NCBI GenBank assembly: GCA_002269645.1
Contig: NIVC01002686.1
Location: 62,001 to 126,000, forward strand
Direction of reading: 5' to 3'
DNA length: 64,000 nucleotides
Source of the DNA: Macrostomum lignano
Taxonomy: Eukaryota
In this document: piece after piece, positions 1 to 64,000 of the stretch
Layout: every line of letters starts with the position of its first letter
Position numbering within the stretch: position 1 is the stretch's first letter
Notes under the pieces: model-generated
Told to the model about the DNA's origin: nothing
Seen by the model: only the letters and a program-made list of their open reading frames with translations
The model's database searches: none
Position numbers and translations under genes: made by a program

Positions 1-2656
1 AAGCGAAAGGCCCAAGCTAGCTAATAAAAAGCAGTTTAAAGACTTTTTTAAACTTCCAATCAGCTCTTTCCTATGTAATTCTGCTGTTATATATGTTATG
101 CCCTTTGTACTTTAAACTTTTGAATAGCTCTGGGGCCGGGCCGTCGCGATTTAGCGAGCAAAGCGTGCGCAATGAAAAATCTGTTAGGCTATAGTAGAGG
201 TGATACTGTCACCTCTACTATTACAGCATCTATCTATTATAGCATCTATTCTATTACAGCATCTATCTGTGATACTGTCCCAATCGGATTTCCTTTCTGT
301 TCACACGCGCAATCGAGAAGTGAGAGCCGACACAGGACAAACACGCGAGTTGCAGACGTCAGTGGCGGCGGTCTCTTACTGCGAGCTAAAGCTAACTAAA
401 CCCGCGAGGCCCATAGCCAGAACTCTGTGGGCTCTTCTCCGCGCGCACTTGCCCGCCTGCCTCGGGTGGGGGATGAACTGTACACTGTTGTTGGTACGCC
501 CACTTAACACTCAGACCTCCGCCCCCAATGTACACTTGAGACTTTTTTAAGTCCTGACAACGCATTTTAGTGGGGGAGTTGTGTAGGACTGAACTGAGAC
601 TAGTCAAAACAAAATCAAGAAATTATCAGTCATCAGGCTAATTTAGCAACGTGCTGGGCTCAATTTGATCCAGATTGCAGAAATAAGGACAAAAAATCGT
701 TAAAATTCAATTATTAGCCAGGTCCATGATTGCAATACGCAACGTGTTGGCGAGAGGCGGGGGACTAGATGGGGGTTGGCCATCCGACACGCCGTGCCGT
801 GTGCACGCTTTGAACAGCTGATCGCCGTCTGGCCGCATTCCTATTGGCTGGTCCAGTTTGGAGAGTTTTACGCAGCTGGGTACAAGAACAGTGCGTGTCT
901 GCGCCGAGAGTATGGGGTGGCTGGGTTGGGGGGGGGTTGGGGTGGGGCGTCATTCCGCTGGAAATATTTAGGGGGCCTCTCACTTCTTAAAGCTCTGCCG
1001 CCGCTGCCGCCGCCTCTCTAATGTTTTTAACCTATTTCAGTTTTATCCAAGCCTGCTGGTCCCCCTTGCACCGAGGAAGTCAAGTCGGCTTTCTGCCTGT
1101 TTCACTTCCAGACAGTGTATATGCATTTTCCAGGCATTTCCGCATCAAGCCCCCCATACATTTAGAGTGAGTAAAACATGGTTAATTTTGTGCCAACCCA
1201 GTGTGAACTCTGGCAAATGTAAGTTTACACTCTCATTTTGTTCTGGCCTGTTGCGTTTTAACGAATTAAAGGCGTTCTCTCTAATTAGCAGAGATTGAAA
1301 GTCGATACCGGCTCTTTGTTAGGCATCCCGAAGACTTGTTCACTCGGACGAGTACACACGTATATTTTGAGTACGTATACACACCATCGTGCTGCCTGAT
1401 CAAGAGCTGTATCGCAACGCCTAAATCGGCTGGCGATTATTACATTATTGTACGGCACTATTATTAACCGACTAGAGTAGCCCTAGCATCGACAACTAAG
1501 CAGCAATAACTTGCTGAGCTGCCGGTGTAAGGGCTACTCGACATCGATGGAGCATCCTGTATACCTCTTTTTTTACCTTCTTACCCTCCGAGCTCGGGCT
1601 TGAACGGTTTGAGACCCTAGAAATCGGCAATTTTTCAGCTCAAAAAAGAAGCTTCAATCTTTTCTAAGCTAATGATACAGGCTGATGGAGCAAAAGCTGC
1701 CGGTAACTAGGGTCTGGACCAGCCCATAAGCAGCTGGACCCGATTTTCTTAGAAACACAATCAACTAAACACAACAGTTTATTATATCAACGTGTTTTCT
1801 TAGAAGGCGGCAGAAGCGCAAGTCTAAGCCTATATTTAAATATATTAAAATTTGAAGCCGAATAAAATTTTATCGTTTATTTGCTGACTGAGAATTACGC
1901 ATCGGAACTCTACCGGTTGTTGCTTCTTTCAAGCAATTTGCTTAGCAATAGAAATGAAATCAAATGACAACAGCGGTAATGAATTACTCGATTAGGAGGC
2001 GCAATTATTTGCTTAGTTTAATAGTTTAAATAACTCTCTGCCCATGATTGAAAGTTGCAAAAGCGAAGCGCGGTGACAAAAGACCAATAATAACATTAAT
2101 AATAATGAGATTATAAGCTACAGAAAAGCGAATAAATTTAGTCGCTGCACTCTTAAATAAACTCAAAGTGTGCACAAGTCGACAGACTAGTAGTAGTATA
2201 GTATGCTTATAGCATGCTAAATTGATTGACTGCAGCCTTTGGGAATGCTAATAAAAAGGCATCAAAATAAAAAATACACCAGTAAACAAAAAGTTCGAAG
2301 CATGTCGACCAAGAGAGCATTGCAATAATAATAACCCCCAGTGTTCGTTGCCGTTACTTGATGACGCAATCGCAGTACATTTCCGTTGGTAAGAAAGCAT
2401 AGAATATTAAATAATAATAATGTACGAGAATATTAAATATGATCTCTCTTGTAAGAATATAGACCAGAAATAGTAAAGTAAAAAAGAAATGATTAATAAT
2501 AACTATATTTCTATTCTTTGAATAGTAATTACATTGATATTACAAAACAACACAAAAAATAGACAACATACAAGTTACATGACAGACTGTATAACCAACC
2601 TCCTTATCTATAAGCTATCTTAACCGCTTAATCCATATTACACGTATAGTGGGTTA

Positions 2657-3616
2657 GGGTGTCTGATCCGATACCCGTGAAAGGGGTACTGGGGTGTCTT
2701 ATCTAATATCTGTGAAAGGGGTATTGGGGTGTCAGTCAGATCCGATACCTGTGGAAGGGGTATTGGGGTGTCAGATCCGAAACCTGTGGAAGGGGTATTG
2801 GGGTGTCAGATCCGAAACCTGTGGAAGGGGTATTGGGGTGTCAGTCAGATCCGATACCTGTGGAAGGGGTATTGGGGTGTCAGTCAGATCCGAAACCTGT
2901 GGAAGGGGTATTGGGGTGTCAGTCAGATCCGATACCTGTGGAAGGGGTATTGGGGTGTCAGTCAGATCCGATACCTGTGGAAGGGGTATTGGGGTGTCAG
3001 TCAGATCCGATACCTGTGGAAGGGGTATTGGGGTGTCAGTCAGATCCGATACCTGTGGAAGGGGTATTGGGGTGTCAGTTAGATCCGATACCTGTGGAAG
3101 GGGTATTGGGGTGTCAGTCAGATCCGATACCTGTGGAAGGGGTATTGGGGTGTCAGATCCGAAACCTGTGGAAGGGGTATTGGGGTGTCAGATCCGAAAC
3201 CTGTGGAAGGGGTATTGGGGTGTCAGTCAGATCCGATACCTGTGGAAGGGGTATTGGGGTGTCAGTCAGATCCGATACCTGTGGAAGGGGTATTGGGGTG
3301 TCAGTCAGATCCGATACCTGTGGAAGGGGTATTGGGGTGTCAGTCAGATCCGATACCTGTGGAAGGGGTATTGGGGTGTCAGTCAGATCCGATACCTGTG
3401 GAAGGGGTATTGGGGTGTCAGTTAGATCCGATACCTGTGGAAGGGGTATTGGGGTGTCAGTCAGATCCGATACCTGTGGAAGGGGTATTGGGGTGTCAGT
3501 CAGATCCGATACCTGTGGAAGGGGTATTGGGGTGTCAGTCAGATCCGATACCTGTGGAAGGGGTATTGGGGTGTCAGTCAGATCCGATACCTGTGGAAGG
3601 GGTATTGGGGTGTCAG
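2657..3616. repeat. Minisatellite, 39-bp unit (CAGTCAGATCCGATACCTGTGGAAGGGGTATTGGGGTGT) with 35-bp variants
   Basis: Tandem unit read directly; 13-aa periodicity in the overlapping ORFs; degenerate copies at the left edge. Confidence 0.97.
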
Positions 3617-5695
3617 TGCAATTTGGCTAAGTAACAGAACCACAACAAATCCCAATCATTGAAAGGAACTTTGCAGGTAAAACAACCACCAAGTTAAAAA
3701 AGTTGCAGTCTAGCACATGCAAATGAAACAAATAAAATAATAAAAAACAAAGTGTTAATAATCTGTCTGAGAAAGGTGAGCATGGGGGAGCAGAGAACGG
3801 CAATTCCAATGCTTATTGGTGAAAAATCTACAAGAAGGCGGTCTCACTGAGGCGGTTATTTAGGCAGTTTAAAAAACTCCGCATTTTATAGTTAAAGCTA
3901 TCACAATTACTCGTAATATTATAGCAGGCCGTAATTAAATAGAAAATTGCAGGTAATTAATTACAGGTACAAAAAATCGCATTACTCGATTCGATTTGAA
4001 AGCTATTTTATAAGCTAACTTGGCCTAATTAAGAAATACAGGTAAGACTGGTGGGCCATAGCAACTACCATTATGAATAGATATACGCGTACTATTATAG
4101 CTTTTTGCAAGCCGCTTGATATTAAGAGCAAGCAATTTAATAATCAGTGGGGAAACGCATTGCTAAAAATAGATTTCTCAGTACTCTATGGTACAAACCA
4201 TGGGCTTTGGAGCAAGCAATTTAGTAATCCAATTAGTCAGTTCCAGGGCAGTGTTACCTGTGTCGCATTGGCTGCAAAGATGCACGCATTCAACATGGTA
4301 GAAGACTACGAAGCCAGCGAGCTTTTGGAAGAAGACGGAGAAAGCTTTGTCACTGCTGATGAAGCGCTAGAAGAGCAAGATCATGCCAGCACCGTGGCTC
4401 CTACGAAAAGATCCACTGTTGACGCAAAAAATTTTGCGAAACACCATGGTCTTGAGTGATCTTGACTGAAGCCACAATAAGCAAAAGTCTAGACAAGCAG
4501 TTAATCACTTTGTTGTGCTTGGAAGAGATGCGGACATGTCCGTGGTTCGGAACTCGCCAGAGAACATAGCAAAGAGGCAGGAATTCGCCCAGTGGCTCAC
4601 TGATTTCGCCCGAGAATGTTGATGAAAATCATCCAGGAGGTTTCACCGGATCTTGGCCTGGTTCACCATAAGATCATGAGCCAGACACTGACCTATATTC
4701 ATCGAGGAGCTGCTCAACTCGGTTAATAATCCAATAATCAATAATGAGTGCTCGGATTATCCCAGGTTTGGACCATAGAGTACAGAGAAATCTATCATTT
4801 AGCGCTGGGGTTCCCCACTGATTATTAAATACTATATGAATAAAGAATTCTAAATCAATTGCAGCAGTTCAGGAGAAGTAAATATAATTAAATAATAAGA
4901 GTAGAATGCAAGTGGACGCGAGCACAAATTTGATACTGAAATCCGAGACACAGCAACAAATGCAGGCAAATTAACGGTATGAGACAATGAGTTAAGCGTG
5001 CCAGAGAACAAATTAATAGTGTTTATGCATACGTATGTATATTAGATTGCTCATATCGACAACACACAGATAGACTTAAACCAGATAAGCATTATTAGAA
5101 ATAGATAATAAGAATTGCAAAGCCAGCTTAATATAACCGGAGCTAAAGTTAACTAGCATCTCCTGGTCATTGCACAGTAAAGCTTAATAATCTGTGCGGA
5201 AGATTAAACATTAAGAGTTAAAATAAATCAGCCAGTGGAAAAACCGTGACTGGCGCGTTCAAACAAAAAAACAAACACATCAAATTTCAAATGTGACGCG
5301 AAACTCGCACTAAAAAAAACGATTGTATAAAACCTACTAAACAGTTGGAGTTGGGACTGAGGTAAAACTAATCAGGAGATCGGTTTACAGAACAGACAGA
5401 GCCAAAGCAACAGCTTCAGCAGTGACGTTTGGGTTAATAATCATTCTCACAAATTCTTTATTGGGCCATTCAATCCGATTCACACGTAGTGATTGTTGCC
5501 GGTTGGCTGCGGACGACGGCCGGCTCGAACTACGGGCATCTTCAGAATCATCTGATCCGCGCCCTGCGTGGGCGGGCGGCGGATACAGCGGGGCGGTGAG
5601 CGAGTGCGAAATAAATAGGAGCATGGCATTGAGGGGTTCGCGCGTGCGGAGGCTGATAGAACTTATAAGATGCCCAGAGAAGAACCAGCGAAGGA

Positions 5696-5768
5696 CCTGT
5701 GTGGGAACCAGTGTACCTGTGTGGGAACCAGTGTGCCTGTGTGGGAACCAGTGTACCTGTGTGGGAAC
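5696..5768. repeat. Short 20-bp tandem repeat (CCTGTGTGGGAACCAGTGTA), left flank of the retrotransposon
   Basis: About 3.5 copies ending exactly at the first LTR. Confidence 0.9.
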
Positions 5769-6018
5769 TGTTGTGTATTGCAAAGGCATGCGATGCGTAG
5801 GGGTAGTTCGGGGACAGCGTTTCTAGAAACTTCCACCGCGGACTTGTTTACGCATAGTTCCAGAAGTTTCCTTCCCCGGTCTTTCTAGAACTTTCCTTCC
5901 CCGCGTGCATAAATATACGAGCCGCCCTCCTATTGGCCAAACCCCTTCTTTCGGTGCCACTGAGCGCCCGGATAATTATCTATCTTGTTTCTGCGTTCGT
6001 TAATTCAACAACAGAACA
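5769..6018 (+). repeat. LTR1 (250 bp), TGTTGTGT...ACAGAACA
   Basis: TG...CA ends with 7/8 terminal inverted match; followed by the PBS. Confidence 0.93.
5821..5895. promoter_or_regulatory. Three heat-shock elements (TTCnnGAAnnTTC) in LTR U3; repeated in LTR2 and LTR3
   Basis: TTCTAGAAACTTC (5821), TTCCAGAAGTTTC (5858), TTCTAGAACTTTC (5883); TATA-like CATAAATA at 5908 and ATTGG at 5932. Confidence 0.8.
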
Positions 6019-6019
6019 T

Positions 6020-6034
6020 TGGCGACGAGGATGG
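6020..6034 (+). other. Primer binding site, probably tRNA-Ser(GCU) (also 10300-10314)
   Basis: TGGCGACGAGGATGG is complementary to the recalled metazoan tRNA-Ser(GCU) 3' end (CCAUCCUCGUCGCCA); the gag ATG lies inside it. Confidence 0.75.
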
Positions 6035-9000
6035 CGGCTAGCATCCCCGCACCCACGCCCTTCCTGGCGAACTGCGGATCACCGACAGTACCATGGAGCC
6101 GATGGATTAGGCCTTTGAATTTTATTACGAGGCGGCCCAATTCAAGGAGCCCGAAGGGAAGGAAGAGGCGAAACCGCTGAAGAAGAGCCTTCTGCTCCAT
6201 CTGCTTGGATTCGAAGGTCAGCGGGTTGCTCGAGCACGCCAAGCAATCAAGGAGAACGACACGTTCGCAGCAACTAAGGCGGAGCTCGAGAAGATCTTCG
6301 GCGAGAAGCCCAACGTGATGGTAGCCAGATATCGCTTCCGCCAGCGCCAGCAGCTACCCGGCGAGGACGTCAAGACCTTCGTGGCAGCCCTGAGGGAGCT
6401 GACGGAGCTGTGCAACTACGGGGCGATACAGGACGATCTCATCAGAGACCAGCTGGCTGAGAAGACCAGTAACCCCAGAATCCGAGAGAGGCTGCTGACG
6501 GAGAAGGTGGAGGACCTCAACCTGGCGAAAGCGCTCAGCATCGCGGTCTCCATCGAGGAAGCCTCCAAAGAAGCCAAGGCGATGGCGCCATCAACCTCGA
6601 GCACGGCAGCCGTCCAATCGATCCGACAGCCGAGGGGCCAGAAGGTCGCTGCAAAGGGGAGGCACCGCCCAGCACCAGCTGGCAGGACGGCCAAACCCGG
6701 CGGCGCCTGCACGCGCTGTGGGCGAGACCACGGACCGACGACCCCCTGTCCGGCCAAGGGCAAGACATGCGAGGCCTGTGGCAAGAAGAACCACTTCCGG
6801 AGTTGCTGTCGCAGCCAGCAGGCTGCTGTCAATGCCGCGGACGAGGTGATCACAGTCTACGCAGTGCCGGGTGGCGACAGGGAGGTCCGGGCGACGCTGG
6901 AACTCGGACCGGACAGGACCGCTGTCAGCCTGATGGTGGACTGCGGCGCAAGGGTGTCGCTGCTGTCCCGACAGACCGCCGATCGGATCTCAGGTGCAGT
7001 CACCTCTCCCACTACGACGAAGCTGCGTGCCTACGGCGGACTGCCAATCCAGCTAAGTGGTGTCACCGAGCTGGAGGTGCGCTACGGCGAAAAGGCGATG
7101 CAGCACCGGTTCTTCGTTGCGCCAGGCGGCGACAACATCGTCGGTAGAGACCTGATGGAGAAGCTGGGCTTCCGAGTCGACCTTAGCGGGCAGCCGCCCG
7201 GAATCGCGGAGGTCAGCGACTTGACGGCGGACTTGCAGGCGCGGTACCCAACAACCTTCAGCGGTGCGATAGGATGCTGCACCGGCGCTGTACACCAGCC
7301 CAAGGTCGACCCAGCAGTGCGACCCGTCCAGCAGCCACTCCGCCGCCTGCCCCTCATGCGACAGGAGCAGGTCGGTGCCGAACTCGACAAGATGGAGAAG
7401 GACGGCATCATCGAGCGAGTCAACGCTAGCGAGTGGGTCTCCAATCTAGTGGTGACGGCGAAGAAGGATGGCAGCATCCGAATCTGCGTCGACGTTCGCG
7501 AGCCGAACAAGGCACTGATCGTCGACAAGCACCCGATGCCACAGCTGGACGAGATTGCCTCGAAGATCAAGAAAGGCCGTGGCCGAGTGTTCAGCAAGAT
7601 TGATCTGAAGTCGGGCTACATGCAGATGCAGCTGCATGAATCGAGCCGCAATCTGACAGCCTTCATCACGCACAAGGGGCTCTTCCGCTATCGTCGAGTT
7701 CCCTTCGGCCTGGCATCGGCACCAGCTGCTTTCCAGCGCATGCTCGACGATCAGGCCGCCGACCTCGACGGAGTGGAGCACATCTTGGATGACTTCATCG
7801 TGTACGGGCGCAGCGAGGAGGAGCACGATCGACGACTGGAGAAGTTGCTCCAGCGCCTCGAGGACAAGGGCATGACGGTGAACAAGCAGAAGTGCGCCTT
7901 CAAGCAGAAAGAGGTCGAATTCTTCGGATTCGTGATCTCGGAGGCCGGCATCCGGCCAACGGAGTCAGCCACAGCGGCCATCAGGGACATCCGGCAGCCC
8001 GGAGATCAGAAGGCGTTGAAGTCATTCCTAGGCGCCGCTAACTTCCTGATGCGCTTCGTGCCGCACTACGCCGACATCACAGAGCCGCTTCGAAGGCTCC
8101 TGAAGGCCGACTCCAACTTCGACTGGACGCCGGAGTGCCAACGGGCGTTCGAAGCAGTGAAGGACGCCATCAGCAAGGCACCGACGCTCGCCCACTTCGA
8201 CCCGAAGGCCGACACTATCGTCACCACGGATGCCAGCGCCAAGGCCATCGGAGCCCAGCTGTCGCAGATCCAGGACGGCGTCGAGCGACCGGTCGCCTTC
8301 GCCGCCCGAGCGCTGACGACGACGGAACAGCGCTACGCCGCGAACGAGCGCGAGGCACTGGCTAGCCTCTGGGCGATGGAGAAGTGGCATTTCTACCTCT
8401 ACGGTCGCCACTTCGAGCTGCGCACAGATCATCAGGCGCTGCAGCAGCTGCTTCTGGACCGACCGGCACGGGACACCGGCCACTGCGGATCCACAGGTGG
8501 TGCGACCGGCTGCTGCAGTACGACTTCCACGTGCGCTACCTGCCAGGAAACAGCAACTACGTTGCCGATCTGCTTTCCCGGTGGAGCAGCGGATCGGAGC
8601 TAAACCTGATCCACCTGCCCGACACTCCAGGCCCGAGAGTCAAGGCGGTCACACTGGAAGCACTTACCGCAGGGACCGCAGCTGACGAGACACTGAGGAC
8701 AGCCATCAGGAGCGTCATTAGCGGCCGGTGGCCAGCTGACATCGACGACGTCGAGCTGCGGGCGCTCTGGAAGGTGCGCGAACAGCTAAGCGTCTGGAAC
8801 AACGGCGAATGCCTTGCCTTCCAGGAGAGAGCGGTCATCCCAGAGTCTCTCCGCGGCCAGCTTCTCGAGCAGGCTCACGAAGGGCACCAGGGCATCGTGC
8901 GCACCAAGCAGGCGCTCCGCGACTCAGTCTGGTGGCCCGCCATGGACAAGGCGGTCGAGACCTTCGTGCGACACTGCGTAGCGTGCGAGACAGCCGAGAA

Positions 9001-10000
9001 GAACTTTAAGGTCAGTCCGGCCCCGCTCAAGACCATACGCTGGCCAGATTCACCATGGGCAGAGATCGCCGTGGACATCGTCGGAGAACTGCAGGCGGCG
9101 CCGGCCTCTAGCAGGTACCTCATCGTCGTGACGGACCTGCACAGCAAGTGGCCGGAGGTCATCCCGACGGCCAGCATCACCACGGAGACCATCTGCCGTG
9201 CGATGCGCAGCCTGTTCGCAAGGTGGGGGCTGTGCGAGAAGGTGCTGACGGACAACGGCCCGCAGTTTGGCAGCGAGTTCTCGGACTTCTTGGCCGAGCA
9301 GGGCATCCGGCACGTCAAGACCAGCCTCTACCATCCGCAAACCAACGGCCAGACGGAGCGTCTCAATCGGTCGCTGCTCGCCAGCATCAGAGCGGCCATG
9401 GCGGAGAACAGGCCGTTTCAAGACGCCGTGACCAACTTCTTGTCTGCCTACCGGAGCTCCAAGCACAGCCTGACGGGCAAGTCACCGGCCGAGCTCATGC
9501 TGGGTCGGAAGTGGCGCACCGCGATCACCATGCTGTCTCCCGGAGGGGGAATGACAACGACCGAGGCGACGCCTCAGGCACTGCGGCAGCAAATCGAGGC
9601 GCGGCAGCAGCGGATCAAGGCCTACACCGATGCCAGACGAAGGGCCCGCCCCGAGACGTTCCACCCCGGCGATTGGGTGAGAATCCGACGGCCCACCAAG
9701 AAGGGCAAGCTGGGTACCCGCCTCTCACGGCCACTACAAGTGCTCCGTCAGGCGGGACACCACGCGGTCGAGCTCAGCGACGGCACCAGATGGAACCAGC
9801 AGCGGCTGATCCGAACGCCGCACCCGGCGCAGCCGAGAGAGCGGTTCGACCCACTGGTGGACTCGGCGCCAACGACCGGAGCCGGCACGGCGGCACCGGC
9901 GGCACCGGCGGCGGAGCCTCCGGCAAGAACAGCAGCGCCCCGCCGATCTGAGCGAGCCAGGCACCCGCCGATACGCTTCATGAACTGCCGCTGGGACTGA
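6031..10000 (+). pseudogene. gag-pol copy 1, two 1-bp deletions
   Basis: Matches copy 2 apart from a missing A at about 6109, a missing G at about 8456 and AAT vs AAA at 9367. Both deletions are in homopolymers, so they may be sequencing errors. Confidence 0.85.
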
Positions 10001-10033
10001 TTAAAGTGAAGCTTGGGGACTGTTGGACTCCTT

Positions 10034-10048
10034 GAAGGAGGGGAAGAA
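10034..10048 (+). other. Polypurine tract (also about 14316-14330)
   Basis: GAAGGAGGGGAAGAA immediately before the LTR. Confidence 0.9.
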
Positions 10049-10298
10049 TGTTGTGTATTGCAAAGGCATGCGATGCGTAGGGGTAGTTCGGGGACAGCGT
10101 TTCTAGAAACTTCCACCGCGGACTTGTTTACGCATAGTTCCAGAAGTTTCCTTCCCCGGTCTTTCTAGAACTTTCCTTCCCCGCGTGCATAAATATACGA
10201 GCCGCCCTCCTATTGGCCAAACCCCTTCTTTCGGTGCCACTGAGCGCCCGGATAATTATCTATCTTGTTTCTGCGTTCGTTAATTCAACAACAGAACA
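10049..10298 (+). repeat. LTR2 (shared central LTR, 250 bp)
   Basis: Appears identical to LTR1; PPT on the left, PBS on the right. Confidence 0.95.
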
Positions 10299-10310
10299 TT
10301 GGCGACGAGG

Positions 10311-13300
10311 ATGGCGGCTAGCATCCCCGCACCCACGCCCTTCCTGGCGAACTGCGGATCACCGACAGTACCATGGAGCCGATGGATTAAGGCCTTTGAA
10401 TTTTATTACGAGGCGGCCCAATTCAAGGAGCCCGAAGGGAAGGAAGAGGCGAAACCGCTGAAGAAGAGCCTTCTGCTCCATCTGCTTGGATTCGAAGGTC
10501 AGCGGGTTGCTCGAGCACGCCAAGCAATCAAGGAGAACGACACGTTCGCAGCAACTAAGGCGGAGCTCGAGAAGATCTTCGGCGAGAAGCCCAACGTGAT
10601 GGTAGCCAGATATCGCTTCCGCCAGCGCCAGCAGCTACCCGGCGAGGACGTCAAGACCTTCGTGGCAGCCCTGAGGGAGCTGACGGAGCTGTGCAACTAC
10701 GGGGCGATACAGGACGATCTCATCAGAGACCAGCTGGCTGAGAAGACCAGTAACCCCAGAATCCGAGAGAGGCTGCTGACGGAGAAGGTGGAGGACCTCA
10801 ACCTGGCGAAAGCGCTCAGCATCGCGGTCTCCATCGAGGAAGCCTCCAAAGAAGCCAAGGCGATGGCGCCATCAACCTCGAGCACGGCAGCCGTCCAATC
10901 GATCCGACAGCCGAGGGGCCAGAAGGTCGCTGCAAAGGGGAGGCACCGCCCAGCACCAGCTGGCAGGACGGCCAAACCCGGCGGCGCCTGCACGCGCTGT
11001 GGGCGAGACCACGGACCGACGACCCCCTGTCCGGCCAAGGGCAAGACATGCGAGGCCTGTGGCAAGAAGAACCACTTCCGGAGTTGCTGTCGCAGCCAGC
11101 AGGCTGCTGTCAATGCCGCGGACGAGGTGATCACAGTCTACGCAGTGCCGGGTGGCGACAGGGAGGTCCGGGCGACGCTGGAACTCGGACCGGACAGGAC
11201 CGCTGTCAGCCTGATGGTGGACTGCGGCGCAAGGGTGTCGCTGCTGTCCCGACAGACCGCCGATCGGATCTCAGGTGCAGTCACCTCTCCCACTACGACG
11301 AAGCTGCGTGCCTACGGCGGACTGCCAATCCAGCTAAGTGGTGTCACCGAGCTGGAGGTGCGCTACGGCGAAAAGGCGATGCAGCACCGGTTCTTCGTTG
11401 CGCCAGGCGGCGACAACATCGTCGGTAGAGACCTGATGGAGAAGCTGGGCTTCCGAGTCGACCTTAGCGGGCAGCCGCCCGGAATCGCGGAGGTCAGCGA
11501 CTTGACGGCGGACTTGCAGGCGCGGTACCCAACAACCTTCAGCGGTGCGATAGGATGCTGCACCGGCGCTGTACACCAGCCCAAGGTCGACCCAGCAGTG
11601 CGACCCGTCCAGCAGCCACTCCGCCGCCTGCCCCTCATGCGACAGGAGCAGGTCGGTGCCGAACTCGACAAGATGGAGAAGGACGGCATCATCGAGCGAG
11701 TCAACGCTAGCGAGTGGGTCTCCAATCTAGTGGTGACGGCGAAGAAGGATGGCAGCATCCGAATCTGCGTCGACGTTCGCGAGCCGAACAAGGCACTGAT
11801 CGTCGACAAGCACCCGATGCCACAGCTGGACGAGATTGCCTCGAAGATCAAGAAAGGCCGTGGCCGAGTGTTCAGCAAGATTGATCTGAAGTCGGGCTAC
11901 ATGCAGATGCAGCTGCATGAATCGAGCCGCAATCTGACAGCCTTCATCACGCACAAGGGGCTCTTCCGCTATCGTCGAGTTCCCTTCGGCCTGGCATCGG
12001 CACCAGCTGCTTTCCAGCGCATGCTCGACGATCAGGCCGCCGACCTCGACGGAGTGGAGCACATCTTGGATGACTTCATCGTGTACGGGCGCAGCGAGGA
12101 GGAGCACGATCGACGACTGGAGAAGTTGCTCCAGCGCCTCGAGGACAAGGGCATGACGGTGAACAAGCAGAAGTGCGCCTTCAAGCAGAAAGAGGTCGAA
12201 TTCTTCGGATTCGTGATCTCGGAGGCCGGCATCCGGCCAACGGAGTCAGCCACAGCGGCCATCAGGGACATCCGGCAGCCCGGAGATCAGAAGGCGTTGA
12301 AGTCATTCCTAGGCGCCGCTAACTTCCTGATGCGCTTCGTGCCGCACTACGCCGACATCACAGAGCCGCTTCGAAGGCTCCTGAAGGCCGACTCCAACTT
12401 CGACTGGACGCCGGAGTGCCAACGGGCGTTCGAAGCAGTGAAGGACGCCATCAGCAAGGCACCGACGCTCGCCCACTTCGACCCGAAGGCCGACACTATC
12501 GTCACCACGGATGCCAGCGCCAAGGCCATCGGAGCCCAGCTGTCGCAGATCCAGGACGGCGTCGAGCGACCGGTCGCCTTCGCCGCCCGAGCGCTGACGA
12601 CGACGGAACAGCGCTACGCCGCGAACGAGCGCGAGGCACTGGCTAGCCTCTGGGCGATGGAGAAGTGGCATTTCTACCTCTACGGTCGCCACTTCGAGCT
12701 GCGCACAGATCATCAGGCGCTGCAGCAGCTGCTTCTGGGACCGACCGGCACGGGACACCGGCCACTGCGGATCCACAGGTGGTGCGACCGGCTGCTGCAG
12801 TACGACTTCCACGTGCGCTACCTGCCAGGAAACAGCAACTACGTTGCCGATCTGCTTTCCCGGTGGAGCAGCGGATCGGAGCTAAACCTGATCCACCTGC
12901 CCGACACTCCAGGCCCGAGAGTCAAGGCGGTCACACTGGAAGCACTTACCGCAGGGACCGCAGCTGACGAGACACTGAGGACAGCCATCAGGAGCGTCAT
13001 TAGCGGCCGGTGGCCAGCTGACATCGACGACGTCGAGCTGCGGGCGCTCTGGAAGGTGCGCGAACAGCTAAGCGTCTGGAACAACGGCGAATGCCTTGCC
13101 TTCCAGGAGAGAGCGGTCATCCCAGAGTCTCTCCGCGGCCAGCTTCTCGAGCAGGCTCACGAAGGGCACCAGGGCATCGTGCGCACCAAGCAGGCGCTCC
13201 GCGACTCAGTCTGGTGGCCCGCCATGGACAAGGCGGTCGAGACCTTCGTGCGACACTGCGTAGCGTGCGAGACAGCCGAGAAGAACTTTAAGGTCAGTCC

Positions 13301-14282
13301 GGCCCCGCTCAAGACCATACGCTGGCCAGATTCACCATGGGCAGAGATCGCCGTGGACATCGTCGGAGAACTGCAGGCGGCGCCGGCCTCTAGCAGGTAC
13401 CTCATCGTCGTGACGGACCTGCACAGCAAGTGGCCGGAGGTCATCCCGACGGCCAGCATCACCACGGAGACCATCTGCCGTGCGATGCGCAGCCTGTTCG
13501 CAAGGTGGGGGCTGTGCGAGAAGGTGCTGACGGACAACGGCCCGCAGTTTGGCAGCGAGTTCTCGGACTTCTTGGCCGAGCAGGGCATCCGGCACGTCAA
13601 GACCAGCCTCTACCATCCGCAAACCAACGGCCAGACGGAGCGTCTCAAACGGTCGCTGCTCGCCAGCATCAGAGCGGCCATGGCGGAGAACAGGCCGTTT
13701 CAAGACGCCGTGACCAACTTCTTGTCTGCCTACCGGAGCTCCAAGCACAGCCTGACGGGCAAGTCACCGGCCGAGCTCATGCTGGGTCGGAAGTGGCGCA
13801 CCGCGATCACCATGCTGTCTCCCGGAGGGGGAATGACAACGACCGAGGCGACGCCTCAGGCACTGCGGCAGCAAATCGAGGCGCGGCAGCAGCGGATCAA
13901 GGCCTACACCGATGCCAGACGAAGGGCCCGCCCCGAGACGTTCCACCCCGGCGATTGGGTGAGAATCCGACGGCCCACCAAGAAGGGCAAGCTGGGTACC
14001 CGCCTCTCACGGCCACTACAAGTGCTCCGTCAGGCGGGACACCACGCGGTCGAGCTCAGCGACGGCACCAGATGGAACCAGCAGCGGCTGATCCGAACGC
14101 CGCACCCGGCGCAGCCGAGAGAGCGGTTCGACCCACTGGTGGACTCGGCGCCAACGACCGGAGCCGGCACGGCGGCACCGGCGGCACCGGCGGCGGAGCC
14201 TCCGGCAAGAACAGCAGCGCCCCGCCGATCTGAGCGAGCCAGGCACCCGCCGATACGCTTCATGAACTGCCGCTGGGACTGA
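10311..14282 (+). CDS. Intact Gag-Pol polyprotein (about 1323 aa)
   Basis: Zinc knuckles; protease VDCGA; RT (FSKIDLKSGY, ILDD); RNase H (TDAS); integrase (HEGH..CVAC, VDIVG, TDNGPQF, NGQTER). Confidence 0.95.
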   Translation: MAASIPAPTPFLANCGSPTVPWSRWIKAFEFYYEAAQFKEPEGKEEAKPLKKSLLLHLLGFEGQRVARARQAIKENDTFAATKAELEKIFGEKPNVMVARYRFRQRQQLPGEDVKTFVAALRELTELCNYGAIQDDLIRDQLAEKTSNPRIRERLLTEKVEDLNLAKALSIAVSIEEASKEAKAMAPSTSSTAAVQSIRQPRGQKVAAKGRHRPAPAGRTAKPGGACTRCGRDHGPTTPCPAKGKTCEACGKKNHFRSCCRSQQAAVNAADEVITVYAVPGGDREVRATLELGPDRTAVSLMVDCGARVSLLSRQTADRISGAVTSPTTTKLRAYGGLPIQLSGVTELEVRYGEKAMQHRFFVAPGGDNIVGRDLMEKLGFRVDLSGQPPGIAEVSDLTADLQARYPTTFSGAIGCCTGAVHQPKVDPAVRPVQQPLRRLPLMRQEQVGAELDKMEKDGIIERVNASEWVSNLVVTAKKDGSIRICVDVREPNKALIVDKHPMPQLDEIASKIKKGRGRVFSKIDLKSGYMQMQLHESSRNLTAFITHKGLFRYRRVPFGLASAPAAFQRMLDDQAADLDGVEHILDDFIVYGRSEEEHDRRLEKLLQRLEDKGMTVNKQKCAFKQKEVEFFGFVISEAGIRPTESATAAIRDIRQPGDQKALKSFLGAANFLMRFVPHYADITEPLRRLLKADSNFDWTPECQRAFEAVKDAISKAPTLAHFDPKADTIVTTDASAKAIGAQLSQIQDGVERPVAFAARALTTTEQRYAANEREALASLWAMEKWHFYLYGRHFELRTDHQALQQLLLGPTGTGHRPLRIHRWCDRLLQYDFHVRYLPGNSNYVADLLSRWSSGSELNLIHLPDTPGPRVKAVTLEALTAGTAADETLRTAIRSVISGRWPADIDDVELRALWKVREQLSVWNNGECLAFQERAVIPESLRGQLLEQAHEGHQGIVRTKQALRDSVWWPAMDKAVETFVRHCVACETAEKNFKVSPAPLKTIRWPDSPWAEIAVDIVGELQAAPASSRYLIVVTDLHSKWPEVIPTASITTETICRAMRSLFARWGLCEKVLTDNGPQFGSEFSDFLAEQGIRHVKTSLYHPQTNGQTERLKRSLLASIRAAMAENRPFQDAVTNFLSAYRSSKHSLTGKSPAELMLGRKWRTAITMLSPGGGMTTTEATPQALRQQIEARQQRIKAYTDARRRARPETFHPGDWVRIRRPTKKGKLGTRLSRPLQVLRQAGHHAVELSDGTRWNQQRLIRTPHPAQPRERFDPLVDSAPTTGAGTAAPAAPAAEPPARTAAPRRSERARHPPIRFMNCRWD

Positions 14283-14330
14283 TTAAAGTGAAGCTTGGGG
14301 ACTGTTGGACTCCTTGAAGGAGGGGAAGAA

Positions 14331-14576
14331 TGTTGTGTATTGCAAAGGCATGCGATGCGTAGGGGTAGTTCGGGGACAGCGTTTCTAGAAACTTCCACCG
14401 CGGACTTGTTTACGCATAGTTCCAGAAGTTTCCTTCCCCGGTCTTTCTAGAACTTTCCTTCCCCGCGTGCATAAATATACGAGCCGCCCTCCTATTGGCC
14501 AAACCCCTTCTTTCGGTGCCACTGAGCGCCCGGATAATTATCTATCTTGTTTCTGCGTTTGTTAATTCAACAACAG
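14331..14576 (+). repeat. LTR3, lacking the last 4 nt
   Basis: Matches LTR1/2 except one extra G and one C>T; ends CAACAACAG and runs into a minisatellite. Confidence 0.9.
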
Positions 14577-14853
14577 TGTGATTGTAGGGGACCAGTGTGA
14601 TTGTGTAGGGATCCAGTGTGATTGTGTAGGGATCCAGTGTGATTGTGTAGGGGACCAGTGTGATTGTGTAGGCATCCAGTGTGATTGTGTAGGGATCCAG
14701 TGTGATTGTGTAGGGGACCAGTGTGATTGTGTAGGGATCCAGTGTGATTGTGTAGGGATCCAGTGTGATTGTGTAGGGATCCAGTGTGATTGTGTAGGGA
14801 TCCAGTGTGATTGTGTAGGGATCCAGTGTGATTGTGTAGGGGAACCAGTGTGA
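14577..14853. repeat. Minisatellite, 21-bp unit (GATTGTGTAGGGATCCAGTGT)
   Basis: About 13 tandem copies; resembles the 20-bp unit on the left flank. Confidence 0.95.
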
Positions 14854-15924
14854 ATGTAGCCTGTTTGAATTTCCACTGTAGGGATTGTATAGGGTTATTA
14901 CTAAACAAAGAGCCAGTGCAATAGGTGAGCTGGTACAGGACCACCAAGTTAGATGAACAGGGAGGCAAACAGATGTTAATAAGATACATAGAAAATCAAA
15001 CTTGGCCCGCATACTCTGACGCGCAAAATGTGTCGTGTGGCTATGGACTTAGTGTAAATAAATAGGAAGCGGCCCCGTGTGTTGTGTTCTGTTGGGCCCG
15101 GGCGCGACACACCGAGAAAACGAAGATTACTCTCTTCGAACGCTTACAGTCAGAGTGTCAGGACTTAGAGGGGGGCGGAGTACACACCACTAAGAGGCAG
15201 AGACTGAGAGAGAAAAAGAGAAATAGCAAGGCACAGCGCAGAACAACTGTAGAGACAGAGCAACCTTAGCGATATTTGGGCCTGCAATTGCACACTAAGC
15301 ACCGAGAGGCGGCTAAGAAACAGAACCGAACGATTTCATATGTCATTTTCTCAATTCTCTCTCTCTTGCTCTCCTGAGAGCAAAGCGGCCTCCCTCGCTT
15401 TCTAAGGGGCAAAGAACTGCGTTGGAGGGCAAAAAATTCCCAGACGTGTAACACTGAATTGGCAGCAGTTTGAAGCTTAAAAGATTGCTAAAAATGTCTT
15501 TAAATTAACTCCCGCCTCTCCAGTCTGGGTTTCTCTGCGTCATAGCCTTTTGTCATGACTCATCAGCATAGCTGGATGCCATTTTTGGGGTTATCGAGAT
15601 TCTTAGGATAATTAATTGGGTGGCTTCAAAGCACAGGTAGAGGTGGGCTAACGCCCCCGACTGTCGGCAATCCCGCGCGGCTGTCCCCTGCTTGGACTCA
15701 ACCACAGGGACATCAGGGCGGTGACCGTGGCCCTCTCGGGTCATGGCTGTTTTGCCAGGCATCATACATGATTGTGGTGGACCAGGGGTAACTCGCCTGC
15801 CCGAAAGAATACAAACGTAGTACTAATTAGATGACGAGGCATTTAGCCTTAATAAAACAGTCATAGTTACTCCTGCCGTTTATCCAAAGCTTAGCAGTGC
15901 AAAGTGTGGGGTAGAGATGCTCAC

Positions 15925-16439
15925 CTTAATGGGCAAAATGTTGCTAGTATAGTGGCGAATCATCAGCGGCACAGACTGGAAGGGCTGCGAGTACTGGCCT
16001 AGTACAAACTGGCCAGCCTTGTTGCGCTCAATTTTCATATGCAAAAATTGCGACTCAATCCGGCCGCGAAGACTCAGCGAATACTGGCCGGTGTCCGATT
16101 CGCAGGTGCGCACCAGGAATGCGCCCTCGGGATAGGCTTTGAGCAGCGACTCGGCCGATTGGCGATTCACGCCAACCTCATAGAACCACGGCTGGTCGGA
16201 TAGGGCTAGGTTTGAGTCAATCAGCGGTTCCGAGCTGGATGATGAAGCACCGGAGGCTGCGGCGGCTGGGCCGCTTTCCTGACGGACCAGCTGAGCCGGC
16301 TGCGACTGTCTGATGCCAGAGGCAGCGACAGTGGATCTGAGCCGGACTGGCGGAGATCCGGACTGATGCTGCTGATGCTGTTGCTGCGTCTTGTGAGGAG
16401 GCACAGGCGGCGGCACCGCGATGGGAAAGCCGGGCACAA
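15925..16439 (-). CDS. SHB/SHD/SHE/SHF-like adaptor, SH2-domain exon
   Basis: QPWFY...AESLL...GAFLVRTCES...YSLSLR...FLHMKI...FVLGQYSQPFQSVPLMIRHY...LPIK. Acceptor TTTTTTCTCAG at 16440; donor GTGAG at 15924. Final exon not located. Confidence 0.85.
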
Positions 16440-16806
16440 CTGAGAAAAAATTGATAGACGCGGTTGTGTGTTGGAAATAAGTTAGCTATTCTACTGACAT
16501 GTTTAGCGTAGCAAAAGTAGTGAGAGAGGCAAATAAGTAAAAAATCCGTTTCAAAGGCAATTTTTGCTTTAGCAATTCTGTAGCTCGTATGCAATATTCT
16601 TGCCCGCTATCTGCTCACTTGCACCGCTAATTACTGTACATTTGTACAGTTAAACAGTAGACCATGGAATTTATGCTATAATGCTATTTCCATGGTAACC
16701 TGACATACCAAACAGGTACAAATTGAGATAGAATGAAAAATTTCATTGACATCTATAACAATTTCTTTAAAATATACAACTACTAATAGTAGATAGTAGC
16801 GCTCAC

Positions 16807-17836
16807 CAGGCTTCTGCACAGTCTGCGCTGCAGTCCGATGAGTCTCAACCGGTAAAAATGCCCGACCAACGGCGGCCGCGGCCGCTCCGCCACCCTCCCA
16901 CGGCTCGTCATAACTGCCGATGGACACTCGGTCCTCATCCGACCGGCGCTCTTGAAGCACCGGCGGATGCCCGGCAGCGGCGGTTGCGGCGACCGAGCGA
17001 GCTGGCACAGCTGGCCGCGCATCGCCGCCGCCTTGGTGATCCTGCAGGCTGAGCGAGCGCTGCATCGCGTGGCGCAGCTCGCCGCCACCGCTGCCGTACG
17101 CATAGTCGTAGTCTGGCTCGCCCGGCGCAGCGGCTTGCGGAGCCGCACCAGCAGCAGCAGCGGGTGCAGCGGCGGCCGGGGCAAGCGGTCTTCCACCAAG
17201 CGTGATGCCGCGCTTCTGCATGCGAATATCCCAGGCTTCCTCGTAGGAGGAATCGGCCGTGTCACCGTACAAGCTGCCACCAGTTGCTGTTGGGGCCAGC
17301 GCTGAACTTGTGGGGGCGGAAGCGGCAGCAGCTACAGCACTTCCAGTACTCGAAGGCAATCGCTCAGCAGCTAGCGGCTGCGCGCTGATGATGGTGCTCG
17401 GTCTGGCAGCGCCCGACAGCGGCCCTGGTTTGACCCGCTGCTGTACCGGCTCAAACGGGCTGGCGGGATGGTGGTTCAGCACCGACAGGGCTGGCACCTT
17501 GGCAGGCTGAGGCTTCGCCGCCGCGCTGCCGCCGCTGACGCCGGCTGGCTGGATTGGCCGGAATCCGATGGCGGCTGACGGCGGAGCCGTGGGCGCCGGG
17601 GTCGGCTCGCTGTAGAAGCTCTCGGCCGGGACTACCTGAAAGGCTGGTTGCTGCTGCTGCTGCTTGGGCCTGCTGCTAGCGGCGGCTGGCATGTAGCCCT
17701 GGGCATCGGACGGCTGGCTGTACTCTTCATCAACACTGACCTGGCGCGGCTGTACTGATGCTGGATGCTGCTGCGACTGCTGCTGAGAGGACCCTGGGGC
17801 TGCGTGAGTCCATGCTAGCACTGGCGAATTGTACAT
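16807..17836 (-). CDS. SHB-like adaptor, N-terminal Pro/Ala-rich exon
   Basis: Tyrosine motifs YSQPSD, YSEP, YEEAWD, YDEPWE typical of the family; phase-1 donor G|GTGAGC at 16806 joins in frame to the SH2 exon. Confidence 0.8.
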
Positions 17837-18068
17837 CGATTACTGTTTCTAAGATGTCTCAACTTTCTTTAGTCTCTTGTTAAAGTCAAAAGTGTTTTAT
17901 TGCACCAATAAATTTCTTATTTTTAGCGTATGCACATGCTGGATGATTTGCTAATAATTTAGTATTGCAACCGCAGAACAGTTTCATGCATAATATTATA
18001 TTTGTTATGAATAAATGAGCAATTAAAAATACTCAAAAAATAACTGAGGCCCAATTTCACTTCCAAAG

Positions 18069-18420
18069 GGCCTGTCAACTTAAGCTCATAAAGTGGAGTA
18101 TATAGACATAGCCAAGTAACCTATGTACACAAATAATATGTAATTCTGCTCACAATGACACTAGGAAGTTTGGTTTGGCAAAAAAGCAACAAAAATTGGA
18201 CTTGGAGAACAATCAAGAGGATAATTAAGGACTATTATGTCAACTTAAGCTCATAAAGTAGAGTCCTTATTATCCCCTTGCTTGTTTTCCCCCATCCAGA
18301 GTTCAATTTTTGTCACTTTTTGCCAAACTCAGCTTCCTAGTGTCATTGTAAGCAAAATGACATATTATTTGTGTACATAGGTCACTTGGGCTCCACTTTA
18401 TAGGCTTAAGTCAATAGGCC
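18069..18420. mobile_element. Foldback MITE-like element with long inverted arms
   Basis: Left arm (GGCC...CCTATGTACACAAATAATATGT...CACTAGGAAG) is the imperfect reverse complement of the right arm over about 150 bp; no ORF. Confidence 0.75.
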
Positions 18421-21400
18421 ATTTAAACTTGTTAATAACTTTCCAGATATATAGCTTTTGTATTTGCTTTTTTGCAATAAAAATTAATAATCTTAACTTC
18501 AAGGCATCTTAATTCTTTCTTCAATCACTCAAAACTCCCTAAATGTTAACTCTTAAGCTATCTAGCTTGCTTTACAAGTTTCTCAAAACATAACTACATT
18601 TGTAAACATTTTGTAGTGATACAAACTATTGTGTTTTACAATACAAAAATGTCACCACCTTGGAAATAAACTTTAACCTTTTACCTAGCCAGATTGGCCA
18701 GATCAGCTTATATATCTGGTCAATATATTAATTCAATATATCTCAATCTGGTCAATATATCTGGTCAATTATGCATAGGATTAATTATGAAGCCTGTTTA
18801 TTAATATAAAAGTAGGACAGAAATAGACTTTTTGCGATTAATAATTTTTATTATAGAATAGTAAGATTAGCCTATTGGAAAATAAGGGAGCACAAGAATT
18901 GCCTGTAGACAAATTGCCTACCAAGATTTGCCTGCAGTGCATTTTGCCTATGAGCAAATTTTCCATTGAGATTTGCCCACCAAGAATTTCCCCTATTGCA
19001 ATTTGTTCATGAGTGAATTATTAGCAAGTGCCAGCCAAGGTTTTCCCACAATGATTTTTCTTGCAGCACATTTTGCCATGCAGCAGATATTGCTTGAGTT
19101 GCCTTTTCCCAATGTTTAATAAGTCTTAATAAAAAGAGATTTATCTAATCAAAACATTTGATAGTAACTACATATTGAATTCATATTTAGTCATAGTTAT
19201 TTAGTTTTATTTACATGCATCTATAAATTTCATGTATATTCTATGTTGCTTTGTCCCCCAAATTTCTGTTGCATTCTTAAGCTCTTCTTTTTTGGTTCAT
19301 TTGACATAAACATTGGTAAATTATTATGTATACTATTATACTTTTTTATTATTACAATTACTGCATAACTACAATATTCTGTTTTGGTAATTATTTAGAA
19401 AGAATTCTTTTACATTTAGAAATATAAGGAAATGCTTGAAGGCAAAATTATCTAACAGAATATAGAAACATAAAGATTAAAAATATAAAAACTTGCTTCA
19501 AGGCAAATATCTATTAGGATATAAGCTATGACCCTCTGATCCTAGTGATGCCTAGACTAAGAAAGAAACCCTTGATAAAAGATAAAAAATGAATATAATG
19601 ATTAAACTAAAGAATACATAAGATGAAATATATAGTGCTATAAGACTATGACTACTTAGGCTAATAATATATAATATATTCTAACTTTATATAATATAAT
19701 CTAAGATAGAAAAAATAGCCTTGGTACAACTTAAAATTCTAAAAGAAAAATTAGCCCCAGCCCTTGGCCTTAGAATATAAAGTTATAGAAGAAACTTTTA
19801 TAATCTTAAATTCTAAGATTAGCAAAAAATAACATAATTTTTTATATATATCCTGTCAAATAGTAATAAAAATCAAATAAAGTTCAAAGATAAAATATCA
19901 TTATTTGCTTTGTAGGTAGAGTTTTGCCATAACCAAATTTCCCATATTGTTATCTATAGCCATATCTTGGAAATTTTTATGTAGCTTATCTATATCCATA
20001 ATTTATCTATATCCTTCTGTAGCTAGTGAACTTTCTATAATAATTATATAATGCCAAGACCTTGACCTTGACAGATACCTTGGAGAGGTAGCTAGATATT
20101 GCGTATGCTGCATATGGCATTTGGAATATGCAGTAATCTAGAGAGCAAGACTAATGCTGACTAAGCCATTGTGTCAGACTAGGCCCTAACAGAAGTATCA
20201 TATTAGATTAAGACTATTATACCATTTAGGCATAGAAACTTTAAAGCTTTAAAACTTTGAAAACTCAAAAGCCAAAGGGCTTATGGGGAATTGCTAAGAT
20301 GTCAAGACTTGTTAGATTACAGGGTGGTCTATAGACATAGCGGGAAGATAAAGGTCACCTATTCTACTAGATGTCAAAGCTTATTGGCTCTAAAAATTTG
20401 TAAAATGTCAAGTCTAAAGTTAGAAGGTTTAATATAGTTCATTAAAAAAATTGTAGGCCTATTGAAATTTAAAATAGAATATTGCATTATAAAAGAAAAG
20501 AATTACTTGATAAAAAAGGAATCAGGCCTATTGTACCAATTGAGAAAATTATTACATTAGCTTGCTAGAAAGTGCTTGCTATCAGAGGGGCTATCAGAAG
20601 GTTGCTTGCTATTGTGAGATGCTTGCTTGGGAAAATTTCTAAATTGTCAAGACTTATTAGGAGAATTACTGAGATATCAACTCTAGGAAAAGGGAATTGC
20701 TAAGATAGCAAGGCTTATAGGGGCCTAGAGAGAATCACTTAGATATAGATACCAAGGCTTACAGGGGCACTTGCTAAGCTGGCAATAGTTGAAAACCTTG
20801 CAGATATCCTTACTTTATCAACTATTCTATTCAAAGGATAGCAATTATAAAAAAGCAGTTTTTTTCAACTTATTGAATGCCAAAGTATATATATTGTAAT
20901 GGGGGACATTTAGTGTCACAACTGTTCAAAAAAACAGCACAACTTATTAGGTAGACAAAGATACAATTTCAGTAGGTTATAAATGGGTAATACTAATAGT
21001 GGCTAAGTGGCTAATCCAATAGAGCATCTAACCAAATTGCTTAGTAGGATGAAGCTTGTACCATTTGAACTCTTCCAAGTACATCTTGAAGAGTTGCTAC
21101 TGTATACTACAAAATCTATATTATAATGCTCCTAGGCCTGATGTAATTGCCCTAAGGGCACAATGAAGGTTGGTGCAGGTGGACATCTAGCTATCTAGTC
21201 CCTGCAAGCAATGATTATTATCTTCAGATTGCAAGGCATTGGCAATGAAAAACTGATGGAATTTAATAAGGCAGGAAACTAGACAAAATGAAATATTTCC
21301 CACATACTAAAAATATTGACAAAATAAAAGAATTCTTGTCCTTGACTCAATGGGAATGTAATGGACCAAATAGAATATTAAATTAAATTAAATATCAATC

Positions 21401-22680
21401 ATAAGTTGTTCTGAATGCATCATTATTCAAAAATTGAAAAATTGAAATTGAAAAAAGAAAGAATACTGTCATTATTAGAATATTTATGTATAAAACAGCT
21501 TGAGGGTAGAAGTATAGTTTAGAGAGACTTCGTGAGCTGCAGCAGCACTATTTTCTAGTCTTTTTTCTTAAAATAAGATATTTTCGTACAAGTTTAAACT
21601 TTTTATTTTCGAGAAAATAGATAAAATTTCGAGAAAAGAAAATTAGAAAAGTTAATTTTTGAAAATTTTTTAATAAAAAAGAATTAGATACGCTTACATC
21701 TAAATGTCTCCTCTTGATTCCTTAAATTATTAATAAATACATTGACTTATACTGGGCAAAAGGCTTTTTGTCTTAGCCAAACCTACTATTACTACTAATA
21801 AGAGTTCCAAAAATAGAGTTTACCCGGATCCGATTTGACAACTGGGTGCTATTAAATCTAAAGTTTTTGGCATGAACAGTACTGTCACTTAGCGCTATAA
21901 AGTGGTAGACAATTTTTTTCGAAAATATCAGATTATTTATTCACGATTCATGATCTTTGTGAATGAATGAATGAATTAAATATTTTAATCGCATTCTAAT
22001 TCCTACCTTCCTTTTCATAGTTCATCTGATAATTTACTAATTTAGTTATAGTAACATGGTCTCAGAAATGATTAGCTGTTCTAGCAAGATTCGCTTTGGA
22101 TTTGGATTTGGAAAGTTTGTGCCTCTTACACTACAGCTATAACTGTGTAGGCCTCTGCAGTTGCTCCTCAATAGAGTAGCAGCAGATTTGAATTTGAATA
22201 CATCAGTAGGTGGGGTCGGTGGGGATAGGGGGGGCCTAGGCCCTAATGTTATATTAAAATGTTATATTTAACAGAGTTCTTGAAACTCAGGCTGAGACCC
22301 AGAGCCTTTTCATGGCAATTGGTTCTAGAACCAGAACCAAACAATAGCAGAGTTATGACTCACAAAGATAGGCCTAGTTGTCAACTACTATATTTGTAAG
22401 CACAAAGATCACAAAGCACAAAGAGAATTATATTAAGATCTCTGCATTTAAATTACTCTAAAATTAGTAATACTAGCTATAGCCTATAGTAGGGCATATT
22501 ACACATTGTTTCAATACTCATAGGAAAGTATATTTTGTATACTTTCAGACGTATATTTTGGATTTACTTACTTATATCATTTAGTGCCTCTTTGATCCAA
22601 TTTGCATAACACACATTTGTACATTTTTTTCATTTTTGGGATACATTGTACGAAGCTCATTGGAACCCCTACTATAGTAT

Positions 22681-23410
22681 TGTAGAAGCGGTTACTGTTT
22701 TCTAGGAAATCTTATTTCTAAAATCACGCGAAAACTATGTTTTGTTTTAACTTGCAAAATATTCTTAATATTCTACGTTTGTTATAAATATACGCAGTTG
22801 AGATAGTATAAATAGGAGCGAAGTTGGAGGTAGGAAAATTAACACTCGTTCGATAGCTATAAGCTCAAAACGTTGTTCAATACTTATTCTCAGATCATTG
22901 CTTATTTTTAAGAGGTATTGAGAGTTGGGAATCAGGGATTCATGCAAAGAGAGTACTAAGAGTGATCGCTGTGACCCTCTAATCTCGGTAACGCCCAGAC
23001 TGGAGAGAGAAAGTACATATACCAGTAAGACCGCTCAGGCCATATACTAAGAACGCTACCAGACTAATATACTAAGAACGCTACCAGACTAATATACTAA
23101 GAACGCTACCAGACTAATATACTAAGAACGCTACCAGACTAATATACTAAGAACGCTACCAGATTAATACATAAGACGCTACCAGTATATTTAAATGACA
23201 TTCTAAGAAACAGTTAGAGATACCAAAGGCAGAATTTAGTATCAGCAGAGAAAATTGAAAACCTGTAACAACTTGGTGGCAGCTTGTAGGATATTTAATA
23301 AACACTAGCATCAATAGTTAGAAATTTAGAAAGACAGAGCCAGAAGGCCTATCACAGTTAGTGTCAGCAGTGGGATTGTTCACAAAGACAGGGGAATAAC
23401 ACCTGTCACA
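22681..23410 (+). repeat. 5' LTR (730 bp) with an internal 25-bp tandem repeat (about 23042-23185)
   Basis: Direct repeat of 30661-31390. Confidence 0.96.
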
Positions 23411-23412
23411 GC

Positions 23413-23423
23413 TGGTGGCAGCG
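23413..23423 (+). other. Primer binding site, probably tRNA-Leu
   Basis: TGGTGGCAGCG, 2 nt after the LTR, complementary to the recalled tRNA-Leu 3' end CGCUGCCACCA. Confidence 0.7.
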
Positions 23424-23511
23424 ATAAGGATTAGAGAAACGGCGCGAACTCTTAAAACTAGATTTAGAAGAATTCCGAAGAATAATTTGAAAAGTTTTTC
23501 GTAGAGAGAAG

Positions 23512-24329
23512 ATGAATCAGAATCAGGCTAATGACGCCATCGCCATGCTGGCAGAAGAATTGCGAAACCGACTAGAGATAGGGCCGATGAGACACGTTAA
23601 GATTCAGAAATTCACACCTACGCAAGACATTCGGATCTGGCTAACAGCCTTCGATCAGCGCTGTGAAGTAGAAGGGATAGATGAGGAACATAGGAAGCAG
23701 GAATTGCTAGCTAATCTGGACCTGTCCACTGCATTCGCAGCGGTACAGCGCCTAAATCTGCCCGAGGATCTCGAATACGAAGAGTTCAAAGAGCGACTGA
23801 TTGAGCGATTCGGAAGAATCGGTAGTTCCGCAGAATTCAGAGAGGAGTTTCGTGGAAGAATGCAAGGCAGAAATGAGCCTGTAGAGACTTTCGCAGACTG
23901 TTTGATCGAGCTGGCATCGCGTGCATTTCCAAATATGACGGTTGAGCAAAGGGAAGAAGAAATTGTTGAGCAATTCATCAAGGGAATCAGAATTCCGTCA
24001 GAGACCCGTGAGAAGCTAATCTTTGCGCAGCCAGGCAATTTGCAAGAGGCTAGAAGAATGCTAAGAAGGATGGAGGCTGCGTGGAACATGTCTCACAAGA
24101 ATGTCAACATGAGAATGGCCAAAGGCGAAGGTGAGAGTGAGCAGAAGGCAGAGCAGGAGAAGCTTGAGGACATAATCAAGAAGCAGAGAGCAGAGCTAGA
24201 GCAACAGAAGAAGGCGATTGACGAGTTGATGGAAGAGAAAAGAGCCAGCCGTCAGCAGTACCATCCGCAGAACCAATATCAAACCTATGCTCAGATCGCC
24301 GGACCGCCGCAGCAGCCGAGATATCGGCC

Positions 24330-24362
<33 letters not shown>

Positions 24363-24525
24363 AGTGTGGCGCGGTCAGCCTCAATTCAACAGGCAGCCAC
24401 AGCAACAACAGCAGCCTCGAGCCTGCTACAATTGCGGGAAGCTTGGCCACATGGCGAGGAATTGCCAGAGCGCTAGGCCAAACGGTCAGCGAGTGATGAA
24501 CTACCAGAAGCAGCAGGGAAACTGA
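23512..24525 (+). CDS. Gag (337 aa)
   Basis: Capsid-like helical region, Gln-rich tract, CCHC knuckle CYNCGKLGHMARNC. Confidence 0.93.
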
Positions 24526-24570
24526 GTAGCGAGGGCCGCTTTGCGAGGCCACGTCCCTCTAGCAACAGTT
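24516..24570 (+). promoter_or_regulatory. -1 ribosomal frameshift signal
   Basis: Slippery heptamer G_GGA_AAC directly before the gag TGA; the -1 frame is open to pol; downstream GAGGG...CCCTC stem. Confidence 0.8.
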
Positions 24571-27500
24571 ATCGCGAATTTCAGGCCTCTGAATTTGTAA
24601 ATAATGCGTATCGAAGTAATGCCAGACAGTATAGTAACAGCAGAACGCATGCCGAATTCAATAAATTTCACAGAAAACCAAATAAAAATTTTGCACCTCG
24701 TGTACATACGCCGCTTGCACCTAGTCATGCGTCTGCCAGCTACAGTAGGCCGAATAATAAAGTACAAAGTACAGTAATTCCGAATGAGCATTCGAAGAGA
24801 GAATTCGAAGAAGATACGGAGAGAAAAGGACGAGAAGCAGTCGTCAATGGAATGCTAAGAAACCGAAAGGTCTACTTCCTGTTAGACACAGGAGCTGGAC
24901 ATAATTTCCTAAGCAAGAGTACGTGGAAAAAGATGTTCAGAAGTGATGAAATTGAGTTGACTACTCGAAGAGTGACTACGTTTGACGGATCAAGTGTGCG
25001 AATTGAAGGAGAAGTCAGAACGAAAATACGATTCGGAGAGATAGAGATTGAGACAGAGTTCCTGCTGTGCAATCACGAGTGTGACGACATACTCGGGATG
25101 GAGTTCTTCATGAACTTCTGCGACAGCATCAGCCTTTCCAGAGGAATGCTTGTATTAAAAGAAGGGACCTGCATCCCGATTCAGTTTACAAAATTACCCG
25201 TACGGGTCTGCCGAATCTACAGCCATAACAGCGTGACTATACCAGCGAATAGCGCTCTTCGAATTCCAGTTAGAATGACTAAAGGATCAGAAGCCAACTA
25301 TGGAACGCCAATGGTCGTTGACACCATTGGAGGCCAAGTGACTACGAAGAGGAATTCCTTAGAGATGATTCCTACTCTAGTGACCATGAACGATGGAACA
25401 GGAGTAGTGGAAATAATCAATCGACAGAATGACGATATCAGACTGACAAGATCTACGCTGATTGGAGTGGCCAAACCCTTGAAGCCAGGAGGCCTGGCCT
25501 ACTCTATTAACAGCAAAGGTCAAGCCAGTTCAGATGATGCAATTAGGACAGTGAAGAGTGAAGAGAGTGAGTACAGCTGGATAAGCGAGATAGACTTAGG
25601 AGAAGAGCTAACATCAGAACAGAAAGGACTAGTGATCGATTTGCTAAAAAAGAACAAAGAAGCATTTTCGCAGACCAACCAAGACATGGGTCTCACCCAT
25701 CTTGTGACGCATGAAATATCTCTAAAAGATACTACACCGGTCAGGATTCCAACACGCAGAATTCCACCACATCTGCAAAAGCAAGTAGATGAGCAACTTG
25801 ACGACATGCTTGCTAAGAACTTGATCCGACCGTGCTATAGTACTTATTCGACGCCGCTAGTGATAGTTCCTAAGAAGGATGGATCCATAAGAATCGTCAG
25901 TGACTTCAGGGTCCTGAACTCGAGAGTGAACTATTACCCATATCCATTGCCGAACATACAAGAGACTTTCGCTCAGTTATCTGGAAGCAAGTACTTCAGT
26001 AGTCTAGATTTAAACTCTGGATACTGGCAGGTACCTATCAAAGAGGAGCACAAATTTATGACAGCCTTTTCCACCCTTACCAGAGGCCAGTTCGAATATC
26101 AGGTCATGGCACAGGGCTTGTCTAACGCTCCTGGTACATTCCAGAGACTCATGAATTTGGTGCTGATGGGAATACAGCACAAATTCGCAATGTCGTACAT
26201 AGATGATATTGTGACATACTCAGAGAAATTCGAAGATCATCTCGGTCATCTGCAAGAAGTATTTCAAAGACTAATCTCAGCAGGGCTAAAGTTAAGACCA
26301 AAAAAGTGCAACTTGTTTCAGAAAGAGCTAAAGTACTTAGGGCATATCGTAGGAAGAGAAGGGATTAGAACAGACCCAGCTAAGATCGAAGCGATACAGT
26401 CATGGCCTACGCCGAAAGAGGTCAAAGAACTGCGAAGCTTCTTGGGGTTGTGTAACTACTACTGCAGATTTGTAAAGAATTACGCAGAGGCAGCGCATCC
26501 GCTATTTCAATTAACTAAGAAAGGTATTCAAAACTTTAGGGAAAAGTGGACTAAGAAGCATGATGAGGCTTTCCAGCAGTTGAAGCAGAGAATGACATCG
26601 ACCGAAGTACTTGCGTACCCAGAGTTCTCAGAGAACGAAAATGTTCGAATGGTGTTAGATACCGACGCAAGCGAAGACCGAATTGGTGCTTGCCTGGGTC
26701 AAATACAGTCGGACGGGGTTGAGAGACCCATTGCTTACTTCAGCAGAGCAATGAAAGAGTCTGAGAAAAGATATCCGATTACCAGAAAAGAGCTATTAGC
26801 GCTAGTAGATGGCATGAAACACTTTCGATTTTACCTGATCGGCAAAAGGTTTCTGGCCCGCACAGACCACAAGGCAATTCTATGGTTATTGCGCCAGACC
26901 GAAGCCCAAGGAATTCTTGGAAGGTGGATTGAAAGACTGAGTGAGTTTCAATACGATATTGAGCACCGCAGTGGAGCCAAACATTCCAACGCAGATGGAT
27001 TGTCACGGCGACCCTCGGAACCACCAGTTGAACAGAAAGATGCTAAGATCAAAGAGAATGAGGCTGAAATTCCTAAGATGACAATAGAAACCAGCGCTGT
27101 GAAACAAGTCGTGACTAGCAGCGTGAAAGATCAGAGTTGCCAGACCGACTTCACAGAAGAGTACGAACCAGATTCCGAAGACGAATTCGCAGATGATGAA
27201 TACGAAGATGCCAGTGATCAGTTCGAAGATGATGATGACATCTATGAAGATGCAAGAGACTATTTCGAAGAGGAAGAGACAGTGTGCAGAAAGCTTCTGA
27301 CAGATTACCTCTCGGTTCCATTGAAGAAAGAGCAGCTGACTTCAGCGCAGCATGCTGATCCTTCTATAAGGACCTTGATGGACTGGAAGCAGAAGAAAGT
27401 ACGTGAGCCGAAGTTACCAGAAAATGCATCCGGAGAGTTGAAGAAGATGGTTAAGTTCTACGAGCAGATGAAAATCGAAGATGAAATGCTGACAGTCAGT

Positions 27501-29021
27501 GAAAACGGTAAACGAAAAGTAGTATTGCCAGAGAAGATTGAGAAAGATGTTTTCAAAGAGCTGCACGATAGTCCGCTAGCAGGCCACCTAGGTCGGGACA
27601 AGACGCTACAGCGAGTCCGAGACCGATTCTGGAGGCCAGGGTTAGTGACTGCAGTTGAAAAGTACATCGCAGAATGCATCCCGTGTCTGGAAAGTAAAAG
27701 CGGAAATAAAGTACGAGCACCGGTGCAGACCTTTCCGATATGTGAGCCATTCCATCGGCTGCACATAGATTTGATCGGTCCAATATCAAAGGAAAGCAGA
27801 AGAGGACACCGTTATGTACTTACTGTCGTAGATAGTACAACAAAGTTCCCATTCGCTTTCCCGGTTCGGAATCAGAAATCCGCTACTGTTATCAAAACTA
27901 TTCAAGAGAGAATTTTTAGTGAGTATGGCCAGTGCCAATGGATACACACTGATAATGGCAAGACTTTCGTAAGTCACCAATTTCAGGCATTCTGTACCCT
28001 ATATGGCATTAAGCATACTTGCACTACGCCTTACCATGCTCAGAGTAACGGGCTTGTCGAAAGATTTAACAAGCAAATTAAATCGATTGTAACCTGTTTG
28101 ATTGAAAAGGATCATTCAGATTGGGATCTGCTCATACCCGCCGCTTTGGTAGCTGTGCGAACCAGTGTTAATCAAACTACTGGGTTCACACCACACTACT
28201 TACTATTCGGGAGAGAAGCAGATTTGCCAATAGATAGCATTGTGAAAAGGCCAAGACTATACCGAGACTATCCTAGCTATGTGCTGGATCATGCGAAGAG
28301 AATCGAAGAGACAAAAGCAATTGTGCGAAGACAACTCGAAAAGGTACGAGAGAAAAGGCAAGAGGACGAAGTTGAGAATCGTCAGCCTAAAAATGTGCCA
28401 GTTGGCTGTCTCGCTCTCATCAATAACCCTCAACTTCACCAAGAGGAGAGCCACAAGTTTCATCGAAAGAAAAGAGCAGCCTATCGAGTACTTGCGAAGA
28501 TATCAGACACAGTGTTCCGTGTGCAAAGAGAAATCAATGGCGAAAGGAGCGGAGAAAAACTATTAGTACATAGAAATAATCTGACTCCAGTGCCGAAATC
28601 CGAAATTAATTTATCCGAAGAGATTATTAATAATTTAGAACCAGCAATAGTACAAACTAAAAAGAAGGAGCAGCCAAAGAAAAGAATTTGCCATAGACGA
28701 AAAGAAGTTAGAATCCCAGAAGTTCAAATTTTAGAGGAGGAAAGCTCAGACGAAGAAGACAGAATTCAATGGAGAGTGTTCGCAGATCATAATTCGCAGA
28801 GTGAAAACGAAGGAAATGAAGAACTGAACAGTGAAAATACAGAGAGAGCGACTGACTCAGATGAGCCATCAGAAGAGGAAGGAGCAATAGAGTTAGGGGA
28901 GGAAGCTCAGCCAGTAGAAAGGTATAATCTGAGACCACGAGGCGATAGAGTGACTCAGCAAGGAGAAGGTGTGAACGGATTCGTGCCCCGAAGGCGCTAC
29001 GCGCGATATTTGGAACAATAG
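24522..29021 (+). CDS. Pol (PR-RT-RNaseH-INT); first ATG at 24852
   Basis: LLDTGA protease; YIDD RT; LDTDAS RNase H; HDSPLAGH..CIPC, HIDLIG, TDNGKTF, NGLVER integrase. Confidence 0.96.
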   Translation: MSSEGRFARPRPSSNSYREFQASEFVNNAYRSNARQYSNSRTHAEFNKFHRKPNKNFAPRVHTPLAPSHASASYSRPNNKVQSTVIPNEHSKREFEEDTERKGREAVVNGMLRNRKVYFLLDTGAGHNFLSKSTWKKMFRSDEIELTTRRVTTFDGSSVRIEGEVRTKIRFGEIEIETEFLLCNHECDDILGMEFFMNFCDSISLSRGMLVLKEGTCIPIQFTKLPVRVCRIYSHNSVTIPANSALRIPVRMTKGSEANYGTPMVVDTIGGQVTTKRNSLEMIPTLVTMNDGTGVVEIINRQNDDIRLTRSTLIGVAKPLKPGGLAYSINSKGQASSDDAIRTVKSEESEYSWISEIDLGEELTSEQKGLVIDLLKKNKEAFSQTNQDMGLTHLVTHEISLKDTTPVRIPTRRIPPHLQKQVDEQLDDMLAKNLIRPCYSTYSTPLVIVPKKDGSIRIVSDFRVLNSRVNYYPYPLPNIQETFAQLSGSKYFSSLDLNSGYWQVPIKEEHKFMTAFSTLTRGQFEYQVMAQGLSNAPGTFQRLMNLVLMGIQHKFAMSYIDDIVTYSEKFEDHLGHLQEVFQRLISAGLKLRPKKCNLFQKELKYLGHIVGREGIRTDPAKIEAIQSWPTPKEVKELRSFLGLCNYYCRFVKNYAEAAHPLFQLTKKGIQNFREKWTKKHDEAFQQLKQRMTSTEVLAYPEFSENENVRMVLDTDASEDRIGACLGQIQSDGVERPIAYFSRAMKESEKRYPITRKELLALVDGMKHFRFYLIGKRFLARTDHKAILWLLRQTEAQGILGRWIERLSEFQYDIEHRSGAKHSNADGLSRRPSEPPVEQKDAKIKENEAEIPKMTIETSAVKQVVTSSVKDQSCQTDFTEEYEPDSEDEFADDEYEDASDQFEDDDDIYEDARDYFEEEETVCRKLLTDYLSVPLKKEQLTSAQHADPSIRTLMDWKQKKVREPKLPENASGELKKMVKFYEQMKIEDEMLTVSENGKRKVVLPEKIEKDVFKELHDSPLAGHLGRDKTLQRVRDRFWRPGLVTAVEKYIAECIPCLESKSGNKVRAPVQTFPICEPFHRLHIDLIGPISKESRRGHRYVLTVVDSTTKFPFAFPVRNQKSATVIKTIQERIFSEYGQCQWIHTDNGKTFVSHQFQAFCTLYGIKHTCTTPYHAQSNGLVERFNKQIKSIVTCLIEKDHSDWDLLIPAALVAVRTSVNQTTGFTPHYLLFGREADLPIDSIVKRPRLYRDYPSYVLDHAKRIEETKAIVRRQLEKVREKRQEDEVENRQPKNVPVGCLALINNPQLHQEESHKFHRKKRAAYRVLAKISDTVFRVQREINGERSGEKLLVHRNNLTPVPKSEINLSEEIINNLEPAIVQTKKKEQPKKRICHRRKEVRIPEVQILEEESSDEEDRIQWRVFADHNSQSENEGNEELNSENTERATDSDEPSEEEGAIELGEEAQPVERYNLRPRGDRVTQQGEGVNGFVPRRRYARYLEQ

Positions 29022-29434
29022 GGTGATGACGTCAGCGAATTGCCATTGAAACCAGTGTAAATTAGTTAAAATTTCATATTAATAATTGTTATTTGCCTAT
29101 AAAAATTGACATGTTGTACATACAACAAATCTGAAAACACCATAGTATTCTGCTAAATGTAAGCTTTCATATGACATATTACTCAAGAAAAAATCTCGAA
29201 AAATAAAAAAGTTATAAAAATCTAAAGAAAATCCATAAAAAATCTGAGTGTCAAATCTGCCAACCCAAGCACCCCCCACTCGAGGCCCGCGTGGAACACA
29301 ATGATGCGGTCCAGCTTTTCGGCCGCCAGCCTATAAATGCAAAACCCCCTGACCGCTAGCAGGCCCCCATATTTCACACATCCGAAGAGCGATTCGAAGA
29401 TTAAATACTAAGAGCTGTGCAGAGTAATTCGAAG

Positions 29435-30274
29435 ATGGACAACAACGACGATATTGACAAATTCCTGCAAGACCTTTTGGAAGATGGCAATCCAAGCGAA
29501 GAACAAGAGCGAGAGCGCGAAGAGCGAGAGCGCGAAGAGCGAGAGCGTGAAGAGCGAGAGCGCGAGCAGCGAGAGCGTGACCGAGAGCGACGAGCCCGAG
29601 AGCAGCAGGAGAACGAGGCTCCCCTCAGGCAGCCAACGCGCCCAAGGCCCCCAGGCGGGGATTCCGCCACCAAGCGATCGAGCGCTTCATCATTTGCTGC
29701 CGCCTCGAGTCAGTCCAACGAACCAGAGAGGAAGCGGGCTGCCCTGCTAGAACGACAAGCGGCCGCGCCAATCCGTTCTTGTGTCATGAAAGCGGATAGC
29801 GCTGGCGGCCGATCGATACAGCTTGCCGTCCCAGTTGAAGCGCCGTCTCGTGGGCGCAGACAATCGAATGCTCGCCAATCTCGCCCAGGTACGCCACCAG
29901 CGCGCCCGCCGCCGCAGGAAGACTCGCAGGATCATCGCGCCATTGTTCGCCAGCTCATCGAGACCAGAGGCGCCGAGGTCGAACGCCCGCGGCACAGCCT
30001 CCAACAGTACCTTCTGAGAATCGCCTTTCTGCGTCTAGACGAGGCTCTGCCGCAGCGGTCGCAGATTTGGCCTCACCTGCGCACTCTGCGTGAGCACTTT
30101 AACCATCGCGAGGCTGTGGCTGTGCTGCAGGAGATCGCCGAACGTCTCCAGCGCACATTGCAAGCGGATGCCCGGCCGGCGCAGCGGCAGCTGGTCAATA
30201 TCGAGCTGCGATGGTGCTTCTCGCAGCTCGGATGGCCATTCTATCGAGACCTGCCCCGGTATTGCGACTTTTGA
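29435..30274 (+). CDS. Accessory ORF3 of unknown function (279 aa from the ATG)
   Basis: Uninterrupted GC-rich ORF between pol and the 3' LTR; acidic N-terminus, RE-rich tract, helical-looking C-terminal domain; no signal peptide or TM segment visible. Confidence 0.75.
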   Translation: MDNNDDIDKFLQDLLEDGNPSEEQEREREEREREEREREEREREQRERDRERRAREQQENEAPLRQPTRPRPPGGDSATKRSSASSFAAASSQSNEPERKRAALLERQAAAPIRSCVMKADSAGGRSIQLAVPVEAPSRGRRQSNARQSRPGTPPARPPPQEDSQDHRAIVRQLIETRGAEVERPRHSLQQYLLRIAFLRLDEALPQRSQIWPHLRTLREHFNHREAVAVLQEIAERLQRTLQADARPAQRQLVNIELRWCFSQLGWPFYRDLPRYCDF

Positions 30275-30646
30275 ACTTTTGACACTTTGACATTTAATAT
30301 TTCTGCTATGCCTAGTTTCTTTAAACTTTACTATGCTTATTTTCTTTAAATTTTACTATGTCTATTGTCTTTAAAACCTTACTATGCCTATTTTTCTTTG
30401 ATATGCCTACTTTTGTGGACAATTAACAGTCTATTTCTATTGTGTGTTGCTCACCTATGCACTGCATTTCGTTCTTTAGCACCCAAAGCACCTATATTGA
30501 CTATCTGATTTAGCAGTTGTACTATGTTTTATGTTTTCTTTAATAGCATTTGTACTAAATATGTTTTATTTTCAGCTTCCAATTTTTATGTTAAATGTAC
30601 TCATAAATTTTTCACTGTAGCATTGCTTTCATTCAAAATTCATGAT

Positions 30647-30659
30647 AAGAGGAGGAAAG
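30647..30659 (+). other. Polypurine tract
   Basis: AAGAGGAGGAAAG just before the 3' LTR. Confidence 0.85.
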
Positions 30660-30660
30660 T

Positions 30661-31390
30661 TGTAGAAGCGGTTACTGTTTTCTAGGAAATCTTATTTCTA
30701 AAATCACGCGAAAACTATGTTTTGTTTTAACTTGCAAAATATTCTTAATATTCTACGTTTGTTATAAATATACGCAGTTGAGATAGTATAAATAGGAGCG
30801 AAGTTGGAGGTAGGAAAATTAACACTCGTTCGATAGCTATAAGCTCAAAACGTTGTTCAATACTTATTCTCAGATCATTGCTTATTTTTAAGAGGTATTG
30901 AGAGTTGGGAATCAGGGATTCATGCAAAGAGAGTACTAAGAGTGATCGCTGTGACCCTCTAATCTCGGTAACGCCCAGACTGGAGAGAGAAAGTACATAT
31001 ACCAGTAAGACCGCTCAGGCCATATACTAAGAACGCTACCAGACTAATATACTAAGAACGCTACCAGACTAATATACTAAGAACGCTACCAGACTAATAT
31101 ACTAAGAACGCTACCAGACTAATATACTAAGAACGCTACCAGATTAATACATAAGACGCTACCAGTATATTTAAATGACATTCTAAGAAACAGTTAGAGA
31201 TACCAAAGGCAGAATTTAGTATCAGCAGAGAAAATTGAAAACCTGTAACAACTTGGTGGCAGCTTGTAGGATATTTAATAAACACTAGCATCAATAGTTA
31301 GAAATTTAGAAAGACAGAGCCAGAAGGCCTATCACAGTTAGTGTCAGCAGTGGGATTGTTCACAAAGACAGGGGAATAACACCTGTCACA
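30661..31390 (+). repeat. 3' LTR (730 bp)
   Basis: Direct repeat of the 5' LTR, followed by the GTAT TSD. Confidence 0.96.
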
Positions 31391-33510
31391 GTATTAAGCA
31401 AAAATATACTTACATAAAATTTAAAAGCTACACAATTGCAGTTGTAAATGATTATCCAAATAGAATAATCAGTGGCTTATTTTAAAAATCAAGCAAGAAC
31501 TAACTTACATTTTTATACTCATTGGTAGACTGTTGCACTTGTCTTGATTGCCAAACCAAGGGATATGACCTAAGTGCAAGCAGCTAAGTAGAAAGCTGCA
31601 GATGATAAGTTTGCTAGCTCGATATTTGGCCCAGTTGCATTTTATATACTCCTGCAGTTGCTGGTAATGCAACTTGCATTGACACTTTGGGCTCCTTGCT
31701 CATGCACTAAGGAGATATAAACTAGCACAAGCTAAGCTTCCTTGTATAGCAACTCTATCAGTGGTTACAGAGTCAGCTGGGTATGCTCCACCTGCTGCTT
31801 TAGTTGCTGGTGCTAGCCTTCGCACTCATTATTAGTTCAAACTTCAAATTGACTGGGCAAACATGCCTTTTTCTTGGACACTATGCACTGGGCTATTTAG
31901 CTATGTGCTAGTGATGTACTCAGCAAAGGTTGAATAGTTCTGGAGGCTAAACACTAGTGATAACCTTGGTAAGCCCATCAGCCATGTGTTCGCCTGGTAG
32001 ATAAGGCAGTGCCATCAGCAAGTGGCAGAATTCTCATATGCCAGGATCCTTGAGATAGGCTTGCTGGAGGCCCATATGCTATATATGGCAAGTTTGCACC
32101 CATAGAATAAAATTACAATGAACATTTGCATATATATAGTGAGCATTTAGATTCCAATTATAGCAACAAGCTGAATCTCTAAGCTCAAATCCTATATTTT
32201 ACAGACTATTGATTGAGTAACAATTTATATTTAAAACAAAAACAATCAAATAACAATTTATAGCTTTGCAAAGTGTCCTCAAAATTAGGTCACTTTATCA
32301 TCTAGATTTTTAACAATTTTTTGGTATGACAAAGCATCCAAAAACCATGGTCACTTTATCATCTAGATGAGGAAGTGGTAAGATGACAAAGTGTCTAGGA
32401 ATATCTCAGACAATGATATAGAAATTGAGAAAAAAACTAGAATCAAACTTTTTCTATATAAAGAAAAGGGGGCTCTACTCTTGGACTTAGGAATTTGAGG
32501 GAACCATTTAAAATGTAAGAATAATTATGCTATTGAATAATATTGAGGATTGCAATGCCCTCCCAAATCAAAATCAATGGGGTAGCTACCTTTGCTGCCT
32601 CCTATTCCATGGTTCCTAGCCTTGTCTTTGAAATAGCATATAGTCATATATGCTATTTAGCTATCTTCTGTTTTCTAAATTTGTTCATTAGCTCTGATAT
32701 GTATATGTATCTTAATGTATATATAACCTTGCATGAAAGTTTGATATATAATAAAAAATTAAGAACCAAAGCATTCTAAGAATCAAAAGTTTATATATAT
32801 ATATCTTTATATAAACTTGAACTGCAGTTAATTTCTTTAGGATATAGATAGCAGCATATATATATGAATAGCAAATATTTTTTTCTTAAATTAATATGAT
32901 CATTATGTAAATATCGTATTAGATTTATTATTAGATACAATAAAAAAACTAACTGCAATTCAAGTTTATACAATATATACTGCTAGATCTATGCTTTTTT
33001 CTTGAGACTAGTATATTTAAAGTTGGCATAAGGGCCTATGTCCTTGCAGTGGGAATTTCTTTTATAATATATTGTATTAGCATAAAAAAGGAACTTGTTA
33101 ACCTTTACGCGACAAACCAAAATTTGCGTCACACCCTTTGCCGACGGCTGGCTGGCACGATTTCGTGCCAAGTGCATGAGTGTCAGAATTTCTACCCCCC
33201 GTTCCAGATGGCAGCTAGCTTCACAAGTACACCCGTATGTAGCAAAGCCGCTAAACCAAAAGATAATTTGTCTATGGCTGGGGACCAAATGCTATGACTG
33301 CATGTCTTTCATTCATGAGAAAACCTTACAGGGAAATATGGAAAGGGCACTATTTTCGGCCACAGATTTTTATTGAAATCACTGTCGTGCTCATAATAGT
33401 TCTGCCAAGGACCTACTTCAGAAATACAGAAACAGTCTTATTATAAAATTGGATATTTTTATCCTCTGTCTACCCAAAGCACCAAGCATTTCGCTCCTGA
33501 GAATCATTAC

Positions 33511-35556
33511 ATGGCGTTAGACTTTGACGGAGACTCGGAGTGAGCTGGTTCACTGCTGATGATGAATCAATTGATGGATCCAAAGTTGAAAATCCCCATA
33601 GTGACCAAGAAGAAGGGCAGGATGAGTCACTTGTAGGAGAACAGTGGCATCTTGTTGAAGATGGCGCTGATGCCAGACCAGCACCTCTGCCTGAGTTCCT
33701 CGGAGTACCAGGAGTCAGGCCCGATTTGCAGCTTCCTGAGATTGCCGACGGAAACGAGAGTGATTTTATCAAGCTGTACGAGGGCTGAGCAATAGTTTCA
33801 GATTTCAGAATCTGATTTTGTCAGATTTTGTCAGCCGCCTCTCAACTATGCACATCCGGAAACTTATTGCTCAGCCCTCTTATTTGACGGATGGGTTGAT
33901 GGAGAACATCAAGAACTGGACAAACGCAAAGGTTTGGAAAACCTATGAGGATAACTTTGACGGTGGAACAGTCCCAAATTTTGTGCTGAACTGGAAGGAC
34001 TGCACGGTTAATGAAGTAAGAAAATTGATCGGAATTGTTTTGCTGATGGGACTGGACAAGAAGCCTGAAATATCGAGCTATTGGTCGCAAGATCCGGCTT
34101 ATCACTGTGCATTTCTTGCTGATGAGCCTTGTTCTCTTCCTAGAGACAGGTTCAAGCAGATCTTGTCCTGTTTTCGCTTTTACGATTGCACTGAGGCTCT
34201 GCACGGGGGTCCCTTGGCTAAGACGCAGCCTTTTCTGCAACAGGCTAAGCAGCTGTGCAGCAACAACTATGCCTCGTCAGCGGCTCTCGATTGATGAAAG
34301 TCTCGTGCTGTACAAGTTAACTGTTGTTCAAGCAGTACATCCCAACGAAGAGCAGTAAGTACGGAATCAAGATGTAATGGCTTTGTGAGTCCGACATGAC
34401 CTACCTGTGGAATTTTGAAATCCATACATCAACTGAAGCCAACCAAATGTTCGGTGATGGACTGGGCTGTCAAAATTTGTCCATGAGTGAGAGAGTTGTG
34501 GCTGAGTTGTGCCGCAATTTGCTTTACCTAGGCTACCATATTTTCACAGACAGTTGGTTCACTTCGCACAGACTTGCTACGTGGCTGCTGCAACGGAATG
34601 TTCTTCTCACTGGCACAGTGCGCAAAAACCGCGGCATCCCAAACCTGCTGCAGGCTGTAAATCTGCAGCCAACTTCTTCCGCCATTGCACGCTCTGGAAA
34701 TGTGCTTGCCTGCAAGTTTGTTGACAGGAAATAGAGTGGCGTCAAGACTGTTTTCGTATTGGACACCGCTGGATCGGCCGAATGTAGGCAGGTTCAGCGC
34801 ACTCGTCGTGGCGGCAGCGTTCAGATCGTCACCAAACCGACTAGCGTGCTCTCGTACTCTAACAGCATGGGTGGCGTCGACCACATGGATTCCGCTCTAC
34901 ACCCGTACTTGGCCAATCGAAAAAGCATCCGGTGGTTCCACAAACTCGGGTTTCACCTGATCCTGCTGCTCGTTCGCAACGCTTGGATTGTCTACCAACA
35001 GGCAGGTGGCAGCAAGACTTTTCTGCAGTTCTTAAGACAGGCTATTAAAATATTGGTTGAGGATACCGGTGATGCTAGGCGACGTGGAGCCCAGCCTCGT
35101 AGAGTTGGTGTGGGTGCCGGAGCTGCAGCAGGTGCGGGTGCCGGAGCTGCAGCAGGTGCAGGCGCCGGAGCTGCGGCAGGTGCGGGTGCCGGAGCTGCAG
35201 CAGGTGCGGGTGCCGGAGCGGCAACAGGTGCGGATGCTGGAGCGGCAGCAGGTGCGGATGCCGGAGCGGCAACAGGTGCGGATGCCGGAGCGGCAGCAGG
35301 TGCGGATGCCGGAGCGGCAGCAGGTGCGGATGCCAGAGCGGCAGCAGGTGCGGGTGCGGCAGTCGGTGTGGGCGTTCATTTGCCAACTAAGGCGCCAATA
35401 CAAGGAGCTCAAAGCCGCCCACGCAAGCGCTGCCGGATGTGCTATCAGCATGGTGTGGTGAAAAGAACAGTGACTGTTTGTGCCGCTTGTCGAGGAGTTC
35501 CTGCATTGTGTTTGGGTGCTTGCTTTGCTTGCTGGCACATGGTTCATCCTAACTGA
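33511..35556 (+). pseudogene. piggyBac (PGBD4-like) transposase pseudogene
   Basis: Fragments in several frames with stops; catalytic motifs LSIDES, IFTDSWFTS and MGGVDHMD; C-terminal Cys-rich domain RKRCRMC...CAAC..PALC..ACFACWH. Confidence 0.9.
35111..35360 (+). repeat. 18-bp in-frame repeat encoding (GAGAAA/GADAGA)n
   Basis: About 14 units between the catalytic core and the Cys-rich domain. Confidence 0.9.
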
Positions 35557-36634
35557 CATGGTGGGATGAGCGGCTTTTGTGTTGAAAAAAAACAATGAAG
35601 TTTTGGCAGCCCAATGCGCACTTCTATTTATTCATGATCTGAATTCCCTTTTTCTGTCACCTATTCTACTGTGTTTTTCTGTTCGAATACAGTTCAATTA
35701 TACACAGCTCGTTCTATTTATTAATAGTCAAGACTTCCTAAAAACTAATGCTTTTTGCGTTAGTTTGTGTTATCAATAAAGAAAGCATGATCTACATTCG
35801 TGTTATACTATACTACGTATAAGATACCTGGTACAAATGTACTAACTACTTCTAAATATACTAATCAAATACTATTATTCGTTTTTAATATATGCAGGTG
35901 TGCATTTGGTCCTGGTCCTATTCTTGATCTGTGATGATTGCCATAGACTGCCACCTAACCTATAGGAAAATAAGCAGCTTTCCAACTAAAACGGACGTGG
36001 CACGTTTTTGAGCCATGTCAGTCGGCAACGGGGGTATTAAATTCTGCAATCTACGATTGCCCTAGACACTAAGATTCGGTTCCGTCAATAACTATGATTA
36101 CTTTATGGCACAAAATCGTGCCATCCGTCTTCTGCCGGTTAATATATTATAACAAATAAGATAAGCATTCTTTTTAAAACAGTAAAGATTTATAATATAA
36201 CCCCCAAAATATTTGCTTAGGCCTATATTATAATATTATAGATATTATATGATATTGAAGGGGTTATAGCCTTGTGGTGTCACTTTTACTTTTTTATTTC
36301 TATAGTTGCTTCTTTTTATCACTTCTGAATTAACATGATTTTTAAATTATATTCCACGGCTTATTGGCTTAATCACTGGCTATATATGGCTATATAACTA
36401 TTCAATTAGATGATTATTAGGTTTCATTCTAAATTTATATTATTATAATTATGACATTTGTTTTTTATGATATTAAATTTATGTATTAAATTTTTTTGGG
36501 TTCAAATATAATAAAAACAATCCTTTAATTGAAATAAAGTAAATTTTTGTCACTGATCAAATCAAAATTGAACTAAAAATGCACATACTATTTCTACTTA
36601 TGGTTTTGTAAAGCAATTGATTGGAGCACTAAAA

Positions 36635-39600
36635 ATGGGAGAAGCAATTCCTTTAATACAATACGAGCCTATACAACTAAATGAGGCACCAACAGAGATA
36701 TTTGCAAATTTTCTTTACGATTCTATAAGTTCCAGTTATAGAGAATCGACAATAAATACAATTCAGGAGCATCTAACACAACATATGATAACAGTAGGAA
36801 GTATTGATCATCCAGTATTGCAGCCATTATATGAAATAGCCATCTCAAATTCTGATGAGCAGCCACATCTCCAGCCTAGTTCTATTGTATTGAAATTGGC
36901 TTCCAGTCTAATGCTGACTATTCCTGAGATTCTGCCTGACATACCCAATCAGGTTTTAGTTAATAGAGAAGGAATCCTGCTGCCAGATGCTCAGTATGCT
37001 CAGATGGCGTCCAGGTACAGGCTGGCCAGCTACAATTCAGCTGCTACTACTGCTGAATTCAGAGAAGGAATATTTGCACTGCTGAATACTCGCAGTCCAG
37101 ACACAGAGCGCCTATTGCGGCTGACACTGGCCGATGCTAAGCGTCTTGGAAAGCGCGGCCGTTATTTTCAAACTGTTCAGGACTTCCTTAGGGATTGCCG
37201 TAAATGGAATAATCCGGCGCTGTTCGTTGAAGGATTTCAACAGCTTCTGTTAGCTGCTATGGTCATCTCGCCTATTGAGTGCAGAGACGTGAGTGCCAGC
37301 TGCTAATTATGGGAAACTAATCGGCTTCTAGTTGGGTGCAGTATCCTGGAGGCTACCAGTGACTTTAATGTTGAACGTCCTGAATGTTGGTAGGTAGGTA
37401 GGTGGTAGGCGAATGCAGTAGCCTGAATGTTGGTAGGCAGGCGGTTGGCGAATGCAGTAGCCTGAATGTTGGTAGGCAGGCGGTTGGCGAATGCAGTAGC
37501 CTGAATGTTGGTAGGTAGGTGGTAGGCGAATGCAGTAGCCTGAATGTTGGTAGGTAGGTGGTAGGCGAATGCAGTAGCCTGAATGTTGGTAGGCAGGCGG
37601 TTGGCGAATGCAGTAGCCTGAATGTTGGTAGGCAGGCGGTTGGCGAATGCAGTAGCCTGAATGTTGGTAGGTAGGTAGGTGGTAGGCGAATGCAGTAGCC
37701 TGAATGTTGGTAGGCAGGCGGTTGGCGAATGCATTAGCCTGAATGTTGGTAGGCAGGCGGTTGGCGAATGCAGTAGCCTGAATGTTGGTAGGCAGGCGGT
37801 TGGCGAATGCAGTAGCCTGAATGTTGGTAGGTAGGTAGGTGGTAGGCGAATGCAGTAGCCTGAATGTTGGTAGGCAGGCGGTTGGCGAATGCAGTAGCCT
37901 GAATGTTGGTAGGTAGGTAGGTGGTAGGCGAATGCAGTAGCCTGAATGTTGGTAGATAGGTAGGTGGTAGGCGAATGCAGTAGCCTGAATGTTGGTAGGC
38001 AGGCGGTTGGCGAATGCAGTAGCCTGAATGTTGGTAGGTAGGTAGGTGGTAGGCGAATGCAGTAGCCTGAATGTTGGTAGGCAGGCGGTTGGCGAATGCA
38101 TTAGCCTGAATGTTGGTAGGCAGGCGGTTGGCGAATGCAGTAGCCTGAATGTTGGTAGGCAGGCGGTTGGCGAATGCAGTAGCCTGAATGTTGGTAGATA
38201 GGTAGGTGGTAGGCGAATGCAGTAGCCTGAATGTTGGTAGGCAGGCGGTAGGCGAATGCAATAGCACAGCGTATGCGAGCTCAAACATTCTCGCCCGCCC
38301 CTCTGCCAGCCCAACGTTGTCAAGGTCGCCTTGAAAAGGCTCGCGAACGCGGAGATGGGATTTGTTATTCTGGCCGCCTGCCGGTGCCAATTCAAAATTC
38401 TCGGCTTCTACTTGCTGCGCGCCCTGTCCAAACTGGAGCTGCCTGCACGGCCACCCTGCTGCCGGCTGACCTTACGGCAGCATCGGCTGCTTAACCTGCC
38501 TCTGCTTGTGCCTCGGCTACCGGTTCTCATTGTGGACCCTCAGCCGGGCGGTCGGCCCAGCCAGAGGTTTGCCAGCTTCTTTGGGTCTGGGCGGTTAATT
38601 TTTCACGCACCTTTTGACATTAGATTTGCTCGGATTAAAGTTATATTGCCCTGAGACTTCTAGCCCTGAGATTTCTAAGACTAGAGAATTCTAATCCTAT
38701 GAGATTTCCCCCGCCATGAAAATTCCAGTCCTATGAGATTCCCCCCACCATGAGAATTCTAATCCTGAGATTCCCCCGCCATGAAAATTCCAGTCCTATG
38801 AGATTCCCCCCACCATGAGAATTCTAATCCTGAGATTCCCCCGCCATGAAAATTCCAGTCCTGTGAGATTCCCTCCACCATGAGAATTCCAATCCTGAGA
38901 TTCCCCCGCCATGAAAATTCCAGTCCTATGAGATTCCCCCCCACCATGAGAATTCCAATCCTATGAGATTCCCCCACCATGAGAATTCCAATCCTATGAG
39001 ATCCCCCCACCACGAGAATTCCAATCCTATGAGATTCCCCCGCCATGAAAATTCCAGTCCTGTGATATTCCCCCCCCATGAGAATTCCAGTCGTATGAGA
39101 TTCCCCCGCCATGAGAATTCCACTTCTAGGAGTATAGCCAGCCATGAGAAGTTCATGAGGTTACCCTCTCTCTGAAAATATCCTCACTTTTGTTTCCTAA
39201 AACTCACGAGATTTTGTTGGCTATTCCTACCTGCCAGGTGCCAGGAGCTCATCACAATGTCTGGCGCCACTTCTCTAAAAACACTGTGCTACAGAAACTT
39301 CTTCATCGCCCCCTGTCGGAATTTTAACGGCTTCTCCGACGAGGAAGTTTTGCAAGCGCAGCAGTCTTTGTTGCGATCGGTGGGTTTGGTTTTTGGCTGA
39401 TTGCCATCTCATCAAAGCCTTGGCTTTTAAAACTTGGAAACTGAAATGCTGCTTTTAAACCGCCCTCTAATCAAGCCAGCACCCTGCCTCTAATCAAGCC
39501 AGTACCCTGTCTCTAATCAAGCCAGTACCCTGTCTCTAATCAAGCCAGCACCCTGCCTCTAATCAAGCCAGTACCCTGTCTCTAATCAAGCCAGTACCCT

Positions 39601-41124
39601 GTCTCTAATCAAGCCAGCACCCTGTCTCTAATCAAGCCAGCACCCTGTCTCTAATCAAGCCAGCACCCTGTCTCTAATCAAGCCAGTACCCTGTCTCTAA
39701 TCAAGCCAGCACCCTGTCTCTAATCAAGCCAGCATCTAATCAAGCAAGCCAACACCCTGTCTCTAATCAAGCCAGCACCCTGTCTCTAATCAAGCCAGCA
39801 CCCTGTCTCTAATCAAGCCAGCATCTAATCAAGCAAGCCAACACCCTGTCTCTAATCAAGCCAACACCCTGTCTTTAGTTAAGTCAGTACCCTGTCTCTA
39901 ATCAAGCCAGTACCCGCCATCTAATCAAGCCAGTACCCGCTCTCTAATCAAGCCAGTACCCACCATCTAATCAAGCCAGTACCCGCCATCTAATCAAGCC
40001 AGTACCCACCATCTAATCAAGCCAGTACCCGCCATCTAATCAAGCCAGTACCCACCATCTAATCAAGCCAGTACCCGCCATCTAATCAAGCCAGTACCCA
40101 CCATCTAATCAAGCCAGTACCCGCCATCTAATCAAGCCAGTACCCACCATCTAATCAAGCCAGTACCCACCATCTAATCAAGCCAGTACCCACCATCTAA
40201 TCAAGCCAGTACCCGCCATCTAATCAAGCCAGTACCCACCATCTAATCAAGCCAGTACCCACCATCTAATCAAGCCAGTACCCGCAATCTAATCAAGCCA
40301 GTACCCACCATCTAATCAAGGCGTACCCGTCCTCTAATCAAGCCAGCACCCTGTCTCTAATCAAGCCAGCACCCTGTCTATAATCAAGCCAGCACCCTGT
40401 CTCTAATCAAGCCAACACCCTGTCTCTAATCAAGCCAGCACCCTGTCTCTAATCAAGCCAGCACCCTGTCTCTAATCAAGCCAGCACCCTGTCTCTAATC
40501 AAGCCAGCACCCTGTCTCTAATCAAGCCAGCACCCTGTCTCTAATCAAGCCAGCACCCTGTCTCTAATCAAGCCAGCACCCTGTCTCTAATCAAGCCAGT
40601 ACCCGCTCTCTAATCAAGCCAGCACCCTGTCTCTAATCAAGCCAGCATCTAATCAAGAAAGCCAACACCCTCTCTCGAATCAAGCCAGTACTCTGTCTCT
40701 AATCAAGCCAGCACCCTGTCTCTAATCAAGCCAGTACCCGTCCTCTAATCAAGTTAGTTCCCGCCCTCCCCCCAATCTCACCGCTAGTCTCACAACCACT
40801 TCTCTCCCCAATCTGCAGGAAAGCATCGGCGCTGTAGTCTGCCTGGTTAGTAGCGAGGCTGATGCTGATGACGAATTCTATAGCAGTTCAATTCGCCTGG
40901 TGACCGACGCCGCTCGCCATCGCCCTGACCTGCTCATATTGTGGTGCTTAGAGCAGCCCGAGTGCGTCGAGCAGCTTCGCCAGCTTGGCCCCGATGTTGA
41001 TGGGCAAAACGGAGTTTTCGTATTTCAACCTCTAATTGGTTGCGTTGGGAATTGGCGTAGTCGTCGTACATGGCCCGTTTGGCGCAATCTTCTCAATGCT
41101 CTGGATGGGCTGAGCTACCTGTGA
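36635..41124 (+). CDS. Predicted 4-exon orphan gene; exons 36635-37288, 38265-38566, 39238-39379, 40819-41124
   Basis: Phase-compatible GT-AG junctions (0, 2, 0): GAC|GTGAGT, ATAG|CAC, AG|GTTTGC, CCAG|G, TCG|GTGGGT, CTGCAG|GAA. About 466 aa. The exon 2 boundaries are the weakest part. Confidence 0.55.
37378..38264. repeat. Intronic minisatellite, 39/43-bp unit (GGCGAATGCAGTAGCCTGAATGTTGGTAGGCAGGCGGTT)
   Basis: Tandem copies read directly. Confidence 0.95.
38660..39145. repeat. Intronic minisatellite, about 33-bp unit (GAGATTCCCCCGCCATGAAAATTCCAGTCCTAT)
   Basis: Tandem copies with length variants. Confidence 0.9.
39465..40755. repeat. Intronic minisatellite, 22-23-bp unit (TCTAATCAAGCCAGCACCCTGTC)
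   Basis: Tandem copies with a central block of the TACCC(A/G)CCA variant. Confidence 0.95.
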
Positions 41125-41271
41125 CAATTCATCTTGTGTTTTTTTGCTTCTGTCTGTAGCCAAACTGCTGAATCTCGTATTATCGGATCTTGTCTATTTT
41201 TCATTTTACCACTTTATTATTAACATTTCGAGCGTCTATTTTGTATTATTTTTTACTTAGAAATGTTGTTT

Positions 41272-42165
41272 TAACGCTAGGCCATAGACAGCTGAATACT
41301 CTAGACCATAGACAGCTGAATACTCTAGGCCATCGACTGGTGAATACTCTAGGCCATAGACAGCTGAATACTCTAGACCATAGACAGCTGAATACTCTAG
41401 GCCATCGACTGGTGAATACTCTAGGCCATCGACTGGCGAATACTCTAGGCCATCGACTGGTGAATACTCTAGGCCATCGACTGGTGAATACTCTAGGCCA
41501 TAGACAGGTGAATACTCTAGGCCATAGACTGGTGAATACTCTAGGCCATAGACTGGTGAATACTCTAGGCCATAGACAGGTGAATACTCTAGGCCATAGA
41601 CAGGTGAATACTCTAGGCCATAGACTGGTGAATACTCTAGGCCATAGACAGGTGAATACTCTAGGCCATAGACTGGTGAATACTCTAGGCCATAGACTGG
41701 TGAATACTTTAGACCATAGACAGGTGAATACTCTAGGCCATCGACTGGTGAATACTCTAGGCCATCGACTGGTGAATACTCTAGGCCATAGACTGGTGAA
41801 TACTCTAGGCCATAGACTGGTGAATACTCTAGGCCATAGACTGGTGAATACTCTAGGCCATAGACTGGTGAATACTCTAGGCCATCGACTGGTGAATACT
41901 CTAGGCCATAGACTGGTGAATACTCTAGGCCATAGACTGGTGAATACTCTAGGCCATAGACTGGTGAATACTCTAGGCCATAGACTGGTGAATACTCTAG
42001 GCCATCGACTGGTGAATACTCTAGGCCATAGACTGGTGAATACTCTAGGCCATATACTGGTGAATACTCTAGGCCATAGACTGGTGAATACTCTAGGCCA
42101 TAGACAGGTGAATACTCTAGGCCATAGACAGCTGAATACTTTAGACCATCGACAGTTGAATATTC
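41272..42165. repeat. Minisatellite, 24-bp unit (GGCCATAGACTGGTGAATACTCTA)
   Basis: Tandem copies; source of the 354-aa TLGHRLVN ORF. Confidence 0.96.
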
Positions 42166-43073
42166 AGGACTATTCCATATGCTTAATTAGAGTGTTTACT
42201 GCCTATACTTTTTTCAAATCAACATTTTTGTCTTCCAGATTTCTACGAGATTAATCCTGTATTTTTGCTCAATTTTTCAGATTTTTTATGCAGATTTTAT
42301 AATAAAGATTGTCTCATGCCTTACTTGCTCCTAACACAAACCAGGTTGAATATTTTTCGTCATATACTACTCATTAAGAAATTTTGCTATCTTACGAATG
42401 TTATGCTTGTTTATATACAAGATATAAAGAAATTCGAACTAAATAAATAATAATTTCGGTGGGGACCACAGATACAAGAATAACTAGATGGGCCACTCAG
42501 TAAATTTGCGTGTAAGCTACTTTCAGTTCAGTAGTAAGTTAAACATGACATTTTAATGTATCTTAAAGCCAAGGCTCATTTGTTGGCTTTTATCCCTCAG
42601 TCTAAACCCTCCAACCGCGCCTTTCCACACTACCTACGCCCTAATCTTTACTGCCTTTCTCGGAATTCCAGCCTAAAGCTGCAATGTACATTTCAGTGGA
42701 CAGGCTTATGTACATTATTGCTGAACCAATTAGCAAGCTGTTTACGCCTGCCTGCAAGCTTGGGCTTCTAAACTTATCAAAGTTGTTTCAGTTGTCTTTA
42801 TTTTTATAAAATAGCTTATGTATTCTTCGTTGCTACTGAACTGAAAGTAGAAAGCTGTTTTACCAAGTATATGTGCCTGAGTGGCCCAACTAGTTATTTT
42901 AGTATCTGTAGTGGGGACCGAACAGCTGACTCTCGCGTCATTGATTTGTGGCCTGTTGTACAAATAGCTTGCGCTTGGGCATGACTGCGTGTCCGGGGCT
43001 AACAGGCTGCCATGCAAACTTAACTACCTAATTGATGTGCAAATTGCTGCCACTTCAGCTAAGCTAAACAGCC

Positions 43074-43941
43074 ATGACCAGCCAAGTGAAGCCAGGCGAC
43101 CGACTGCCGCAGGTCACTCTGTTCGACGGCGCTCCTAACAAGCCGGTCCGCATTGACGAGCTCTGCGCCGGCAAGTCGGTTGTCATTGTCGGCGTCCCCG
43201 GAGCTTTCACGCCGACCTGCCACAGCAGCCACCTGCCCGGCTTTGTAGCCGACTTTGACAAGCTCAAAGCCAAAGGTGTCGACCTGGTGATCTGCGTGGC
43301 TGTTAACGATCCGTTCGTGATGGCCGCCTGGGCTGGCGCCCTGGGATCTGGTGACAAGGTTAGTGGCTTGACTCATGATAATATTCCTCAGCACAATACT
43401 CCTCAGCACATGCAAGTGCGCCAATACTGTAAGCCAGGAGTCGGCAAACTTCGGACCGCGAAGCCTCTGTCCAGCCCTCAGGTCCTTTGAAACTTTAGAA
43501 TAGCAACCCGGCTCCCTCAGGGTAAGCTTCCCTTCTCAGTTCTCTACGCTTTTCTCCTTTCCTTTCCTCTACTCTCTCCTCTCCTACGCAGACACAGTTC
43601 GTACAGCGGCCCTGACTTTCTAATCGTCAGGCATGTACACATCGAGCATTCAGTGATTAAAGTTAGATGAAAGGCTTTGTACGCTACTGTAAGTAGAAAT
43701 GATAGTTTAAAAATTTTCTAAGTCAATTCCAAACTGCCAGGTGCTGATGCTGGCCGACAGTCGGGCCGAGTTCGCCAAAGCCCTGGGCATGGACATCGAT
43801 CTGACAGCCGTTCTTGGCAGCGTCCGCTGTCGCCGGTTCTCTATGCACGTTGTGGACAACGTTGTCAAGTCTGTGAACGCCGAGGAGGACAGCAGCAAGG
43901 TTGACGCTTCGTCCTCCTGCCGGCTGCTCACTAAGATCTGA
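43074..43941 (+). CDS. PRDX5: Peroxiredoxin-5; exons 43074-43358 and 43741-43941
   Basis: VPGAFTPTC..HLPG peroxidatic motif, VNDPFVMAAW, LMLAD, RRFSM; phase-0 intron AAG|GTTAGT...CCAG|GTG. Confidence 0.93.
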
Positions 43942-44079
43942 GGCTCTGACAGCTGCGGTGTTTCAATGGCCGGCTGTCTTCTTCCATTGATTCAAGCGTT
44001 CTTCTGACTGGAACAGTGCTTTAGTAGTTTCACAAACCTAATCTTTTCCTAAACTTTACCCAAATATTTTCAAGCATTT

Positions 44080-45765
44080 GTCAGCAAAGACACTCACGGA
44101 CAGGTCAGCAAAGACACACAAGGACAGGTCAGCAAAGACACACAAGGACAGGTCAGCAAAGACACACAAGGACAGGTCAGCCATGACACACAAGGACAGG
44201 CCAGCAAAGACACACAAGGACAGGTCAGCAAAAACACATGGACAGGTCAGCCATGACACACAAGGACAGGTCAGCAAAAACACAAGGACAGGTCAGCAAA
44301 GACACACAAGGATAGGTCAGCAAAAACACATGGACAGGTCAGCAAAGACACACAAAGACAGGTCAGCAAAAACACAAGGACAGGTCAGCAAAGACACACA
44401 AGGACAGGTCAGCAAAGACACACAAGGACAGGTCAGCAAAGACACACAAGGACAGGTCAGCCATGACACACAAGGACAGGCCAGCAAAGACACACAAGGA
44501 CAGGTCAGCAAAAACACATGGACAGGTCAGCCATGACACACAAGGACAGGTCAGCAAAAACACAAGGACAGGTCAGCAAAGACACACAAGGACAGGTCAG
44601 CAAAGACACACAAGGACAGGTCAGCAAAAACACATGGACAGGTCAGCAAAGACACACAAAGACAGGTCAGCAAAAACACAAGGACAGGTCAGCAAAGACA
44701 CACAAGGACAGGTCAGCAAAAACACATGGACAGGTCAGCCATGACACACAAGGACAGGTCAGCAAAGACACACAAAGACAGGTCAGCAAAAACACAAGGA
44801 CAGGTCAGCAAAGACACACAAGGACAGGTCAGCAAAAACACATGGACAGGTCAGAAAAGACACACAAGGACAGGTCAGCAAAAACACATGGACAGGTCAG
44901 CAAAGACACACAAGGACAAGTCAGCAAAAACACAAGGACAGGTCAGCAATGACACACAAGGACAGGTCAGAAATGACACACAAGGACAGGTCAGCAAAAA
45001 CACAAGGACAGGTCAGCAAAGACACACAAGGACAGGTCAGCAAAAACACATGGACAGGTCAGCAAAGACACACAAGGACAGGTCAGCAAAGACACACAAG
45101 GACAGGTCAGCAAAGACACACAAGGACAGGTCAGCAGACACTCAAGGACAGGTCAGCAAAGACACCCAAGGACAGGTCAGCAAAGACACACAAGGACAGG
45201 TCAGCAAAAACACATGGACAGGTCAGCAAAGACACACAAGGACAGGTCAGCAAGTCACACAAGGACAGGTCAGCAGACACTCAAGGACAGGTCAGCAAAG
45301 ACACCCAAGGACAGGTCAGCAAAAACACATGGACAGGTCAGCAAAGACACACAAGGACAGGTCAGAAAAGACACACAAGGACAGGTCAGCAAAGACACCC
45401 AAGGACAGGTCAGCAAAGACACACAAGGACAGGTCAGCAAAAACACAAGGACAGGTCAGCAAAGACACACAAGGACAGGTCAGCAAAGACACCCAAGGAC
45501 AGGTCAGCAAAAACACAAGGACAGGTCAGCAAAAACACAAGGACAGGTCAGCAAAGACACACAAGGACAGGTCAGCAAAAACACAAGGACAGGTCAGCAA
45601 AGACACACAAAGACAGGTCAGCAAAAACACAAGGACAGGTCAGCAAAGACACACAAGGACAGGTCAGCAAAAACACATGGACAGGTCAGAAAAGACACAC
45701 AAGGACAGGTCAGCAAAAACACATGGACAGGTCAGCAAAGACACACAAAGACAGGTCAGCCAAGG
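44080..45765 (+). repeat. Minisatellite, 24-bp unit (ACACAAGGACAGGTCAGCAAAGAC) with 22-bp variants
   Basis: About 70 tandem copies. Confidence 0.96.
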
Positions 45766-46496
45766 CATAAAGACACTATGACAGGTCTATTATTCTATGA
45801 ACCTATTCTAATTCTATGAACTTTCTATACGGGTTTTATCCCCGTTATTCGCTATCTATATCCCTAAAGCCAAGGGTACATTGCGGTCAATTTATTATTC
45901 TATTATATTATCCTTAAGTCTAATAGTTAGTAATCTATCTTGTAGATCAATTATATATATATCGTTCGAAATGTAGCATTTGTAGCTGGGCCCAATACTT
46001 TCCTTTTATAATTTTTTATTATTTGAAATCTTCAATTAAAAGCAAAGGAAGGTGATTTGGCTCAGGCCATTAGGCATATCCGCGCGTATGTCTGTCCTGT
46101 GCAGGAATTCATAGGCTTTCATTCATATTCGCTTAATTATTATTGCTAATAGCTTTTATTGTTATTATGATTTCTTTTCTGTCGCTGCCGGGTCCACTAG
46201 CTTCTATACTCAGTTGACAGTCTTAATTAGCAATATGTTATACAATACTTACTATAATAGACTCTGGCAACGTTTACTACTCTACAAGATCAATATGTGC
46301 TTCTAATTTGTAGAAAAATACATACAACACATAACCCGTTGATTCTATTATTCAGGTTGTTAACTGAACTTTCAGATTTTATTTTTCTAGCTGATAGTCC
46401 AGAATGCTTAATTGGTTAGTCTATTAACTAGTAATTATAGTAATTATTGTGCTTCTTGGTCTACGACAATTGACTGCCGGCCCTAGACCCAAATTA

Positions 46497-46790
46497 CCGT
46501 AACCTAAACTCTAACCCTCTCCTAAGCCCTACCGTAACCTAAAATCTAACGCTCTCCTAAACCCTACCGTAACATAAACTCATAAACCCTACCCTAATCT
46601 AAACTCTAACCCTCGATCACATGAACCCTTCTTTAACCTAAACTCTAACCCCCACTTAAGCCCTAACGTAACGTAAACCCTAGTTTAAACCCTAAACCCT
46701 ACCATGATCTAAACCCTAACCCTCACTTAAAGCCTACCCTATCCTAACCTAAACCCTAACCCTCATTTAACCCTACCATAACCTAAATCG
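46497..46790. repeat. Degenerate (CCCTAA)n telomere-like tract
   Basis: Repeated AACCCTAA, AACCTAAA and CCCTAC motifs. Confidence 0.7.
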
Positions 46791-46999
46791 TTGGCAGCTA
46801 ATTCTATGTTTCATGTTCCTTACGCTTTTACGTTGTAAAATTTCGATTTTGTGAACCGAGTTGATTTCAAATACTACTTGATTTACACCGTTTTAAGTAG
46901 TTTAAGTAGAATATCGAATTCCAAATCTAGGCCGCTTATTTTTCTGTCCTAAAATGATTGATGCATTGCAGTAGCAAGAAAAGCGTCAACCAATAGCAG

Positions 47000-49900
47000 A
47001 TGGCTTTCGCCTCGGCCAATCAGAAGTCGCCTGGCTACAGCCAGCCAGCCAATAGCGGCGAGGCAGTTTCGCCGATACGCGCCCTAGCCAATAAAGGCGA
47101 GAATGCCAGCTGCGCAGAGTGCGGCGCCAGGCCAACTAGCGTAGTCGGCCTGGAGACTGGCGGCACCTTCGCTTGCGTAGCCTGCGCCGCCGTCTACAGG
47201 TGACCTTCGTGAGCGGGTGTCCACTGGAATCTAATAACAAGATCTGGGTGTCCACTGGTATCTAATGACAAGATCTGGGTGTCCGCTGGTATCTAATGAC
47301 AAGATCTGGGTGTCCACTGGTATCTAATGACAAGATCTGGGTGTCCACTGGTATCTAATGACAAGATCTGGGTGTCCACTGGTATCTAATGACAAGATCT
47401 GGGTGTCCGCTGGTATCTAATGACAAGATCTGGGTGTCCACTGGTATCTAATGACAAGATCTGGGTGTCCACTAGAATAGCCAATAGCAATACTCGGTCT
47501 AAAAGGGGAATTAGACTGGGTTCCCCAATTTAAAATCCCTAAACAATGTCCGCACAATTCCACAGGCGGCTAGGATTCCGCACCAGATCGGTTGACCGGG
47601 ACTCCTGGCAGCCGGCCGAGCTGGCTAGCCTTCTGGGCAATCTGGCGGTGGCCCAGGAGCTCGAGCGCAACCTGCCGGCCTTTTATCGCCGGCCGAAACC
47701 GCACGCAGTCGGTGAGGCTGACGCCATCCGGCACCAGTTCGTGCTGGCCAAGTACAGGCGCAGGGAGTTCTGTGACCCCGCACTGCAGGCCGCCTACCAT
47801 CGGATGGGCGGCGGCGGCGGCTTCACCAAGGAGGGCCAACTGTGGAAACGGTCGAAAGATTCGGACAAGTACTTTTCCAGAATTTTTGAACTGTCCGAGA
47901 GGGATAATTATCTGCGGTACTTTGTGAAGGACGGCAGCGCTAGGGAGGTCAAGGCCACCATTCCCATTGATAGGGTGAGTTGGGCCACTGTGGGATGGGC
48001 TTTGTTGGTCCGTGTGTCATTGCTGACCTGTCCTTGTGTGTCATTGCCGACCTGTCCTTGTGTGTCTTTGCCGACCTGTCCTTGTGTGTCTTTGCTGACC
48101 TGTCCTTGTGTGTCTTTGCTGACCTGTCCTTGTGTGTCTTTGCTGACCTGTCCTTGTGTGTCTTTGCTGACCTGTCCTTGTGTGTCATTGCCGACCTGTC
48201 CTTCAGTGTCTGCTGACCTGTCCTTGTGTGTCATTGCCGACCTGTCCTTCAGTGTCTGCTGACCTGTCCTTGTGTGTCATTGCCGACCTGTCCTTGTGTG
48301 TCTTTGCCGACCTGTCCTTCAGTGTCTGCTGACCTGTCCTTGTGTGTCTTTGCTGACCTGTCCTTGTGTGTCATTGCTGACCTGTCCATGTGTTTTTGCT
48401 GACCTGTCTTTGTGTGTCATTGCCGACCTGTCCTTGTGTGTCATTGCCGACCTGTCCTTGTGTGTCTTTGCCGACCTGTCCTTCAGTGTCTGCTGACCTG
48501 TCCTTGTGTGTCTTTGCTGACCTGTCCTTGTGTGTCATTGCTGACCTGTCCATGTGTTTTTGCTGACCTGTCCTTGTGTGTCTTTGCTGACCTGTCCTTG
48601 TGTGTCTTTGCTGACCTGTCCTTGTGTGTCATTGCTGACCTGTCCTTGTGTGTCTTTGCCGACCTGTCCTTGTGTGTCATTGCCGACCTGTCCTTGTGTG
48701 TCATTGCCGACCTGTCCTTGTGTGTCATTGCTGACCTGTCCATGTGTTTTTGCTGACCTGTCCTTGTGTGTCATTGCCGACCTGTCCTTGTGTGTCATTG
48801 CCGACCTGTCCTTGTGTGTCATTGCCGACCTGTCCTTGTGTGTCTTTGCTGACCTGTCCTTGTGTGTCATTGCTGACCTGTCCTTGTGTGTCATTGCCGA
48901 CCTGTCCTTGTGTGTCATTGCCGACCTGTCCTTGTGTGTCATTGCCGACCTGTCCTTGTGTGTCATTGCCGACCTGTCCTTGTGTGTCTTTGCCGACCTG
49001 TCCTTCAGTGTCTGCTGACCTGTCCTTGTGTGTCTTTGCTGACCTGTCCTTGTGTGTCATTGCTGACCTGTCCATGTGTTTTTGCTGACCTGTCCTTGTG
49101 TGTCATTGCCGACCTGTCCTTGTGTGTCTTTGCTGACCTGTCCTTGTGTGTCTTTGCTGACCTGTCCTAGTGTGTCATTGCTGACCTGTCCTTGTGTGTC
49201 ATTGCCGACCTGTCCTTGTGTGTCATTGCCGACCTGTCCTTGTGTGTCTTTGCTGACCTGTCCTTGTGTGTCTTTGCTGACCTGTCCTTGTGTGTCATTG
49301 CTGACCTGTCCTTGTGTGTCATTGCCGACCTGTCCTTGTGTGTCATTGCCGACCTGTCCTTGTGTGTCATTGCCGACCTGTCCTTGTGTGTCATTGCCGA
49401 CCTGTCCTTCAGTGTCTGCTGACCTGTCCTTGTGTGTCTTTGCTGACCTGTCCTTGTGTGTCTTTGCTGACCTGTCCTAGTGTGTCATTGCTGACCTGTC
49501 CTTGTGTGTCTTTGCTGACCTGTCCATGTGTTTTTGCTGACCTGTCCTTGTGTGTCTTTGCTGACCTGTCCTTCAGTGTCTGCTGACCTGTCCTTGTGTG
49601 TCTTTGCTGACCTGTCCTTCAGTGTCTGCTGACCTGTCCTCGTGTGTCTTTGCTGACCTGTCCATGTGTTTTTGCTGACCTGTCCTTGTGTGTCTTTGCT
49701 AACCTGTCCTTCAGTGTCTGCTGACCTGTCCTTGTGTGTCTTTGCTGACCTGTCCTTCAGTGTCTGCTGACCTGTCCTTGAGTGTCTTTGCTGACCTGTC
49801 CTTCAGTGTCTGCTGACCTGTCCTCGTGTGTCTTGACTGCCTGTCTTCAAATAATCCTTCGTGTCCTTGATCACCTGTCCGTGATTTCATGGCGTATTTG

Positions 49901-50573
49901 TGGGCCCCTCTGTGTTTTGCACACCAGCGGCACAGATTTCAATTTCAATTTGCTGCTTTATTTTTTCATGTCACTGTCAGCTGAACGTGACGATGGTTGG
50001 CGTCGCCGTGGAGGGCAGCCACCCCAACCTGATGCAGATCCTGTACCCGGACCAGGGCCGCACTCGCAGCCTGTACGTGTACCATGAACAGGAGCAGGAG
50101 ATCATCAGCTGGTACAACGCCATCCGCGGCTGCAAGTACTATCGCTATCGGGTGTCGCTGCTGTCTCCCGAGGAGCTGCTCCGACTGCCGCTAACTTACG
50201 ACTTCGCCGTGTGCGGCTGGCTGGCCAAGACCGGGCCAAACCAGACGGAGGCCTGGCAGCGCCGCTGGTGCTTCCTGCTGCGCCGGTCGCTGTTCTACTG
50301 CGCCGGCTTCATGGAGCCCCGGCCGAGAGGCGAGATCTGGCTGGGACAGCGGCCGGCTTACAGCATCTCGGCTGGGCCCCGCCCGGCTTCAGGAAGAAAG
50401 TCAAACCGGCCGGACAGCACGTGTTCACTCTGAGCACGCCAGACAGGGACTATGTGTTCTCCGCCGACTCCGCCGCCGCCTGCCAGCAGTGGCTCACCGC
50501 CATCGACAACCTGCTGGATTCGTCGCCTACTCCGCAGGACTGCCTGTACTCGATGACCCGCAGCAACGTCTGA
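47000..50573 (+). CDS. ADAP1: ArfGAP with dual PH domains (ADAP/centaurin-alpha); exons 47000-47199, 47566-47974, 49981-50573 (1-bp frameshift near 50380)
   Basis: CAEC..CVAC-x4-R ArfGAP zinc finger; AKY..REF; PH1 (KEGQLWKR...FELSERDNYLRYF); PH2 (GWLAKTGP...WQRRWCFL...STPDRDYVFSA...QQWLTAI); phase-consistent introns. Paralogue (ADAP1 vs ADAP2) not resolvable. Confidence 0.85.
47216..47473. repeat. Intronic minisatellite, 31-bp unit (GGGTGTCCACTGGTATCTAATGACAAGATCT)
   Basis: About 8 copies in ADAP intron 1. Confidence 0.95.
48011..49835 (-). repeat. Intronic minisatellite, reverse complement of the 44.1-45.8 kb family
   Basis: Unit GACCTGTCCTTGTGTGTC(T/A)TTGC(T/C) fills ADAP intron 2. Confidence 0.96.
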
Positions 50574-50589
50574 CATCCCAACAGGGACA

Positions 50590-51245
50590 GGCACAGCAAA
50601 CAACAAATTAGGGCAGACACAAAAAACAACAACAAATTAGGAGAGACACAGCAAAATCAACAACAAATTAGGAGAGACACATAAAAAACAACAACAAATT
50701 AGGAGAGACAGCAAAATCAACAACAAATTAGGAGAGACACATAAAAAACAACAACAAATTAGGAGAGACACATAAAAAACAACAACAAATTAGGAGAGAC
50801 ACATCAAAGCAACAAATTAGGAGAGACACAGCAAAATCAACAACAAATTAGGAGAGACACATAAAAACAACAACAAATTAGGAGAGACACATAAAAAACA
50901 ACAACAAATTAGGAGAGACACAGCAAAATCAACAACAAATTAGGAGAGACACATAAAAAACAACAACAAATTAGGAGAGACCACATAAAAAAACAACAAA
51001 TTAGGAGAGACACATCAAAGCAACAAGTTAGGAGAGACACAGCAAAATCAACAACAAGTTAGGAGAGACACAGCAAAATCAACAACAAGTTAGGAGAGAC
51101 ACAGCAAAATCAACAACAAGTTAGGAGAGACACAGCAAAATCAACAACAAGTTAGGAGAGACACAGCAAAATCAACAACAAGTTAGGAGAGACACAGCAA
51201 AATCAACAACAAATTAGGGCAGACGCAGCGAAATCAACACCAAAT
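50590..51245. repeat. Minisatellite, about 31-bp unit (AACAACAAATTAGGAGAGACACAGCAAAATC)
   Basis: Starts just after the ADAP stop codon. Confidence 0.93.
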
Positions 51246-51499
51246 TGGGACGGAAATAATCAAAGCAACTACATTTCTGAGTGAAGGCGATAAAATAAAT
51301 GATGCAGTATTTTATAAACCAAAAATAATCACTTAAGTTAATGACCACCCAGCATGTGCAGGCATCAGCAGATTGACAATCCTTGATTAGAAGTGTATAA
51401 AGATCGCTAAATAAATTATTTTTACTATTAGTAGTGTGATTCTCCTGTCCCTTTTTATTTTTGTTACTGAAAAGTTTTACAGATTTTATTTTATATCAA

Positions 51500-52600
51500 C
51501 TGTATCAATCATATCAATGAGCTGATATCAACCCTATCTATCATATCAATGAGCTGATATCAACCCTATCAATCATATCAATGAGCTGATATCAACCCTA
51601 TCTATCATATCAATGAGCTGATATCAACCCTATCTATCATATCAATGAGCTGATATCAACCCTATCTATCACATCAATGAGCTGATATCAACCCTATCTA
51701 TCACATCAATGAGCTGATATCAACCCTATCTATCATATCAATGAGCTGATATCAACCCTATCAATCATATCAATGAGCTGATATCAACCCTATCTATCAT
51801 ATCAATGAGCTGATATCAACCCTATCTATCACATCAATGAGCTGATATCAACCCTATCTATCACATCAATGAGCTGATATCAACCCTATCTATCATATCA
51901 ATGAGCTGATATCAACCCTATCTATCATATCAATGAGCTGATATCAACCCTATCTATCACATCAATGAGCTGATATCAACCCTATCTATCATATCAATGA
52001 GCTGATATCAACCCTATCAATCATATCAATGAGCTGATATCAACCCTATCTATCACATCAATGAGCTGATATCAACCCTATCTATCACATCAATGAGCTG
52101 CTATCAACCCTATCAATCATATCAATGAGCTGATATCAACCCTATCTATCATATCAATGAGCTGATATCAACCCTATCTATCACATCAATGAGCTGATAT
52201 CAACCCTATCTATCACATCAATGAGCTGATATCAACCCTATCTATCATATCAATGAGCTGATATCAACCCTATCTATCATATCAATGAGCTGATATCAAC
52301 CCTATCTATCACATCAATGAGCTGATATCAACCCTATCTATCATATCAATGAGCTGATATCAACCCTATCAATCATATCAATGAGCTGATATCAACCCTA
52401 TCTATCACATCAATGAGCTGATATCAACCCTATCTATCACATCAATGAGCTGCTATCAACCCTATCAATCATATCAATGAGCTGATATCAACCCTATCTA
52501 TCACATCAATGAGCTGATATCAACCCTATCTATCACATCAATGAGCTGCTATCAACCCTATCTATCACATCAATGAGCTGATATCAACCCTATCAATCAC
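51500..52600. repeat. Minisatellite, 32-bp unit (ATCATATCAATGAGCTGATATCAACCCTATCT)
   Basis: About 34 tandem copies. Confidence 0.96.
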
Positions 52601-53332
52601 TGTGCAATGATACCCATAGTCGAATCAAGGTGCTTTCTGACCTGCATGAAGAGTTCTATTTACACACTTTTTAACTCTTTACCCATAGCTGAAGTCAAAA
52701 TGCCTTCTGCAGTGTATTTTTGCATTAAAAATGTGCTTACTCGCGAGTCAGCTTTCAATGATATCCCATACTTTTATTAAGGCCTTACTATAAAATTATT
52801 ATGTAGAATATTTACTAATTAAATTTTCTACAGTGTGTTATATTTCTGTTTTGATAATTTTTATATATAGATGTTAAATATGGCTGCTCAGTATTATGCA
52901 CAAAATTGCTATCAAATATTATGCCATATCTTTTGGATAGAACTCAATATTCACATTATGTATTAACAGTTGCAAATGACACAAACACATCTGCTGAATC
53001 TCTTTAATTGATTTGTGCAGTTTATAGTCATCAGTGGCTGCTTACATATTTTTATTAGTTTTTGCAATATAACAGCTTTTTTATATAAGCTTTTTGAATT
53101 TTATTAATATTTTAATAACAATAATGCGATTCACTAACAATAAGTTTTTCGCCGCATTTCCACTGGCTTCAATAGCTTGATTAAAGCTTGGAATTTGTAC
53201 CGGGTTTCGCTTCAGTGTTGCTTTGGCGCTGCAATTTGTATTGCTGTTTTATATAAATATTTCTGTACGTATTACATTAAGCTTGCTTGAGTCTTAACTG
53301 CCTTGTTCTCATTATTTTATCTCCCTACCGAA

Positions 53333-54230
53333 GCACACAGCATCTCACACCTCAGACACAGGCACCCAGCATCTCACACCTCAGACACTGAGGCACCCAG
53401 CATCTCACACCCCAAACACACAGCACACAGCACCCAGCATCTCACACCTCAGACACTGAGGCACCCAGCATCTCACACCTCAGACACTGAGGCACCCAGA
53501 ATCTCACACCTCAGACACTGAGGCACCCAGAATCTCACACCTCAGACACTGAGGCACCCAGAATCTCACACCTCAGACACTGAGGCACCCAGAATCTCAC
53601 ACCTCAGACACTGAGGCACCCAGAATCTCACACCTCAGACACTGAGGCACCCAGAATCTCACACCTCAGACACTGAGGCACCCAGCATCTCACACCTCAG
53701 ACACTGAGGCACCCAGCATCTCACACCTCAGACACTGAGGCACCCAGCATCTCACACCTCAGACACACAGCACCCAGCATCTCGCACCCCAGACACACAG
53801 CACCCAGCATCTCGCATCCCAGACACACAGCACACAGCATCTCGCATCCCAGACACACAGCACCCAGCATCTCGCACCCCAGACACACAGCACCCAGCAT
53901 CTCGCATCCCAGACACACAGCACACAGCATCTCGCATCCCAGACACACAGCACACAGCACCTCGCATCCCAGACACACAGCACACAGCACCCAGCATCTC
54001 GCATCCCAGACACACAGCACACAGCACACAGCACCTCGCATCCCAGACACACAGCACACAGCACCCAGCATCTCGCATCCCAGACACACAGCACACAGCA
54101 CCCAGCATCTCGCATCCCAGACACACAGCACACAGCACCCAGCATCTCGCATCCCAGACACACAGCACCCAGCATCTCGCACCCCAGACACACAGCACCC
54201 AGCATCTCGCACCCCAGACACACAGCACCC
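53333..54230. repeat. Compound minisatellite (31-bp unit switching to 30/37/44-bp units)
   Basis: CACCCAGCATCTCACACCTCAGACACTGAGG grades into CACCCAGCATCTCGCATCCCAGACACACAG. Confidence 0.93.
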
Positions 54231-54445
54231 ACGCTAGCCCACATGTTTCCAATAAAACGCTGCATTCACTGAAAATGGTCAGTAAATCCATTTTACAACC
54301 ACTAAATTTTCAGTGCTGAAATTTTCTCCGAGTGACCTTGTTTGTCAGCCGCTTCACCCTGCCTGGCTGAGGTGATTTTTTTACTACTCTGCATTGTGAC
54401 CGCTACCGACTATGAGGTGTGTGTGTTTCTTTATGAGTTAATCAG

Positions 54446-54890
54446 CGCCCGGCCCACACCGCAGTCTCCAACCCGCCTGCCACCCCCCCCCCCCAGTGTG
54501 CGCCTGGCCCACACAGCAGTCTCCAACCCGCCTGCCACCCCCCCAGTGTGCGCCCGGCCCACACCGCAGTCTCCAACCCGCCTGCCACCCCCCAGTGTAC
54601 GCCTGGCCCACACCGCAGTCTCCAACCCGCCTGCCACCCCCTCCCCAGTGTGCGCCTGGCCCACACCGCAGTCTCCAACCCGCCTGCCACCCCCCCCCAG
54701 TGTGCGCCCGGCCCACACAGCAGTCTCCAACCCGCCTGCCACCCCCCAGTGTGCGCCCGGCCCACACCGCAGTCTCCAACCCGCCTGCCACCCCCCCCCC
54801 AGTGTGCGCCTGGCCCACACCGCAGTCTCCAACCCGCCTGCCACCCCCCAGTGTGCGCCTGGCCCACACCGCAGTCTCCAACCCGCGCCT
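54446..54890. repeat. C-rich minisatellite, about 44-bp unit
   Basis: CAGTGTGCGCCTGGCCCACACCGCAGTCTCCAACCCGCCTGCCACCCC, with variable C runs. Confidence 0.92.
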
Positions 54891-54900
54891 GGCCGCGCAG

Positions 54901-57136
54901 CCGCCGCTGCTCGTCCTGCACGGCCTGTTCGGCATGGCCCGCAACTGGCGCTCTGTGGCCAAATCTCTGGCCAGAAATCATTCGCCAATAATTTGCGCCG
55001 ATCTGCGTAACCATGGCGACAGTCCGCATCATCAGGATATGAGCATGGCGGCTATGGTTGGCGATGTCAGGCAGTTTATTGAGCAGCAGCTGGATGCCAC
55101 GCCTGTGCACCTGCTTGGCCACAGCTTGGGCGGCAAGGTGGCCATGAGGACTGCGCTGCTGCATGTGAGCTGTGGGAGTGTTAGAGAGGGGCAGGCAGGG
55201 ATCAGGGGTGGAGAGAGATAAAAGTAGCCAAGAGTTAGAATCTAATGGGAGGGTGAGACCAGATTGGAGTCAAGCTGAGATCAGATTGGAGCCAGGGTAA
55301 TATCAACTTGGAGTCTCGGTGAGATCAGTTTTGAGTCAGGGTGAGATCAGATTGGAGTCAGGATGAGATCAGATTGGAGTCAAGCTGAGATCAGATTGGA
55401 GTCAGGGTGAGATCAGATTGGAGTCAGGGTGAGATCAGATTGGAGTCAGGGTGAGATCAGATTGGAGTCAGGGTGAGATCAGATTAGAGTCAGGGTAATA
55501 TCAACTTGGAGTCTCGGTGAGATCAGTTTTGAGTCAGGCTGAGATCAGATTGGAGTCAGGGTGAGATCAGATTGGAGTCAGGGTGAGATCAGATTGGAGT
55601 CAGGGTGAGATCAGATTGGAGTCAGGCTGAGATCAGATTGGAGTCAGGCTGAGATCAGATTGGAGTCAGGGTGAGATCAGATTGGAGTCAGGGTGAGATC
55701 AGATTGGAGTCAGGGTGAGATCAGATTAGAGTCAGGGTAATATCAACTTGGAGTCTCGGTGAGATCAGTTTTGAGTCATGCTGAGATCAGATTGGAGTCA
55801 GGGTGAGATCAGATTGGAGTCAGGCTGAGATCAGATTGGAGTCAGGCTGAGATCAGATTGGAGTCAGGCTGAGATCAGATTGGAGTCAGGCTGAGATCAG
55901 ATTGGAGTCAGGCTGAGATCAGATTGGAGTCAGGGTGAGATCAGATTGGAGCCAGGGTGAGATCAGATTGGAGTCAGGGTGAGATCAGATTAGAGTCAGG
56001 GTAATATCAACTTGGAGTCTCGGTGAGATCAGTTTTGAGTCATGCTGAGATCAGATTGGAGTCAGGGTGAGATCAGATTGGAGTCAGGCTGAGATCAGAT
56101 TGGAGTCAGGCTGAGATCAGATTGGAGTCAGGCTGAGATCAGATTGGAGTCAGGCTGAGATCAGATTGGAGTCAGGCTGAGATCAGATTGGAGTCAGGCT
56201 GAGATCAGATTGGAGTCAAGCTGAGATCAGATTGGAGTCAGGGTAAGATCAGATTAGAGTCAGGGTGAGATCAGACGGGAATCTAATATCAGACTATTCC
56301 CTGCCTGCCGCAGCCGCAGCTGGTGCGGTCGCTAATTGTTGTGGACGCCTCGCCGCAGCCCAGCGGCTCCAAGCCGGGCTGGTTTCGCAGCATCATGGAG
56401 CTGATGCTCAGCCTGGACCTGAGCCGGCCGCCTGACCCGTCTTTGGCCGGCACTAAGAAGGCCTATTCTGAGTTTCTGGCCGCCGAAGTGCCTGTAAGAT
56501 ATTTGCATTGTATTAGCTGGGTAAACAGCGAGTGTCACTATGACTGTATTATAAATTACAAATGCTTCGTCATCTTATTAGTCTTTCCAGTATCACAAAA
56601 GTACACTGTTGCTTAAAACTTATCAATTTCAGGAGAAGGCGATCCGAGAATTCCTACTCACCAACCTGATGGAGGAGCCAGATTGTCCGGGCAAGTTCAG
56701 GTGGCGAATCAATCTGCCAGCTTTGCTGACTCATATTGAGGAGCTGATGGGCTGCGAGTTGAACAGCTGCCAGGCTGTTTACGACGGACCAACCGTTTTT
56801 ATTGGCGGCTCAAAGTCACCCTACATTGAGTGAGTGCTGCTAATAGATAGCGCTGGCAATTAGCCTGAAAATAAGCTATCGCTGACAGTTAGCTATCGCT
56901 GACAATTAGCTATCGCTGACAATTAGCCATCGCTGACAATTGGCTATCGCTGACATCCCCCACTCTGCAGCCCCAAGGACGCCAGCATTCAGCGCCTGTT
57001 CCCCCGCTCTGAAATTGTATTCGTGGAGGGCGCCGGCCACTGGGTGCACGCGGACCGGCCTGTTGAGTTCTGCTCAAAGGTGACTCAATTTCTGAGAAAC
57101 TGCGCTCAGACTGCGGCAGCGCCCGGTGGCTCTTGA
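54901..57136 (+). CDS. ABHD11: Alpha/beta hydrolase ABHD11; exons 54901-55164, 56314-56493, 56633-56829, 56971-57136 (5' exon unresolved)
   Basis: LHGLFG, DLRNHGDSPH, GHSLGGK nucleophile, IVVDASP, FLLTNL, WRINL, GAGHWVHADRP; splice phases consistent (0, 0, 2). Confidence 0.92.
55253..56277. repeat. Intronic minisatellite, 22-bp unit (GAGATCAGATTGGAGTCAGGGT)
   Basis: Fills an ABHD11 intron; a variant block (GTAATATCAACTTGGAGTCTC) recurs four times. Confidence 0.95.
56870..56955. repeat. Short intronic 17-bp repeat (TAGCTATCGCTGACAAT)
   Basis: About 5 copies in the last ABHD11 intron. Confidence 0.85.
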
Positions 57137-57635
57137 TGTTTGATCCTTGTCTTGGCAGATAGCAAGTGATTCCCTACAGTAGTCTTTTAGTTCTGAATTT
57201 TGCTAAGTTGGCACAATACTCAGTAAGGCTTGGTCGCAGATATTTTTTCAGCATTTGAAGTAGAAAATTTGATCTCATTGTAGAGGTCTATCTCGAGTCT
57301 ATCCCGCAGATCCCATCCAGGTCAAACAGTATTTTTGTTACTCAACATCTTTTTGTTCAGAGAATTCGTATATCCATTTCAAGCCTGTAATGCGCCGCCT
57401 TCAATTCCCGTACCAAATTGGAATGAATTTTAAGATTCCTACATTCAAATATATGCTTTCATGTGTTAGATAAGTGTTAACAAATAATGTTCAGGCACGC
57501 GCCTTTGTGTCTTTTTAATGGTTTATGGAGACTGCAATCTTTAAATTCCTAAAGCGGGGTTCGAAAGGTTAACCTTGCAAATAAGCTCAAAGCCTAATTA
57601 CAAGTTCAAAGTTCACAAGCTCTGCGTTCTGACTC

Positions 57636-58160
57636 CAAGATCTTCATGAGTAGGCAGGCTCACAAGATGAGATCAAAGCTCTTCATGAGTAGGCAGGCTC
57701 ATAAGATGAGATCAAAGCTCTTCATGAGTAGGCAGGCTCACAAGATGAGATCAAAGCTCTTCATGAGTAGGCAGGCTCACAAGATGAGATCAAAGCTCTT
57801 CATGAGTAGGCAGGCTCATAAGATGAGATCAAAGCTCTTCATGAGTAGGCAGGCTCACAAGATGAGATCAAAGCTCTTCATGAGTAGGCAGGCTCACAAG
57901 ATGAGATCAAAGCTCTTTACGAGTAGGCAGGCTCACAAGATGAGATCAAAGCTCTTCATGAGTAGGCAGGCTCACAAGATGAGATCAAAGCTCTTCATGA
58001 GTAGGCAGGCTCACAAGATGAGATCAAAGCTCTTCGTGAGTGGGCAGGCTCATAAGATGAGATCAAAGATCTTCATGAGTAGGCAGGCTCATAAGATGAG
58101 ATCAAAGATCTTCATGAGTAGGCAGGCTCATAAGATGAGATCAAAGATCTTCATGAGTCG
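57636..58160. repeat. Minisatellite, 39-bp unit (CTCTTCATGAGTAGGCAGGCTCACAAGATGAGATCAAAG)
   Basis: About 13 copies; source of the MSRQAHKMRSKLF ORF. Confidence 0.95.
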
Positions 58161-58724
58161 TCGACAGGCTCCTAAGATATAGCTGGATAGCAACCAAGCA
58201 GATCTATGCACATTCCAAAACGATTATCTGAGAATCTGATGTAGTAATCCTTGGTTGCTAACGCTCATTAATCCGGTACTCGTATTCTCACTCCTATTCG
58301 TGCAAGGGAAGCGAGCCGTTCTTTTAAGTCTCGTATGATGAAGCTTGCAATAATCCATAGGCATTAAGTTGATCCGCATCTGCAGCATCAAGTTGATCCG
58401 GGATCCTATGCGGCCTTCACCTTACCAGAGGCGAATAGTTAACTGTCACTTATTAGATTAGCTTATTTTTGGGTACACAAAATTCCAAAATTTTTCACTC
58501 AAATTTTCGACAAACAGGAGCAGTTTGCGCACAGATCGGGTCGTGTTTGCTTCTTGCGCATGCACTGCTTTGTGACATAAAAGAGATCAGAAACTTGATA
58601 ATTCGGCCGCCTGGAGACAAAGGGAATAATCGTGCTGCACTGGGCGGTTTTGTCACGACTCCACTGGGGATTAACTAAATAGTAACTAGAGATCTGGTGC
58701 TATCGTTCTTGCTAAATTGCATGC

Positions 58725-59958
58725 CACTGAGTCAGATATTGCCTGACAATTATCTACCACTGACGGTCAGATATTGCTGACAATTATCTGACGGTCAGAT
58801 ATTGCCTGACAATTAGCTACCACTGACGGTCAGATATTGCTGACAATTATCTACCACTGACAGTCAGACATTGCTGACAATTAGCTACCACTGACGGTCA
58901 GATATTGCTGACAATTATCTGACGGTCAGATATTGCCTGACAATTAGCTACCACTGACGGTCAGATATTGCTGACAATTATCTACCACTGACAGTCAGAC
59001 ATTGCTGACAATTAGCTACCACTGACGGTCAGATATTGCTGACAATTATCTGACGGTCAGATATTGCCTGACAATTAGCTACCACTGACGGTCAGATATT
59101 GCTGACAATTATCTGACGGTCAGATATTGCCTGACAATTAGCTACCACTGACGGTCAGATATTGCTGACAATTATCTGACGGTCAGATATTGCCTGACAA
59201 TTAGCTACCACTGACGGTCAGATATTGCTGACAATTATCTGACGGTCAGATATTGCCTGACAATTAGCTACCACTGACAGTCAGACATTGATGACAATTA
59301 GCTACCCCTGACAGTCAGACATTGCTGACAATTAGCTACCACTGACAGTCAGACATTGCTGACAATTAGCTACCACTGACGGTCAGATATTGCTGACAAT
59401 TATCTGACGGTCAGATATTGCCTGACAATTAGCTACCACTGACGGTCAGATATTGCTGACAATTATCTGACGGTCAGATATTGCCTGACAATTAGCTACC
59501 ACTGACGGTCAGATATTGCTGACAATTATCTGACGGTCAGATATTGCCTGACAATTAGCTACCACTGACGGTCAGATATTGCTGACAATTATCTGACGGT
59601 CAGATATTGCCTGACAATTAGCTACCACTGACGGTCAGATATTGCTGACAATTATCTGACGGTCAGATATTGCCTGACAATTAGCTACCACTGACAGTCA
59701 GACATTGATGACAATTAGCTACCCCTGACAGTCAGACATTGCTGACAATTAGCTACCACTGACAGTCAGACATTGATGACAATTAGCTACCCCTGACAGT
59801 CAGACATTGCTGACAATTAGCTACCACTGACAGTCAGACATTGATGACAATTAGCTACCCCTGACAGTCAGACATTGCTGACAATTAGCTACCACTGACG
59901 GTCAGACATTGCCTGACAATTAGCTACCACTGACAGTCAGACATTGCTGACAATTAGC
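58725..59958. repeat. Compound minisatellite (CTGACAATTAGCTACCACTGACGGTCAGATATTG and shorter variants)
   Basis: Alternating long and short sub-units. Confidence 0.95.
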
Positions 59959-60250
59959 TTAATTAAATAGATATCCCTACAATTTAATTGACATAAACAG
60001 CTAAACATGACTGAAGTGATGGTGCTATTATAGAAAGTAAACTTCACTTACGCCAAACTGCATGGATTTCAATGAGCAGGACGATTAGCAAAATTTCAAA
60101 TGCCATAAACAAATGTATACAGTATTGGAAAATTACTTAAGGCACACAAGCTGACTAGCTGGAGCAGGCTTTAACCACTTTTCAACTCGTGCTATTTTGA
60201 CGACGACGACGACGACGACGAAGTCGATTTGTCGTTCGACCAATTATTTG

Positions 60251-60385
60251 ACTGTCTGTCAGTGGTAGCTAATTGTCAGCAATGTCTGACTGTCAGGGGT
60301 AGCTAATTGTCATCAATGTCTGACTGTCAGGAGTAGCTAATTGTCATCAATGTCTGACTGTCAGTGGTAGCTAATTGTCAGCGAC
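60251..60385 (-). repeat. Inverted copies of the 58.7-60.0 kb repeat
   Basis: CTGTCAGTGGTAGCTAATTGTCAGCAATGTCTGA is the reverse complement of the preceding unit. Confidence 0.9.
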
Positions 60386-60977
60386 AAACATGGCGCGACA
60401 CAAACGCACTTGCGGTGAAACCTGACGCTGTCCACTCCACGCCGCAAGGCGATAAACGGAGAAGAAGAAGAAGAAGAAGACCAATTATTTATGGATATGA
60501 AGCCAGCTAAAGATGCGACAAGAGTCAATAACGATGACACACCTACGAGACCGCTTGGTAATAATACTGACGGCTGAAGATCTACAACGACATCTGGACG
60601 ACATATAAAGGCATCTTGTTCCCAGGCTCGACTTATGGCTGAGACTCCTCAGTGATGGCACTATACCTAGAACTGTTTTGTCTCTGGTTGTCTCCAGCTC
60701 TCAACAGATTGACGTTCGCGTTGAACCTCTTGGATCGACAGGTCAGGAAACTGTACCACCTGCTAAGAAAAACAAACAACTGTCGACAAGGTGGAGATTG
60801 TCGGTGAGAGGGTTGTGGTGTTGTTCAAGTGATTGTAGTAAAAAATTCGATGAACCTTGCTTGAAGCTAATTGATAAAACTGTTATTTGCTATTTTGTAC
60901 GAGCTATTGAATACATGTTTGCCTTCTGAAGACACTTGCTTTACGCTTCTTACGGACCATTGCATGATATATGCCAA

Positions 60978-61734
60978 CAAGCCCATTATCTATATAATGG
61001 TCCTGACAGCAAGCCCATTTTCCAGATAATGGTCCAGTGATACTTGAGTGTGGCCATAGACAAGCCCATTATCTATATAATGGTCCTGACAGCAAGCCCA
61101 TTTTCCAGATAATGGTCCAGTGATACTTGAGTGTGGCCATAGACAAGCCCATTATCTATATAATGGTCCTGACAGCAAGCCCATTTTCTAGATAAGGGTC
61201 CAGTGATACTTGAGTGTGGCCATAGACAAGCCCATTATCTATATATTGGTCCTGACAGCAAGCCCATTTTCTAGATAAGGGTCCAGTGATACTTGAGTGT
61301 GGCCATAGACAAGCCCATTATCTATATATTGGTCCTGACAGCAAGCCCATTTTCTAGATAAGGGTCCAGTGATACTTGAGTGTGGCCATAGACAAGCCCA
61401 TTATCTATATATTGGTCCTGACAGCAAGCCCATTTTCTAGATAAGGGTCCAGTGATACTTGAGTGTGGCCATAGACAAGCCCATTATCTATATATTGGTC
61501 CTGACAGCAAGCCCATTTTCTAGATAAGGGTCCAGTGATACTTGAGTGTGGCCATAGACAAGCCCATTATCTATATAATGGTCCTGACAGCAAGCCCATT
61601 TTCCAGATAATGGTCCAGTGATACTTGAGTGTGGCCATAGACAAGCCCATTATCTATATAATGGTCCTGACAGCAAGCCCATTTTCTAGATAAGGGTCCA
61701 GTGATACTTGAGTGTGGCCATAGACAAGCCCATT
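60978..61734. repeat. 83-bp tandem repeat (about 9 copies) with two internal CAAGCCCATT sub-repeats
   Basis: Period 83 (60978 to 61061). Confidence 0.95.
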
Positions 61735-62481
61735 CCCGAAAAATGAGCGGACCATTATACGAGCCTTTTTGGCGTAAGTGGAGTTTGAAGTCTTGGAGTT
61801 TTAGAGTGGAATACAGAACATGGTGTTGCGCCTGCGGTACTCAGGCAAATCCTAAAATTCCACATGGCCATTCAGAAGCCATTTGACTTGCTTCGAATGC
61901 ACTTGGGAAACCAAATTATTTTCCATAATCCCCCCAGCGACTAGGGCCTGATTTATAATAAGCCCCACATCGCGTGTCGAACAATTTCTTTCGCAGGAAA
62001 GTTAATTAAAATAAAACTTCTAATTAGCCTAATCACGATATTTTCAGTTGTGCAGCTAATTACTCTAGGTTTAAACGTAAAATGAACTTGCAATTTATAA
62101 GTTTCGTATGCGTTAAGTTACCAAACCAAGCTGATAAAAAATTCCATTAAATAAATCAATTTGAAATTCTCTACTTTATTCGTCTTTTAATCGGAGAGCA
62201 GAGCCTTCAACAGCTGGCTTGGCCTGCAGTAAGTCTGTGGGAGACTGCAGCTTGGATTGACTTTATTGTCTATGGCGAGTGCAGTGTCATCGGCTAGGGA
62301 GCAATACAAGAATTATTATTATTTTTTTTAGTATGTAATTATGCTTAGCTAACAGGTAACAAGGACAACGAGAGCGGTGTGTAAGGTTCAGTTTACGCAA
62401 CCAATCAACAAGCTTAATGACTGTGCGATTACACGGCTTGTATGCAAATTTTTCTGTAACTCCTGACATCAATTGTGAAAA

Positions 62482-63508
62482 GGTGAAAGGGTCAGAGGGT
62501 GAAAGGGCCAGAGGGTGAAAGGGCCAGAGGGTGAAAGGGTCAGAGGGTGAAAGGGTCAGAGGGTGAAAGCGTCAGAGGGTGAAAGGGTCAGAGGGTGAAA
62601 GGGTCAGAGGGTGAAAGCGTCAGAGGGTGAAAGGGTCAGAGGGTGAAAGGGCCAGAGGGTGAAAGGGCCAGAGGGTGAAAGGGCCAGAGGGTGAAAGGGC
62701 CAGAGGGTGAAAGGGCCAGAGGGTGAAAGGGCCAGAGGGTGAAAGGGTCAGAGGGTGAAAGGGTCAGAGGGTGAAAGGGTCAGAGGGTGAAAGGGTCAGA
62801 GGGTGAAAGGGTCAGAGGGTGAAAGGGTCAGAGGGTGAAAGGGTCAGAGGGTGAAAGGGCCAGAGGGTGAAAGGGTCAGAGGGTGAAAGGGTCAGAGGGT
62901 GAAAGGGTCAGAGGGTGAAAGGGTCAGAGGGTGAAAGGGTCAGAGGGTGAAAGGGTCAGAGGGTGAAAGGGTCAGAGGGTGAAAGCGTCAGAGGGTGAAA
63001 GGGTCAGAGGGTGAAAGGGTCAGAGGGTGAAAGGGTCAGAGGGTGAAAGGGTCAGAGGGTGAAAGGGTCAGAGGGTGAAAGGGTCAGAGGGTGAAAGGGT
63101 CAGAGGGTGAAAGGGTCAGAGGGTGAAAGGGTCAGAGGGTGAAAGGGTCAGAGGGTGAAAGGGTCAGAGGGTGAAAGGGTCAGAGGGTGAAAGGGTCAGA
63201 GGGTGAAAGGGTCAGAGGGTGAAAGGGTCAGAGGGTGAAAGGGTCAGAGGGTGAAAGGGTCAGAGGGTGAAAGGGTCAGAGGGTGAAAGGGTCAGAGGGT
63301 GAAAGGGTCAGAGGGTGAAAGGGTCAGAGGGTGAAAGGGTCAGAGGGTGAAAGGGTCAGAGGGTGAAAGGGTCAGAGGGTGAAAGGGTCAGAGGGTGAAA
63401 GGGTCAGAGGGTGAAAGGGTCAGAGGGTGAAAGGGTCAGAGGGTGAAAGGGTCAGAGGGTGAAAGGGTCAGAGGGTGAAAGGGTCAGAGGGTGAAAGGGT
63501 CAGAGGGT
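62482..63508 (+). repeat. 16-bp G-tract repeat (GGGTGAAAGGGTCAGA), about 64 copies
   Basis: Near-perfect tandem array. Confidence 0.97.
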
Positions 63509-63836
63509 ACAAGAGCTAGCTAGATGGTGAGAGGTTAGGAGAGGGCGGAGGGCACAATAAAATCGAAGCAGTTCAAGGAGGGAAAAGGCAGAGAAAAATG
63601 ACCAGAGGCAGCTCAGAGATGTGCAGTGCAGATATCAGGCAACAAAGTGACTAACTAAACTTGGAACAGTAAACCGAGTGGGGTACAGGAAAAGTTATAA
63701 AAGCAACAATGTGGAGTAAAACAACTGATATCACCAACAAGTGCTAACAGAGTGCTAACAAAGAGACACTACAGACAGTTGCTAGACTATTAAGTCTGTC
63801 AGGCCGTATATTCTCAGCTGAAACCTGGGGCCCTTC

Positions 63837-64000
63837 TCAAAGCCGGTTCTGCTGCTGTTGCTGCTTGGCCACCCCGACAGCCTCCATGGAGATCCCGGAC
63901 TGGCCGACCTTCCCGGTGGCATTCATGGTGGCCAGGCCCAGGATCTGGCGCACCTCCCGCTTGAACTTCGGATTTGTCACCACGTAGATAAAGAAATTGC
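63837..64000 (-). CDS. 3' end of a rhodopsin-family GPCR (TM7, helix 8, tail); truncated by the window edge
   Basis: Minus strand reads NFFIYVVTNPKFKREVRQILG...QQQQQNRL*; NxxIY followed by F(K/R) helix-8 pattern. Confidence 0.8.
   Translation of the reverse strand, partial: NFFIYVVTNPKFKREVRQILGLATMNATGKVGQSGISMEAVGVAKQQQQQNRL

Follow-up and report, generated by a model that had tools for sequence, protein, structure and literature searches.

Foamy viruses possess Tas/Bel1, an early transactivator that carries an acidic helix and is encoded by an accessory gene at the 3' end, expressed from an internal promoter of its own, and the VANDAL elements, the carriers of VANC in Arabidopsis, are plant DNA transposons. 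VANC is the product of a fast-evolving extra gene of a methylated element, located next to tandem arrays that are specific to the family, and the targets of VANC form tandem repeats (PMC5735166). Among the Gypsy elements of animals, CERV of Cer1 in C. elegans is described as a nuclear protein required for genomic RNA export (PMC10309623). Herpesvirus ICP27 contains the REF-binding peptide SVWSRLGARR (PMC3017119), in both ICP27 and ORF57 a basic, disordered region contains a short word that binds REF/ALYREF (PMC3017119, PMC5095910), and an RLG class of ALYREF ligands has been reported (PMC13370473). The LTR retrotransposons of bdelloid rotifers include a non-env third ORF behind pol that has moved as a module (PMC5408684).

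The third open reading frame (ORF3) compared here with these systems belongs to a Ty3/Gypsy element in a 64,000-nt stretch of the Macrostomum lignano genome (the window; contig NIVC01002686.1, positions 62,001 to 126,000, forward strand). CERV (PMC10309623) and the ORF3 protein are both accessory proteins of animal Gypsy elements that diverge fast and are confined to their lineage; each combines structured domains with flexible linkers and has a candidate NLS as well as a conserved Ser/Thr site close to a proline. However, CERV is produced from a spliced mRNA that shares gag exons and has H, M and G-protein-like domains (PMC10309623), whereas ORF3 is a self-contained ORF behind pol with its own ATG, a promoter-like block and one five-helix domain; the export role is demonstrated for CERV, while for ORF3 it is a proposal from sequence. 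The REF-binding pattern of ICP27/ORF57 occurs in 8/33 family proteins, but it is absent from the window ORF3, and no sequence or fold match to these proteins was observed among the rows listed. The rotifer genes are env-like or encode TM, GDSL esterase or DEDDy exonuclease products with clear donors (PMC5408684), whereas the window ORF3 has neither a Pfam match nor a donor, is all-helical and is swapped as alleles within one clade. Fast evolution and nearby family-specific arrays in a methylated element are common to VANC and ORF3. No homology between the two was found, and the association of arrays with the ORF3 tree amounts to 2 changes and is confounded by linkage. ORF3 resembles Tas/Bel1 in being a 3' accessory gene with a promoter-like block and an acidic helix, and differs from it in that no env lies upstream, no homology was found and the U3 is not strictly tied to the ORF3 type.

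The host element and the anatomy of ORF3

The element displays the paired TG...CA LTRs, target-site duplication, primer-binding site and polypurine tract of a Ty3/Gypsy LTR retrotransposon together with its gene order, gag followed by a single-frame pol with PR-RT-RH-INT, and its RT-RH is 35% identical to that of the neighbouring Mag element. The initial annotation had called it intact and recent, which is borne out by the identical 730-nt LTRs, the GTAT duplication, the CCHC knuckle of gag and the single frame of pol (Table 1). In addition, contigs from two runs connect 22675 directly to 31390, and such an empty site in some contigs is expected if the insertion is recent and not common to all haplotypes. 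The heptamer at the gag end is likely the site of a -1 frameshift from gag to pol. The primer-binding site is tRNA-Leu-like, and a pattern search found no primer tRNA gene matching it.

Table 1. Features of the element (positions within the window)
Feature	Position	Strand	Details
5' target-site duplication	22677..22680	+	GTAT
5' LTR	22681..23410	+	730 nt, TG...CA
Words in 5' LTR U3 (short)	22700; 22727; 22742	+	STAT-like; E2F-like; Fox/Sox-like
5' LTR signals	22807; 23042-23185; 23297	+	TATA; 25-nt tandem array; AATAAA
Primer-binding site	23413..23423	+	TGGTGGCAGCG
gag	23512..24525	+	337 aa, single CCHC knuckle
Heptamer at gag end	24516-24522	+	GGGAAAC
pol frame	24477..29021	+	1514 aa stop to stop, PR-RT-RH-INT
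Crossover zone	28600..28900	+	in pol tail
Predicted internal promoter	29303..29339	+	GATGCGGTCCAG.TTT element 29303-29319, TATAAA 29332-29337, then ATG-free leader
ORF3	29435..30274	+	279 aa, non-env accessory gene
Acidic amphipathic helix	29444..29482	+	ORF3 aa 4-16
(R/E)n helix	29492..29611	+	ORF3 aa 20-59
Conserved short-motif chain	29615..29830	+	in basic disordered linker, ORF3 aa 61-132
Conserved C-terminal domain	29924..30271	+	ORF3 aa 164-279, predicted five-helix bundle
3' UTR	30275..30646	+	T-rich, CpG-poor
Polypurine tract	30647..30659	+	
3' LTR	30661..31390	+	identical to 5' LTR
3' target-site duplication	31391..31394	+	GTAT

The TATA and AATAAA of the window LTR are about 490 nt apart (22807-23297), a spacing that implies a long R region, within which the tandem array lies, and the skipping of a poly(A) signal on the 5' side, and AATAAA or ATTAAA was also observed between pol and the internal promoter in 9/11 elements. 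At 23262-23290 and 31242-31270 the LTR holds an inner copy of its own end plus the primer-binding site (TGTAACA-ACT-TGGTGGCAGC), and the LTR of locus L031 contains a 52-nt repeat of a unit of this kind; LTRs may grow in this way by priming at a second site. Long acidic stretches lie within pol between RNase H and integrase (27150-27280) and in the integrase tail (28720-28900). The T fraction of the 3' UTR is 0.42-0.51 in 15/15 family copies, and its sequence is not conserved. The local CpG loss reported at the outset lies outside the genes: CpG o/e is 0.16 and 0.09 in the two flanks and 0.13 in the 3' UTR, and ORF3 (1.16), gag (0.79) and pol (0.86) show no such loss.

Elsewhere in the window, 5769-14576 holds a GC-rich Gypsy element as two units in tandem that have the middle LTR in common; the units are 99.9% identical over 4.5 kb, and the first is frame-shifted. 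The LTR of this tandem element contains three canonical heat-shock elements and agrees at two words with the Mag reporter LTR Mlig-id115 published in PMC12801592. Stop-free frames of 279 codons, without a start codon, lie over the Mag integrase at 9112-9951 and 13394-14233, and are likely a shadow of high GC3. Dense minisatellite arrays with units of 8-83 nt fill 33000-64000, including inverted arrays at 44-46 kb and 48-50 kb.

ORF3 runs between pol and the polypurine tract in the sense direction without an internal stop, as first annotated, and the other five frames across it contain 4-7 stops each. All the segments named at that stage, DDIDKFLQDLLED, the (R/E)n tract, the basic linker and the C-terminal HRAIV...YCDF, were located in the protein, and ORF3 is indeed more GC-rich than pol (GC 0.62 vs 0.44). 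The reported absence of a signal peptide or TM helix was upheld, since the highest 19-residue hydropathy is only 0.59, and the N-terminus is acidic; ORF3 thus lacks the signal peptide and C-terminal TM helix of an env, and its model is soluble and helical.

A constant segment order was observed in 33 family proteins of 235-535 aa: acidic N-terminal helix, low-complexity spacer, RxxT[RQK]P, SVV-type word, RxxLL-type helix, second spacer and C-domain. A net-acidic N-terminus and a basic linker are present in all 33, RxxT[RQK]P in 31, the RxxLL-type helix in 30 and the SVV-type word in 24. The linker of the window protein (aa 61-132) carries EAPLRxxTRP, KR, a KRAALLxxQA helix, S-V/C-V and RSIQL. 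The (R/E)n tract is not conserved, as relatives carry different low-complexity repeats in its place, and it is a replaceable spacer. Overlapping second open frames of 200-350 codons over the repeat-rich part of ORF3 (L031, L034, L035, L038, L045, L058 and others) are probably a by-product of GC-rich repeats.

The C-domain contains D202, P206, L218, W260, W267 and P274 as invariant residues in 20/20 aligned family proteins and a conserved R-L-D..LPQR loop, and it is mildly basic across the family (net charge 0 to +8). AlphaFold2 predicts five helices for it (pLDDT 88, pTM 0.83), which agrees with the helical-looking C-terminus initially described, and in the full-length model the linker is disordered, with one helical domain and no strands. 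Pfam gave 0 families for the window ORF3 or its C-domain, and a scan of 27 family members gave a best E of 0.016 with at most 2 members per Pfam family. Word-index searches with residues 160-279 and with the family alignment returned no match, the PDB sequence search returned 3 rows at E 5-6, the Atlas query with homologue P0004 returned no usable feature match and structure rows all below threshold, and Foldseek against PDB and BFVD returned nothing at E <= 0.001. The VIA structure search with the C-domain model gave a best Z of 7.6 (8j2w_B) and none reaching 8, values below about 13 being ordinary for helical bundles according to the tool's note. Neither Foldseek nor the VIA rows listed contain a known RNA-binding fold resembling the C-domain, and ICP27, Rev, Tas and VANC do not appear among the VIA matches listed, which excludes none of them. 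The C-domain is therefore a predicted five-helix bundle without a clear known relative.

Family, selection and cassette exchange

A C-domain search of the worm's own genome produced at least 150 scored matches (263 candidates) with 29-100% identity, fragments included, and a distant-member query produced at least another 150 (258 candidates), partly overlapping the first list; the matches lie nearly all within one Gypsy clade. Around 60 matches, chosen to span types and biased towards open frames, 10 kb were fetched: 23 loci contain gag, RT and INT in order, 7 contain part of pol, 17 have an LTR pair and a diverged gag without pol, 9 lack family gag and pol, 3 are old copies and 1 was not evaluated. 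Of those nine, six lie next to pieces of family LTRs or elements, a PPT-like word alone is present at two, and L085 has neither. A further view is given by 17 loci from the distant-member query, 14 with gag, RT and INT (RT 83-90% identical to the window) and 3 with part of pol. Against 1.84 billion representative proteins the family profile found 8 matches at E <= 0.001, five of them named as Macrostomum lignano and one a Logan protein with the same architecture; P0009 and P0011, bacterial repeat proteins with 8 short stretches each, were rejected as spurious.

No donor of ORF3 outside the elements was found among these representative proteins, and every pol lineage of the clade includes elements with ORF3. 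In 9/9 elements GC3 is higher in ORF3 than in RT, so that the GC contrast is an old and stable property with no sign of recent capture. The suggestion that the gene had been acquired is not supported. In the literature searched, no description of an ORF3 protein was found. LTR families of Macrostomum lignano have been classified from the RT outward (PMC12801592); the words 'ORF' and 'accessory' are absent from the main text of that article, the supplements were checked for short words, and a third ORF may be mentioned in its predecessor (its ref 16). Gypsy elements with extra ORFs are already known as a kind; ORF3 is a real accessory gene family and, as far as the searches reach, its protein type is undescribed.

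ORF3 is under purifying selection, with omega about 0.12-0.2. A codon model over 24 C-domains and 118 columns gave omega 0.122, with lnL -6665.5 against -7171.5 at best when omega was fixed at 1; RT shows omega 0.018. Nine close pairs, which weigh more because deep pairs are saturated at silent sites, gave pN/pS 0.20 in the C-domain (32 synonymous, 19 nonsynonymous) and 0.23 in the N-terminus and linker (97 and 64). Among 31 young copies (LTRs >=99.5% identical), taken from the top matches, a choice that favours open frames, ORF3 is open in 22, including 13/18 autonomous and 9/13 pol-less copies, while pol is open in 9/18 of the autonomous ones; many of the ORF3 breaks are frame shifts and possibly assembly errors. 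Among ten older copies, ORF3 was scored open in 4 by script, to which inspection adds L040 as a fifth. An excess of silent changes was also observed in the ORF3 of the pol-less pairs L053/L054 and L038/L065. The disrupted or neutrally evolving frames that would have spoken against a functional non-env accessory gene, as proposed in the initial annotation, were thus not observed, and neither was an env or host domain match in the Pfam, PDB and fold searches.

ORF3 is swapped as a cassette among family members, and old alleles sit on young pol backbones. Where the RTs of elements differ at 0-6% of silent sites, the accompanying C-domains diverge at 60-81% of silent and at 12-40% of replacement sites; between L033 and L036 the RT DNA is identical, yet pS in ORF3 is 0.75. 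Pol lineage A carries at least 3 ORF3 types and lineage B carries 5. The window element, too, is a recombinant: starting at the leader and on through pol it follows the autonomous lineage A (L036, L063, L069), downstream of about 28,600-28,900 it matches the pol-less L052/L053 type, and from 28,900 on it is 92-99% identical to L052 vs 36-77% to lineage A. An assembly chimera was considered and rejected, since L051 holds this recombinant once more, between different flanks, which indicates that the recombinant has moved. The reverse exchange is seen in pol-less L061, which carries a lineage-A cassette. A strict ORF3-U3 pairing was also rejected, as the U3 usually but not always travels with ORF3: C-domain DNA and U3 identities are 0.99 and 0.57 for L045/L046, 0.98 and 0.68 for L038/L065, 0.73 and 1.00 for L033/L036, and 0.75 and 0.98 for L064/L040.

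In the pol-less copies the mini-Gag is followed by a stretch of some 1 kb or longer that holds no long ORF, and this by the pol tail; the part of pol that they retain is the tail at the crossover zone. Their mini-Gag (L053:5061-5636 oriented, and 10 other copies) is 190-197 aa long, about 30% identical to Gag and altered in its Cys/His knuckle, with omega 0.159 over the 11 copies. They share ORF3 alleles with helpers (L061/L063, L031/L058, L034/L035), and the retention of a selected ORF3 by copies without pol suggests an action before packaging that is cis or allele-specific, not simply borrowed from the helper.

Stand-alone copies of the C-domain were also detected, as an ORF of 118-119 aa at L085:7826-8182 and likewise at L091 and L092 (G000 C846, C2203, C3012). 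This ORF lacks the last conserved W-P tail and has an intact copy of the internal promoter upstream, and no LTR, pol or PPT was found near it in the 10 kb fetched. The three copies have kilobases of common flank at 94-98% identity and the ORF is open in all of them; pairs differ by 1-4 silent and 1-2 replacement changes, counts too small to show selection. Judged from these features, it is a candidate domesticated dominant-negative.

The predicted internal promoter and possible roles of ORF3

Upstream of ORF3, a TATA-type word was observed in 12/16 promoter types (shuffle mean 2.0), CCAAT in 10/16 (shuffle mean 3.4) and the GGTCCAG.TTT element in 12/16 (0 in shuffles), the last once per element and at this position only, and the leader is ATG-free in 16/16 types (5.8 expected); the types share descent, so that these counts are not independent. 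The promoter-like block and the ATG-free leader make it likely that ORF3 has its own mRNA, a subgenomic transcript from its own promoter. Contigs of presumed RNA runs cover parts of ORF3 (X6 from 29352; X8, from 29271, and X10 across the TATA box), and because X8 and X10 span the TATA box, the contigs give no readable start site. Contigs aligned to the element showed no splice joint, and only weak acceptor sites (6-11 pyrimidines of 14) lie upstream of ORF3. Spliced-leader trans-splicing is common in Macrostomum lignano (PMC5730564) and offers an alternative route to an ORF3 mRNA. Words above shuffle levels in the U3 regions were STAT-like in 11/20, Fox/Sox-like in 14/20 and E2F-like in 7/20, which suggests host control linked to signalling and proliferation; heat control of the family was rejected, as 0/40 family LTRs contain a heat-shock element. 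In most types the LTR has short tandem arrays 3' of its TATA, the units of which are specific to the family, and none occurs in L047.

The reading that we prefer, as possible though short of probable, is that ORF3 is a nuclear adaptor that would raise the output of full-length element RNA through the host TREX factors ALYREF and UAP56. The internal TATA promoter would yield a short mRNA ending in the 3' LTR, so that ORF3 could be made independently of LTR transcription; the basic linker would carry the protein into the nucleus, the helical C-domain with its R-L-D..LPQR loop would hold element RNA or chromatin, and short motifs of the N-terminus and linker would recruit host factors. Template switching of co-packaged RNAs within the shared pol tail would then exchange the cassette. 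CERV is a precedent for this reading, and motifs of the family speak for it: the RLG word occurs in 10/33 family proteins (1.0 expected) and PhixxRL[GA]xR in 8/33 (0.1 expected), although counts made on related proteins cause shuffle expectations to overstate significance, and these motifs match the ICP27 peptide and the RLG ligand class. A Phi-D-x-Phi-Phi word lies within the first 25 residues of 16/33 proteins, the window ORF3 included, and resembles the host ALYREF N-terminus MPDKIALSLDDIIKM, read from this genome, to which MDDSLDDFIQE of L038 can be compared. Against the adaptor stand the lack of RLG in the window ORF3 and 17 other group-I proteins of the set of 33, the lack of enrichment of RS-type words (13/33 vs 11.9 expected) and a C-domain that is just mildly basic and resembles no known RNA-binding fold in the Foldseek results and the VIA rows listed; EEGE[IL] occurs in 2/33. 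Since no splice joint was seen, a Rev-like need for the export of intron-bearing RNA is not evident. Complex modelling of UAP56 (P0018, residues 35-430) with ORF3 residues 1-40, without alignments, gave a score of 0.00, which is no evidence either way. The host ALYREF (L120, G000 C175) is intronless and present in three copies, and UAP56 (L111-L116) is present in six copies with a 288-codon first exon.

The acidic N-terminal helix fits an activation domain equally well, and it is followed by acidic residues, the host motif by basic ones. An unlikely but credible rival is a transcriptional transactivator, made early from the internal promoter, in which the acidic activation helix, the nuclear linker and the helical binding domain would switch on the LTR. 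The conservation of the promoter-like block, the occurrence of the acidic amphipathic helix in all family proteins and the receipt of ORF3 and U3 from one parent by the window recombinant are in line with it, but ORF3 type and U3 are only loosely coupled (e.g. L045/L046, 0.99 vs 0.57), no notable 7-mer is common to U3 and internal promoter, and no DNA-binding fold was matched in Foldseek PDB or among the VIA rows listed.

Fairly unlikely is a VANC-like anti-silencing factor that would bind the LTR arrays and avert DNA methylation or piRNA silencing, with allele swapping as an arms race. Macrostomum lignano silences transposons via Piwi (PMC4604429). The LTR pairs of 40 elements show transitions at 61/1774 CpG vs 51/27,598 other positions, a roughly 19-fold excess as expected for methylated copies, and the family-specific arrays 3' of the LTR TATA and the many old alleles on young backbones would suit such a factor. 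On the other hand, the array class requires just 2 changes on the ORF3 tree and falls on one side of a branch in 10% of bootstraps, the array-ORF3 association is otherwise explained by linkage alone, and L047 has no array. Omega, as a whole C-domain estimate, is far below 1, and CpG retention is expected in a young element even without an antagonist. Nothing ties ORF3 to CpG methylation, and the family motifs lean slightly to RNA processing or export. The export, transactivator and anti-silencing readings are not mutually exclusive.

A broader scheme, distinctly unlikely as a whole, would combine three players: a nuclear regulator that has its own promoter and a new domain and mimics host mRNA-export motifs, its ancient alleles riding on young pol backbones; a pol-less mini-Gag satellite as allele reservoir and donor; and a host-captured bare C-domain with promoter as a dominant-negative inhibitor. 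If true, an animal Gypsy clade would have built such a system independently of retroviruses and herpesviruses.

Cullin mimicry, in which the C-domain would imitate cullin repeat 1 and serve a host ubiquitin ligase as decoy or adaptor, is improbable. Six cullin N-terminal rows do stand among the 50 VIA rows listed, over model residues ~17-120 (8gq6_C Z 7.5, rmsd 3.5, 101 aligned; 4ap2_B 6.5; 4a64_A 6.1; 6v9i_C 5.8; 9bj9_D 5.8; 4wqo_D 5.7), but identity is 6-11%, unrelated bundles tie or exceed them (8j2w_B Z 7.6, 3pmc_B 7.5), all Z values are below 8 and ordinary for helical bundles, and Foldseek gave none at E <= 0.001. Very improbable is a self-restraint or competition factor, by which ORF3 would limit rival alleles or copy number, so that rare alleles gain and many persist; the several ORF3 types on pol lineages A and B and the alleles shared by pol-less copies and helpers would accord with it, but activation models could account for this retention equally well. 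A chance frame or dead passenger in GC-rich DNA is scarcely credible: a stop-free frame of at least 279 codons in any of six frames arose in 17/2000 composition-preserving block shuffles of the pol-to-LTR region and 9/31 young copies are broken, but purifying selection, conserved motifs and a confident predicted fold argue against chance, and pol is broken more often, in 9/18 of the same young copies.

Significance for the Gypsy clade and its host

Accessory regulators in the style of retroviruses are hardly known from the LTR retrotransposons of animals, CERV being the worked-out case found, and ORF3 represents a second, unrelated accessory protein family beside it. For annotation, families defined by RT similarity conceal several regulatory types, and RT-first pipelines overlook copies that lack pol but continue to encode two proteins under selection. 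As a model, the host offers RNAi and transgenes along with an LTR reporter already in print, which makes it testable how a methylated, piRNA-targeted element stays expressed in stem cells. The clade itself shows an unusual population structure, in which many old ORF3 alleles, young backbones and a coding satellite lineage occur together.
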